DNA from: Candidatus Sericytochromatia bacterium
GTDB taxonomy: Bacteria > Cyanobacteriota > Sericytochromatia > S15B-MN24 > JAQBPE01
NCBI GenBank assembly: GCA_040400605.1
Contig: JBBAPZ010000013.1
Location: 1-50,188, forward strand
DNA length: 50,188 nucleotides
Direction of reading: 5' to 3'
How positions within the stretch are numbered: the stretch's first letter is position 1; every line of letters begins with the position of its first letter. The notes below the pieces were generated by a model. The model made no database searches. It saw only the letters and a program-made list of their open reading frames with translations, and was not told the DNA's origin. Below, in pieces: positions 1 through 50,188 of this stretch. The position numbers and the translations under genes were made by a program.

Positions 1-134
1 TGATGCCTGGCGACAACATCCAGATGGAAGTTGAGTTGATCACGCCAGTGGCGATTGAGCCTGGTATGCGCTTTGCGATCCGCGAAGGCGGTCGTACGGT
101 GGGCGCGGGCGTCGTGGCTGCCATTCAGGCATAG
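1..134 (+). CDS. tuf: Elongation factor Tu, 3' end (partial)
   Basis: Frame from nt 3 reads [38 protein letters not shown], the EF-Tu C-terminus; TAG at 132-134. Confidence 0.97.
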
Positions 135-197
135 TCAGTTGTGGGGCGTCCACGCAGCCTAGCGTGTGCTGGACGCCCTGATAGGAGTGTTGTTATA

Positions 198-506
198 ATG
201 GGCAAGCAAAAGATTCGTATCCGACTTAAGGCGTTTGATCACAAATTGCTCGACAAGTCGACAGAAGAAATTGTTGAAACCGCCAAGCGCACTAACGCCG
301 TGGTTGTTGGTCCGATTCCTTTGCCGACACACAAGGCGATCTATTGTGTGAACCGTTCTCCACACGTTGATAAGAAGTCGCGGGAGCATTTTGAGGTCAG
401 AACTCACAAGCGCTTGATTGATATCCTGGAACCGACTGCAAAGACCGCTGAGGCGCTGATGCGCTTGGATTTGCCCGCTGGCGTTGATATTGTTGTCAAG
501 CTCTAG
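198..506 (+). CDS. rpsJ: 30S ribosomal protein S10
   Basis: [37 protein letters not shown] at 183-187 supports ATG 198. Confidence 0.98.
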
Positions 507-628
507 GTTGGTAAGGCGTCATTTGGGGCGCAAGGGGAAGATTTGTTCCGGTGATGGGTAACTTCCCCGTTCTTGGTTAATCACGTTTGCCGAAGCGAAC
601 GCCCGGCATCTAGGAGGATAAAAGCACC

Positions 629-1264
629 ATGGCAATAGGGTTGTTAGGCCAAAAGGTGGGGATGACAACGATTTTCGATTCGGAAGGGCGTGCGCTTCCC
701 GTGACGGTGGTTAAGGCCGGTCCTTGCACGGTGGTTCAGGCCAAAACCGTTGAGACGGATGGTTATGAAGCTGTGCAGGTCGGTTATGGTGAAGCGAAAG
801 TGTCTCGGTTGTCTGGTGGTGAAGCGGGGCATTTCAATCGGGCGGGGGTCAAGCCTGCGCGTGTCCTTCGGGAGTTTCGCCTTGAAGACGGCGAGCGTTT
901 CGAAGTGGGTCATGAATTCTCGGTGGACCTGTTCTCAGAGGGTCAGTTGGTTGATGTCGTTGGTACGTCGATCGGTCGCGGGTTTGCGGGGCTGCAGAAG
1001 CGGTGGAATGCTGGTCGCGGTCCGATGAGCCACGGGTCGAAGTTTCACCGCCATCCCGGTTCGATCGGCGCGGGTACGACGCCCAGCCGTGTTTTCAAGG
1101 GGCGCAAGATGGCGGGCCGGATGGGCAATGAGCGGGTGACGGTCAAGAAATTGACGGTCGTTGGCGTCGACAATGAGCGTAATTTGTTGTTGATCAAAGG
1201 TGCGGTTCCCGGTGTTGAGGGGGGCGTGTTGATTGTGCGTCCGACGGTCAAGGTTGGCAAGTAG
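629..1264 (+). CDS. rplC: 50S ribosomal protein L3
   Basis: GQKVGMT, DGYEAVQVG, GPMSHGSKFHRHPGSIG; AGGAGG SD. Confidence 0.98.
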   Translation: MAIGLLGQKVGMTTIFDSEGRALPVTVVKAGPCTVVQAKTVETDGYEAVQVGYGEAKVSRLSGGEAGHFNRAGVKPARVLREFRLEDGERFEVGHEFSVDLFSEGQLVDVVGTSIGRGFAGLQKRWNAGRGPMSHGSKFHRHPGSIGAGTTPSRVFKGRKMAGRMGNERVTVKKLTVVGVDNERNLLLIKGAVPGVEGGVLIVRPTVKVGK

Positions 1265-1275
1265 GAGTGGCATAG

Positions 1276-1899
1276 ATGGCGCAGTTAAGTTTGTACAACG
1301 CTCAGGGCGAGAAAAGTGGCGTGTTCACTTTTGGTGATGCGTTTTTGCCTGAGGTTCCGCATACGCATTTGATGCATTTGCATGTCGTTCGGCAGTTGCG
1401 GCACGCAAGGGCTGGTACGGCCAGCACTTTGACGCGGAGCGAGGTCAGTGGTGGTGGCAAGAAGCCTTGGAAGCAAAAAGGAACCGGGCGCGCGCGCGCG
1501 GGGTCGATTCGTAGCCCCTTGTGGAAAGGTGGCGGTGTTATTTTTGGGCCCAAGCCAAGGTCGTTCAGCTTGAATCTGCCGGTTAAGGCCCGTCGTTTGG
1601 CGATTCGCTCGGCAATTTTGGCAAAGGTGCCTGATATGCTTGCGCTGGAGGCATTTCGTTTCGAACGTCCGTCGACGAAGTCGTTGGCACAGTTGCTTTA
1701 TGAACGTTTGGGTTTGACCGGCCGGGTTCTGTTGATTGTCAAGGAGCATGAAGACGTCTTGCGGTTGTCCGCCCGTAACCTGGCGACGGTGAAGTTGGTG
1801 CTGTCGAGCAATTTGGGCGTCAAGGATTTGTTGTCGTGTGAGCACGTTGTCGCGACTCAGGATGCGTTGCGTCACATTGAAGAGGTTTTTAAGGCATGA
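1276..1899 (+). CDS. rplD: 50S ribosomal protein L4
   Basis: TRSEVSGGGKKPWKQKGTGRARAGSIRSP. Confidence 0.98.
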   Translation: MAQLSLYNAQGEKSGVFTFGDAFLPEVPHTHLMHLHVVRQLRHARAGTASTLTRSEVSGGGKKPWKQKGTGRARAGSIRSPLWKGGGVIFGPKPRSFSLNLPVKARRLAIRSAILAKVPDMLALEAFRFERPSTKSLAQLLYERLGLTGRVLLIVKEHEDVLRLSARNLATVKLVLSSNLGVKDLLSCEHVVATQDALRHIEEVFKA

Positions 1900-2192
1900 G
1901 TGATCTATATAATGTGATCAAGAGGCCGCTCATCACCGAGAAAAATACGGTGTTGAATTCGCTCAACACGTACTGTTTTGAGGTTGATCGCAAGGCTAAC
2001 AAGATTGACATCGCACGTGCGGCCAAACTTTTGTTCAACGTTGAGGTGGTGGACGTTAACACAGCAACTTTGAAGCGGGTCAAAAAGTCGCGCAAACGCA
2101 CGGGTGTGAGGACGAACGGAACTGCGGTGTCCAAAAAGGCGTTTGTGAAGTTGGCTGAAGGCCACAGCATCGACTTCTATGGTTCGGTATAG
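1896..2192 (+). CDS. rplW: 50S ribosomal protein L23
   Basis: [26 protein letters not shown] overlap with rplD. Confidence 0.97.
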
Positions 2193-2209
2193 GGCGGGGG
2201 AAGTTAATT

Positions 2210-3034
2210 ATGGCAATTAAAAAACTACGGCCGATGACACCCGGCCAGCGTGGCATGAGTAAGTCTACGTTTGAAGAAATTACAGTGTCGCGTCCTGAGA
2301 AACGGTTGACGGAAAGTTTGCGTTCGACTGCTGGGCGTAACAACCAGGGGCGGGTCACGACCCGCCATCGTGGGGGCGGCCACAAGCGGCATTACCGCGT
2401 GATTGATTTCAAGCGTAATAAAATTGGTGTAACGGGCAAGGTTGCGACGATTGAGTATGATCCGAATCGCAACGCCCGAATCGCTTTGGTGTTTTATACG
2501 GATGGGGACAAGCGTTATATTTTGGCACCTGTCGGTTTGAGTGTCGGACAACCGGTGTTGGCCTCTCCCGAGGCGGATATCAAGCCAGGCAACGCCTTAC
2601 CGTTACGTAACATTCCTTTGGGTACGAATATCCACAATATTGAGTTGCGGATTGGCAAGGGTGGACAGATCGTTCGGTCTGCCGGCGCGATGGCCCAGTT
2701 GGTCGCGAAGGATGGGGATTACGCGCAGGTGAAGTTGCCGTCGGGTGAGCAGCGCATGGTTCATCTGAATTGCTATGCCACAATTGGTCAGGTTGGCAAT
2801 CTGGAGCATAAAAACCTCTCGATCGGTAAGGCTGGCCGCAAGCGTTGGTTGGGTATACGGCCGACTAACCGCGGCGTGACGATGAATGCTTGTGATCACC
2901 CGCATGGTGGTGGTGAAGGCAAGTCCCCAATCGGTGGCAAGCCTCAGACGCCGTGGGGCAAGCCGGCGATGGGATACAAAACTGTGCGCAAGAAGGCGAG
3001 CAGCAAGTTCATCGTTCGGGAGCGGACCCGGTAG
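2210..3034 (+). CDS. rplB: 50S ribosomal protein L2
   Basis: [31 protein letters not shown]. Confidence 0.99.
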
Positions 3035-3051
3035 GCAGGAGATTATTTTAG

Positions 3052-3324
3052 ATGTCAAGATCGCTTAAAAAAGGGCCATTTGTACAAGATGCATTGGCGA
3101 ATAAGGTAGAGGCTTTGAACGCGCGCAACGAAAAGCGAGTCATCAAGACCTGGTCACGTGCTTCCACCATTTTGCCATCAATGATCGGACACACCATCGC
3201 TGTGTATAACGGTCGTAAGCACGTGCCCATTTACATCACGGAACAGATGATTGGTCACAAACTGGGAGAGTTCGCTCCGACGCGTTTGTTCAAGGGCCAT
3301 TCAGGCCAAGAACGCGGACGTTAG
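3052..3324 (+). CDS. rpsS: 30S ribosomal protein S19
   Basis: [27 protein letters not shown]. Confidence 0.99.
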
Positions 3325-3344
3325 GTTAATGGAGTAAATGACGA

Positions 3345-3689
3345 ATGCAAACCAAATCTAGCGTCAAGTATGTGCGGATGTCCCCGTTGAAGGTTCGGCG
3401 GGTATTGGATCTGATTCGTGGGAAGCGGGCGCTTGAAGCGTCGACGATGTTGAATTTCATGCCGCACGCCAGTGCCGCGGTGTTGAACAAGATTTTGAAG
3501 TCTGCGATTGCGAACGCTGAAAACAATCATCAGGTGCCGGGGTCGCGGTTGTTCATCAGTGAGGCTTATGTGGATCAGGGGCCTACGCTCAAGCGGTTTC
3601 AACCGCACGCACAGGGGCGGGCGTTCCCCATCAAGAAACGGACGAGCCATATCACAATCGTTGTGAGCGACAAGGGGCAGGAGAGTTAA
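3345..3689 (+). CDS. rplV: 50S ribosomal protein L22
   Basis: [25 protein letters not shown]. Confidence 0.98.
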
Positions 3690-3691
3690 TC

Positions 3692-4447
3692 ATGGGGCAA
3701 AAGATTCATCCAGTTGGGCTCCGACTTGGTATTAACCGGACGTGGTCGAGCCGTTGGTACGCAGAGACCCGTGGCTATCCTGCCTTGGTTTTGGAGGATA
3801 CCAAGATACGGCGTTTCGTGAAGGCCCGCTTTATGGCTGCTGGTATTTCGCGGACAGACATCGAGCGCAAGGCGGATCAGATTGATGTTAGCATTTGGAC
3901 TGCAAAGCCGGGCGTGATTGTTGGGCGGGGCGGCCAGGGGATTGATGCGCTGCGTAAGGATTTGAGCGCATTGACTGGCAAGAAGGTGCAGATCAACGTC
4001 CAGGAGGTTTTGCGTTCGGAAGCCGACAGTCAATTGGTCGCTGAGAGTATTGCGCAGCAGTTGGAGAAGCGGATTGCTTTTCGTCGCGCGATGAAGCAGG
4101 CGATGATGCGTGCCATGAAGAGCGGTGCCAAAGGTATTAAGGTGATGGTGGCCGGGCGTTTGGGCGGCGCTGAGATTGCGCGTACCGAATGGTTGCGGGA
4201 TGGTCGCATACCCTTGCATACTTTGCGGGCCGATATTGATTATGGTGTGGCAGAGGCGCAGACCCTTTATGGCAAAATTGGCGTTAAGGTCTGGATCTTC
4301 AAGGGTGAGGTGATTCCGGGTGCTGAGGCGGTTGCTGAGGTTCCCCAGCGTAGGGAACGGCGGGAGCGGGACGGCGGTGAGCGACGTGGTCGTCAGCCGC
4401 GTGCCCAGGCCGTGCAGCAAGAATCCCAGGAAAGTGCGGAGTCCTGA
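3692..4447 (+). CDS. rpsC: 30S ribosomal protein S3
   Basis: [35 protein letters not shown]. Confidence 0.99.
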
Positions 4448-4488
4448 GGGGCTCCTTGTGCATTGCAGAATTGTAGAGGATTAGCCCT

Positions 4489-4944
4489 ATGTTGATGCCA
4501 AAGCGTACAAAATTTCGCCGCCATCATCGCGGCTCTCGTAGCGGACATGAGACGCGTGGAACCACGATAGCGTTTGGTGATTATGCGTTGGTCGCCGTGG
4601 ACCCGGCCTGGATTACGTCCCGGCAGATCGAAGCGGCGCGTCGTGCGATGACCCGTTCCGTCAAACGTGGTGGTAAGATATGGATTCGGGTGTTTCCAGA
4701 CAAGCCGGTGACGGCGAAACCCGCGGAGACTCGTATGGGTTCTGGTAAAGGCGCCCCGGAGTACTGGGTGGCAGTTGTCAAGCCTGGTCGTATCCTTTTC
4801 GAAATGAATGGGGTGGCCGAGGAGTTGGCACGCGAGGCGATGCGTTTGGCAGCGCATAAATTGCCGATAGGTACGAGGTTCGTTACGCGTGCGCAACAGG
4901 AGTTGGAAGCGGCGCACTCTGGAGGGTCGGAGCATGCAAACTAA
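4489..4944 (+). CDS. rplP: 50S ribosomal protein L16
   Basis: [20 protein letters not shown]. Confidence 0.99.
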
Positions 4945-5164
4945 GAACGCTAAGAAGGATTTGCAAGGTTTTCGCGCCTTGAATCACGAGGAGCTGCAGG
5001 CTCAGTTGAAGGGCGCCAAGGAAGAGTTGTTTAAACTTCGGTTCCAATTGGCGATACGGCAGCTTGAGAACACGGCTCAAATTGGGGAGGTGCGTCATCG
5101 GATCGCCATGATCCAGACGGTGCTTCGAGAAAATAGGTCAAGTTCGGCGCCTGTGGCACAGTAA
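4934..5164 (+). CDS. rpmC: 50S ribosomal protein L29
   Basis: [12 protein letters not shown]; position after rplP; GGAGG upstream of ATG 4934. Confidence 0.95.
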
Positions 5165-5180
5165 AAGGGGAATAGGCATT

Positions 5181-5426
5181 ATGCCCAAGCGGATTATTAC
5201 AGGTAAGGTCGTTTCCAATAAGATGGATAAGACGGTGGTTGTCTCGGTAGAGAGCACTGTCCCTCACGATCGTTACAAGAAAATGGTAAAACAGACCAAG
5301 AGGTTTAAGGCGCACGATGAGGACAATGTGGCCAACGAAGGCGATTGGGTTCGTATTGAAGAATCCCGTCCCTATTCGAAGGACAAGACGTGGCGCTTGG
5401 TCGAAGTCGTTGAGCGTGCTCAGTAA
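5181..5426 (+). CDS. rpsQ: 30S ribosomal protein S17
   Basis: [27 protein letters not shown]. Confidence 0.98.
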
Positions 5427-5435
5427 GGGGGAAAC

Positions 5436-5804
5436 GTGATTCAGCAGCAGTCGCGCCTCACCGTGGCGGATAACACGGGTGCTCGTGAGTTAATGTGTAT
5501 TCGGGTTATTGGTGGTGGCAACCGCACGTTTGCGAACATCGGAGACGTGATCGTCGCCGTTGTTAAGGACGCGATTCCGAATATGCCGGTTAAGAAGTCG
5601 GATGTGGTGAAGGCGGTTATCGTGCGCTCCAAGAAGGGGTTGCAGCGGCCGGATGGCTCTTACATTCGTTTTGATGAGAACGCGGCGGTAATTATCAACA
5701 AGGATAACAATCCGCGTGGAACGCGCGTCTTCGGGCCGATTGCGCGTGAGTTGCGTGACAGGAATTTCATGAAGATCATCTCGCTTGCGCCTGAAGTGAT
5801 TTGA
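5436..5804 (+). CDS. rplN: 50S ribosomal protein L14
   Basis: [28 protein letters not shown] start. Confidence 0.99.
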
Positions 5805-5838
5805 GCAGCCCGTTCGAGATAAAGGAAAGCCAATAACG

Positions 5839-6171
5839 ATGGAACGCATTAAAAAAGGCGATACGGTGATGGTGACAGTCGGGCGGAAAGAGTCCGAAGG
5901 TGGCGACCGCGGTAAGGTCGGTGAGGTTCTGCTCGTCAATCCGAAGGACCAGACGGCGGTAGTGCAGGGCATCAATATCAAGACCAAGCACGAGAAGCCC
6001 TCGATGTCGAATCCGCAGGGTGGAATTGTCAAGCGGGAGGCACCTGTGCATTTGTCGAATCTGATGCCCTTGGATCCTGCGAACAAGAAGCCCACGCGGA
6101 TCAAGATTAAGGTTTTAGAGAACGGCACGAAGGTTCGGGTTGCCAAGTCTGGTGAACAGTTGGACAGGTAG
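5839..6171 (+). CDS. rplX: 50S ribosomal protein L24
   Basis: IKKGDTV KOW motif, [14 protein letters not shown]. Confidence 0.97.
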
Positions 6172-6291
6172 AGCGGTTGATGGTTACCCTCGGGTCGGAT
6201 ACGTCGCTCGTTCGTACGCCCCCAGTTTAGACTGGAAGTCGTTCGTGGGTTGTTAGCCTTTGACGCCCGGCCCTGGTTTAGGAGTTTAGAC

Positions 6292-6849
6292 GTGGCGAAG
6301 AGCCGTTTGTTGGAAAAGTATCAAAAAGAGGTCGTTCCGGCGTTAGTCAAGGAATTTGGCTACCAGAACTGGATGCAGGTTCCCAAGATCGAGAAGGTTG
6401 TTGTTAACATGGGTTTGGGCGAGGTTGTTCAGAATCCCAAGGCCCTTGATGTTGCGGTTCGGGATCTCACATCCATCGTTGGCCAGAAGGTAATGGTTAC
6501 GCGTGCGAAGAAGTCCATCGCGACGTTCAAATTGCGCGCGGGCATGCCGATCGGTGCGATGGCAACCTTGAGAGGGGCTCGCATGTATGAGTTCCTGGAT
6601 CGGTTGATGAGTTTGGCATTGCCTCGTATTCGCGATTTTCGTGGCGTCAGTGAGAAAAGTTTTGATGGTCGCGGCAATTATACGCTCGGGATCAAGGAGC
6701 AGGTTCTTTTCCCTGAGATTGAGTATGACAAGGTAGATAAGGTTCGGGGGATGGATATCACCATCGTGACGAGTGCGCGCACAGATGAAGAGGCGCGGGC
6801 GTTGTTGCGGTTGGTTGGCATGCCATTCCGTCAGACTGTTAAAGCTTGA
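6292..6849 (+). CDS. rplE: 50S ribosomal protein L5
   Basis: [32 protein letters not shown] before GTG 6292. Confidence 0.98.
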
Positions 6850-6868
6850 GCCCTGGAGGAGATACGTC

Positions 6869-7174
6869 GTGGCAAAGAAGTCTAAAATTGCCAAACACGC
6901 GAAGCAGCAGCGGTTGATCGCGAAGTATGCGGACAAACGGGCTGAGTTGAAAGCGGTATTGGCCGGAAAGGCGCGTAGCCTTGAGGAGTACAACGAGGCC
7001 CGGAAAGCCTTGTCTGCAATTCCCCGTGACGCGAATCCTGTGCGCTTGCATAACCGTTGCTTGCTGACGGGTCGTCCGCGTGGTTATTATCGCGATTTTG
7101 GCCTGTGCCGAAATATGTTGCGTCAGTTGGCGCATGAAGGGAAACTTCCCGGCGTGGTCAAGTCTAGCTGGTAG
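6869..7174 (+). CDS. rpsN: 30S ribosomal protein S14, long zinc-independent (C-) form
   Basis: [38 protein letters not shown], 101 aa; GGAGG before GTG 6869. Confidence 0.97.
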
Positions 7175-7329
7175 CTCATCAGGCAGATTGCGGCCCAGCC
7201 GTGGTCTGCCATTCAGCATTGGACGAAACGCCCGGTGGCGTGGTAAGGTTTTCATTCCTTTTGTTGTTTGGTTCCCCCTGGTTGGTCGTGCGCTTGTCGC
7301 AAACGCAGCCTGTAAGAGAGGTTTTACTC

Positions 7330-7725
7330 ATGCCGGTCACTGATCCCATTGCGGACATGCTGACGTGTATCCGAAACGCGAATACGGCGAATCTGGATTT
7401 GACGGAGCTTCCCGCATCCAAGATGAAAGCTGAAATTGCTCGCGTGCTGAAGGAAGAGGGATACATCAACAATTTTGAGGTGGTTGCGAACGAGGGTAAA
7501 CCACGTTTGCGTGTTCATCTGAAGTACGTGGGTCGTCGCAAGGTGATTACCGGGATCAAGCGCATATCTCGTCCTGGATTGCGCGTCTATACGGGTAAGC
7601 ATGAACTGCCGCGCGTGTTGGGTGGGTTGGGCATTGCGATTTTGTCGACGCCGCGTGGCGTGATGACGGAAAAGGAATGTCGCAAGCAGGGCGTGGGCGG
7701 CGAAGTCCTCGCGTACGTTTGGTAG
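7330..7725 (+). CDS. rpsH: 30S ribosomal protein S8
   Basis: [32 protein letters not shown]. Confidence 0.98.
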
Positions 7726-7734
7726 GAGGCGTTC

Positions 7735-8292
7735 ATGTCGCAATCACGAATTGGAAAACGGCCCATCATTGTTCCGGCGACCGTCAAGGTTGAGATTGCG
7801 GGGCAGTTGGTGACTTTGACGGGTCCGAAGGGGACTCTGTCGCGGGAATTGCGTCCTGAGGTTCAGGTGCAGTTTGAAAACGGTGTGATTCAGATCGATC
7901 CGGTGGGTGATTCGAAGATGGCACGTTCGTTGCATGGGTTGTCGCGTACGTTGGTTGCCAACATGGTTGAGGGTATCACCAACGGTTATCGCAAGGTGTT
8001 GGAGATCAACGGGGTTGGTTATCGTGCAGCGTCTACTGGGTCAACCCTGACCTTGCAGATGGGCTATTCGCATCCGGTTGAGGTTGTCGCGCCTGCCGGC
8101 ATCACGTTCACTGTTCCGCCGGGTCCACGGCCGTCGGTTGTTGTTGAGGGCATTGACAAGCAGCTGGTTGGCGATTTGGCAGCCAAAGTCCGCTCGGTGC
8201 GTCCACCTGAGCCCTACAAAGGTAAGGGTATCAAGTATGCGACGGAGACGATTCGTCGCAAGGCTGGCAAGTCTGGCGGGAAGAAGAAGTAG
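7735..8292 (+). CDS. rplF: 50S ribosomal protein L6
   Basis: SRIGKRPI, GVGYRA, RPPEPYKGKGIKY. Confidence 0.99.
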   Translation: MSQSRIGKRPIIVPATVKVEIAGQLVTLTGPKGTLSRELRPEVQVQFENGVIQIDPVGDSKMARSLHGLSRTLVANMVEGITNGYRKVLEINGVGYRAASTGSTLTLQMGYSHPVEVVAPAGITFTVPPGPRPSVVVEGIDKQLVGDLAAKVRSVRPPEPYKGKGIKYATETIRRKAGKSGGKKK

Positions 8293-8307
8293 GCAGGGGA
8301 ATCAATC

Positions 8308-8664
8308 ATGTTTTCTAAGAAAAGCCGAAAGAAGCAAACTGCCGTGCGACATGCGCGGATACGAAAAAAGCTGGCTGGTGATGCCGCGAGACCGAGGCTT
8401 GCGGTTTATCGTTCCGGTCGGCACACCTATGCGCAGGTCATTGACGATGTGGCGGGTGCGACCTTGGTCTCTGCTTCGAGTTTGGAACTGAAGTTGGAGA
8501 ACGGCGCGAACATCGAGGCGGCGACCACGGTTGGTCGCGCCATCGCGGAGCGTGCCAAGGAGAAGGGTATTGAAGCCGTGGTTTACGATCGCGGCGGCAA
8601 CTTGTATCACGGGCGAATTGCAGCGCTGGCAGAGGCCGCGCGTGAAGCCGGCTTGAGTTTCTAG
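8308..8664 (+). CDS. rplR: 50S ribosomal protein L18
   Basis: [26 protein letters not shown]. Confidence 0.98.
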
Positions 8665-8680
8665 TGCGAGGAATCGGATA

Positions 8681-9265
8681 GTGGATAATCGTAATGTTGA
8701 ATCCAAGGGGCGCGGTCGTGGTCGTCAGGGCGATGGCCGGCCGACCGAGCGTCGTGCGGCTGAGGAAAAGGATACGGAGTGGCAGGAGAAGGTCGTACAG
8801 ATCCGCCGCGTGACCAAGGTGGTCAAGGGTGGCAAGAAGATGAGCTTCCGTGCCATTGTGGCGGTGGGTAATCAAAAAGGCCAAGTTGGGATCGGTGTGG
8901 GTAAGGCGGCAGAAGTCATCGCCGCGATCCAAAAGGCTGTAACGGATGCGCGGAAGAGCCTCGTGACGGTCCCGATGGTTGGGACCACGATTCCCCATAC
9001 GGTGGTCGGCAAATCCGATGCGTCAAGGGTGATGATCAAACCGGCATCCAAGGGTACTGGGGTAATTGCTGGTGGCGCGGTGCGGTCCGTGTTGGAGTTG
9101 GCGGGCATTCATGACATTCTGTCCAAGAATTTGGGTGCGTCGAGTCCGTTGAATAGCGCGCGGGCGACGATTGACGGTTTGTGTCAGTTGCGGAGTGCGG
9201 AAGATGTGGCCGCTTTGCGTGGTCGCACGGTGCAAGAGTTGGTGGGTACGGCTCATGTCGAATAG
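8681..9265 (+). CDS. rpsE: 30S ribosomal protein S5
   Basis: [17 protein letters not shown]. Confidence 0.98.
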
Positions 9266-9440
9266 TAACAAGTTGACGGTGACTTTGGTTAAAAGTCCGA
9301 TTGGATATAGCCGTAAACAGCGGCTTGTCGTTCAGAGTCTTGGTTTGGGCAGGATGAATACGTCTGCTACGCATGATGACACGCCGGTCATTCGTGGGAT
9401 GATCAAAAAGGTTGTTCATCTTGTGCGGGTTTCCGAGTAA
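9255..9440 (+). CDS. rpmD: 50S ribosomal protein L30
   Basis: [28 protein letters not shown]; between rpsE and rplO. Confidence 0.93.
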
Positions 9441-9450
9441 GGGGTGGATG

Positions 9451-9915
9451 ATGAAACTCAATGAATTGCGTCCTTGTGAGGGCGCAACCCACGGGGTCAA
9501 GCGCGTGGGCCGTGGTCACGGGTCGGGTATGGGAAAGACATCGACGCGTGGTTACAATGGTCAGGGGCAACGCTCGGGTCGCAGTATCAAAATCGGGCAT
9601 GAGGGCGGTCAGATGCCTTTGTATCGCCGGTTGCCCAAGAAGAAGCATTTCACTCGCCCTTACCGTCCGGAATGGGCCATTATCAACGTGGGGGATCTGG
9701 GGGATTTCCAGGCCGGTGCAGAGGTGACGGTTGAGTTGCTTCAAGAGGTCGGGTTGATCAAGAAAGCCTTTGATGGGTTGCGGATTCTCGGTAACGGAGA
9801 GTTAAGCGTGGCCCTCACCGTTAAAGCCGCTCACGTCAGTGCCGGCGCTCGGACCAAGATCGAGGCGGTCGGGGGTACCATCGAGATACTTGGTGGAACG
9901 GCCACTGAATCGTGA
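9451..9915 (+). CDS. rplO: 50S ribosomal protein L15
   Basis: KRVGRGHGSG, EGGQMPLYRRLPK; ATG 9448 is an alternative start. Confidence 0.98.
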   Translation: MKLNELRPCEGATHGVKRVGRGHGSGMGKTSTRGYNGQGQRSGRSIKIGHEGGQMPLYRRLPKKKHFTRPYRPEWAIINVGDLGDFQAGAEVTVELLQEVGLIKKAFDGLRILGNGELSVALTVKAAHVSAGARTKIEAVGGTIEILGGTATES

Positions 9916-10001
9916 GGTCTGTTCGTTAGTTTTCTTCAGAGTGGTCCTAGGTGACTGGGGCCACTCTGTGTTCGTTGGTCATTAGGAGAGAAACGGGGTG
10001 A

Positions 10002-11399
10002 TTGCCTGAGATGCAACAGACGAATAAAGTGGGCGATGTGTTGCGGAGTTTGTGGTTTGCGCCTGGCTTGAGGGAGAAGATACTCTGGACTCTTGGCATG
10101 GTTGTTATTTTCCGCCTGGCGGTTCATGTGCCGATCAGCGGGATAGACCAAGTCAAGCTCAATGCGCTGTTCGCCAACGTCAATTTTCTGGGTGGATTTC
10201 TGGATTTCTTTTCAGGTGGTGCTTTAGCGAAGTTTTCGGTTGTGGCAATGGGGATTACGCCTTTCATTAATGCATCCATCATCATGCAGTTGATGACCGG
10301 GGTCTTTCCGAAGCTTGAGGAATTGCAGAAAGAAGGTGGGGAGGCAGGGCGTAAGCAGATTCAGCAATGGACGCGTTATCTGGCGCTGGTGCTGGCGACT
10401 GTTCAGTCTTTCGGCATGAGTACCTGGTTATGGCGTAGCGGTGCTGCCATCGGGTACGATGCTGCGGGCCCTTTCCCGTACGCATTCATATTGGCAACGG
10501 TCGCAGTTTTGGTGGCCGGAACCACGTTTATCATGTGGTTGGGCGAGGTCATCACTGAGCGTGGGATTGGGAATGGTGCTTCCTTGATGATTTTCGCGGG
10601 TATTATTGCGGCATTCCCGTCGTATATCAGTCGCACGGCTGAGTTGGTTTCGTCAGGCGGTACGTCGACGTTTGCGGTCACCGCTTTGGTTGTGTCCTTG
10701 CTGGCGATGTTGGTTGCGATCGTTTTTGTTCAAGAGGGTCAAAGGCGTATTCCGGTGCAGTCCGCCAAGCGACAGGTGGCCGGTCAGCGTGGCGGGGGGT
10801 TTAGTCAGAATTATTTGCCCCTTCGGGTAAACCAGGGCGGTGTGATGCCATTGATTTTTGCTTCGTCGCTGCTGGTTTTCCCAGCAACGATCGCGCAGTT
10901 TTTGGGTGAGTCAAAGACTGCGGCACTAGTTTGGCAACCGGCGTTGGGGACGTTTTGGCAGTGGGATAACCTGCGAGGCATTGCCTTGGAGGGTCTCAAC
11001 GTGTTGATGCGGACTTTGTCGCCGAGTGGTTCGCTTCATTTCGTTGTGTATTTTTTGCTCATTATGTTTTTTTCTTATTTTTACGCGAGCCTTGTTTTAC
11101 AGCCAAAGGATTTGGCGGATAACCTTAAGAAATATGGTTCTTTTATCCCTGGTTACAAACCAGGCAAACCGACCGCTGAATTCATCGAGTTGGTGTTGAA
11201 TCGGATTACCTTTGCCGGCGGTGTGTTTTTGGGCTTGATTGCAATCTTGCCGTTATTTGTCGAACGGGCAACGGGCGTTACGACGTTGCAAGGGATTGGC
11301 TCGACCGCGTTGCTGATTATGGTCGGCGTGGCCATAGACTTGTACAATCAGTTGCAGACCCATCTCATTGCTCGGCAGTATGAGGGTTTCATGTCCTGA
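10002..11399 (+). CDS. secY: Preprotein translocase subunit SecY
   Basis: GITPFINASIIMQL, GIGNGASL, FIPGYKPG; about 10 hydrophobic segments; start may be ATG 10011. Confidence 0.98.
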   Translation: MPEMQQTNKVGDVLRSLWFAPGLREKILWTLGMVVIFRLAVHVPISGIDQVKLNALFANVNFLGGFLDFFSGGALAKFSVVAMGITPFINASIIMQLMTGVFPKLEELQKEGGEAGRKQIQQWTRYLALVLATVQSFGMSTWLWRSGAAIGYDAAGPFPYAFILATVAVLVAGTTFIMWLGEVITERGIGNGASLMIFAGIIAAFPSYISRTAELVSSGGTSTFAVTALVVSLLAMLVAIVFVQEGQRRIPVQSAKRQVAGQRGGGFSQNYLPLRVNQGGVMPLIFASSLLVFPATIAQFLGESKTAALVWQPALGTFWQWDNLRGIALEGLNVLMRTLSPSGSLHFVVYFLLIMFFSYFYASLVLQPKDLADNLKKYGSFIPGYKPGKPTAEFIELVLNRITFAGGVFLGLIAILPLFVERATGVTTLQGIGSTALLIMVGVAIDLYNQLQTHLIARQYEGFMS

Positions 11400-11422
11400 G
11401 GGGTTGAAAGTAGAGGCGAGAC

Positions 11423-12082
11423 ATGCGGATTGTTTTGTTGGGCGCACCTGGTGCCGGTAAGGGCACTCAGGGACGGATGCTGGCGGCGCATTTCAATATC
11501 CCGCAGATTGCAACAGGGGATATTTTGCGTTCGGCTGTCCGTGAGGGCACGGAGCTTGGGCTTGCGGCCAAGGCGTACATGGATGCGGGGAATCTGGTTC
11601 CGGATGGCGTGATGATTGGAATCATCAAGGACCGTTTGGCGCGGCGGGATGCATCACCTGGTTTTGTACTCGATGGGTTTCCAAGAACCGTCCCGCAAGC
11701 GGAGGCGCTGGATGTCATGTTGGCGAGTATCGAACGGGACTTGCAACTCGCAATCGATGTGCAGGTACCCGAGGATGTCTTGGTCGTCCGTTTGAGTGGC
11801 AGACGTGTTTGCAGGGAGTGCGGCGCGACGTATCATGAACGGTTCAGCCGCTCAAAGGATGGTGTCACGTGCGATGTTTGTGGCGGTGAGTTGTATCAGC
11901 GCGCTGACGATGCTGCGGATACTGTTCGTAATCGTTTGGCGGTATACCATCGGCAGACCCAACCGATCGTGGCGCGTTATGCAAGCAAGGGGTTGTTGCG
12001 CGTGCTAAACGGTGATCAGGACATGGCGGCTGTACGTGAGGCGTTGTTGAGCGTTCTGGATGACATGAAGGTGCGTTCCTGA
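11423..12082 (+). CDS. adk: Adenylate kinase with Zn-lid
   Basis: GAPGAGKGT, LDGFPRT, CRECG..CDVCG. Confidence 0.98.
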   Translation: MRIVLLGAPGAGKGTQGRMLAAHFNIPQIATGDILRSAVREGTELGLAAKAYMDAGNLVPDGVMIGIIKDRLARRDASPGFVLDGFPRTVPQAEALDVMLASIERDLQLAIDVQVPEDVLVVRLSGRRVCRECGATYHERFSRSKDGVTCDVCGGELYQRADDAADTVRNRLAVYHRQTQPIVARYASKGLLRVLNGDQDMAAVREALLSVLDDMKVRS

Positions 12083-12834
12083 TGGGTTTGATCACGAAGC
12101 AGTCGGAAGTCGATGCGATGCGCGAGGCTGGCCGGATTGTCGCCCTGGCGCACCGTGCTGTCGTCGGTGCGGTTGCGCCTGGTATCACCAGTCGCGAGTT
12201 GGATGCGATCGTGGAACGGGTCATCGTCTCGGAAGGTGGCAGGCCAGCGTTCAAGGGTTACCATGGTTTTCCGGCGAGTATTTGCGCGTCGGTTAACGAC
12301 GAGGTCGTTCATGGGATTCCCAACCGTCGACGGTTGGAGAGCGGGGATATCATTTCTGTTGATATCGGTGCGGTTGTGGATGGTTTTTATGGGGATTCGG
12401 CCTGGACTTACGCAGTTGGCGAAGTGGATGAGATAACTCGGCAGTTATTGGAGACGACTGAGGCCAGCTTGTATGCCGGTATTCGTGCAGCGATCGCCGG
12501 AGCCCATTTGAATGGCATCGGCAGTGCGGTTCAGTCGGTCGTAGACGAGAAGGGCTTTTCGGTTGTCCGTGACTTTGTCGGGCATGGCATCGGCAAGAAC
12601 TTGCACGAGTCACCGCAGGTCGCCAATTACCGTCAACCCGAACCGGGTCCTGTTTTACGGCCGGGTGAGGCGTTGGCGATTGAACCCATGGTCAATGTGG
12701 GTGGCCACGCCGTGAAAACCAAAAAAAACGGGTGGACGGTTGTCACGCTGGATGGAAGTTGGTCCGCGCACTTTGAGCATACGATCATCGTGTCCGAGGG
12801 TGACGCGTTGATCACGACAAGCTTGAATGGTTAA
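12082..12834 (+). CDS. map: Type I methionine aminopeptidase
   Basis: SVNDEVVHGIP, GHGIG..HE.P, IEPM, SAHFEHT. Confidence 0.98.
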   Translation: MGLITKQSEVDAMREAGRIVALAHRAVVGAVAPGITSRELDAIVERVIVSEGGRPAFKGYHGFPASICASVNDEVVHGIPNRRRLESGDIISVDIGAVVDGFYGDSAWTYAVGEVDEITRQLLETTEASLYAGIRAAIAGAHLNGIGSAVQSVVDEKGFSVVRDFVGHGIGKNLHESPQVANYRQPEPGPVLRPGEALAIEPMVNVGGHAVKTKKNGWTVVTLDGSWSAHFEHTIIVSEGDALITTSLNG

Positions 12835-12839
12835 AAAGA

Positions 12840-12869
12840 TTGTCATTAAGGCAAGTATAAGGTTATGAT
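12840..12869 (+). promoter_or_regulatory. Putative internal sigma70-type promoter for rpmJ and the alpha operon
   Basis: TTGTCA (12840-45), 18 nt, TATGAT (12864-69) in an AT-rich spacer. Confidence 0.45.
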
Positions 12870-12898
12870 AATCGATAAGCATAGAAAGGGGTGAGGTG

Positions 12899-13012
12899 AT
12901 GAAGGTACGTGCATCGGTCAAGGCGATCTGTGAGAAGTGCCGAGTGATCAAGCGTCATAATCGCGTGATGGTCATTTGCGAGAATCCGAAACATAAGCAG
13001 CGTCAAGGTTAA
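12899..13012 (+). CDS. rpmJ: 50S ribosomal protein L36 (Zn-ribbon form; absent from ORF track)
   Basis: Manual translation [37 protein letters not shown]. Confidence 0.98.
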
Positions 13013-13058
13013 GGGCAGCGCGTTCAGTGGCGTTGCGTGATTGGGGAGGTTCAGGGTA

Positions 13059-13427
13059 ATGGCTCGTATTGCCGGTGTTGACCTGCCGCGCGACAAGCGC
13101 ATCGAGGTCGCACTTACGTATATTTTTGGAATCGGTCCGTTCAAGGCCGGTGAGATCATCAAGCGGACGAAGGTCAGTCCTGACACGCGTACCAAGGACT
13201 TGACCGAGGATGAGATCGGACGTTTGCGCGAGGAGATTGATCGCAATCATCAGGTGGAGGGTGACTTGCGTCGTGAGATTTCCATCAACATCAAGCGGTT
13301 GATTGAGATCGGGTCTTACCGGGGTATTCGTCATCGACGTGGTCTGCCTTTGCGCGGACAGCGCACCAAGACGAATGCGCGTACGCGTCGCGGTGTCAAA
13401 AAGACCGTGGCAGGCAAGAAGAAGTAA
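13059..13427 (+). CDS. rpsM: 30S ribosomal protein S13
   Basis: [32 protein letters not shown]. Confidence 0.99.
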
Positions 13428-13546
13428 GCGGTTGTGACATTGGGTTGGTGTTGCTCTGGAAGTTGGCTGCAACCAGGGTTCTCGCCACCAGCTCCTTGCA
13501 AGTATCAGTTTGATTAAGCAAAATTCAATTTGGAGGAGATGAAACA

Positions 13547-13936
13547 GTGGCCAAAACCAGTGCCAAGCCCAAGCGGCGCGAGCGTAAGAATATTGCGAAC
13601 GGGGTCGTTCATGTGTCGTCGACATTTAACAACACCATCATCAGTATTACTGATATGAACGGAAACGTGATTTCTTGGGGTTCTGCCGGTACGGCTGGCT
13701 TCAAGGGTGCCAAGAAGGGCACGCCGTTTGCGGCGCAGTTGGCGGCAGATGGGTGTGCGCAGCGGGCGCGTGAACACGGCATGCAAAGTGTCGAGGTGCT
13801 GGTCAAGGGGCCTGGTTCGGGTCGGGAGACCGCCATACGGGCTTTGCAGGCGGCGGGTCTTGAGATCACCTTGATCAAGGATGTGACACCCATTCCCCAC
13901 AACGGCTGTCGCCCCCCCAAGCGTCGCAGGGTGTAA
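13547..13936 (+). CDS. rpsK: 30S ribosomal protein S11
   Basis: [31 protein letters not shown]. Confidence 0.99.
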
Positions 13937-14006
13937 CGTTCGGTCGGGGACGTTTTGAATTTTTGCTGATGGTTTGACATGTGTTTGTGCGAGGAGGGTT
14001 AGCCAC

Positions 14007-14627
14007 GTGGCTCGTTATACAGATTCCGTTTGCCGGTTGTGCCGTGCGGAAGGTATCAAGTTGTTTTTGAAGGGTGACCGCTGCAACAGTCCGAAGTGTG
14101 CGTTGACGCGGCGGTCTTATCGTCCGGGTATGCATGGGCAGGCGCGTCAGAAGTTGTCCGAGTATGCGGTCCGGTTGCGTGAAAAGCAGAAGGTACGTCG
14201 GGTTTACGGCGTCCTGGAGAAGCAGTTTCGGCGTTACTACAAGGAAGCGACGCGTTTGCGTGGGGTCACCGGTGAGGTGTTGCTTCAGCTGTTGGAACGA
14301 CGGATGGATAATGTCGTGTTCCGGATGGGGTTGGCGTCGAGTCGTCCGCAGGCTAGGCAGTTTGTCAGGCATGGCTTTTTTGCGGTGAACGGTGTTCGCA
14401 GCGATATTCCGAGTATAAATTTGAAGAATGGGGTTACCATTGCGGTGGTTGAGAAGAAGCAGGCGTTTTTCAAGGCGCGGCTCGAGGGTTTGCACAGTGT
14501 GCGGGTGCCCTCGTGGTTGAGTTTTGACGCGACGACGTTGACGGGCCATGTGGTCAGCAATCCGACGCGTGAGGAAAATGATACGCCTGCGAACGAGCAG
14601 TATATCGTTGAGTACTACTCCCGCTAG
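14007..14627 (+). CDS. rpsD: 30S ribosomal protein S4 (Cys/Zn-type N-terminus)
   Basis: ARY..VCRLCR..RCNSPKC, LREKQK, LERRMDN, IVEYYSR; GAGGAGG before GTG 14007. Confidence 0.98.
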
Positions 14628-14678
14628 GCCATGGTCGGATTTAGCCGGTTTGGCGAGACAAGAAGGAGTTGAAAGACG

Positions 14679-15653
14679 ATGGATAAGCCAAATATACAGT
14701 GCGTGGAGACCCTCGTCACGGAAGAAGGTCTTCATTACAGTCGGTTCGTGGCGGAACCGCTCGAGCGCGGTTACGGGACAACCTTGGGTAACGCCTTGCG
14801 TCGCGTGTTGCTGTCTGATCTTGAAGGGGCCGCGATCACGGCCATTCGGATCGAAGGGGTGCAGCACGAGTTTTCGACCATCGGCGGCATGACTGAGGAC
14901 ATTGTGGACTTGATACTCAACCTGAAGGGTGTTGTGGTCAAGTTGCACGGTGATGAGGCAAAGACAGCTTTTCTCAGCGTGAAGCGGGAGGGCGTGGTTA
15001 CCGCTGCCGACATCACGAGTGATCCGGATGTTGAGATCCTTAACCCTGACTGGCATCTGGCGACTTTGGACGCGGGTGCGAGTTTGGAGATGGAATTGCA
15101 GGTGGAACGGGGCAAGGGATTTGTGCCTGCTGAGCGCAATCGGCGGCCTCACCAGCCTGTGGGCGTCATACCGGTTGATAGCATTTTCATGCCGGTTCGG
15201 AAGGTCAATTACCAGATCGAGGATACTCGGGTTGGGCAGTCGGTGGATTTCGATCGCCTGATTTTGGAGATATGGTCGAATGGTTCGATTGATCCTGAAG
15301 AGGCTCTGGCGCGTGCGGCTGAGTTGTTGATTGAGCAGTTCCGTCCGTTCGCTTTGCTTGCGCGGGATGAGGCGAGCCTGATGGCGCTGGGCGAGGCGGG
15401 TGCTGGTGTTGCAGCTGGTTCGCCGGCGGCCGAGCTGAGCATCGAAGAACTTGAGCTGTCGGTTCGAGCTTACAACTGCTTGAAGCGGGCCAATATTTAT
15501 ACGGTTGCGGATTTGCTGAAGAAAACGGAACGGGAGCTCATGGATATCAAGAACTTCGGCAAGAAGTCGGCTGAGGAGGTTATTGAGCGCTTGCGTTCCT
15601 TTGGGTACCACATGGCCAGTGAGCGCGACTCGGAGTTTGCGGCTGCCGAATAG
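14679..15653 (+). CDS. rpoA: RNA polymerase alpha subunit
   Basis: EPLERGYGTTLGNALRRVLL, LELSVRAYNCLKR, NFGKKS. Confidence 0.99.
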   Translation: MDKPNIQCVETLVTEEGLHYSRFVAEPLERGYGTTLGNALRRVLLSDLEGAAITAIRIEGVQHEFSTIGGMTEDIVDLILNLKGVVVKLHGDEAKTAFLSVKREGVVTAADITSDPDVEILNPDWHLATLDAGASLEMELQVERGKGFVPAERNRRPHQPVGVIPVDSIFMPVRKVNYQIEDTRVGQSVDFDRLILEIWSNGSIDPEEALARAAELLIEQFRPFALLARDEASLMALGEAGAGVAAGSPAAELSIEELELSVRAYNCLKRANIYTVADLLKKTERELMDIKNFGKKSAEEVIERLRSFGYHMASERDSEFAAAE

Positions 15654-15700
15654 GTCGATGAGCGGGCTGATACTAGAAGAGCATAAAGGATACTTTTGAT

Positions 15701-16054
15701 ATGCGGCATCAAAATAAGAGGCACTTGTTGGGGCGGCCTTCGGATCAACGTAAAGCGGTGCTTCGTAGTTTGACGACTTCGCTTTTGCGTCATGATCGAA
15801 TCGAGACGACTGAGGCGAAGGCCAAGGCTGTTCAGGGTGAGGTAGAGCGGATGATTACGCTGGCGAAGCGTGGCGATTTGCACGCGCGTCGGCAAGCTGC
15901 GGGGTACGTCCTGGAGAAGGATGTCTTGAAGCGTCTGTTCGATGAGGTTGGTCCTCGGTTTCAGACGGTGAACGGTGGTTATTCTCGCGTGATCAAGACA
16001 GCGCCTCGGCGTGGTGATGCAGCCCCGATGGCCATCATCTCTTTGGAAGGTTAA
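15701..16054 (+). CDS. rplQ: 50S ribosomal protein L17
   Basis: [28 protein letters not shown]. Confidence 0.98.
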
Positions 16055-16061
16055 CTGTACG

Positions 16062-16889
16062 GTGTCTTCGTTGCACACCATCAAGATGCTGGTTAGCTAC
16101 GATGGCACCGACTTTTCTGGCTGGCAACTGCAGCCGGGAAAGAGGACGGTCCAAGGCGAGTTAGAGCTTGCTTTGGGTCGTGTTTTGAAGGCGGGCGTCA
16201 AGACGGCGGCCGCAGGACGAACCGATGCTGGTGTTCATGCCACTGGGCAGGTAGTCAGCTTTGTGACGCCCGTGGTCATTCCGGGGCCTGCGTGGGTGCC
16301 GGCGATGAATTCGGTTCTGGGAAGGGATGTTGCTGTATGGTGGGCGGAGGAAGTGTCTGAGGATTTCCATGCTCGCCACTCGGCTCTCTGTCGTTCCTAT
16401 CGGTATACTGTTTTGGTTGGTAAGCCTCGCTCGCCGGTGCTCGCACGTTATGCTGCCTGGGTTGGAATGCCTTTGGTGGTGGAACCGATGAGAGAAGTCT
16501 GGTCCTCGCTTCTAGGACGTCATGATTTCAGTGCGTTTATGAGTACAGGCAGTGACCCTGCAAATCCGATCTGCCAGATTTTGGATGCGCGTGTTGAGGA
16601 AGATGGGGATTTGCTGCATTTTCATATTACGGCCGATCACTTTTTGTACAACATGGTCCGTCGCTTGGTCGGAACGGTGTTGAGGGTTGGCAAGGGTCAT
16701 CTGGACGCGGCTGGTTTTAGAGATACCTGGCTTGGAAGGGCGACTCGGCCTTCTGGGCCCACTGCTCCTGCCAATGGGTTAACGTTCATTGGGGTCGGGT
16801 ATCCGGAACGGTTTGAGTGGGTGACGGACAGGTTAGAGCGGAATATGACTGGGTGTGACCCGTTTGGGCGCACGAGGAGGATCAGTTGA
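16062..16889 (+). CDS. truA: tRNA pseudouridine(38-40) synthase
   Basis: [34 protein letters not shown]; start approximate. Confidence 0.96.
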
Positions 16890-17323
16890 ATACGTATATG
16901 GCGAATGAGGCCGATGTCACCCGAGCGTGGCATGTGATTGATGCTAAGGGGCAGACGTTGGGACGCTTGGCGACAGTGGTTGCCAACCTTCTGCGTGGCA
17001 AGAACAAGCCCACGTATACACCGCATGTTGATACCGGCGATTTCGTGGTAGTTGTAAATGCCGATAAAGTAGTTGTCACTGGCAAGAAATCATCCGACAA
17101 GGTCTATCGGCATCATACCGGGTGGCCAGGCGGATTCCGGCAGGTTAATTTTGCGAAGTTGATGCAAGAAAAGCCGACGCGGATTGTTGAAAAAGCGATC
17201 TATGGCATGCTGCCTCACAACAAGCTTGGTGCGAAGCAGTATCGGAAGTTAAAGGTTTATGCGGGTTCGGAGCATCCCCATGCTTCACAGCAACCGACCG
17301 TTTATGATTTGAACAAGAACTGA
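16886..17323 (+). CDS. rplM: 50S ribosomal protein L13
   Basis: [23 protein letters not shown] start with GAGGAGG SD. Confidence 0.98.
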
Positions 17324-17336
17324 GGAGTAAGGGAAA

Positions 17337-17738
17337 ATGGCTCAGAAAGTCGCACAGTACTGGGGTACGGGACGTCGTAAGACATCCATCGCTCGGGTGC
17401 GTTTATTGCCCGGCTCTGGTGTCGTCAAAATTAATGATCGGACACTGGAGGATTACATTGGTGGTCGTAAGACACTCTATCCTCAGCTCACACTTCCGTT
17501 TGAAGCGACCCGCAACACCAACCGTTTTGATGTCTTCTGTAACGTTTCGGGTGGCGGTGTCAACTCTCAGGTTGGTGCCATTCGACTTGGCATTGCGCGC
17601 GCCCTTCTCACGTTGGATCCCGAGCTGCGTAGTGCACTCCGTGGCGAGGATCTGCTCACCCGCGATCCCCGCGCCAAGGAACGTAAAAAGTACGGTCGCA
17701 AACGCGCCCGAAAGCGTTTCCAGTTCTCGAAACGTTAA
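17337..17738 (+). CDS. rpsI: 30S ribosomal protein S9
   Basis: GTGRRKTS, LTRDPR.KERKKYG, QFSKR. Confidence 0.99.
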   Translation: MAQKVAQYWGTGRRKTSIARVRLLPGSGVVKINDRTLEDYIGGRKTLYPQLTLPFEATRNTNRFDVFCNVSGGGVNSQVGAIRLGIARALLTLDPELRSALRGEDLLTRDPRAKERKKYGRKRARKRFQFSKR

Positions 17739-17759
17739 ACGTCTCCAACTGGTTCGCTG

Positions 17760-17786
17760 GAACCCCTGCCTTGGCAGGGGTTTTCT
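17760..17786 (+). terminator. Intrinsic terminator of the ribosomal superoperon
   Basis: AACCCCTGC-CTTG-GCAGGGGTT followed by TTCT, just after the rpsI stop. Confidence 0.85.
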
Positions 17787-18117
17787 GGTTGCTGCCGTCT
17801 GCCGGGAGATTCGCTGGCGCAGGCATCAAGGAGTGCTTTATTCCGTTGCTGATTCGATGAAGTGTCGAACAAGCGCGAGGTGTGTTACAGGCCCGCACCT
17901 TCTGTCGGTAGGACAGGCTGCAGGTCCACTCGTCGCCGCCATATTCAGTTTTGTATGGTCCACCTGTGGGAAGAGGTTGACTCAGTGACGGTCCTAGGGG
18001 ACGGTTTACGTCTCAGTCGCGCCGCCGGCGTGCCCAACAGGCGATGTAGCCCAATAAACAGTGGTATAACGTTGGGTCTGCCCCGTTGCTGAAGCGCTAA
18101 GATCAGCCTTGAAGTGT

Positions 18118-18203
18118 CGGGTGTTGTTCAATCACAATGGGTGATTGCCTGATGTATTGGGTTTCGCTGTACACGTTTTAAACAGTGGTTGATGCGTCAC
18201 TGT
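18118..18203 (-). repeat. Dispersed degenerate intergenic repeat, copy 1 (inverted)
   Basis: Reverse complement ACAGTGACGCATCAACCACTGTTTAAAA..AAACCCAA..CAGGCAATCACCCATTGTGATTGAACA aligns by eye with the copy at 34812. Confidence 0.7.
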
Positions 18204-18374
18204 GTGGTTTCTGTTCGGATTGATTCTACTGGTCCGTTTTGCGGGGCAAAAGTTTGACTGGCGGGTGATGTACCAGGCGTTCGCTTTTGGCCCTGCAGGT
18301 GAGTCCCCTTTCGCTTCAACCCGCGCTAGCGCTGACAACCGTCACGTCGGCCGACGTTATCAAGATTGCGACAC

Positions 18375-18626
18375 ATGGAGGTGTGTGTGTCACTCCTCGT
18401 CTTGCTGTTCGGTATTGGCATGTTTTGCATGGGTTGGATTGCCCACGCGTTTATTGTAATCCTTAAACCTGTTCGCGAGTATGTTGAACCCACGGCGCGT
18501 TTTGAGTGCCCCGAGTGCCGCGCTCAAAAGGATTTACCTCTTTCTCTGCATCGTAAAGTGCTCATCTGCAATCGCTGCCAGGTCAAGATGACGAAGCACG
18601 GCAGTGATCAGGCGCGCAATCATTAG
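18375..18626 (+). CDS. Small membrane-anchored Zn-ribbon protein (hypothetical)
   Basis: N-terminal hydrophobic helix followed by CPEC-x16-CNRC. Confidence 0.6.
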   Translation: MEVCVSLLVLLFGIGMFCMGWIAHAFIVILKPVREYVEPTARFECPECRAQKDLPLSLHRKVLICNRCQVKMTKHGSDQARNH

Positions 18627-18634
18627 ACCAATCT

Positions 18635-18662
18635 TTTACAAAGATTAATTATGTGATAATAT
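18635..18662 (+). promoter_or_regulatory. Putative promoter of the cytochrome c gene
   Basis: TTTACA, 16 nt, TAATAT with extended TG, in an AT-rich tract. Confidence 0.4.
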
Positions 18663-18723
18663 ATATTTAATATTTGAACAGATTTGCGCGGTTTCCGTAC
18701 AAGCATTGAAGGAGGTTGGTGGG

Positions 18724-19110
18724 ATGGGTGGTTGGTGGTTGGGTGCCGTTGGGGTTGTGTTGGGAAGCAGTGTTTTGTTGGCGGCTTGTGGTGGTGTGGG
18801 TACCGGCACGGGGCGGATGGTTGCGTCGACGCGCATGAAGGTTCGGGAGGGTGCGTCCTTTAGTGGGCAGGTGGCGCCTTTGGTGAGCAATCGGTGTATG
18901 GGGTGTCATATGCAGGGGCGTCCGGGTGGGCGAGTGTTGCAGTTGTTTGATGGGTCGGGTGCGGTTCAGCATGGTGTTGTGGCGGAGTCTTATGATCGCA
19001 TCGTTCGGGCGGTGGAGCGTGGTTCCATGCCGCCGCGTGGGCCGAAGTTCACACAGGAAGAGGTGGCGGTTCTTAAGGCGTGGAAAGCTGCTGGCTTGCC
19101 CAATAACTGA
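18724..19110 (+). CDS. Monoheme cytochrome c lipoprotein
   Basis: Lipobox LAAC, heme motif CMGCH, distal Met in SMPP; AAGGAGG 8 nt upstream. Confidence 0.85.
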   Translation: MGGWWLGAVGVVLGSSVLLAACGGVGTGTGRMVASTRMKVREGASFSGQVAPLVSNRCMGCHMQGRPGGRVLQLFDGSGAVQHGVVAESYDRIVRAVERGSMPPRGPKFTQEEVAVLKAWKAAGLPNN

Positions 19111-19134
19111 TCCCTGTCGGCTTGATGATCCGTT

Positions 19135-19160
19135 GGCCACCCGTTTTGGGTGGCTTTTTT
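19135..19160 (+). terminator. Intrinsic terminator
   Basis: GCCACCC-GTTTT-GGGTGGC followed by TTTTTT. Confidence 0.85.
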
Positions 19161-19211
19161 GGCTTGCTTTTTATGGTACTGCTCGCTAATCACAGTCTTT
19201 GCACAGGCGAA

Positions 19212-19330
19212 ACAGCGACGCATCGGGTTTTGTCTGAATGTTGTGTAGTCAGTTCGACAATTCGGGCATTGCCTCCCTTTGTTTGTATAACAGCTGAAAT
19301 TTGATCGCCAATCAACGCGGTGCTGCATTG
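19212..19330 (+). repeat. Dispersed degenerate intergenic repeat, copy 2
   Basis: ACAGCGACGCATCGGGTTTTGT..GGCATTGCCTC..CAGCTGAAATTTGATCGCCAATCAACGC aligns with the copy at 26658. Confidence 0.7.
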
Positions 19331-19418
19331 GTGCTTCCAGATTCGCGCTGCTCGTTTACTTTCACGTTTCAAGAAATCTTGAACAGCTGCTGGAACAGGT
19401 GTCATTCGCGTGTTTACG

Positions 19419-21632
19419 TCACGCAGGTGATTGTCGGTCGATGCGAATGGTTTGTTGATTGGCGGGCCATGTCATTTGGTGGTAAACGGGTCTGCTTGGT
19501 TCTTTGGGGTCAGGAAGCGAGACCAGCGCTGTGGCTGGGTGTCTGATGGGTGTTGGGGTGGTGAGGCGGATGGCGTCTGGTAGGTGCTCGGTGTGGTAGG
19601 TGAATGGATAGCCTCCGAGCAGGGTGTGGCTGGTTGCAAGCAGATGGGGGTGTGGTTGCAGGGGGTGTCGAGAGAATAGGCAAACGCCGTGGGGGGGGAT
19701 GGTGTAGGATTGAGATGGTTGGTTGGGGTTGAAGGTGGTGGGACGGAACGGCCAGGATTCGATGAGGTGGTGCGGGTGGATGAAGGTTTTGAAATCCGGC
19801 CAGTCTGCGGGTGTGTAGTGCCAGGTGAGTGTGTGCTCGGACCAGTTGAAGCGGGCAAGGATGTCTGTTTGATGCGGCAGTTTCAGGTATAAGGCGTTTG
19901 GGAGTCCCTGGTGGGTGTCTTGCAGGGGCACTGCCGCTTTGGGTTGTTTGACGAGGGTACGTTGTAGCCAGTTGAGTCGTGTGGGGGGTACTTGGCTTAG
20001 GCGGTCGCTCACAAAGACATTGCCGCCAGACAGTGCAATGACCGTCAACATGGTTTGGATTTCGGCGTCGCTGAGTTCGTTGGTCAGGTTGGCGACGATG
20101 GCGCAGTCTGGATCGTTGATCCAGTACGTCCCGTTCATCCAATGACGGGCCAGTACACCGCGCATGGCATTGAGCGCTCCGGGTTCGCAGTCACTGGGTG
20201 GCTTGCTGTGCCAGTGGTGGGCGGTGTCGGAGCCCACCCGCATCGTGTCGACAAGTCCGACGCTGGCAAGCATTGGGGCGCCACATCCGCTAAGCGTGAC
20301 AGACGGCCCTGCGGCTTCGTTGATGTGACGCAGTCCGTTGCGGTAGGCTTGGATTGGGGTGATGGATGGGTCGTGTCGGCAGCCGTGGATGGCGCCGGCG
20401 TAGAGAAAGTCAAGTTTGAGGTAGCGATAGCCCCAAATTCGGGAGATGGTGTGAATGATGTGGCGCAGGTGGGCGATCGCTTCCGGGTGCGTGAGGTCGA
20501 GTGCGTAGGTGGGTTGATTGCCCCAGTGGGTGAAGTGGTTGATGGGTGTTCCCGTCGCGTCACGGAGGAGCCAATCCGGGTGGTGCTTGGCGAGTTGCGC
20601 GTGTGCTGAGACGCAAAATGGAGCCAGCCAGAGGCCTGGGGTGTGGTTTTTTTGGGTGATGGTTTGGGCGATCGCCGCGGGATGCCCGTCAAAACGTGCG
20701 TTGGGCGTGAGCCAGTCACCCACGGCTTGTTGGTAGCCATCGTCGAGTAGCACGACCTGCAAATCCAGGTTATTGTCCGCGTGGGTGAGATGTTCCAGAT
20801 TTTCGACGATGTCTTTGGCTTGGATGTTTTCGAAATAATGGTACCAGGAACACCATCCGAGTTGACGCTGCTTGGTTTTTTTGCCGCGCATAACAAAGCT
20901 GCTCAGTGCGGCATAGGCGTGTAACGCATCCGTTGCTTGGGCATCAATCAGGCACCAGGTATCGAGCCTGAGGCGTTGTCCGGGTCGCAATGATAAGGTG
21001 CCGAGTGGCTGGCTGGCGCTTAGATGTGCGTTTTGCGTCCAGTCCGGCGTCAGGCGGATCACCCCGGTGGCGGTATGTGCACTGATGAAACTCATCCATA
21101 ATTGTTGCGAATCCGTCTCAACTTCAAGGTAGTCTGGCTGCACAATCCCCATGTCTGTGCCCGTACTCCCCGGCGCACGCATCATCGCAGGGCGTGGCAG
21201 CGCTAGCTGATCCGCCAGCGCCATCTTTGGGGTTGCGGGACTCCAGGATTGATAACCACTTTGACGCAGTTGTCGTGGCACAGCGCTTTGTGGCCAGCGC
21301 GCCGCAAACAGGGTGCAACCCGCCACAGTCACACGGTGGGGACTTTGGTTCTGGATGTTCGCCCAACACAGCAAGGCCGGACCGCGCGTGTAGATGCGCC
21401 ACTGCACGCTGAGCCCCTCTGTCAATTGATTGATGGACCATAACCCGATTGGCCCGGTTGGGTGAGCCTTTTGTGTATCAAGGTGCAGCGTGCGGTCCCC
21501 AGCCAATGACAGGTGCACATCAAGGGTTTGCAGTAAGGGTTGGTGGTGTGCGTCGAGGATGACAAGTCCTTGTGGCGTCAGCTTGGGGGTGAAAGCGGGT
21601 GGCCCCGTAAGAATCTGCGCAAGGTGTTTCAT
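19419..21632 (-). CDS. Glycoside hydrolase family 36 alpha-galactosidase-like protein
   Basis: GWCSWY, LDDGYQ, PGLWLAPF, YLKLDF (nucleophile Asp), MRVGSD, NDPDC. Confidence 0.88.
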   Translation of the reverse strand: MKHLAQILTGPPAFTPKLTPQGLVILDAHHQPLLQTLDVHLSLAGDRTLHLDTQKAHPTGPIGLWSINQLTEGLSVQWRIYTRGPALLCWANIQNQSPHRVTVAGCTLFAARWPQSAVPRQLRQSGYQSWSPATPKMALADQLALPRPAMMRAPGSTGTDMGIVQPDYLEVETDSQQLWMSFISAHTATGVIRLTPDWTQNAHLSASQPLGTLSLRPGQRLRLDTWCLIDAQATDALHAYAALSSFVMRGKKTKQRQLGWCSWYHYFENIQAKDIVENLEHLTHADNNLDLQVVLLDDGYQQAVGDWLTPNARFDGHPAAIAQTITQKNHTPGLWLAPFCVSAHAQLAKHHPDWLLRDATGTPINHFTHWGNQPTYALDLTHPEAIAHLRHIIHTISRIWGYRYLKLDFLYAGAIHGCRHDPSITPIQAYRNGLRHINEAAGPSVTLSGCGAPMLASVGLVDTMRVGSDTAHHWHSKPPSDCEPGALNAMRGVLARHWMNGTYWINDPDCAIVANLTNELSDAEIQTMLTVIALSGGNVFVSDRLSQVPPTRLNWLQRTLVKQPKAAVPLQDTHQGLPNALYLKLPHQTDILARFNWSEHTLTWHYTPADWPDFKTFIHPHHLIESWPFRPTTFNPNQPSQSYTIPPHGVCLFSRHPLQPHPHLLATSHTLLGGYPFTYHTEHLPDAIRLTTPTPIRHPATALVSLPDPKEPSRPVYHQMTWPANQQTIRIDRQSPA

Positions 21633-21766
21633 GGCGCCCAGCGTATGGGGCGATGACGCGTTGCGACAAGTTGCGAGCAGTCCTAAAAGGACCGGTTGCG
21701 GGCGTGGGTGCGCAAAAGGTTCTATAATCTGTTGGGTGATGTTGGTTGAGAGTGAGACAGGATTGG

Positions 21767-22399
21767 ATGGCGGGCTTTTTGAGGGAATGTCGGCGTTGCT
21801 TGGCCACTGCGTGTCTGGTTTGGGCGGTCGCCACGCCGGAAGCCGATGCGCTGGCAGCTAAACCCGTTGGCTATTTGGAGCGGGGGCGCATGGAGTCGGT
21901 CGAAGGGGTTGTCACCTTTGTTTCAGACAGCGAAGCCGAGCTAACTGGTGGGCGTTATCTGCGCTTGCATGATGTGACCTCGCGGGTGTTCTATGGGGTA
22001 GGTGCCCACCCGGTTCTGGATCATTGGTGGCCCGCGTACTCGGCGAATGGCACGTTGTCAGATATCATTACCGTGTCTGCGGGCGGCTTGAGTTACTTGG
22101 AGCGCTACCAGACAGAGGCGCGTCAATCAGAGGGTTTTGCCCGTTTGGCTTGGTTGGGGCTTCTGGGCGGGACCGTCGGGCTTGCCGGTTCGTTGATTTA
22201 TAACGCGCTGCCCGGCAATACGCGGGAGGTGCAGCCGGCGTTGTTAATCGGTTCAGGCTTGCTGACGGCGCTTGGCGGGGTTGGGTTTGTGTCCGTCACG
22301 TTGGGCACGGCGACCCACGATGCGTTGCTGGATCAGGCGATCGCCGCGTACAACCGCGACTTGACGATCGTGCGCAACCGCCGCGGCACAGCCCGGTGA
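21767..22399 (+). CDS. Hypothetical exported/membrane protein
   Basis: Signal-like N-terminus and two Gly/Leu-rich TM segments near the C-terminus; start uncertain. Confidence 0.65.
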   Translation: MAGFLRECRRCLATACLVWAVATPEADALAAKPVGYLERGRMESVEGVVTFVSDSEAELTGGRYLRLHDVTSRVFYGVGAHPVLDHWWPAYSANGTLSDIITVSAGGLSYLERYQTEARQSEGFARLAWLGLLGGTVGLAGSLIYNALPGNTREVQPALLIGSGLLTALGGVGFVSVTLGTATHDALLDQAIAAYNRDLTIVRNRRGTAR

Positions 22400-22707
22400 T
22401 TGACATTGCGACAATGTCGCATCACGGGTGGCAGCAATCGGGCTCGACCATCGCTGTCAGCGCCACAAGGAAGGATTGCCTCGCCACAAAACCCTCGATT
22501 TTCGCAGCTTTTGTTGGCGTGGGCTCCCCGTCGATTCGTTGGCAGTGCAAAATATACAATCAACAGAACCAGCGGTTTCGGTTTGTACGTGAGCGTCACG
22601 GGCCAATTTTACAAGGACTTGTCGGGTGCTGTTCCACCTGATGACGTGTCGAGCGTGCGTTGAACCGGCTTTTGAGGAGTTCAACGTGAAATTTCGATGG
22701 GATTGAT

Positions 22708-24153
22708 TCAGGCACCTTGCAGACGCAGGTCGTAACGCAGGAAGGCAAGCCAGGCAGCGAGCATGGCCAACGCGCATAGAACCAGGAGTATGCCGATGTG
22801 TCTGAACGCTCGATTTAGGTCTGTTTTTGCGTACGCATTGCCGGGGTTAAACGGTGGCAATTCATTCCAGGTTGGGCGCGTGTCGATGCCAGTGATCAGC
22901 CTTTGCTCCGGCCAGCGTCGCAGTTCGCGCGCGTAGGCATCGACGGCGTCGATGAACGCGCGGTGTCGCGCACCGTCGGTGCCTGCCAGTTCTGCCGTCG
23001 CAAGCTGGTAGACAAGGGTCGGAGATAGCGCGGCCAGCGTTTGCAGTGAGTGTTCACGCGCCACGCGTATGGTTTTGTCGATTGCAGTGACGTGATCGAT
23101 TCTGGCAAAAAACTCGTCATAGTACGCCAGGCGAAGTCGCGCGGCATCGACACCTTTAGGTGTCGCTCCGAGATGCCCATTTTTGTAGGCTGTCACTTTC
23201 TTGCGATAGTTTACAAGCGATTGGGCGCGTAAGGCGGGTATTTTTTCTTCCAGTAGCGCTGAAGCGGTTACTGGATGCCGCGAGGCTGCTTCTGCAGCAA
23301 TTACCTTTGGAGCGGCCAGGGCCACCACGAGCCATAAACTGGCCAGTGCGACAACCGACGCGGCGCTTGAGCGGGCCATGGCGGAGACGGCGATGGATGC
23401 GGTGGTCCAGAACATCAGATAGGCCAAGCCAATCAACATAAACAGGACTGCACGCGTCAAACCATCCCACGATGCCGCGATGTTGCCTGTCGCGCCTAAA
23501 ACCGTAACCCCCAGCAGCAACGGTAACCACAATGTGCAGCAAACGACAGCGAAAACCCCCAGCAACTTGCCCAGCAAAAAAGTCCCGCGTCCGAGTGGGT
23601 TCGCAAAATGCAGTGCGAGGGTACCGCGTTCTTTTTCAGCCGAAATGCCATCGAAGCCAAGCGCAATGGTGAGCAATGCGCCCGCGACGCCGACCAATCC
23701 GGCGAGATCGAGGGTGCCGAAAAGGATACCAAGGGGCGTCAGTTCACCCTTGCGGCCCTCCAATTCACGTTGATGATAGTTTGCCGGCGCCGCCCACGTG
23801 CCAACGGCATCTGAAACGCCAGCGGCCAATGCGCGTCCTGGTGCTGGTGGAAGATGCCTGACAATTGGATGTTCAGCTGCGAGATCCACCGGACGCCAGG
23901 GGTCTGACCCATAGGCTGCGCGCCAGTCCGAAAATGCAACGATGACTGCTGCTTCCCCTGCATCATACGCTTGCCACTCCGCTTTGCATGCTGTCGCGCC
24001 GGACCAGGTGGCAAGGGCCACAAGCACTATCCAGAATATTGTGATCAGACGTCCCCGCCAGCCCGTGAGTGTCGTTTTCAGCACCCGGCTCGCGATGGTG
24101 ATTGCGAGGTTCAAGTGGGCTTGTGAGGAAGCGGAAGTGTAAAAATCGGTCAT
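22708..24153 (-). CDS. ABC-2 type transporter permease (DUF3526-like)
   Basis: GFDGISAEKERGTL motif, large extracytoplasmic loops, C-terminal FLRYDLR. Confidence 0.88.
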   Translation of the reverse strand: MTDFYTSASSQAHLNLAITIASRVLKTTLTGWRGRLITIFWIVLVALATWSGATACKAEWQAYDAGEAAVIVAFSDWRAAYGSDPWRPVDLAAEHPIVRHLPPAPGRALAAGVSDAVGTWAAPANYHQRELEGRKGELTPLGILFGTLDLAGLVGVAGALLTIALGFDGISAEKERGTLALHFANPLGRGTFLLGKLLGVFAVVCCTLWLPLLLGVTVLGATGNIAASWDGLTRAVLFMLIGLAYLMFWTTASIAVSAMARSSAASVVALASLWLVVALAAPKVIAAEAASRHPVTASALLEEKIPALRAQSLVNYRKKVTAYKNGHLGATPKGVDAARLRLAYYDEFFARIDHVTAIDKTIRVAREHSLQTLAALSPTLVYQLATAELAGTDGARHRAFIDAVDAYARELRRWPEQRLITGIDTRPTWNELPPFNPGNAYAKTDLNRAFRHIGILLVLCALAMLAAWLAFLRYDLRLQGA

Positions 24154-24160
24154 GCAGTGT

Positions 24161-25573
24161 TTATCTCAGATCATAGTGTTTGAAGCGAAAGAAACAGAGA
24201 AGCAGGATGATGAGCCACATACAGAGCATTGTCGCGACAGATGCACTTTGTTGTATCCAGATCCTTTGACTGGCCGTTTCCTTGAATTGAAACGGTGCGA
24301 CTGAGGGATAATCACTGAATTCGGCTATGCCGCGATCCTCAAGACGATTCAACCGTTCGAGAAACGCGCTGCGCCAGGCTGACGCTTGATTCAAAAATTC
24401 ATGGTGGCGTTGACCATCCGTGCCTGCGAATCCTGCGGCGATGCGAAAATAAAGACTTGTGGGCGAGATACAGCCAAACGCATCAAGTTTGGTAAGCTGA
24501 CGTTCCCGCCAATTGGCAATGGGTGCGTCTGCCTTGGCCTGCGCTCGTGCAGCCGCTGCGTCTATGATGTCCCGCACTGCAGCGGGTCCCTCAGTGGTGG
24601 TTATCGCGCCCGCCCCTTTCAGGCCACCGCTAGCCTTCAGTGTCTCGACCATCGCCTCTTGCTGGCGCCGCAGCCGGACTTCTTCGACGCGAATGGCCAT
24701 GCGAGCGGGAGAGGTTGCAGGTATAGGATCCCCAAGCTCCGCAATCGTCGCAACAGCACGAGGCGCAATGACCACCAGCGCGATCCATAAAACCACTGCT
24801 GCAAGGGTTGCTGAGGCGACGCGTGCGGAAAAAACGGAGCAGGCCGCACCAATCGTGATCCACACGGCCAGGTAGATTGCTGACAGGAACAAGAAACCAC
24901 CGAGTCGACCCATCACGTCGTTTGGCGCGCTACTGGCCATCCCCTCATACAACCCCGATGGTCCCAGCACAACACCGCCTGCAATCATCAAGGCCAGGCT
25001 GGCCGCCAGGGTAACTGCCACAAGGAAACCTGTCGTTCGACCGGCAATTTTTGCAAGCAACCAGCGATTTCTGCGCACAGGGTTTGCAAAGGTCAGACGA
25101 AGGGTACCCCGTTCCTTCTCCCCTGCGACGAGGTCTGAGCCGGCGAGCACAGCCAGCAACGACAGGATGACACCAATAACGAAAGCGGTATCAAGCGTGC
25201 CGATGGCCTGCGCGAATGGTGCATCGGCCGCGCTGGTGCCTTTGGCCGGAAGGAGTCGGTGGGCATCCGTTACAAGATGACCGGGAAGTATGCCGTCTGC
25301 ACCAGCAACCAGGCTCGCCAATGGCGCTGTCGGTTTGGCGAGCAAGACCGGAAAGTGGGCTGCGCCGTGCGGGTTTTGGGGTGGCTGAGCGAGCCAGGCT
25401 TGGCGGTTCTTTGCGGTTGACACCGCCACAGCACTGGCCGTTACTCCCACACGTTCGTTCCCCTGAGTGAACGCCACCACGAAAAACAGGCTTGCAACCG
25501 CTATCACGAGGCCCGCGCGCACGTCGCGAGTGGCTTGCAACAGCTCCAACCAAAAGATTGTGAAATATCTCAT
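24161..25573 (-). CDS. ABC-2 type transporter permease (DUF3526-like)
   Basis: QNPHGAAHF, GEKERGTLRL, paralogous to the neighbour, C-terminal FKHYDLR. Confidence 0.88.
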   Translation of the reverse strand: MRYFTIFWLELLQATRDVRAGLVIAVASLFFVVAFTQGNERVGVTASAVAVSTAKNRQAWLAQPPQNPHGAAHFPVLLAKPTAPLASLVAGADGILPGHLVTDAHRLLPAKGTSAADAPFAQAIGTLDTAFVIGVILSLLAVLAGSDLVAGEKERGTLRLTFANPVRRNRWLLAKIAGRTTGFLVAVTLAASLALMIAGGVVLGPSGLYEGMASSAPNDVMGRLGGFLFLSAIYLAVWITIGAACSVFSARVASATLAAVVLWIALVVIAPRAVATIAELGDPIPATSPARMAIRVEEVRLRRQQEAMVETLKASGGLKGAGAITTTEGPAAVRDIIDAAAARAQAKADAPIANWRERQLTKLDAFGCISPTSLYFRIAAGFAGTDGQRHHEFLNQASAWRSAFLERLNRLEDRGIAEFSDYPSVAPFQFKETASQRIWIQQSASVATMLCMWLIILLLCFFRFKHYDLR

Positions 25574-26286
25574 GCCGGTACCGATTTTCCAGCCATGGTT
25601 TCAACATATAGCTGTTCGAGATTCGCAACGCGGAGCGATTCGCCTTCGAGCTTCGCAACGAGACGTCCGCAACGCATGATACCAACCTTGTCCGCCAAAA
25701 CCCGCGCACGGAACAAATCGTGGGTGCTCATGAGGATTGCCTTGCCGTTGGCCTTCAGCGCAGCGATTGCTTGCTGCAACTCTGTAGCCGCGAGCGGATC
25801 GAGCCCAGAAAAGGGCTCATCGAGAAAAAGTGCTGATGCACCTTTGGCAAAGGCAATCGCAAGTCCGCATTTTTGCCTCATCCCCTTGGAGAGAAATCTC
25901 ACCTGTCGTTCGAATGCCTCCGTTGGAAGCCCCAAAGCCTCCAACGCGCCATATGCATCAGTCTTTGACAGCCGCCGACCGCTCAGCTCAACAAAATATT
26001 GCAGGTTTTCGCGCGCGGTTGCATGGCCGTATAGCATCACATTCTCCGCGACATATGCGACATGCCGCTTGGCCTCGACCGGGTTGGCCGCAACATCGAT
26101 TCCAACAACACGAGCCTCTCCGGCACTTGGCGGAACGAAGCCCAAGAACAGGTTGATGGTCGTACTTTTTCCGGCGCCGTTACCCCCGAACAACGCATAG
26201 ACCTCCCCTGGCTGGACGGTGAGGTCTAATCGATCCAGCGCGAGATGATCACCGTATCGCTTGGTTAAACCCACTGCCTCAATCAT
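25570..26286 (-). CDS. ABC transporter ATP-binding protein
   Basis: GGNGAGKST, LSKGMRQK, LFLDEP, STHD; GGAG 9 nt before ATG 26286. Confidence 0.95.
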   Translation of the reverse strand: MIEAVGLTKRYGDHLALDRLDLTVQPGEVYALFGGNGAGKSTTINLFLGFVPPSAGEARVVGIDVAANPVEAKRHVAYVAENVMLYGHATARENLQYFVELSGRRLSKTDAYGALEALGLPTEAFERQVRFLSKGMRQKCGLAIAFAKGASALFLDEPFSGLDPLAATELQQAIAALKANGKAILMSTHDLFRARVLADKVGIMRCGRLVAKLEGESLRVANLEQLYVETMAGKSVPA

Positions 26287-26326
26287 GGTGTCCATCTCCA
26301 GCTCAATCAAACCCGCAACCATACGC

Positions 26327-26383
26327 TTGACAGCATTAAGGTTATTAATGCAATAATGTAGCATTAGTGAATGGGTGTGGCAA
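26327..26383. promoter_or_regulatory. Divergent overlapping promoters covered by a Fur/Zur-like palindrome (26346-26366)
   Basis: Minus strand TTGCCA-17-TACATT with extended TG; plus strand TTGACA (26327-32), 19 nt, AATAAT; palindrome TAATGCAATAATGTAGCATTA. Confidence 0.7.
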
Positions 26384-26446
26384 GCATTGGGTCAGGTCGA
26401 GCGTTTCGTCTGAGCGTGCTTGTTGTTTAGGAGAGGGGATTTTTAA

Positions 26447-26584
26447 GTGAACAGATTGTTTGGCTGTGTTGCTCTGGCTGCGTTGGTGTTCGTTTCGTTC
26501 AGTGGCGCGGTTGAGGCACACGATGATTGTGGAGACCCGGATTGTAATCGTGGTGGCAAAGGCAAGATCGCAAGCATTAACTGA
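26447..26584 (+). CDS. Small secreted His/Asp/Cys peptide, 45 aa (absent from ORF track)
   Basis: MNRLFGCVALAALVFVSFSGAVEA/HDDCGDPDCNRGGKGKIASIN; SD AGGAGAGGGG 8 nt before GTG; Sec-type signal ending V-E-A; upstream promoter and downstream hairpin. Confidence 0.75.
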   Translation: MNRLFGCVALAALVFVSFSGAVEAHDDCGDPDCNRGGKGKIASIN

Positions 26585-26613
26585 TGCCTGCGGGCGTCTC
26601 CTAGGGAGCCTGT

Positions 26614-26653
26614 GGCTGCCTGTCATCAATGGCGATGACAGGCAGTTGTGTTT
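26614..26653 (+). terminator. Terminator-like hairpin after the small peptide gene
   Basis: 12-bp perfect stem CTGCCTGTCATC-AATGGC-GATGACAGGCAG then TTGTGTTT. Confidence 0.7.
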
Positions 26654-26657
26654 ATAA

Positions 26658-26774
26658 AGTGACGCAGCGGTTTTTGTTCAAGACTTGTCAAACAGACCCA
26701 AAACACCGGCACTGACTCGCTATTTTTGAACAGCAGCCAAAATTTGATCACCAGCCAACGCATTTCTGCATGGC
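26658..26774 (+). repeat. Dispersed degenerate intergenic repeat, copy 3
   Basis: AGTGACGCAGCGGTTTTTGTTCAA is identical over 24 nt to 37049-37072; internal TGTTCAA..TTGAACA inverted repeat. Confidence 0.8.
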
Positions 26775-26846
26775 TGGTGATTGTTTTGTGTATCAGCAAA
26801 TCTTGCCCTTCGGGGCTTTGAGCCCTGGATGGCAGGTCGTCGCAGC

Positions 26847-28034
26847 CTATAAGGATTCAAGGGCTGAATGGCTGTCCAGAATCCGCCACGCGGCGTGTTG
26901 CGCGCCAACGATGTTTCGCGCGATTGGTCCTATTTCGAGTTCAGCGAAGGGGCCCATGACTTGAATGCGTGGATGCCAGCGCAGTTCTGTATCCACGATG
27001 GGATAGCCACATGGTGCCAGCGGAAGCTCCTCGCGGGAAATGAACGCGTCGAGCCAGGTTGCGCCGGGGCGTCTGCCAGAAAAGCCGGTTGCCAACAGAA
27101 TCTGGTCAGCGCACAAGGTGGCGCCGTTTGCGCCTTGCAAGACGGCTTGGTCGCCAAATCGCGCGGCGGAGACAATGTCGGTGGTGACCCTTTGCAAGAT
27201 TCCTTGGCGTTCGGCAGTATCGATTGCTGTCAGTACATCTTCGGGTACGGAACCGGGCCGTCTTGCCTCACGAATGGCCTTGCGTCGCAAGATGGGATCG
27301 CGTAACTTTCGAAATGGAGCGAGCAGGCGTGGTGTTGACCATCCAGGATCGCTGTCTAACAGGTGTACCCGCGGTGCGTGGCGCAAAATCAAGGTTACCT
27401 TGCCGGGTCTTTGATTCGCCAGCGCGAGGGCGAGTTGATGGGCGCTTATGCCGCCGCCGATCACCACCAGGTGTTGCCAATCCCTGATTCCGTGACGTTG
27501 AAAATTCGGTTCAAAGACGTGTCGCACCGACACACCGCTTTCTCGCAGGGTTCTCGCCCACGCAGGCCAGACGCACGCCTCGCAACCGCCAGTGGCCAAA
27601 ACAACACGGCGCGCCGCGATGACCCCCGCTCTGGTCTCAACTTCGACGTGGTTGGTTTTTAGGCGCAAATCCTGAGCAGCATCCTGTATCCGCAGCTGTT
27701 GCAGGCCGTGCTTTTCGATCACACGACCCGCATGGGCTGAAAAAAGAGCCAAAGACGGTCTTCGGTATGGCTCCAGAAAGGCCTGCGATCGCAGGTCCGG
27801 CGTCTCGGACGCAAAATACTGCAAAGCCATCGGGTCCGTGTCCAAATGATAGGGAGCTGGCGATCGCAAATAACGCATGCCAACATTCAATGCACGCCGC
27901 GTCCAAGCTGCCAACGGTACCGGATGCGGATCAAGCACACGGACGCGGTCGCGACGTCTGCCCGCTTCACGTGTCAATTGCATTGAAAGATGAGTCCCGT
28001 GAATCCCACCGCCAATAATCAACCAATCCAACAT
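26847..28034 (-). CDS. FAD/NAD(P)-binding oxidoreductase, class B flavin monooxygenase (N-hydroxylase)-like
   Basis: Two Rossmann motifs IIGGGIHG and VIGGGISA; VLATGG and LLATGF motifs. Confidence 0.85.
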   Translation of the reverse strand: MLDWLIIGGGIHGTHLSMQLTREAGRRRDRVRVLDPHPVPLAAWTRRALNVGMRYLRSPAPYHLDTDPMALQYFASETPDLRSQAFLEPYRRPSLALFSAHAGRVIEKHGLQQLRIQDAAQDLRLKTNHVEVETRAGVIAARRVVLATGGCEACVWPAWARTLRESGVSVRHVFEPNFQRHGIRDWQHLVVIGGGISAHQLALALANQRPGKVTLILRHAPRVHLLDSDPGWSTPRLLAPFRKLRDPILRRKAIREARRPGSVPEDVLTAIDTAERQGILQRVTTDIVSAARFGDQAVLQGANGATLCADQILLATGFSGRRPGATWLDAFISREELPLAPCGYPIVDTELRWHPRIQVMGPFAELEIGPIARNIVGAQHAAWRILDSHSALESL

Positions 28035-28040
28035 AAGCGG

Positions 28041-29261
28041 CTATGCCACCACCGAAGAAGACGCCACTTGCCAATGCGGGATCGGGTCAGCAAACGCTGA
28101 CCACGCCGCTCGCCCAAGGGCCATTTCTTCATCGGTTAACAGACATGACTCGAGCATAGCGCGCAAACGGGCTTCATCCATGTTCGCGCCGATGATGGCA
28201 ATCTCCTGTCGGCGATCGCCATACGGCCCTTCAAAACTGGCCAGCATGGCCTGCCTGACACTCGCTTCCTCAGGCCACTCACTCTCCGGTACCGCTGACC
28301 AGAACAAGCCACCAGGCTGCAGTTGGCACGCACCCCCCGCCTGACTCCACAAACCGGCGTAATCCGGACGGGTGGCAAGCCAGAAGAAACCTTTCGAACG
28401 AATGACGCCCGTCCACTGCTCATTGAGTATCTCCCAAAATCTTGCCGGATGAAGTGGACGCCTGGCCCGCCAAACAAAAGAGCCAATACCGTAGGTATCA
28501 CTCTCCGGCACCTCTTCGCCGCGCAGCGCCGTCATCCACCCCGGCGCCGCCGCGGCTGCCTCGGGATCAAAACGCCTGGCATCAAGCAAGCGATCCAAAG
28601 GGACACGCCCCATACTCGCTGTCACAATCTCCGCACGCGGATTCAATGCCCGTAAAACAGCCTCCAGTTGTGAAAGATCCGCTGATGGGACCAAATCCGC
28701 CTTCGAAACAACCAGCAGGTCCGCGAATTCCACCTGGTCCACCAGCAAGTCAACAACCGTTCGCTCATCAGTATCATCAAGCGCCGCGCCACGCGCGTGC
28801 AAACTGTCAGCCGCCTCGTAATCAGCCAAAAATTGCGTGGCATCCACGACCGTCACCATCGTATCCAGCCTTGCGATATCAGATAGGGCGTTGCCATCAG
28901 CATCAGCGAATGAAAAAGTTTCAGCAACCGGCATCGGCTCCGATATACCAGTCGACTCGATCACCAGATAATCAAATCGACCCGACTCCGCCAGACGGCG
29001 CACCTCTTTCAGCAAATCCTCACGCAACGTACAGCAGATACAACCATTGGTCATTTCCACCAACCGCTCTTCAACACGCTCAAAGTGTATCTCCCGCGCG
29101 ATGAGCGCCGCATCGATGTTAACCTCGCTCATGTCATTGACAATCACCGCCACACGACGACCTTGCGTATTGGACAATATGTGCGTCAATAAGGTCGTCT
29201 TACCAGCACCTAAAAATCCCGACAAAACCGTTACCGGCAATTTATCTGTCGTATGTGTCAT
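28041..29261 (-). CDS. COG0523 (G3E) zinc metallochaperone GTPase, ZigA/YciC-like
   Basis: [14 protein letters not shown] (CxCC), ESTG, SKAD, Cob[11 protein letters not shown]. Confidence 0.95.
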
Positions 29262-29522
29262 ATTTGACTCCCCCTGCTGCCCTTAAAACAGCTGTCCGAA
29301 ACAATTCGGCCAGTTCAAACATTTGACCCGAATTCGCCACGCATTGGACTGAACTTCCTCCTGCATCGGTGAGCGACTCAAGCTTCCCGCATTTGCCCAA
29401 TCAACCATCAACACACGCTGGCTTGATGACCCATTACAGACTGGCTACCACGACGTATCCCCGACGCGTTCAGCACGCCCCCAACTTGACATGCCGACAA
29501 TGGCACAATCCCGCAGTGATAT

Positions 29523-29543
29523 TAATGCAATATTATTGCGTTT
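29523..29543. promoter_or_regulatory. Second Fur/Zur-like palindrome upstream of the COG0523 operon
   Basis: TAATGCAATATTATTGCGTTT; shares ATTAATGCAATA with 26344-26355; minus-strand TTTACA is adjacent. Confidence 0.7.
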
Positions 29544-29801
29544 GTGTAAAGGGGTGACACCTTTCGGAGGATTGGAAGTAGAAGTGCGCGCAAGGGGGCT
29601 TGGCAGGTTTTTTGGGGTCCAGTTTGTGTTGAAACGGCTTTGACGTTTTTTTGACCTTGGTTTCTGGTGCCGCTAGGGAGTAGGCACAATCGTTGGTCGT
29701 CAACCCGTTGGTTTTCTTAATGGGGATTCGTGTTCAGGGAGAGCGCTTGCCAGACCGCAACGTAAGATGCGTGGCGGGTTTGCTCTTTAGTGGATCGCTT
29801 T

Positions 29802-29830
29802 TTGCCATTCAAAAACGGGTATGCGATAAT
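29802..29830 (+). promoter_or_regulatory. Putative promoter of the aminotransferase-serA operon
   Basis: TTGCCA-17-GATAAT with extended TG. Confidence 0.6.
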
Positions 29831-29940
29831 CGACGCGGCCCGAGGGTGCGCCAGGTTTGAACACGCGTGGGTGTCAAGCGTGGCATTCGCGTGTTTCAAC
29901 GAGGGGCAGGTGGGCCCCGTGACGCGAAGAGAGGAACCCG

Positions 29941-31110
29941 ATGAACGAGCACATGCGGCTGATGCTGCCAGGCCCTACCCCCATACCGCCGAGTGCGCAA
30001 AACGCCTTGGGGCGACCGATGATCAACCATCGGGGACCAGAGTTTGCCGAGTTGTTCGCGCGTTGTATGGACGGGATGCGTTGGCTGTTTCAGACGCGCG
30101 GGGACGTTGTGTTGCTTGCTGCGGCGTCTGGCACGGGTGGGCTTGAATCCGCCATTGCGAACACGTTGTCGCCGGGTGATCGCGTGTTGGCGCTTGTCGC
30201 GGGTGAGTTCGGCGCGCGTTTTGCCGATATGGCGGAGCAGTTCGGCGCGAATGTGACGCGGTTGCTGGTGGATTATGGTCAGGCGTTCAGTCCGGATGAA
30301 CTGGCGTCGCAGCTGGCTTTAGTGCCTTATCGTGCAGTTTTGATCACCCACAACGAGACCTCGACCGCCGTTATGCAGCCACTCGAAGCACTGGCGCGAG
30401 CGGCCAGGCGCGTGCACCCGGACATCCTGATTCTGGTGGATGCGGTCAGCAGCCTCGGTGTGGTTGATTTGCCGGTTGATGCGTGGGAACTTGATGTGGT
30501 GGTGTCAGGGTCGCAAAAAGCGTTCATGATCCCGCCGGGGATGGCGGCGGCGTCTGTCTCCCAGCGCGCGTGGGAGGCCTCAAAAGTGGCGACGATGCCC
30601 CGTTATTATTGGAGTTTTGAGCAGCACAAGCAGTTTGAAGGCAAAGGACAGACCCCTTGGACGCCTGCTTTGTCGTTGATGTATGCGCTGGATGAAAGTT
30701 TGAAAATTATGCAGGCTGAGGGGTTGCCGGCCATTTTTGCGCGACACGAAACGATGACTGGCATGTTGCGCCGTGGGGCGGAGGCGATGGGGCTTGAGTT
30801 GGTGGTGATAGATGAGGCGATCGCCAGCCGCTCCGTGACGGCGATTTATCCGCCTGCCGGTATCGCAGCGGATGCGGTTCGGCAGCGGATGCAGGCGGAT
30901 TTTGGCCTGGTGCTGGCGGGTGGGCAAGGCAAGATGGCGGGAAAAATTTTCCGCATTGGCCATCTTGGTTTTTACCAACCCCTGGATATGCTGACCGTGT
31001 TGGCTGCTTTGGAGGTTACCCTGGTGCGGATGGGGGCGGAATTGCACTTGGGCGCGGGCGTGCGCGCCGCTCAGGATGCGTTGCTGAAAGGGAGTGTGGT
31101 TCATGCTTGA
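29941..31110 (+). CDS. Class V PLP aminotransferase (alanine-glyoxylate family; probable phosphoserine aminotransferase role)
   Basis: LMLPGPT, HNETST, VDAVSS, SGSQKA (PLP Lys), FRIGHLG; directly upstream of serA. Confidence 0.9.
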   Translation: MNEHMRLMLPGPTPIPPSAQNALGRPMINHRGPEFAELFARCMDGMRWLFQTRGDVVLLAAASGTGGLESAIANTLSPGDRVLALVAGEFGARFADMAEQFGANVTRLLVDYGQAFSPDELASQLALVPYRAVLITHNETSTAVMQPLEALARAARRVHPDILILVDAVSSLGVVDLPVDAWELDVVVSGSQKAFMIPPGMAAASVSQRAWEASKVATMPRYYWSFEQHKQFEGKGQTPWTPALSLMYALDESLKIMQAEGLPAIFARHETMTGMLRRGAEAMGLELVVIDEAIASRSVTAIYPPAGIAADAVRQRMQADFGLVLAGGQGKMAGKIFRIGHLGFYQPLDMLTVLAALEVTLVRMGAELHLGAGVRAAQDALLKGSVVHA

Positions 31111-32734
31111 GAATGCAAGTGCTTTGTTGGAGTCCAACAGGATGAAGACGGGCCTCAAACGTGTACTGGTGAGCGATCCGATTGAAGCGGCCGGCCTTGA
31201 GGCCTTGCAGGGCATCGCTGAGGTGGATTACCTGACTGACCTCAACCCGGAGCAATTGCTTGAAGTTATTGGTGAGTACGATGCGTGGATGGTTCGATCG
31301 CAAACCAGGGTCACGGCGCCCTTGATTCAGGCAGGCAAAAAACTGAAAATCATCGGCCGCGCGGGCGTCGGTGTGGACAACATCGACGTCCCCGCCGCCA
31401 CCCGCGCGGGTGTTGTTGTTGTCAACTCGCCGGCGGGCAATACCGTTGCGGCGGCGGAGCATACACTCGCCATGATGATGGCGCTCTCGCGGCACATTGG
31501 CCCTGCGGATGCCTCTGTAAAGCGTGGTGAATGGAAGCGCACGAAATATGTGGGTGCGGAGTTGTTTGGCAAGGTTTTGGGCGTGATCGGTCTTGGCAAG
31601 ATTGGCTCGCACGTCGTGAAGGTAGCCCAATCACTTGGGATGCGCGTGGTGGCCTATGACCCCTTTGTGACCGTCGAGCGCGCCGAAGAAATGGGCGTTG
31701 GCATTGCGAGTGTACAGGAACTGGTCAGGCAAAGTGACTACATCACGGTGCATGTGCCCAAGACGCCCGAAACCGCTGGTTTGATCGGCAAAGAAATGCT
31801 CGCTTTGGCCAAGCCCGGCGTCCGGATCATCAATGTGGCGCGCGGCGGCATCATCAACGAGGATGCCCTCATTGCTGCCATCGAATCCGGTCACGTCGCT
31901 GGTGCTGCGCTTGATGTGTTCGAACAGGAACCGCTCGCGAAGCAGTCCCTTCGCGATCTGGGCGATCGCGTCCTGCTCACGCCGCATCTCGGCGCAAGCA
32001 CCGAAGAAGCCCAACTCAACGTCGCCATCGACGTCGCGGAACAAATCGCCGAAGTCCTCAAAGGCGGCGAAGCCCGCGCAGCCGTCAACATTCCCAACCT
32101 GCGACCAGAACTGATGAGCCAGTTGCGTCCCTTTGTCACCCTCGCCGAAAAGCTTGGCACTGTCGCAGCCCAGTTGGCCACAGGTCCGCTCGAAGCGGTC
32201 GAAGTCAGCTACGCCGGGGACGTGGCAAGTCACGAACTCAAGCCGCTGACCAATGCGGTGATCAAAGGACTCCTCACACCTGCCCTGGCCGAAGGCGTCA
32301 ACTACGTCAACGCGGGTTTGCTTGCCAAAGAACGTGGCTTGACTGTCCGAGAAGTTCGCAGTGGTGATTCAGTGGATTACGCGGATCTCATCCGTGTCAC
32401 CGTGCGCACGGCCGAGCGGGAACGGCAGGTGGCGGGCACGCTTTTGCACCGCGATTTGCCCGCTCTCGTTGGCGTGGATGAATATGCAGTCAGCCTGATC
32501 ATCGACGGGCCCATGCTCTTTGCACCGCACCAGGACTTGCCGGGCACCATCGGTAAGGTTGGCACCATTCTTGGCAACCACGGCATTAACATCTTTGGGA
32601 TGCAGATGGGGCGCCGTGCCCAGCACGGCCCCGCTTTGATGATCCTGAACCTGGATCAGTCCATTCCTGACGCGATCGTCGATGAAATCCGGCGGCTGCC
32701 CGGTTTCTTTGACGTGCAACTCGTGCGCGGCTAA
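31103..32734 (+). CDS. serA: D-3-phosphoglycerate dehydrogenase (with ASB and ACT domains)
   Basis: GRAGVGVDNID, GLGKIG, NVARGG, TPHLGASTEEAQ; ATG 31142 is an alternative start. Confidence 0.95.
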   Translation: MLENASALLESNRMKTGLKRVLVSDPIEAAGLEALQGIAEVDYLTDLNPEQLLEVIGEYDAWMVRSQTRVTAPLIQAGKKLKIIGRAGVGVDNIDVPAATRAGVVVVNSPAGNTVAAAEHTLAMMMALSRHIGPADASVKRGEWKRTKYVGAELFGKVLGVIGLGKIGSHVVKVAQSLGMRVVAYDPFVTVERAEEMGVGIASVQELVRQSDYITVHVPKTPETAGLIGKEMLALAKPGVRIINVARGGIINEDALIAAIESGHVAGAALDVFEQEPLAKQSLRDLGDRVLLTPHLGASTEEAQLNVAIDVAEQIAEVLKGGEARAAVNIPNLRPELMSQLRPFVTLAEKLGTVAAQLATGPLEAVEVSYAGDVASHELKPLTNAVIKGLLTPALAEGVNYVNAGLLAKERGLTVREVRSGDSVDYADLIRVTVRTAERERQVAGTLLHRDLPALVGVDEYAVSLIIDGPMLFAPHQDLPGTIGKVGTILGNHGINIFGMQMGRRAQHGPALMILNLDQSIPDAIVDEIRRLPGFFDVQLVRG

Positions 32735-32958
32735 TTCTTGTTGAAGACGCGGGCAACCTTACTTCGGGCTGTCCGCGTTTCGCTTGAAATCGTCGGCTTA
32801 AGGCCGTTTTGCGCGACCGTTGCGCGTGTTGAAGGAAGTAATTCTGGCCAGTTGGTGCAGCAGGCATCAGCCCTATCTGACGACCAGTCGCATCACCAGG
32901 CGGCCTATTGGGTTGTCGTTAGCCAAAGTGACTCTCCGCAGGTTCGCGTCACCGTGTT

Positions 32959-33237
32959 TCAGAAGCCAGATAAGCCGTAGTCCATCATCAGCCGATCCCC
33001 TTCCAGGGGCTTGTCCCAAGGCGCGATCCTAAATGACAAATCTCCGTCCCGGTTCTTATTATCGCTGTCCACCAGGTTGCCATAACCACCCACTGCGCGT
33101 GCAGCCAAGCTGATCTGCTTTTCTTTACAAGGGAAATTCCCGATCAAGTCCGCGATACGACAACTCTCAAAATCACCCCGATTGTGACGCTCCTGGAGTT
33201 TAGTCGCTAGGGAGAGCGTTGAACGTTGGATTGGCAT
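32959..33237 (-). CDS. Possible small hypothetical protein or gene remnant
   Basis: 92-aa ORF with EF-hand-like DNKNRDGDLSF; weak SD. Confidence 0.25.
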   Translation of the reverse strand: MPIQRSTLSLATKLQERHNRGDFESCRIADLIGNFPCKEKQISLAARAVGGYGNLVDSDNKNRDGDLSFRIAPWDKPLEGDRLMMDYGLSGF

Positions 33238-33768
33238 TGTGTGTGTCCGCCTGTTTTTGATCAAGGGCGCCTTACCAGAGTGCGATCGTGATAACATCCT
33301 TTGCTTTTGGTTTGGTCTAATCCTTTTTCATCGCCCGCCGGTTTTGTACCGGGTACGTCAAACGCGCGAGGGGCACTCTGAGTTGCTAGTACCATAACAA
33401 AGGTATCCTTTCTGTCTTTACATCGTTGCTACGAGCCTATCATCCGTGTCTTGCCCCGGGTTCTTATGTCAGGTTAGATTTACGATATGACTAATCTGGC
33501 ACGATAAACTTGATGGAAGGATGGCGCATCAATTGCAAACTGCGGGTTGAAGTGGCAAGGTTTCAGCGTGTCCGTGCTGTTTGCCATTCGAAATATGGTT
33601 CGTGTCGCTTGGTTCCATTCAGTTGCTTCTTGATAGCAAAAATGGCGTCGCCAGCGGCTGTACCGCGCGTGTGTCAATGCTGTGTCGGGTATTTGTATGG
33701 TGTGATACATCCCTGGTTGCCGGTCTGTGGTACCCTCAGCCGGTGGTGTTCAGTGCTAAACTGGGATG

Positions 33769-34164
33769 ATGGATTATGGCGCTGTCTTGAAATCCTTGCA
33801 GGCGGCTCTTCCGAACCTGCAGTCACTCTATGCCTTTGGCAGTCGGGTACGTGGGGATGCCACCGCTTCAAGTGACCTTGATCTGGCTGTATTGGTTGAA
33901 GGGTATGTGGAACCGACAACCGTGTTTGAACTTGCCGGGACGCTCGCGGACCTGGTCGGTTGTCCGGTTGACTTGCTTGATTTTCGCAGGGCCTCGACTA
34001 TCATGCAGCATCAGATTCTAACAACTGGCGTCTGCTGGTGGCGGAAAGACTTTCGCGTCGCTCTTTACGAAGCCGCCATCATGAGCGACAAAACGGAATT
34101 GGATGCTGCGCGGAGGGATCTGCTTTCAGACATTGCCAAAAGGGGCAGCATTTATGGCGGATGA
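33769..34164 (+). CDS. mntA: MNT nucleotidyltransferase antitoxin (MntA-type, type VII TA)
   Basis: FGS-x10-DLD motif (FGSRVRGDATASSDLD); overlaps the HEPN gene; ATG 33766 is an alternative start. Confidence 0.9.
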   Translation: MDYGAVLKSLQAALPNLQSLYAFGSRVRGDATASSDLDLAVLVEGYVEPTTVFELAGTLADLVGCPVDLLDFRRASTIMQHQILTTGVCWWRKDFRVALYEAAIMSDKTELDAARRDLLSDIAKRGSIYGG

Positions 34165-34585
34165 TGTCTTGCTCAATAAGGCGGCCAGCATCGAGCGCTG
34201 CATCAAGCGCGCGCGGGATGAGTATGCTTCGGAACCCGACACGTTTGTGCAGAGCCTGACCCGGCAGGATGCGGCGATCCTCAATATTCAACGTGCGTGC
34301 GAGGCTGCGCTGGATATGGGATGGCACCTGATCCGCCGCGAAAAACTGGGCCTGCCGCAAAGTGCCCGCGACGTCTTTGAGCTGCTGGCTCAATCCGGGT
34401 GGGTCACGCAGTCGTTGGCCGATAACCTCAAACGCATGGTGGGGTTTCGCAACATCGCCGTCCAGGATGATCAGGCGTTGCAGCTCCCCATTGTCGTCGC
34501 CATCATCACGCGCCATCTCGACGACTTTCTGCAGTTCACCCGCGGTATCTTACTGCGCGATTTGCACCCGGGTGAGCCCAAGTGA
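34154..34585 (+). CDS. hepT: HEPN/DUF86 toxin (HepT-type), catalytic motif mutated
   Basis: QDAAILNIQRACEAALD, PQSARD, MVGFRNIAVQDD versus canonical RNIAVHDY. Confidence 0.88.
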   Translation: MADDVLLNKAASIERCIKRARDEYASEPDTFVQSLTRQDAAILNIQRACEAALDMGWHLIRREKLGLPQSARDVFELLAQSGWVTQSLADNLKRMVGFRNIAVQDDQALQLPIVVAIITRHLDDFLQFTRGILLRDLHPGEPK

Positions 34586-34676
34586 CAACGAACGTTTAAC
34601 GAACGACCAACGACGCTGATGCGTGAGGAACCAGTGGCGCCACCAGACACACGATGGGCACGCGGACAATGGTCAA

Positions 34677-34790
34677 ACAGCGATCCATCAATCGCTGTTC
34701 ACAATTTGGGCCGCAGAATGACAAACTTCAGTCACCCACGCGCTCTTGCACAAGTGCAGCCAGATTCGATCACCAACCAACGCATCGCTG
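34677..34790 (+). repeat. Dispersed degenerate intergenic repeat, copy 4 (tandem with copy 5)
   Basis: ACAGCGATCCATCAATCGCTGTTCACAATTT..GCAGCCAGATTCGATCACCAACCAACGCAT matches copies 3 and 5. Confidence 0.7.
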
Positions 34791-34811
34791 GGTGACGTTC
34801 AGTCACGCGAT

Positions 34812-34928
34812 ACAGTGACACATCGATTGGTGTTCAAAATTTATGTTGCAAACCCAAAGCCTCAGGCAATGACTCACTGTCTTTGAACAGTAGCCAACGT
34901 TTGATCACAAATCAATGTTTTTGCATCG
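34812..34928 (+). repeat. Dispersed degenerate intergenic repeat, copy 5
   Basis: ACAGTGACACATCGATTGGTGTTCAAAA..GGCAATGACTCACTGTCTTTGAACAGTAGCCAACGTTTGATCAC is collinear with copy 3. Confidence 0.8.
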
Positions 34929-34975
34929 CCCCTTTCTTTTTTGCTTCTTATCGGCACACACCCGGTCGAGAGATT

Positions 34976-35641
34976 CTATTGGTCCCCGTTGTCGTAGCCA
35001 GGCATCGGCCAAACGAAACCCGGACGTCTCACCTGATTGGCACTCAAAACGACGGCTGCCTGACTCAACAACTCGCGAACATCACGCTCCCCCGAGTTGT
35101 CGCCGGGAGAAGTCAACCGTAACGTTTCTTTCGGTACCTCCGGAAAAATAAAAGAAGGGTAGGGTTTGACCACCCAGAAAAACCGCCACGGCGAAAACTG
35201 AGGTTGCTTCATCACGCCCCCCCCCATACGGCTGTGTTCGTAGACAACTCCGTTTGTTGAAAGCTTCGCCGTTCGCAAACCCTCTGACAAATGGTTGCGA
35301 ACTTCCTGAGCGTGCCAGGTTTGCCCATTCAGGTTCACGCCTACCTGCCCGTTTGGCGATAGCTCAATCCGGATTTTAAATCGCCCCTCCTTCGATTGCC
35401 CCATCACCTCAAAAGTGGCATTTATCGGGTAAACTTTGCTGTCGCCTTTGTTCGTCAAACCGCTGATGTTTGACAGTTTTTCGACCACCGGTTGCGTCAG
35501 AACGAATTCACCAGGGTCACGGGCCGTGACTCGCTGCGACTGAACAACAACGCCTGCCTTGGGCAATGCCGTGAACCCTGTTGCGTTCCCGCAACCCGCC
35601 AAAACCAATGCCAAACCCACCGACATCCAACCCTTTTGCAT
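34976..35641 (-). CDS. Hypothetical lipoprotein
   Basis: MQKGWMSVGLALVLAGC lipobox; GAGGAGG SD. Confidence 0.8.
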   Translation of the reverse strand: MQKGWMSVGLALVLAGCGNATGFTALPKAGVVVQSQRVTARDPGEFVLTQPVVEKLSNISGLTNKGDSKVYPINATFEVMGQSKEGRFKIRIELSPNGQVGVNLNGQTWHAQEVRNHLSEGLRTAKLSTNGVVYEHSRMGGGVMKQPQFSPWRFFWVVKPYPSFIFPEVPKETLRLTSPGDNSGERDVRELLSQAAVVLSANQVRRPGFVWPMPGYDNGDQ

Positions 35642-35788
35642 CGCCTGCCTCCTCAATCCGCCTAAAGCTGAAACGCCATCACACCGGTTTCGGCCGTCTT
35701 TGCAGTGACTCACCGCTGCCTGATTCCCTTTGGTTATCTTTAGCTTAAAATTAAATTTTATAAATGTAAAACGAATAATTGTTTTGTT

Positions 35789-35811
35789 TTTATCAATCAA
35801 AAGTTGATAAA
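35789..35811. promoter_or_regulatory. Palindromic operator in the AT-rich divergent promoter region
   Basis: TTTATCAA-N7-TTGATAAA between the lipoprotein and LysR genes. Confidence 0.55.
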
Positions 35812-35887
35812 CTAAACGTGGCAATAAGGTGACGGGGTGTCAGGTTGACCGGTAATTGTGTTTTGCCATTCGGATGTATGAGGGGGA

Positions 35888-36775
35888 GTGAGCGGTGTGA
35901 ATCTGGTATGGATTCGTTATTTTGTGGCGCTGGCTGAGACGGGTCATTTTCATCACGCGGCTGAGCGGAGTTGTGTGACGCCGCAGGCGCTCAGCAAGGG
36001 GATTGCGTTGTTGGAGCAGCATCTTGGTGTGGTGTTGGTTGCGCGTGATCGCCGGATGCGGGGCTTGACTGACGCCGGGGAGGCTTTTTTGCAGGATGCT
36101 CGCCAAATTTTGGCGAGCCTGGAGGATTCTGAGCGTCGCATGGCGGTGTGGCAAGAGACTGAGCCGTCGGGCACGCTGCGTATTGCAGGCGATGGGCTTT
36201 GGCACCATTACCTGTTGCCGCCTTTGCTGCAAACATTGCTCGCTGCGCATCCGCGCATTCGACCCTGTTTGCATGAGATGCATCCGGATGATGTGGAGGA
36301 CTGGGTGGCGGCAGGCGATGTGGATTTGGGTTTTTTGTTGCGTGCGCCGCGGCGCCCGGATCTGGAATGCTGTCGGGGCATCGCTGTGCCTTACGTCATT
36401 GCAGGCAAGCCTCAAGCGCACCGGGCGTGGCATGAGTGGGGTTATATTGTGCCACGCTTTTTCAAACGTCCATTTGTTGAATCACTGGATGGCTGGCCGG
36501 AGGGGCTGTTCCCGCGTCAAATCGTTGCGGAAGTTGAGTTGCTTGAAACAGCCATTCAGCTGTGCGAAGCGGGGCTTGGGGTTGCTTTTCTGCCAGAGTT
36601 GGCTTTAAAGGAGCGTTTCTCCCAAGGGACACTTGCGATTGTGGCACAGGCTCCGTGTGCCTTTGCTGACACTTTGCATGTGGTGTGGCGTAAAGGTGTG
36701 AGGCGGCGTCCTGCGGCAGGCGCCTTGATGCGGGTGCTTTCAGAGGCGGGGGTGTTTGCGGGATCCGAACAGTGA
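35888..36775 (+). CDS. LysR-family transcriptional regulator
   Basis: YFVALAETGHFHHAAE..VTPQALSKGIALLEQHLG HTH, LTDAG. Confidence 0.93.
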   Translation: MSGVNLVWIRYFVALAETGHFHHAAERSCVTPQALSKGIALLEQHLGVVLVARDRRMRGLTDAGEAFLQDARQILASLEDSERRMAVWQETEPSGTLRIAGDGLWHHYLLPPLLQTLLAAHPRIRPCLHEMHPDDVEDWVAAGDVDLGFLLRAPRRPDLECCRGIAVPYVIAGKPQAHRAWHEWGYIVPRFFKRPFVESLDGWPEGLFPRQIVAEVELLETAIQLCEAGLGVAFLPELALKERFSQGTLAIVAQAPCAFADTLHVVWRKGVRRRPAAGALMRVLSEAGVFAGSEQ

Positions 36776-37046
36776 TTTGAACGGCGGTAACGTGAGGGAC
36801 GCGTGCTTGACGGGCATTTAACTATCGACTTTAAAGACCTCGAGAACGAGTGATTGGCACGTCAACGATCAATTTTAAATTGATACAGTGAATAAGCTTA
36901 TTTTTCAGGCGAAGGGGTGGTGAGCGCAATCGTGTCAGGTAAAACCATGACTTGCTGAATTCTCTCGTGATTGAGGTAATGGCTGGAATGCTCATTGCGC
37001 GTCGTAACCGCTACGCCATTTGGGCACAGTATTTTCTCGTCTCGAT

Positions 37047-37112
37047 ACAGTGACGCAGCGGTTTTTGTTCAAAAATTGACCAGCGGAATCAAACTGTGAG
37101 GTGATGACTCGC
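37047..37112 (+). repeat. Dispersed degenerate intergenic repeat, copy 6 (5' half only)
   Basis: ACAGTGACGCAGCGGTTTTTGTTCAAAA..TGACTCGC. Confidence 0.75.
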
Positions 37113-37190
37113 CAGGATAGATTATCAGCTTCTTCGCAGCGAGGCCGTCTGATCAGCGAAACGGATGGTTACTGCGCCCAGGGCGTGTTT

Positions 37191-37219
37191 TTGTATTCCT
37201 ACCCGTATTTGGGTAAGAT
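37191..37219 (+). promoter_or_regulatory. Putative promoter giving a leaderless dnaX transcript
   Basis: TTGTAT-17-TAAGAT, ATG 6 nt downstream, no SD. Confidence 0.55.
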
Positions 37220-37225
37220 GGTCGC

Positions 37226-39334
<2,109 letters not shown>

Positions 39335-39356
39335 ATGGCGCAAGGAGGTCATTCGC

Positions 39357-40934
39357 ATGCGTCAAGCGCAGTCGTTGCTTCAGTTCAGGGAGGTTGACCC
39401 AGCCGTGGCAGACCATGTGGGTGTGGTGGATGTGGGTTCCAATTCGGTACGAATGGTTATTTACCGGGTGGATGCCTATGGAAACTGCCAAGAAGTTGAA
39501 AACGTGAAGCGCGTGTTGAGACTTGGGGGCCGTTTGACCCCGGAGGGGGATTTGCCCGCGGAGGCGATGGATGATCTTTATCAGGTGTTGCGCCAGTTTC
39601 GCCGGCTCGGCGATGCGTGGCAAGTGAGCGAGGCCATCGCTGTTGCCACGGCCGTGTTTCGCGAGGCACGCAATGGCGCCCAAGTCCTCGAGGGTGTCAG
39701 TGAGGCACTCGGGGTGCCCATTCGCTTGCTCAGTGGTCAGGAAGAGGCCATGTATGGGGTGTGGGGCGTCCAAGAGACGATGCCGTATCAGGATTGTCTG
39801 GTCGTGGATCTCGGTGGGGCCAGTGTCGAACTCACTGCCATTCGGGATAGCGAACCCCAACAATCCGTGAGCCTGCCAGTGGGTGCGCTGACGCTGACCC
39901 AGCGTTTTATGCAAGCCGAGTCGGACGGTCGTGGTTATGATGCCTTGTCCGCTTTTTTGAGCAACCTGTTTGCGAGTTACTTGTGGATCCAGGGTACGCC
40001 TGGACCATTGGTGGTGCTTGGCGGCACGGCACGCAGCGTGGCCAGGATGCGGCTCGGACGCGAGTTGACCAATTGGCTGGGCGTGCATCATCAGATGATC
40101 GGGCTACAGGAATTGCAGGATTTTACCTTGAGTGCCAATCGCATGACCCCTGCCACCCGTGCCGAGCAGTGGGGGCTGTCCATCGAGCGTTCGGAGCTTT
40201 TGATGGCTGGTCTGGCTGTGTTTGCCGCACTGATGGGCACGGATCGCGATCGCCTGGTGGTCTGTGGCGCAGGCTTGAGAGAAGGGTTGCTGTTTGAACG
40301 ACTTGCCACACGGCGTGGGCGCAGCATCCCGCAACGCATGGCGGCGAGTGCCGCGGAACGGCTCATCGCCCCTTTGCGCCCTGAAGCCACACACAGGTGC
40401 CACGTGCGGGACCTGGCCCTGGCTCTTTGGGAAAGCCTCGGGGAGCGCGTGGCATTGCCACCTCCGGCGTGGAGCCGCGATGTGCTCGAAGTGGCGGCCT
40501 TGTTGCGAGGCTTGGGCCTCGTGATTGGTGCACACGGTTTTGAAACCCATACGTTTCATTGGATTGCGCGGGTGCCGTTGGCTGGTCTAAGCGCCACGGA
40601 TCGATTGATTGCGGCGCTTGTCGCAGCCTATCGCACGCCACGAACCCTGCGTTTGCAGTCTCGGCCCTTTAAGACGCTGTTGCAATCCGTGCCGGGCGAG
40701 TGGTTGGAGCAGATGGGCAGTGTGTTGTTGTTGGCGGAGGGCTTGGATCGGACACGTCAGCAATTGATTCGCAGCGTGAGACTCGAGGGCGCCGGGCGTG
40801 ACTGGAAACTGTTGTGCAGCACGGGTGCGGCGGATTTGCTCGAACCGGCGTTGCTGACCGAAGTTCTGGAACGGTTTGAAAAAACGTTTAAGTGTCGCGT
40901 GCAAGTGACCTTGTTGTATGAGGAAGGCGAATGA
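39357..40934 (+). CDS. ppx: Ppx/GppA exopolyphosphatase
   Basis: DVGSNSVR, LSGQEEA, DLGGASVE, GLREG; AAGGAGG SD. Confidence 0.9.
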   Translation: MRQAQSLLQFREVDPAVADHVGVVDVGSNSVRMVIYRVDAYGNCQEVENVKRVLRLGGRLTPEGDLPAEAMDDLYQVLRQFRRLGDAWQVSEAIAVATAVFREARNGAQVLEGVSEALGVPIRLLSGQEEAMYGVWGVQETMPYQDCLVVDLGGASVELTAIRDSEPQQSVSLPVGALTLTQRFMQAESDGRGYDALSAFLSNLFASYLWIQGTPGPLVVLGGTARSVARMRLGRELTNWLGVHHQMIGLQELQDFTLSANRMTPATRAEQWGLSIERSELLMAGLAVFAALMGTDRDRLVVCGAGLREGLLFERLATRRGRSIPQRMAASAAERLIAPLRPEATHRCHVRDLALALWESLGERVALPPPAWSRDVLEVAALLRGLGLVIGAHGFETHTFHWIARVPLAGLSATDRLIAALVAAYRTPRTLRLQSRPFKTLLQSVPGEWLEQMGSVLLLAEGLDRTRQQLIRSVRLEGAGRDWKLLCSTGAADLLEPALLTEVLERFEKTFKCRVQVTLLYEEGE

Positions 40935-41548
40935 CCATACCTGAGACCCATATCTGGCTGGGGGATTGCGAACGGCTGTTGCTGAAGTACGGGGTGCACG
41001 GCGCGCACCCCAATAAAGTGGCGCGTTTGGCTGACCGGTTGTTTACTGCGATGCAGGTCATTCACGAACTGCCCGAATCGGAGCGCGCCCCGTTGGTGGC
41101 TGCTGCCTTGCTGCATGATCTGGGCCATGCCATCGATTCCGAACAGCATCATCGTCACAGCCGGTATCTGATTCGTCATGACCAAGGGCTTGCGCATTGG
41201 CCGGAGGCATTTCGTGAACGGGTGGCATTGCTTGCCCTTAACCATCGTCGGCCGATGGTTAAGGGCATCAAGGCGCTGAAGGGTGAGGAGCGCGATGCGG
41301 TACTCTCGCAGGTGGCCATGTTGCGCGTGGCTGATTGGTTGGATCGGCCACGCGACCACCGCGTCGAGGTTCACGACGTGCGGTTTGTTGCGGAGTCTGG
41401 TGCAATTGTTTTTGCGTTGGCGCGCATCCGTGCTGCGACCTTGCTTGATTGTGCGGATCGCAAAGCAGGGTTGGCTGCCACCCATTGGGATGCGACCCTA
41501 CAATTTGTGTGTGATGATCAAATTATCTTGGTGGAACCCCAGCGATGA
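40931..41548 (+). CDS. Stand-alone HD-domain protein resembling the Ppx C-terminal domain
   Basis: H..KVARLA, AALLHDLGH, HHRHSRY, LRVADWLD. Confidence 0.85.
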   Translation: MTIPETHIWLGDCERLLLKYGVHGAHPNKVARLADRLFTAMQVIHELPESERAPLVAAALLHDLGHAIDSEQHHRHSRYLIRHDQGLAHWPEAFRERVALLALNHRRPMVKGIKALKGEERDAVLSQVAMLRVADWLDRPRDHRVEVHDVRFVAESGAIVFALARIRAATLLDCADRKAGLAATHWDATLQFVCDDQIILVEPQR

Positions 41549-43746
41549 CCAATCAAGCCATGTCTGACACGTCCGACTTGCCCGTGAATCGGATGCCCTC
41601 CACCGCTCATTCACCGGATTACCTCGAGGAGGAATTGTCTTGGCTCGCCTTCAATGAACGCGTGCTCGAGGAGGTGATCGACCCCAGTAACCCTTTGCTG
41701 GAACAACTGAAGTTTGCCGCGATTGTGGCGTCTAACCTTGATGAGTTTTTCGCCGTGCGGGTTGCCAATTTGCGTGACCTGGCAAGGCCTGGCCACAAGC
41801 GTCGTGACAATTTGCCGCATGCTGCGTTTAACGAGCGTTACCACGCTGTGTCGACTCGGACGCACGAGCAGGTCGCGCGTCTGTATGACATTTTATGCAA
41901 CAACCTGTTGCCGAGGCTTGAGGCCGAGGGCATCAAATTTTGGCGGGCGCAGGATGTTCCGGCGGTTTACGAGGAGGCGATCGAAGCTGAGTTTTTAACG
42001 CATATACACCCGGTGCTGACACCCATGGCGGTGGATGCCGGTCGTCCTTTTCCCCTGTTGGCCCACAAGCGCCTGAATTTGGCCGTTATGCTCGAAAAGC
42101 CGGATGCACCTTCGGAGAAACGGCTCTTTGCGGTGGTGCAAGTGCCGCAGACCTTGCGCCGGGCGTTTACTTTGCGCAGTGATCCGGATGGGGATGAGTT
42201 TGTCTTGCTGGAATCCGTGATTGAACGTTACATTCACACGCTGTTTGCCGGTTATCGGGTGCTTGCGGTGGGTGCTTTTCGTATCACCCGCAAGAGCGAA
42301 TTGGCGGTGGATGAGTATGGTGCGAGCGATCTGTTGCAAGCGATTCAGGCGGAATTGAAAAAGCGTCGGAAGGGTGCGGCTGTGCGACTGGAAATCACGG
42401 CTGATCTCGCGCCTGAGCTGGAAGCATTTCTGACCCGTGCACTGGAGTTGGACCTTCGTGATATCTATCGCGTGCCGGGGCCATTGGATCCCACTTTTTT
42501 TATGGGGTTTGCTGCGATTGAGGGTTATGAAGACCTGCGTTACGAAGAACTGAAACCCAGTTTGCCGGTGGCGTTTGAGGGAGCATCCAGTATTTTCCAG
42601 GCGATCGCCCGGCGGGATATCTTGGTGCATCATCCCTATGAGTCCTTTGAATCGGTCTTGCACTTTATTCGTGAGGCGGCGGAGGATCCGGACGTCCTCG
42701 CGATCAAGCAGACCTTGTACCGTGTGAGCGGGCGATCGCCCGTTGTTGCGGCTTTGGCCCGTGCCGCAGAAATGGGCAAGCAGGTCACGGTGCTGGTGGA
42801 GATTAAGGCACGCTTCGATGAGGAGAACAATATCGCGTGGGCCAAACGCCTCGAAGAAGCCGGTTGCCACGTGATTTATGGCTTGGTGGGTCTTAAAACC
42901 CATAGCAAGATCACGCTGGTGGTGCGTCGTGAGGGCAATTACATTTCGCGTTACATGCATCTGTCGACAGGAAATTACAATGACCTGACGGCACGAATTT
43001 ACACGGATGTGGGGCTTTTTACGGCCAGTGCGGATGTGGGGGCGGATGCCACGGAGTTTTTCAACCATTTGTCAGGCTACACGGATGTTCCACGTTATCA
43101 GCGGTTGGTCGCGGCGCCTGAGCGCTTGCGTGATACCTTGTTGCAGTTGATAGCCGAGGAGATACGTCTCTCGACACCGGAGCGGCCGGGGCGCATTTGG
43201 GCGCAGATGAATGCCTTGACGGATCGCGCGTTGATCGATGCGTTGTATCAGGCGTCGGCTGCGGGGGTGCGGATTGAGTTGATCGTACGCGGGATGTGTT
43301 GCTTGCGTCCCGGGGTTCCTGGCAAGAGTGAGAACATTCGTGTCGTGAGCGTTGTGGGGCGTTTTTTGGAGCACAGCCGCATTTTTTACTTTGCCCAGGG
43401 TGGGGCTGACCGCGTGTTTATCTCCAGTGCGGATTGGATGCGCCGCAACATGGATGGTCGCGTAGAGTTGTTGGTGCCGATCCAACAGGCGGATTTGTGC
43501 AGACGCCTTCGCCGCATCTTGGAGATACAGCTCCAGGATACAGTCAAGTCGCGGGTGCTGATGCCGAATGGGGAATATGCCCGCCAGGTTGTTCTCGATG
43601 AGGCGCGCTTTCACGGTCAGGCGTGGTTGCTGATGGAATCGTTGGCCCATGAGGACGAGACCGTTGAAATCACGTCATTGGTGCCGGAGGCGGCGCGTGA
43701 TGGGGGTAATCAGGCAGCGTCAGCGCAAATGGGGACGGATGAATGA
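41545..43746 (+). CDS. ppk1: Polyphosphate kinase 1
   Basis: ELSWLAFNERVL, NLDEFF, HHPYESF, IKQTLYR, GRFLEHSR. Confidence 0.97.
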   Translation: MTNQAMSDTSDLPVNRMPSTAHSPDYLEEELSWLAFNERVLEEVIDPSNPLLEQLKFAAIVASNLDEFFAVRVANLRDLARPGHKRRDNLPHAAFNERYHAVSTRTHEQVARLYDILCNNLLPRLEAEGIKFWRAQDVPAVYEEAIEAEFLTHIHPVLTPMAVDAGRPFPLLAHKRLNLAVMLEKPDAPSEKRLFAVVQVPQTLRRAFTLRSDPDGDEFVLLESVIERYIHTLFAGYRVLAVGAFRITRKSELAVDEYGASDLLQAIQAELKKRRKGAAVRLEITADLAPELEAFLTRALELDLRDIYRVPGPLDPTFFMGFAAIEGYEDLRYEELKPSLPVAFEGASSIFQAIARRDILVHHPYESFESVLHFIREAAEDPDVLAIKQTLYRVSGRSPVVAALARAAEMGKQVTVLVEIKARFDEENNIAWAKRLEEAGCHVIYGLVGLKTHSKITLVVRREGNYISRYMHLSTGNYNDLTARIYTDVGLFTASADVGADATEFFNHLSGYTDVPRYQRLVAAPERLRDTLLQLIAEEIRLSTPERPGRIWAQMNALTDRALIDALYQASAAGVRIELIVRGMCCLRPGVPGKSENIRVVSVVGRFLEHSRIFYFAQGGADRVFISSADWMRRNMDGRVELLVPIQQADLCRRLRRILEIQLQDTVKSRVLMPNGEYARQVVLDEARFHGQAWLLMESLAHEDETVEITSLVPEAARDGGNQAASAQMGTDE

Positions 43747-46601
43747 GTGAAGCGGTAGCGCAGGCTTTCGGTGAGGATTGGGAGCGCGAAGCCAAGCATC
43801 AACCGTTGCGGGAGGATATTCGTTATTTAGGATTTTTGTTGGGGCAGGTGTTGCGCGAGCAAGAAGGCGAGGCGGTCTATGCGTTGGAGGAGCGCCTGCG
43901 TCTGGGGTTTAAGCGCTTGCGCCGTGATGCGGCGGACGTGGTTTTAAGGGGTGAACTGGAAGCGTGCATCCGTGAGATGGATGTGCGGACGGCGGCGCGC
44001 GTGTTGCGTGCGTTTACTGTGTATTTTCAGCTGGTCAATCTGGCGGAGCAGCATCACCGGGTGCGTCGCATCAGGCAGTATGGGCAGCAAGAGGGCATCG
44101 TGGCACCGGGGTCTGTTTTTGCCGTGGTGCGGCAGTTGGCGGATGCAGGCGTGCAGGCGGAGGCGGTTGCGGATGTTTTGCGGCGGCTTGCGATCGCCCC
44201 GGTGTTGACTGCTCATCCCACTGAGGTGTTGCGGCAGACCGTGCTTGAAAAACTGCACGGGCTTGCGCAGTGTTTGACCATGCGTGATTCCGATTTGCTG
44301 GAGCCGGATGAGCGGCGCCGTTTGGACGATGCGATCGCAGCGGATATCGAGAACCTTTGGCAGACTGATGAGGTTCATCACCGTGCGCCGACGGTTTTGG
44401 ATGAGGTGCGACACGGTTTGTATTACCTCGATGAGGTGTTGTTTACGACGGTGCCGCGTGTTTATGAGGCGCTGGAAGATGCGTTGCGGATTTGTTATCC
44501 GCTCGATGTGTTTGAGGTGCCGTCGTTTATTCAGTTTGGTGCCTGGATGGGTGGGGATCGTGACGGCAATCCGAATGTGACGGGAGCGGTCACTTATCAG
44601 GCATTGTTGATGGCGCATCGGCGTATCATCCGTCGCCATCTGGATGCGTGTGAGGCGCTGTCAACCAGTTTAAGCCAGAGCACGCATTGGATTGGCGTAT
44701 CGGATGCATTGAATGCCAGTCTGGCGCGTGATGCAGCATTGTTGCCTGATGTGGCCAAGGAGGCGGCTGAGCGCAATCCCTATGAGTTGTATCGTCAAAA
44801 GTTGGCGATGATGCATCGGCGTTTGCAGGCGACGCTTGCTGCTTATCCAAGGACGATGGCCGAAGCGGAGAACTTTGCTTGGCACGCGCATCACGAAGCC
44901 TACCCGGACGGGGTGGCGTTGGTTCAGGATTTGCTGCAGATCAAGGAAAGCCTTGATACGAACAAGGGTGGCCGTGCGGCGCAAGGCGTCGTGAAACGCT
45001 GGTTGCGTCAGGTTGAGACCTTTGGGTTTCACGGCGCCAGATTGGATATACGCCAGCACAGTGAACGGCATTTTATGGCGTTGGCGTCCATCGTGAACAC
45101 CTTGCGGATTTTGCCGCAATCGTTTGAGTCGCTGGATGATGATGAGCGTCTGGATTGGCTGGTGCGGGAATTGGGTGGTAGCCGGCCGTTGATTCCGGCG
45201 TGTTTGGATGGGTTTGATGAACAGACCCGTGAGGTGGTTGTGACGTTTCGGGCGATCGCCACCGCCAGGCGGGTGTTTGGCGAGGCGGCGCTTGGCAGCT
45301 ACATCATCAGCATGACGCGTCACGAGTCGGATTTGTTGATTGTGTTGCTGTTTTTGCGCGAGGTCGGGCTCACCGGGGCGTTTGCGTCGTTGGATGGGGG
45401 TGGCCCGATGCCGATTGTGCCTTTGTTTGAGACGGTTGATGATCTCCGATCCGCGCCTGGCATCATGCGCCGATTGTACGCATTGCCGCTTTATCGCGCC
45501 TATTTGCGGCAATTGGGCGATGTGCAGGAAGTCATGCTGGGTTACAGCGACTCCAATAAAGATGGCGGAATTCTCACATCGTCGTGGGAGCTTTACAAGG
45601 CGCAGCAGGCCTTGTGGGCGATCGCCCGCGAGGCGCAGCTCAGTTTGCGCCTGTTCCACGGGCGGGGCGGTTCCGTCGGACGCGGCGGTGGGCCATCGCA
45701 TTTGGCCATTTTGGCGCAGCCGCCTGGAACGGTTGATGGACGCCTCAAGTTGACCGAGCAAGGCGAGGTCATCAGCAGCAAATATGGGCTGGAAAGCCTG
45801 GCCAGACGCAACCTGGAACTGGTCAGTTCCGCTGTGCTCGAAGCGACGCTCATACCGGCTTTGGCCAGCGCGAACCCACACGATGTCGCGCGCTGGGAAG
45901 CGGTGATGGAAGAATTGAGCCGGCGCGCGCTGGAACACTACCGTGCCCTGGTTTATGGCAATGAACACTTTGCGCGATTTTTTGAGTGCGTGACGCCGCT
46001 TGGTTTGCTTGGCGATCTGCAAATTGGTTCGCGCCCGGCCAGACGCCGCGGCAGCGCACGCATTGAAGATTTGCGCGCGATTCCGTGGGTGTTCGCGTGG
46101 ACGCAGAATCGGATGATCCTGCCAGGTTGGCTCGGCGTGGGTAGCGCGCTCGATGAGTTCATACAGGTCGACCCCACGCGGCATCTCGCCGTACTGCGGG
46201 AGATGGCGGTGCATTTCCCGTTTTTCAGGGCGTTGCTCTCGAACATCGAAATGACCCTGGCCAAAGCGGACATGCCCATCGCCAACCGTTATGTCCAGAC
46301 CCTTGCCGCGCATGATTGGGTCTTTCTGGGAATCTGGGAGGCGATTCGGCAAGAGTACGCCAAGGCGGAGCGTCTTTTGCCCATAATCAGTGTTCAGGAA
46401 CAGTTGTTGGCCAAAAGCCCGACACTGCGCCGCTCAATCAGCCTGCGCAACCCCTACGTCGACCCCATCAATTACATCCAGGTTGACCTCATGCGCCGGC
46501 AGCGTGAGGCCACGTTGACGCCTGCTGATGACAAGGAACTTGCCGATGCCCTGAAGATCAGCGTGAGCGGCATCGCGGCCGGCCTCAAGAACACGGGGTG
46601 A
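43743..46601 (+). CDS. ppc: Phosphoenolpyruvate carboxylase
   Basis: VLTAHPTE, WMGGDRDGNP, QEVMLGYSDSNKDGG, FHGRGGSVGRGGGP, LRAIPW, C-terminal KNTG. Confidence 0.98.
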   Translation: MSEAVAQAFGEDWEREAKHQPLREDIRYLGFLLGQVLREQEGEAVYALEERLRLGFKRLRRDAADVVLRGELEACIREMDVRTAARVLRAFTVYFQLVNLAEQHHRVRRIRQYGQQEGIVAPGSVFAVVRQLADAGVQAEAVADVLRRLAIAPVLTAHPTEVLRQTVLEKLHGLAQCLTMRDSDLLEPDERRRLDDAIAADIENLWQTDEVHHRAPTVLDEVRHGLYYLDEVLFTTVPRVYEALEDALRICYPLDVFEVPSFIQFGAWMGGDRDGNPNVTGAVTYQALLMAHRRIIRRHLDACEALSTSLSQSTHWIGVSDALNASLARDAALLPDVAKEAAERNPYELYRQKLAMMHRRLQATLAAYPRTMAEAENFAWHAHHEAYPDGVALVQDLLQIKESLDTNKGGRAAQGVVKRWLRQVETFGFHGARLDIRQHSERHFMALASIVNTLRILPQSFESLDDDERLDWLVRELGGSRPLIPACLDGFDEQTREVVVTFRAIATARRVFGEAALGSYIISMTRHESDLLIVLLFLREVGLTGAFASLDGGGPMPIVPLFETVDDLRSAPGIMRRLYALPLYRAYLRQLGDVQEVMLGYSDSNKDGGILTSSWELYKAQQALWAIAREAQLSLRLFHGRGGSVGRGGGPSHLAILAQPPGTVDGRLKLTEQGEVISSKYGLESLARRNLELVSSAVLEATLIPALASANPHDVARWEAVMEELSRRALEHYRALVYGNEHFARFFECVTPLGLLGDLQIGSRPARRRGSARIEDLRAIPWVFAWTQNRMILPGWLGVGSALDEFIQVDPTRHLAVLREMAVHFPFFRALLSNIEMTLAKADMPIANRYVQTLAAHDWVFLGIWEAIRQEYAKAERLLPIISVQEQLLAKSPTLRRSISLRNPYVDPINYIQVDLMRRQREATLTPADDKELADALKISVSGIAAGLKNTG

Positions 46602-46762
46602 TGCGCAAGCCGTAACACCGGTCTCACTACCGATGACATCGCCGCGAACACGAAGTCGTCAGCACTTGAGAAAAATGGGTATATAACCTATACAGGAGTT
46701 TTTACTAAAGAGTGATAGGATAGAATGGAATTAGGCTGGGGCCGCTTGGGAGAAGGTGCACG

Positions 46763-47089
46763 ATGACCATTTCGATGAATGCGGAGTTTCGGGAAGTCAC
46801 GAGTATTCGACCAGACAAACAGGGACGTTTTGCCCTCGCGCAGGCAGTGAAGCTTGTTGAAGACACGCTTGGTGCTCAGGCTGATACTTACAAGGTTTGT
46901 GTGAGTACGAGCGGTGAGATTTTACTGGTGCCTGTTGCGGAGATTCCCCTGCGAGAACTTTGGCTTCACAGGAATCCGATTGCCTTGAATGCTGTGAGGC
47001 GTGGGCTCGATCAAGCTGCTCGTGGCGAGTTCGCGAGCATTGACGATGTGCTTGAACCGTTCGATGGGGAAGCGTCCGACGTGCGGTAG
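46763..47089 (+). CDS. Putative antitoxin with AbrB/SpoVT-like N-terminus
   Basis: DKQGRF, GEILLVP, ELWLHRNP..VRRGL..acidic tail; lies upstream of a toxin-like gene. Confidence 0.6.
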   Translation: MTISMNAEFREVTSIRPDKQGRFALAQAVKLVEDTLGAQADTYKVCVSTSGEILLVPVAEIPLRELWLHRNPIALNAVRRGLDQAARGEFASIDDVLEPFDGEASDVR

Positions 47090-47098
47090 TGTCTGTCG

Positions 47099-47401
47099 AT
47101 GCCGTTCGTTTTGAAGCCGACCCGACAAGCCCGGGAACAACTGATCGCATTAAAGGAGAATCCTTCGAAGGCCGTGATTTTTAAGGCGGTCAACAAGGCG
47201 CTCCACTATCTTAAAGTCGACCCGAGGCACAAAAGTCTCAACACCCACAAGTATCAGACCCTCACGGGGCCAAGTGGTGAAGATGTTTTTGAGGCTTATG
47301 CACAGAATGACACCCCGGGTGCCTATCGCATTTTTTTTTGTTACGGAACTGGCGCAGACCGTGGGAGTCTAATCATTTTGGCAATCACACCGCATCCTTG
47401 A
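47099..47401 (+). CDS. Putative RelE/ParE-fold toxin
   Basis: 100-aa basic protein, DPRHKSLNTH, AYRIFF, ILAITPHP. Confidence 0.65.
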   Translation: MPFVLKPTRQAREQLIALKENPSKAVIFKAVNKALHYLKVDPRHKSLNTHKYQTLTGPSGEDVFEAYAQNDTPGAYRIFFCYGTGADRGSLIILAITPHP

Positions 47402-47596
47402 CCAGTGAGCAAACCACGGAAACACAAAAGCTAAAAATTTGATTTTGCCTACGATGACTTGTCTCGCTGCCAGTCGGTCAATTGGTATTCTGAGCGGTTG
47501 CACGGACTGGCTTGATGCCGAGATACCGTCAACTGTGATTTCAGTCAGGCGAATGTGCTTGAACCTGACGCGCCGGCGATTGGATTGGGTGCTTTG

Positions 47597-48481
47597 TCAG
47601 TCCCCTGACACATCCAGGCTGATATCCAGCGCGGGCGCGCTGTGTGTGAGGCGACCGACGGAAATGTAATCAACGCCTGTTTCGGCGATCGCCCGGACGG
47701 TCTCAAGCGTGACCCCACCCGAGGCCTCCAGCCGTGCACGCCCGGCTACCCATTCCACGGCTTCGCGAATGGCCTCAGGCGTCATGTTATCAAGCATGAT
47801 CAGCCCGGCGCCTGCTGAAACGGCCTCTTGGACCATCGCCAGTGATTCGCACTCCACTTCGATGCAGGTGGTAATGGGCACTTGGGCCTTCAATCGGGCC
47901 ATGGCTGCGGTGATGCCGCCTGCCAAGGCGATGTGGTTGTCTTTGAGCATCGCGGCATCTGACAGGTTGAAGCGGTGGTTGCGGGACCCGCCCATCCGCA
48001 CGGCGTATTTTTCGAGCAGTCGCAGGCCGGGTGTTGTCTTGCGGGTATCGACCACCGCTGCGGGCAAGTCTGCGATCGCCTCGACATACCGCCTGGTCAA
48101 GGTGGCAATCCCGCTCAGGCGTTGCATAAAGTTAAGGGCCAACCGTTCGCCCATGAGCAGTGTCCGCGCGCTGCCTTCAAGACTCAAAATGGGTAAACCG
48201 GCTTCGATGACCATGCCATCCTCGACTGCGGCCGTGCAGCGAAACGCTGGGTCAAGCAGCGCGAAAATCTGCGTGGCGATGCCAAGGCCCACAACCACGC
48301 CTGTTTCCTTGACCACGATGCGCCCTTTGCCTATCTGGTCAGGGGCGATCGCCCCACAGGCACTCCAGTCGCCATGCCCGAGATCCTCCTCCAGACAGCG
48401 CCTTAGCAGGGGTTCAATCAGGAATGGATGGGGCGGGCATCCATCATGGGCGGCGCCTTGAGTCGGATGTGCGTCTGCCAT
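47597..48481 (-). CDS. nadC: Nicotinate-nucleotide pyrophosphorylase (quinolinate phosphoribosyltransferase)
   Basis: DTRKTTPG, NHRFNL, KDNH, IMLDN, EASGG; GGAGGT SD 9 nt before ATG 48481. Confidence 0.96.
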   Translation of the reverse strand: MADAHPTQGAAHDGCPPHPFLIEPLLRRCLEEDLGHGDWSACGAIAPDQIGKGRIVVKETGVVVGLGIATQIFALLDPAFRCTAAVEDGMVIEAGLPILSLEGSARTLLMGERLALNFMQRLSGIATLTRRYVEAIADLPAAVVDTRKTTPGLRLLEKYAVRMGGSRNHRFNLSDAAMLKDNHIALAGGITAAMARLKAQVPITTCIEVECESLAMVQEAVSAGAGLIMLDNMTPEAIREAVEWVAGRARLEASGGVTLETVRAIAETGVDYISVGRLTHSAPALDISLDVSGD

Positions 48482-50004
48482 GCTTCTTTGACCTCCGGGT
48501 AATCGAGCCGGAAATGACACCCCCGACTCTCCTCGCGTTGCAAGGCCGCTTCGGTAACGAGTGCGGCCGTCAAAACCATATTACGCAGCACCAGCACCGA
48601 CTCACCGGGGGCTGCTTGCCAGCTTGCGTCAAGTACCTCAAGCCACTGGCCCAATTGTGCCTGTGCCGCCGCCAGTCCGTTGGCGTCGCGCAACAGGCCC
48701 ACCTGTTGCCAAATCAAAACAGGGAGCGTGTCGCGTATGTGTGCCAGTTCCGGCGTGAGGGACTGTTGATGCGTATCAGGTGGTGCCACGGCAGGCAGTT
48801 TGGAAACTGGGCCCTTGTTGGCCAGAATGTGCTGCGCGACCCGATGGCCGAAGACGACGCACTCCAGCAAAGAGTTGCTGGCAAGGCGATTCGCCCCGTG
48901 TACGCCCGTGCAGGCGACTTCGCCAGCGGCGTAGAGCCCGGGCACGCTGGTGCAACCAAACAGGTCCGTACGCACCCCACCGCAGGAATAATGCGCTGCT
49001 GGCGCCACAGGTATCCAATTTTCGGGCAGTTGAATGCCTTGGCTTTGGCACACTGCGCGGATGGTGGGGAAACGTTTGGCGATTTGCTCAGGGGCGAGGG
49101 CGCTCAAGTCAAGCCAGACGTGGGGGGCGCCATCTTGGTGCATCTGGTGGGCGATCGCCCGGGAGACCACATCCCGCGGCGCGAGATCGGCCATCGGATG
49201 AGCGTCTGCCATGAAGGCGTGTCCACTTGCGTTGCGCAACACGGCGCCTTCACCACGGACGGCTTCGGAGATCAAAAAGGTGCTGCCGTTGCGCAAACGT
49301 AACGCCGTCGGATGAAACTGAATGAACTCCAGGTCTTCAATGACGGCACCCGCGCGGTAGGCCATGGCCACCCCGTCGCCGGTTGCAACCACCGGATTGG
49401 TGGTGTGTTGGTATATCCGTCCGAGGCCGCCTGCGCTCAGCACGACGGCGGAGGCCGCGATGGCCTGACTGTTACCTGCATGGATCAACCACGCGCCACG
49501 ACAGCGTCCATCTTCGAGGATAAGGTCGGCGACGTGAGTGTGCTCGTGAACGCCAATCAAGGGATTGTCACGAACCTGTTGGATCAGCGCCCGCTCAATC
49601 TCAGCGCCCGTTGCATCCCCTCGGGCATGCACCACGCGCCGCTGTGAATGCGCCCCCTCCAAAGTCAGGGCAAATTCACCGTCTTCCTTGTCAAACCGAA
49701 CCCCTTGATGCAACAAATCCGCAAATCGGGCCGGCCCTTCGGCCGTCAACAAGGCCACCGCCTCGACATTGCACAAGCCTGCGCCCGCAACCAGCGTATC
49801 TTGGGTGTGCAGCGCCGGAGAGTCATCTTCTCCCAAAGCGACTGCGATTCCGCCTTGTGCATAACTCGTGTTGCTCTCTTTGAGGGCACTTTTAGTCACG
49901 AGGGTCACCGGTTGGCCGCCTTGCGCCAGCTTGAGCGCAATGAACAGTCCGGTCAGACCGCTCCCGATGACCAGCACCCGGGCCGTTTGATCTACATTGT
50001 CCAT
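48418..50004 (-). CDS. nadB: L-aspartate oxidase
   Basis: IGSGLTG, YAQGGIA, LEGAHS, QFHPT, LISEAVRGEG, TGVHGANRLASNSLLE; adjacent to nadC. Confidence 0.96.
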   Translation of the reverse strand: MDNVDQTARVLVIGSGLTGLFIALKLAQGGQPVTLVTKSALKESNTSYAQGGIAVALGEDDSPALHTQDTLVAGAGLCNVEAVALLTAEGPARFADLLHQGVRFDKEDGEFALTLEGAHSQRRVVHARGDATGAEIERALIQQVRDNPLIGVHEHTHVADLILEDGRCRGAWLIHAGNSQAIAASAVVLSAGGLGRIYQHTTNPVVATGDGVAMAYRAGAVIEDLEFIQFHPTALRLRNGSTFLISEAVRGEGAVLRNASGHAFMADAHPMADLAPRDVVSRAIAHQMHQDGAPHVWLDLSALAPEQIAKRFPTIRAVCQSQGIQLPENWIPVAPAAHYSCGGVRTDLFGCTSVPGLYAAGEVACTGVHGANRLASNSLLECVVFGHRVAQHILANKGPVSKLPAVAPPDTHQQSLTPELAHIRDTLPVLIWQQVGLLRDANGLAAAQAQLGQWLEVLDASWQAAPGESVLVLRNMVLTAALVTEAALQREESRGCHFRLDYPEVKEAWQTHIRLKAPPMMDARPIHS

Positions 50005-50011
50005 ACAGTCA

Positions 50012-50041
50012 AGAATACGCTTCGAGTGGTCGGCGCGTCAA
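50012..50041 (-). promoter_or_regulatory. Putative promoter giving a leaderless nadB transcript
   Basis: Minus strand TTGACG-18-TATTCT, ATG 7 nt downstream, no SD. Confidence 0.5.
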
Positions 50042-50078
50042 AGCATATGCCTGAAAGCCCCTCACGAAGCCGGCGACT

Positions 50079-50188
50079 TCACAACCCCGTGCGCTCGTTC
50101 AGTTTCAGGGTGTCGATGATCTCCAGGATTTCATCCATCTGTTGCAGAATGACCCTGATGTCTTCCACAAAGGTTGCGGGTTTATCAA
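50079..50188 (-). CDS. 3' end of a gene cut by the window edge, possibly DUF3137-like
   Basis: Open frame DKPATFVEDIRVILQQMDEILEIIDTLKLNERTGL*; family guess is from recalled C-terminal similarity only. Confidence 0.5.
   Translation of the reverse strand, partial: DKPATFVEDIRVILQQMDEILEIIDTLKLNERTGL

Follow-up and report, generated by a model that had tools for sequence, protein, structure and literature searches.

A predicted exported peptide is paired with a ZnuGHI-type ABC-2 transporter at likely Zur-controlled loci of Candidatus Sericytochromatia

Introduction

The closest described counterpart of the locus analysed here is ZnuGHI of Caulobacter crescentus (CC1518-1520), a Zur-repressed ABC module encoded divergently from the TonB receptor ZnuK (Mazzon et al. 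2014, PMC4176598). In the available portion of that paper, znuGHI mutants are absent from the Caulobacter mutants tested, and zinc transport by ZnuGHI is putative. Transporters of the DUF3526 ABC-2 type are found in Proteobacteria, Bacteroidota and Acidobacteriota. They have no binding protein, their fold is of the exporter type, and the label of zinc importer, given to them since 2014, has come with neither ligand nor mechanism; a literature search returned no paper with the term "DUF3526". ABC-2 folds mostly belong to exporters.

A 50,188-nucleotide stretch of DNA (the window; genome G000, other G numbers being compared genomes) was analysed from a bacterium of Candidatus Sericytochromatia, a class of cyanobacterial relatives that are uncultured and do not photosynthesise. 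The initial annotation had proposed a candidate undescribed zinc-starvation system of four parts: a secreted peptide, perhaps modified, a flavin monooxygenase, a COG0523 GTPase and an ABC-2 transporter. Of these, the ABC module is already known as Caulobacter ZnuGHI. What is new here is the pairing of peptide and transporter, which is class-wide in Ca. Sericytochromatia. Neither this pair nor the flavoprotein is reported in the part of the open-access literature searched.

Results

Organization of the locus and its operators

ORF calls, family profiles and pattern matching confirmed that the genes of the locus and both of its palindromes are real. Gene orientation and promoter-like matches suggest three transcription units. 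The locus is best explained as a union of two likely Zur-repressed modules, one comprising the peptide and the ABC-2 transporter and the other comprising ZigA and the flavoprotein. As the initial annotation had held, no ZnuA, NRPS or NIS family is present in any of the 17 ORFs scanned in its neighbourhood; this does not extend to the genome, since G000 holds two ZnuA-family genes elsewhere, one of them behind the same palindrome (C23:33384). G000 has ZnuA and also ZIP zinc routes, a point against the favoured reading of the peptide and transporter. The nosD, nosL and nosZ families are likewise absent from the ORFs scanned around the locus.

The two near-identical palindromes described previously were recovered by pattern matching: operator 1 (26345–26367, palindrome at 26347–26365) lies between the divergent ATPase and peptide genes, and operator 2 (29522–29544, palindrome at 29524–29542) lies 263 nt upstream of zigA. 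The pattern has two matches in the window versus 0.01 expected, but it was derived from these same sites, and the stronger evidence therefore comes from its matches genome-wide. The six best sites in G000 score 25–37, followed by a next score of 16. These six precede zigA, a second COG0523-WD40-NicO unit, genes for an exported protein and ZnuA, ZIP genes and a gene for a Cys-free L33 protein. The housekeeping L33 copy of G000 retains its Cys pairs, whereas the operator-linked copy is of the zinc-free type. By sequence and regulon content, the palindrome is likely a Zur operator, in support of the zinc-starvation control proposed earlier, and Zur would be the regulator of the locus. Both palindromes overlap predicted −10 elements. 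In addition, the ABC operons of G003 and G011 have a Fur-family gene next to them, whose orthologue in G000 is 76% identical; a Fur-family protein is encoded at C17:4166–4612. The same palindrome was found upstream of the peptide or ATPase gene in 12 of 16 regions and in 10 of 14 relatives, with at most 10 of 200 shuffles reaching its score; at the other 4 of 14, the box was not found. Four TonB receptor genes of G000 are on other contigs, and none is among the six top operator sites. A decayed ribosomal-protein gene considered for the zigA leader was unsupported.

The ABC-2 transporter

The transporter consists of one ATPase and two tandem permeases, all encoded on the minus strand, with no binding protein in the operon. 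Family profiles and relatives identify the ATPase (25570–26286, 238 aa) as ZnuG-like. Its start was moved from 26364 to an ATG at 26286 by comparison with relatives and by the ribosome-binding site, and from this first residue it is 70% identical to the ATPase of G011. Permease A (24161–25573, 470 aa, ZnuH-like) and permease B (22708–24153, 481 aa, ZnuI-like, also supported by its ORF) both match PF12679 and PF12040 (DUF3526). In permease A, residues H69, H73, D/E103 and H105 are invariant in 22 of 22 sequences and lie in the loop joining the first membrane segment to the second. This His/acid motif is retained in five of six TonB-linked homologues and forms a predicted periplasmic metal site. 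Permease B has six or more hydrophobic segments and a single invariant His, H327 (11/11). A search for related loci with permease A alone found nothing, and a metagenome scan gave back the window itself, a single distant locus of full length and 78 partial matches that were too short to be useful.

Among PDB sequences, permease A has a significant match to NosY alone (E 1e-15), and all nine Foldseek matches of its model (pLDDT 86.9) with E ≤ 0.001 are NosY chains. In the available part of PMC13685413, NosDFY takes copper from NosL and passes it to N2O reductase within the periplasm, and NosFY, the nearest solved relative, is not a solute importer, which counts against an import reading. The complex might instead work like NosFY, as a motor driven by ATP that would load the peptide or unload it for periplasmic or outer-membrane zinc proteins, with no zinc crossing the membrane; the placement of conserved His residues of permease A in a predicted periplasmic loop, and none in membrane segments, would be in line with such a role. 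We consider this foremost alternative unlikely. The likeness to NosY is confined to the membrane core (TM-score 0.28–0.35 over the query, 0.47–0.61 over the target), neither a NosD-like gene nor a client gene is found repeatedly at these loci, and zinc-starvation-type repression fits supply of the cytoplasm. Putative inward zinc transport by the complex, with docking of the peptide on a permease, is the favoured interpretation.

A weaker likeness to PmtD and ABCG exporters (E 0.5 by sequence; Foldseek E at least 0.03) is also seen, and Cys/His peptides can bind Cu(I) as well as zinc. These features would suit a complex that exports or clears the peptide, or a peptide–metal complex perhaps of copper or cobalt, from the membrane or periplasm. 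Such a function is improbable, given that the peptide carries its own predicted signal peptide, that the same transporter family stands beside TonB importers in other phyla, and that the operator regulon is a zinc-starvation set.

The small exported peptide

The peptide gene (26447–26584, plus strand) is a 45-aa ORF with a GTG start, a Shine-Dalgarno-like GGAG upstream and an N-terminus predicted to be a Sec signal peptide; here and throughout, signal peptides were called by a heuristic script. A terminator-like hairpin, a consensus match only, follows at 26645–26668 (plus strand), between the convergent peptide and flavoprotein genes. The mature part would comprise ~21 residues with an H-D-D-C-x-D-P-D-C motif. 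Its counterparts in Ca. Sericytochromatia are signal-peptide ORFs of 42–94 aa with Cys/His/Asp motifs, and every peptide of the class has Cys, His and acidic residues, often as two to eight repeats. Of the 70 small ORFs of G000 with a signal peptide, only three have such a composition, and the one CxDP[DE]C among 86,550 six-frame segments of this genome is that of the window ORF. The peptide is putatively exported, cleaved and zinc-binding.

The window peptide is the most divergent of the set. It matches those of relatives in position, size, signal peptide and the CxDP[DE]C motif, but profile searches do not retrieve it: a leave-one-out profile placed it outside the top 15 of G000, and the pooled profile A6 did not recover it. 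Single-sequence searches with the peptide gave no relative (best Atlas score 0.75), and Pfam/NCBIfam searches gave no family. The pooled profile yielded five proteins among 8000 candidates, all resembling the input. One metatranscriptome contains contigs that cover the peptide ORF (26442–26599, no differences), the flavoprotein and zigA; the ABC genes have none, and this weak coverage is not counted as evidence of expression. The Cys pairs of the peptide, if periplasmic, may form disulfides rather than bind metal.

The peptide is likely unmodified. No MNIO enzyme is present in G000, G002, G011 or G023; in family f6, all 13 genomes carry MNIO (PF05114) irrespective of the peptide, with which it does not co-vary. 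No modifying-enzyme family recurs at the peptide/ABC loci.

Pairing of peptide and transporter across genomes

The small ORF pointed out by the initial annotation is real and is a recurring partner of the DUF3526 ABC-2 system. Such an ORF is present in 15 of 16 PF12040-positive Sericytochromatia genomes versus 1 of 31 PF12040-negative ones, and at the ABC locus itself in 14 of 16. A Fisher test on this pairing is descriptive only, because kin are not independent. In 11 of the 16 loci, from six genera, the peptide gene lies 72–264 nt from the ATPase start, divergently in 10; five of these 11 cases come from one genus. In four genera, the members without the ABC genes also lack the peptide (G009; G013 and G026; G028; G039). 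The pairing spans two distinct clades of the permeases and two types of peptide motif, according to a FastTree phylogeny of 28 rows with a weak backbone, from which G029, G031, G033, G034 and G045 were left out. No PF12040 match was obtained in the 354 other genomes of the phylum that were searched.

At no Sericytochromatia ABC locus (0/16) is a TonB receptor of the ZnuK kind adjacent, versus 11 of 12 loci of other phyla, and none of those 12 has such a peptide. Between phyla, the TonB receptor is thus exchanged for the peptide at DUF3526 ABC loci. Because the peptide profiles and motifs derive from peptides beside ABC genes, and profile A3 did not recover that of G031, these counts would overlook any peptide with a different motif in genomes that lack the ABC genes or in other phyla. 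DNA patterns for the peptide gave 0/5 in ABC-negative genomes and G003, and further patterns gave matches at chance level.

Two genomes break the pairing: G003 (91% complete) has the ABC genes and no peptide that could be found, and G006 (87% complete) keeps the peptide at a matching locus from which the ABC genes are missing. In G002, G011 and G023 the peptide lies 1.5–8.4 kb from the ATPase among other zinc genes, and G044 and G046 carry extra copies on other contigs, away from the ABC genes. These cases would be expected if peptide and transporter, with operators and islands in common, belonged to the Zur regulon independently of each other, the peptide acting as a periplasmic zinc buffer or store. 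That account is doubtful: the peptide tracks the ABC genes in 45 of 47 genomes and in the four within-genus contrasts, other Zur-island genes (ZigA, ZIP, ZnuA, L33) do not, and 30 ABC-negative genomes have no peptide match, though most have ZnuA.

The ZigA and flavoprotein module

The COG0523 GTPase (28041–29261, minus strand), by family a zinc metallochaperone, was correctly taken to be of the ZigA type, with 622 bits to NF038288 against a cut-off of 600, and has Walker A, CxCC (at 74), ESTG and SKxD motifs. Behind it lies an FAD/NAD(P)-binding flavoprotein (26847–28034, minus strand, PF13454/PF07992) of an uncharacterised COG0523-associated family. It was previously assigned to class B flavin monooxygenases, and it does have the dinucleotide-binding motifs GxGxxG at 8 and GxGxSA at 193 and ATG motifs at 144 and 312. 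The assignment is not supported nonetheless: the canonical FMO fingerprint, FxGxxxHxxx[YF], was not found, and the protein falls below the family cut-offs (PF13434, 21.2 versus 21.3; ArsO, 24 versus 425). No PDB sequence match was found.

The peptide accompanies the ABC genes at 14 of 16 loci; a ZigA-like gene is within the locus region compared in 6 of 16 transporter genomes. The flavoprotein, present in 4 of 41 genomes and always directly behind ZigA, is found in 2 of 12 peptide-plus-ABC genomes and in two genomes without the ABC genes, contrary to the proposed four-part system. In Bacillaceae and haloarchaea its homologues come after COG0523 genes, and in other phyla they adjoin COG0523, S14, hemB or folE genes; these homologues, like those in cyanobacteria, have no ABC-2 genes beside them. 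By its distribution, the flavoprotein is not part of the peptide–ABC pairing and belongs to a separate module. A flavoprotein partner goes unmentioned in the available main text of Haas et al. 2009 (PMC2770081). In the least probable of the readings weighed, the flavoprotein would modify a RiPP metallophore, which the ABC-2 complex would handle and the GTPase would receive. The four genes are contiguous in G000 and probably form one island in G002, where contigs end, and Sec-exported RiPP metallophores exist (bufferins, PMC11626156), but this flavoprotein distribution, the missing FMO fingerprint and the MNIO distribution and the modifying-enzyme survey of the loci speak against it.

Discussion

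Encoded next to an ABC transporter with no binding protein, and behind an operator that probably responds to zinc starvation, the peptide is a likely catcher of zinc for that transporter. Upon zinc starvation, Zur-type derepression would switch on both modules. Sec would export the peptide, whose Cys/His/Asp motif would capture zinc on the outer side of the inner membrane. The zinc-loaded peptide would then pass its metal to the adjoining ZnuGHI-type DUF3526 ABC-2 complex for ATP-driven uptake, while ZigA and the flavoprotein would act as an independent cytoplasmic zinc-limitation cassette. We give a probability of roughly 0.45 to the reading that an unmodified, exported, zinc-binding peptide serves an ABC transporter without a binding protein. 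With some more reserve, we suggest a class-wide form of zinc uptake in which an unmodified, gene-encoded Cys/His repeat peptide of 20–70 residues takes the place of binding protein and TonB receptor alike, and an ABC complex of exporter fold, acting as an importer, unloads it. If true, the peptide would be the first ligand for the uncharacterised and widespread ZnuGHI/DUF3526 family, and an unmodified ribosomal zincophore would be added to those known among small molecules, RiPPs and proteins. With a peptide of 20–50 residues, which can be synthesised and which follows its transporter through the class, the question is directly testable through metal binding, docking and ATPase stimulation.

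Like ZnuGHI, the transporter has an ABC-2 ATPase and two permeases, no binding protein, and an operator, shared with a divergent gene, that lies across the −10 element; PF12040 has a match in the Caulobacter control genome, where ZnuA was not found. Unlike in ZnuGHI, the divergent gene encodes a 45-aa predicted exported peptide in place of a TonB receptor, which is lacking from all 16 loci of the class. NosDFY, a type V ABC system (PDB 7O0Y and related), provides the nearest solved fold of permease A and handles metal carried by a small exported protein, NosL, as is proposed here. In contrast to the homodimeric NosY (~275 aa), which acts with NosD, the locus encodes two different permeases of 470–480 aa with large loops and no NosD, and its regulation is of the zinc type rather than tied to copper delivery to one enzyme. 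The bufferins (Leprevost et al. 2024, PMC11626156), which are ribosomal metallophores, are similarly small Cys-containing Sec precursors; they need thiooxazoles made by MNIO/DUF2063 enzymes and protect against copper excess, whereas the present peptide occurs without MNIO in four genomes, belongs to no Pfam/NCBIfam family and has starvation-type control and a linked transporter. ZepA of Anabaena (PMC10957091), from the same phylum, is also a Zur-controlled secreted product and mediates zinc uptake, but it is a folded exoprotein for which a need of an outer-membrane receptor is proposed, and not a repeat peptide of 20–60 residues tied to an ABC-2 system. Finally, the GTPase at 28041–29261 is a plain member of the ZigA/YciC COG0523 GTPases (NF038288; PMC2770081).

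Gene content of the locus

All elements named in the initial annotation, which had proposed a zinc-starvation system of a secreted peptide, a flavin monooxygenase, a COG0523 GTPase and an ABC-2 transporter, were found at the locus by ORF and family scans. A ZigA-type COG0523 GTPase (28041-29261), scoring over the NF038288 cut-off, is followed after 6 nt by a two-Rossmann flavoprotein gene (26847-28034). Convergent with the latter is a 45-aa ORF (26447-26584(+)), and divergent from this ORF are genes for an ABC ATPase (start at 26286) and two permeases with PF12679 and PF12040 (DUF3526) domains, permease A (24161-25573(-)) and permease B (22708-24153(-)). The permeases are flanked by a Melibiase-family glycosidase gene (19419-21632(-)) and, divergent from it, a 217-aa ORF without a family (21746-22399(+)), for which no counterpart was found in the compared loci of 15 relatives. 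Elsewhere in the window, a nucleotidyltransferase and HepT-like gene pair (33766-34585) is likely an MNT-HEPN toxin-antitoxin module, and Ppx/GppA, HD-domain protein, polyphosphate kinase and PEP carboxylase genes are consecutive (39357-46601).

A shared palindrome and its probable zinc regulon

The two palindromes of the window match each other far beyond chance expectation, and both overlap predicted -10 elements. Genome-wide, five sites lie within three mismatches of the palindrome consensus. In a weight-matrix scan the top six sites score 25-37 and the seventh 16; because the matrix comes from 18 sites of relatives chosen by the window consensus, the scores of both window sites involve some circularity. 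The four top-scoring sites outside the window lie upstream of COG0523-WD40-NicO genes, of an exported protein and ZnuA, of a ZIP-like gene, and of L33-ZIP, where the L33 is Cys-free; Cys pairs are retained in the housekeeping L33. Because the genes behind it are those of a standard Zur regulon (Cys-free ribosomal paralogues, COG0523 and ZnuA; PMC6103462), the palindrome is read as a predicted Zur box. With a matrix of the six sites of this genome, a box was found 5' of the peptide or ATPase gene in 12 of 16 regions (10 of 14 relatives) and was not found there in the relatives G029, G036, G038 and G044.

Further zinc islands were observed. In the same genome, one with two boxes (L001, contig C17:47002-53717) carries genes for a His-rich type COG0523 protein, WD40, NicO, Cys-free L28, Cys-free L33 and ZIP. 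At a further locus (L002, C23:33384-36567), three genes stand behind a box: one for a 441-aa exported protein without a Pfam family, one of the ZnuA family, and a lipoprotein-like ORF that bears a His/Cys stretch. Treble-clef zinc finger (zf_Tbcl) proteins recur in the zinc islands of this genome and its relatives (locus L155:5589-6074; similar in L001, L024, L025 and L154), one of them fused to a cold-shock domain. In the relatives G003 and G011, two conserved 80-90-aa ORFs, one with a CxC motif, adjoin a Fur-family gene (L023:12291-12809, L024:7352-7827).

The transporter

In Caulobacter, znuGHI encodes an ABC-2 ATPase and two permeases, is Zur-repressed and diverges from the TonB receptor gene znuK; the mutants reported are receptor mutants (PMC4176598). 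Among 14 control genomes, PF12040 was matched in Caulobacter only, and the ZnuA family gave no match there; we therefore infer that the window operon encodes a putative ZnuGHI-type system. The same operon occurs in 11 plasmid records (11 examined of 13 found) and one Blastocatellia contig, with a TonB receptor at 11 of these 12 loci from other phyla; seven of the receptor queries derive from the 12 loci themselves, and the receptors were confirmed by annotation or Pfam. PF12040 is present in 16 of the 47 genomes of the class Ca. Sericytochromatia and in none of 354 other searched genomes of the phylum. At the 16 Sericytochromatia ABC loci, no TonB receptor was found.

The predicted structure of permease A is confident (pLDDT 86.9), and its nearest solved relative by sequence and fold is NosY, the likeness covering the membrane core. 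By analogy with NosDFY (PMC13685413), the complex could be a motor that shifts metal between periplasmic partners, with no transport, a reading that we consider unlikely. In the loop following the first membrane segment, H69, H73, D/E103 and H105 are invariant in all 22 aligned sequences (17-63% identity), and the His/acid motif is present in five of six homologues from other phyla. These residues likely form a predicted metal site. That the complex works in export, or on a different metal, appears very improbable.

A peptide paired with the transporter

At 14 of the 16 ABC loci of the class there is a small ORF whose product begins with a hydrophobic stretch and ends in a Cys-rich tail. A C-x-D-P-[DE]-C type is found in the window genome (G000), G002, G011 (three repeats) and G023, and an H-x-C repeat type (HPCP, HECP, HDCD; two to eight copies) in G029, G031-G036, G038, G044 and G045; no Pfam or NCBIfam family covers either. 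In 11 cases, five of them from a single genus, the distance to the start of the ATPase gene is 72-264 nt; 10 of the 11 are divergent, a position that in Caulobacter is occupied by znuK. The remaining three lie 1.5-8.4 kb away, inside zinc islands. In G002 the peptide gene leads an operon that also contains L33, DUF1826 and S18 genes as well as those of the ABC system. In G046 the contig ends before the ATPase, and two peptide copies are located elsewhere. No peptide was found in G003 although the ABC is present; a 514-aa exported Pro-rich protein without a Pfam family lies there between box and ATPase (L023:6697-8241). None of the 12 ABC loci from other phyla holds such a peptide, and a looser scan of six of them returned longer leader-like ORFs only. 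The window peptide was not retrieved by profiles built from the other peptides; it was grouped with them on account of its position, its architecture and a motif unique in six frames of its genome, the second position of which was loosened to fit it.

Over all 47 genomes, profiles built, like the motifs, from ABC-adjacent peptides matched in one of 31 ABC-negative genomes (G006), and one profile failed to retrieve the G031 peptide. At the G006 locus, which matches that of G002, the peptide is present and the ABC missing, as would be expected if peptide and transporter were independent, co-regulated genes. In four genera, ABC-less members also lack the peptide, and such independence is considered rather improbable. 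The two motif types track two separate permease clades in a tree, so the pairing would be old or of double origin; one clade takes in the TonB-linked Blastocatellia protein.

Extra H-x-C repeat peptides lie distant from ABC genes (loci L230:8830-9075 and L231:2380-2586; G044:C507:5488-5655), one adjoining a gene that resembles the DUF1007 gene of locus L032. In G031, G032 and G045, a 200-aa protein without a Pfam family is encoded between zigA and the peptide (L032:10781-11380, L149:10712-11341, L228:5162-5755).

The flavoprotein

FAD and NAD(P)H motifs are present in the flavoprotein; neither an FMO fingerprint nor a solved relative was found. It occurs in four of 41 genomes, every time immediately behind zigA. 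The idea of a dedicated peptide modifier is not supported, as only two of the 12 peptide- and ABC-bearing genomes in the set encode it (G000, G002), as do two ABC-less genomes (G006, G007). MNIO enzymes were not found in the four genomes with a window-type peptide, and their presence does not co-vary with the peptide. That the peptide is a RiPP modified by the flavoprotein, adjacent as the genes are here, is thus given scarcely any weight. In five homologue regions examined of 21 records, a COG0523-like GTP-binding gene is nearby in three, two of these also with S14; in a fourth the neighbours are hemB and folE, and the S. aureus region is without zinc context. The flavoprotein is an uncharacterised zinc-limitation companion, possibly already listed as a COG0523 neighbour in Additional file 3 of PMC2770081. 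The family (26847-28034; homologue loci L237, L238, L240, L241) recurs with COG0523, S14, hemB and folE in Bacillaceae, haloarchaea and cyanobacteria.

Proposed mechanism and known systems

The favored reading, with a probability of roughly 45%, is that an exported Zn-binding peptide is unloaded at permease A for ATP-driven uptake. Low zinc would take Zur off the shared operator, and the peptide would be exported and then cleaved following an AxA-type site. It would hold Zn(II) via two Cys together with His and Asp, H-x-C pairs providing a Cys2His2 ligand set in the other type. Unloading at the permease A His site would lead to zinc uptake, and ZigA would work apart, in the cell interior. Since the genome also encodes two ZnuA genes and ZIPs, this system would be an additional zinc route.

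The ABC transporter and COG0523 GTPase are of known kinds. In the literature covered, no report was found of a recurring exported peptide that replaces a TonB receptor. Among the nearest concepts to the exported peptide are the bufferins (PMC11626156) and ZepA (PMC10957091).

Follow-up and report, generated by a model that had tools for sequence, protein, structure and literature searches.

Does the gap between an ABC transporter operon and a zinc metallochaperone operon in this 50,188-nt stretch of Candidatus Sericytochromatia DNA (the window) encode a small exported peptide, and what might such a peptide do? An earlier note had described an ORF in this gap with a strong ribosome-binding site, a Sec signal ahead of a predicted 21-residue product, and a 12-bp terminator-like hairpin. 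All of these were found, together with a GTG start, and the features of the ORF are as follows.

26447–26584, plus strand: probable peptide gene, GTG start, 45 amino acids, stop codon within the coordinates; MNRLFGCVALAALVFVSFSGAVEAHDDCGDPDCNRGGKGKIASIN
26430–26439, plus strand: Shine-Dalgarno-like sequence GGAGAGGGGA of the GGAG type, 8–17 nt 5' of the GTG
26447–26518, plus strand: predicted Sec signal peptide, residues 1–24, ending in V-E-A, from a rule-based reading and a crude filter
26519–26581, plus strand: predicted 21-residue product HDDCGDPDCNRGGKGKIASIN
26528–26545, plus strand: codons of the C-G-D-P-D-C loop, in which C, D, P, D, and C are invariant in the relatives
26586–26655, plus strand: two hairpins 3' of the stop codon, the second terminator-like

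The N-terminus of the predicted precursor has a single arginine (R3), a hydrophobic run of 15 residues, and then V-E-A. By a rule-based reading, these correspond to the n-, h-, and c-regions of a Sec substrate, with the small residues at −3 and −1 that are typical of signal peptidase I sites. The predicted product starts with HDDCGDPDC, which holds one His, four Asp, and two Cys, exactly as counted before, and continues as a basic tail. The identical 45-amino acid protein is already on record in protein collections. Downstream of the stop codon, a stretch of 81 nt is predicted to fold stably (MFE −39.7 kcal/mol, z −4.4), with 0 of 200 shuffled sequences folding equally well. The second hairpin in this stretch looks like a terminator, as it consists of a perfect 12-bp inverted repeat (26616–26627 and 26634–26645) with a 6-nt loop and has TTGTGTTTAT behind it. 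The 5' region of the gene folds no better than shuffles (z −0.10), and no Rfam match was found between 26000 and 27000 at E ≤ 1.

The codon-usage score of the ORF is 0.227 per codon. In-frame chunks of genes have a mean of 0.286 (sd 0.141), and the mean for all 22,934 ORFs of 35–70 codons in the genome is −0.08, with 3.2% of them reaching 0.227. Lower scores, from −0.10 to 0.12, were obtained for four further ORFs of this gap. We also applied a crude filter, consisting of a hydrophobic start, small residues at −3 and −1, a hydrophilic remainder, at least two Cys, and a Shine-Dalgarno-like tetramer. The window ORF was among the 2 of 22,976 genome ORFs of 35–70 codons that passed, at thresholds chosen after this ORF was known. 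The other passing ORF, of 46 codons on contig C36 (start base 8696, plus strand), has a lipobox-like L-A-S-C and three further Cys.

Public sequencing runs were listed for positions 26250–26900 (24 runs), and 20 of them contain part of this stretch, 2 of the 20 being RNA libraries. When contigs were compared with positions 25600–27600, metatranscriptome run X11 proved to contain a 159-nt contig equivalent to 26442–26599, with 0 mismatches, and another contig at 26795–26974. RNA run X19 contains a 151-nt contig of a variant strain (26595–26738), with two substitutions and a 7-nt insertion behind 26689; as this contig spans the terminator-like hairpin, transcripts of one strand or the other cross it. 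These contigs show that the region occurs in RNA libraries and nothing further, as they carry no strand, ends, level, or growth condition and come from runs picked for containing the stretch; stretches lacking RNA cover and runs with a small share of matching words were not counted as evidence. DNA strains in runs X3 and X5 (divergence ~0.5%) have no changes in the ORF, an identity that is uninformative since merely ~0.6 changes were expected. We conclude that 26447–26584 on the plus strand is probably a real gene.

Counterparts of the gene occur in two other genomes, G002 and G006, which belong to one genus.

G002, locus L041, 337–468: 43-codon ORF with a GTG start; MNLLLTLLAAAAIALAGAPALACDDPDCPHPKPPKPPKAALEG
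G006, locus L045, 335–469: counterpart in the same genus as G002; MNLLLTLLAAAAIALAGAPALACDDPDCPSPPPPKPPAAPRTVR

The G002 counterpart, a hypothetical protein in the NCBI annotation of a Candidatus Sericytochromatia MAG, is located 1.5 kb upstream of an ABC ATPase on the same strand. The three genes have a common build: a GTG-AAC start, a GGAG-type site (GGAGG 6 nt before the GTG in both G002 and G006), a signal-like segment with a small-x-small end (V-E-A in the window, A-L-A in G002, and A-L-A in G006), and a basic, variable tail. The predicted product is 21 residues in length in the window and in G002. The C-x-D-P-D-C loop directly follows A-x-A in G002 and G006, and is three residues past the small-x-small site in the window. 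The signal peptides of G002 and G006 have no positive charge in the n-region. Conservation of His, Cys, and Asp in related MAGs had been proposed as a check on the peptide. It held for the loop, whose C, D, P, D, and C are kept in G002 and G006 and whose conserved residues are all potential ligands, but not for His1, as the products of the relatives begin with Cys. Nor was homology apparent by BLASTP, in which the window and G002 peptides gave no significant match (E 65), so that the case for common descent of the two types draws on architecture and context only. For comparison, a 6-residue stretch with at least five identities arose in 43 of 20,000 trials with shuffled 21-mers.

The tails align with one conserved Lys and no other conserved residue, and those of G002 and G006 are Pro-rich (KPPKPPK and PPPPKPP). 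Between G002 and G006, 2 of 87 nt differ in codons 1–29, both at third positions, as against 31 of 138 columns upstream and 21 of 45 in the tail. This pattern indicates that selection acts on the signal and loop and not on the tail. An exported small peptide gene, as had been proposed, is very likely. The known members, three in number, are confined to two genera of a family that has six; no such ORF is present in five of the eight genomes of this family, and the gene is thus dispensable.

Searches for further members returned mainly the known ones. The peptide matched only itself among 5.8 billion clusters (one of one candidates) and among 1.84 billion representatives, and an Atlas search had a best score of 0.75, with no relative. 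The best foreign match in a six-frame search of 40 relatives (E 0.035) was inside a 468-amino acid frame, and 7020 candidates among longer proteins yielded 0 matches at E ≤ 10. A profile search with alignment A2 recovered the window and G002 peptides as 2 of 20 candidates, and nothing else. The window peptide has no Pfam family at E ≤ 10 and no NCBIfam family, and the G002 and G006 peptides have sub-threshold Pfam matches only, to PepSY_2 and DUF4148. A metagenome scan located one near-identical locus, L082, with a single SNP at 26658. Two matches came from a genome scan: one in Acidobacteriota, rejected as its CDDPDC is inside a large protein, and the other G002 itself. The back-translated DNA pattern of the loop, TGYNNNGAYCCNGAYTGY, was not enriched in 47 genomes of the class (16 matches vs 13 control matches). 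Ten new loci and three others with this pattern were read, L053 being left out for a TGA stop within the matched word. Small ORFs with a hydrophobic start were seen among these in the window genome (G000), G002, and G006 only. The match in G001 (L043) contains TGA and has no motif-bearing ORF, and CPDPDCSRGKKG in G016 was rejected because it sits in a transposase-like ORF. This 102-amino acid ORF (L052, 1270–1578) has A-C-P-D-P-D-C-S-R-G-K-K-G, strikingly like the window loop and tail; we judge the likeness to be chance or a zinc-finger-like element of an unrelated protein.

The regulatory setting of the gene is more informative about its possible role, and involves the following features.

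26349–26363, no strand: putative Zur box TGCAATAATGTAGCA, identical to the 7-1-7 palindrome TGCAATA-N-TATTGCA at 12 of 14 positions
26383 to 26355, minus strand: sigma-70-like promoter of the divergent ABC operon, TTGCCA-17-TACATT with TG, overlapped by the box
26327–26332, plus strand: TTGACA hexamer, a possible −35, with no canonical −10 at 16–18 nt downstream
29526–29540, no strand: second box TGCAATATTATTGCG, one mismatch, upstream of the zigA-flavoprotein operon
25570–26286, minus strand: ABC ATPase, first gene of its operon, with a probable start (MIEAVGL) at 26286
24161–25573 and 22708–24153, minus strand: two ABC-2/DUF3526 permeases in the same operon (22708–26286)
26847–28034, minus strand: flavoprotein, NAD_binding_9/Pyr_redox
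28041–29261, minus strand: COG0523 GTPase ZigA, NCBIfam equivalog 'zinc metallochaperone GTPase ZigA' (622 bits vs a cutoff of 600)

Orthologues of the ATPase begin with MIEAIGL or MIQAIDL, which makes 26286 its most likely start and leaves a divergent control region of 160 bp between the ATPase and the peptide gene. The box is located 84 nt 5' of the peptide GTG and 63 nt 5' of the ATPase ATG, where it overlaps the minus-strand promoter, the position expected of an operator in a Zur regulon. The earlier note had a TTGACA promoter under the palindrome. The hexamer is present, but beside the palindrome and not under it, and a promoter scan of 26000–27000 returned no plus-strand site, its sole hit being the minus-strand promoter at 26383 to 26355.

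The 13-mer TATTAATGCAATA (26343–26355) occurs twice only in the 3.7-Mb genome, here and at 29520 before zigA, and the exact 15-mer box of the window is also found in G004, adjoining a ZnuB-like gene. The window genome has 1, 1, and 6 sites for TGCAATA-N-TATTGCA at 0, 1, and 2 mismatches (expected 0.01, 0.27, and 5.8). Six of these eight sites adjoin zinc genes, namely those for ZigA, a second COG0523 operon with a NicO-type protein, two ZIP proteins, ZnuA (PF01297), and an ABC-3 permease/ATPase pair. Across the class, boxes with at most one mismatch number 42, in 22 of 47 genomes, vs 5 control sites. As the palindrome flanks ZigA, COG0523, ZnuA, ZnuBC-like, and ZIP genes, we read it as the putative Zur box of this lineage, to which Zur would bind. 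Further putative boxes in the window genome are at C17:52133–52147, C17:52438–52452, C15:72321–72335, and C23:33386–33400; they adjoin a COG0523-WD40-NicO operon, an L33 paralogue (C17:52657–52800) and ZIP gene, a ZnuBC-like operon divergent from a second ZIP gene, and genes for a 441-amino acid secreted protein and ZnuA. No small signal-like ORF comparable to the window ORF was present within 300 nt of the boxes at 16 + 18 loci scanned, the 18 being part of the 42 class-wide sites.

In G002 and G006, too, the peptide gene has such a box ~60 nt upstream. It is the first gene of a cluster in which L33 and S18 paralogues, DUF1826, and a ZIP gene or the ABC operon follow, genes of a classic zinc-sparing kind. 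The order box-peptide-L33-ZIP of G006 has a matching slot in the window genome, in which there is no intact peptide ORF. The constant companions of the peptide gene are the operator and zinc-uptake genes only. A zinc link, which had been suggested previously, is therefore supported by regulatory context: the 15-bp palindrome is common to ZigA, ZnuA, ZnuBC-like, and ZIP genes, and in G002 and G006 this box again precedes a peptide of the same build.

Orthologues of the ABC operon occur in G003, G011, G002, and G023. In G011 a FUR-family gene, with a 53% orthologue in the window genome (C17:4148–4609), is divergent from the operon; after this gene come a box and then a cobW-like gene. In G003 a box precedes a gene for a 514-amino acid secreted protein and the ABC operon, and in G002 the ABC operon is in one cluster with the L33 and S18 paralogues. 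The ABC-2/DUF3526 operon seems to recur as part of the putative Zur regulon; the term DUF3526 was not found in the literature searched. The flavoprotein, which had been put forward as a partner of the peptide, goes instead with ZigA. The pair is found in G002, G006, and G007 (75% and 63–65% identity) with the peptide gene near or not, and in G002 and G006 it is on other contigs than the peptide gene. In G007, a ZIP gene (58% identical to a ZIP gene of the window genome) converges on the pair.

Our best explanation, put forward tentatively and at somewhat less than an even chance, is that 26447–26584 on the plus strand is a real gene of a zinc-starvation (Zur-type) regulon and encodes an exported, metal-binding periplasmic peptide. 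When zinc is scarce, the repressor would leave the palindrome at 26349–26363 in the control region shared with the divergent ABC-2/DUF3526 operon, and a monocistronic mRNA would be made that terminates at the hairpin at 26616–26645. The 45-residue precursor would be exported by Sec and cleaved after V-E-A, and the 21-residue product would remain in the periplasm. There, the acidic Cys-x-Asp-Pro-Asp-Cys loop and a free N-terminal His (Cys in the relatives) may bind Zn2+ or another divalent metal, and the peptide might hold this metal or pass it to co-induced uptake systems (ZnuA, ZIP). Anionic envelope surfaces may retain the peptide through its variable, Lys-rich tail. A trans-acting product is argued for by the window copy, which is a stand-alone unit with its own terminator. 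Against metal binding, the window peptide has only two Cys, which in the oxidising periplasm would usually form a disulfide and so leave few soft metal ligands. We also count against this explanation that His1 is not conserved, that most relatives lack the gene, and that no canonical plus-strand promoter is present. A secreted zincophore, as suggested in the earlier note, is less likely than a periplasmic peptide, as nothing was seen that would carry a 2-kDa peptide across the outer membrane. It is possible, though rather doubtful, that the unmodified, ribosomally made and Sec-exported 21-mer is a dedicated Zur-controlled periplasmic zinc ligand, a 'peptide zinc shuttle', that works with the ABC-2/DUF3526 transporter. 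Its ligands would be the N-terminal amine, the two thiolates, and Asp carboxylates of the C-x-D-P-D-C loop. Such a shuttle would, to our knowledge, be far smaller than any described zinc chaperone.

Several known metal-binding proteins invite comparison. Bacterial metallothioneins (SmtA/BmtA) are cytoplasmic, rich in Cys, and belong to Pfam Metallothio_Pro; they were ruled out for the window peptide, which carries a signal peptide, has only two Cys, and matches no Pfam family. The N-terminal nickel hook of NiSOD is H-C-x-x-P-C on a protein of about 117 amino acids. Like the hook, the peptides described here have a Pro and two Cys close to a free N-terminal His or Cys, but their register is H-D-D-C-G-D-P-D-C or C-D-D-P-D-C, and no 4-helix body follows. 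The analogy to NiSOD drawn previously fails on this account, with H-C-x-x-P-C absent, His1 not conserved, and the relatives beginning with Cys.

Closer parallels are seen among the helpers of zinc uptake. ZinT is a periplasmic zinc chaperone of Zur regulons, and PA4063 of Pseudomonas aeruginosa is reported to be another (PMC8561739). Both are small periplasmic helpers, made under zinc shortage only and with weak to moderate zinc binding, that occur beside ABC systems, but they are folded and have His-rich loops, and the window peptide has no sequence or Pfam relation to them. The ABC system beside the window peptide is of the ABC-2/DUF3526 type and not MacB/FtsX or ZnuBC. In Anabaena sp. PCC 7120, ZepA (All3515) is a Zur-repressed secreted protein that mediates zinc uptake, and the Zur sites of this organism are 15-bp palindromes overlapping −10 boxes (PMC10957091). 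ZepA resembles the window peptide in coming from a related phylum-level lineage and in having a signal peptide and a 15-bp palindrome over its promoter (PMC10957091). Its induction under zinc shortage and its extracytoplasmic action (PMC10957091) have putative counterparts in the window peptide. ZepA differs in being a ~25–35 kDa protein with its own fold and three conserved His proposed as the site (PMC10957091), whereas there are 21 residues with Cys and Asp here.

Four other explanations were weighed. If the signal were not cleaved, the product would be a single-pass membrane protein with a signal anchor, and its periplasmic 21-residue loop and tail would modulate a ZIP transporter or the ABC-2/DUF3526 pump. 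Small membrane proteins can modulate transporters, including those of metals. The hydrophobic run of 15–17 residues, the lack of a charged n-region in G002 and G006, and the position of the gene, which adjoins a ZIP gene in G006 and the ABC operon in both G002 and the window, are consistent with such an anchor. However, all three peptides have a small-x-small site directly before the loop, as in cleaved signals, and the partner would have to be a different neighbour in each genome, and we consider an anchor unlikely.

A non-metal role for the exported peptide, as a disulfide-looped signal or envelope binder, or alternatively a RiPP precursor, appears quite unlikely. Two Cys with four residues between them would fit a small disulfide loop, basic tails would suit binding to anionic surfaces, and the A-L-A-C of G002 and G006 forms a weak lipobox-like site. 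There is also precedent for RiPP precursors with Sec signals in bufferins (PMC11626156) and DAG-RiPPs (PMC13056109). Bufferins are described as ribosomal peptides with Sec signals, whose Cys are turned into thiooxazoles by an MNIO and a partner protein and which respond to copper excess (PMC11626156). Like the window peptide, bufferins are ribosomal, have a Sec signal and Cys residues, and are periplasmic and metal-linked (PMC11626156), the latter two being predicted here. However, no match to MNIO (PF05114) was found in the window genome (94.55% complete) or among the neighbours, in a search whose control was positive in Caulobacter, and the window peptide has no match to a bufferin precursor family, including the DUF2282 type. 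These results also speak against the RiPP precursor that the earlier note had offered. Furthermore, no modifying enzyme is a conserved neighbour of the peptide genes, the flavoprotein goes with ZigA, the window peptide has no lipobox, and the sole constant neighbour is the zinc-type operator.

The ORF could instead act in cis as a metal-sensing leader like CruR, with the Cys pair of the nascent peptide controlling downstream transcription or translation. CruR (DUF2946) of Bordetella pertussis is described as a copper-responsive uORF of 145 amino acids, with a CXXC motif, 45 intervening residues, and a C-terminal RAPP (PMC9426467). Like CruR (PMC9426467), the G002 and G006 ORFs are small, carry a Cys pair, and stand first in operons for metal uptake; their products are predicted to be exported, and their Pro-rich tails could slow ribosomes. 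The window copy does not head such an operon: it is monocistronic, with the terminator-like hairpin 3' of it and no same-strand gene downstream. In addition, there is no DUF2946 match at E ≤ 10, the Cys are spaced C-x4-C and not CXXC, no RAPP-like motif is present, and one Lys is the only conserved tail residue. The Cys loop is located 12–16 residues from the C-terminus, and so would still be in the ribosomal tunnel at termination, as against the 45 residues between motifs given for CruR (PMC9426467). A leader role is thus very unlikely. Finally, a non-functional chance ORF in a regulatory gap, coincidentally like those of G002 and G006, would suit the presence in this gap of at least six overlapping ORFs with 30 codons or more, the tiny family, the BLASTP E of 65, and the post hoc filter thresholds, but is very improbable in view of the codon score (top 3.2%), the filter result (2 of 22,976), the motif coincidence (43 of 20,000), the shared operator, GTG-AAC start, and product length, the purely synonymous differences between G002 and G006 in codons 1–29, and the RNA-library contig spanning the ORF.

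We rate the peptides as a new and very narrow small-protein family that takes up a known theme, the extracytoplasmic zinc helper under Zur control, with a much smaller product. Model bacteria have well-mapped zinc-starvation regulons, and the periplasmic or secreted zinc helpers known to us are folded proteins (ZinT, PA4063, and ZepA) or small molecules made by enzymes. If our best explanation is true, a gene-encoded 21-residue peptide as a zinc helper would represent a new solution of very low cost. For Sericytochromatia, the non-photosynthetic sister lineage of the cyanobacteria, the analysis defines a candidate Zur box and regulon, and it flags an uncharacterised ABC-2/DUF3526 transporter as a recurrent regulon member. 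The locus also provides a worked example of a small gene that cannot be linked to relatives by sequence searches but can be linked by conserved context and architecture.

Between the terminator-like hairpin and the flavoprotein gene, positions 26658–26768 are occupied by a short dispersed repeat; ~19 other partial matches to it occur in the genome, of which the best (111 nt, 87% identity) is at C13:60718. In four of the public runs, many contigs match 26708–26753 and then diverge into unlike sequence, with depth rising from 12 to 80. The repeat includes an inverted repeat at 26747–26757 and 26771–26781.
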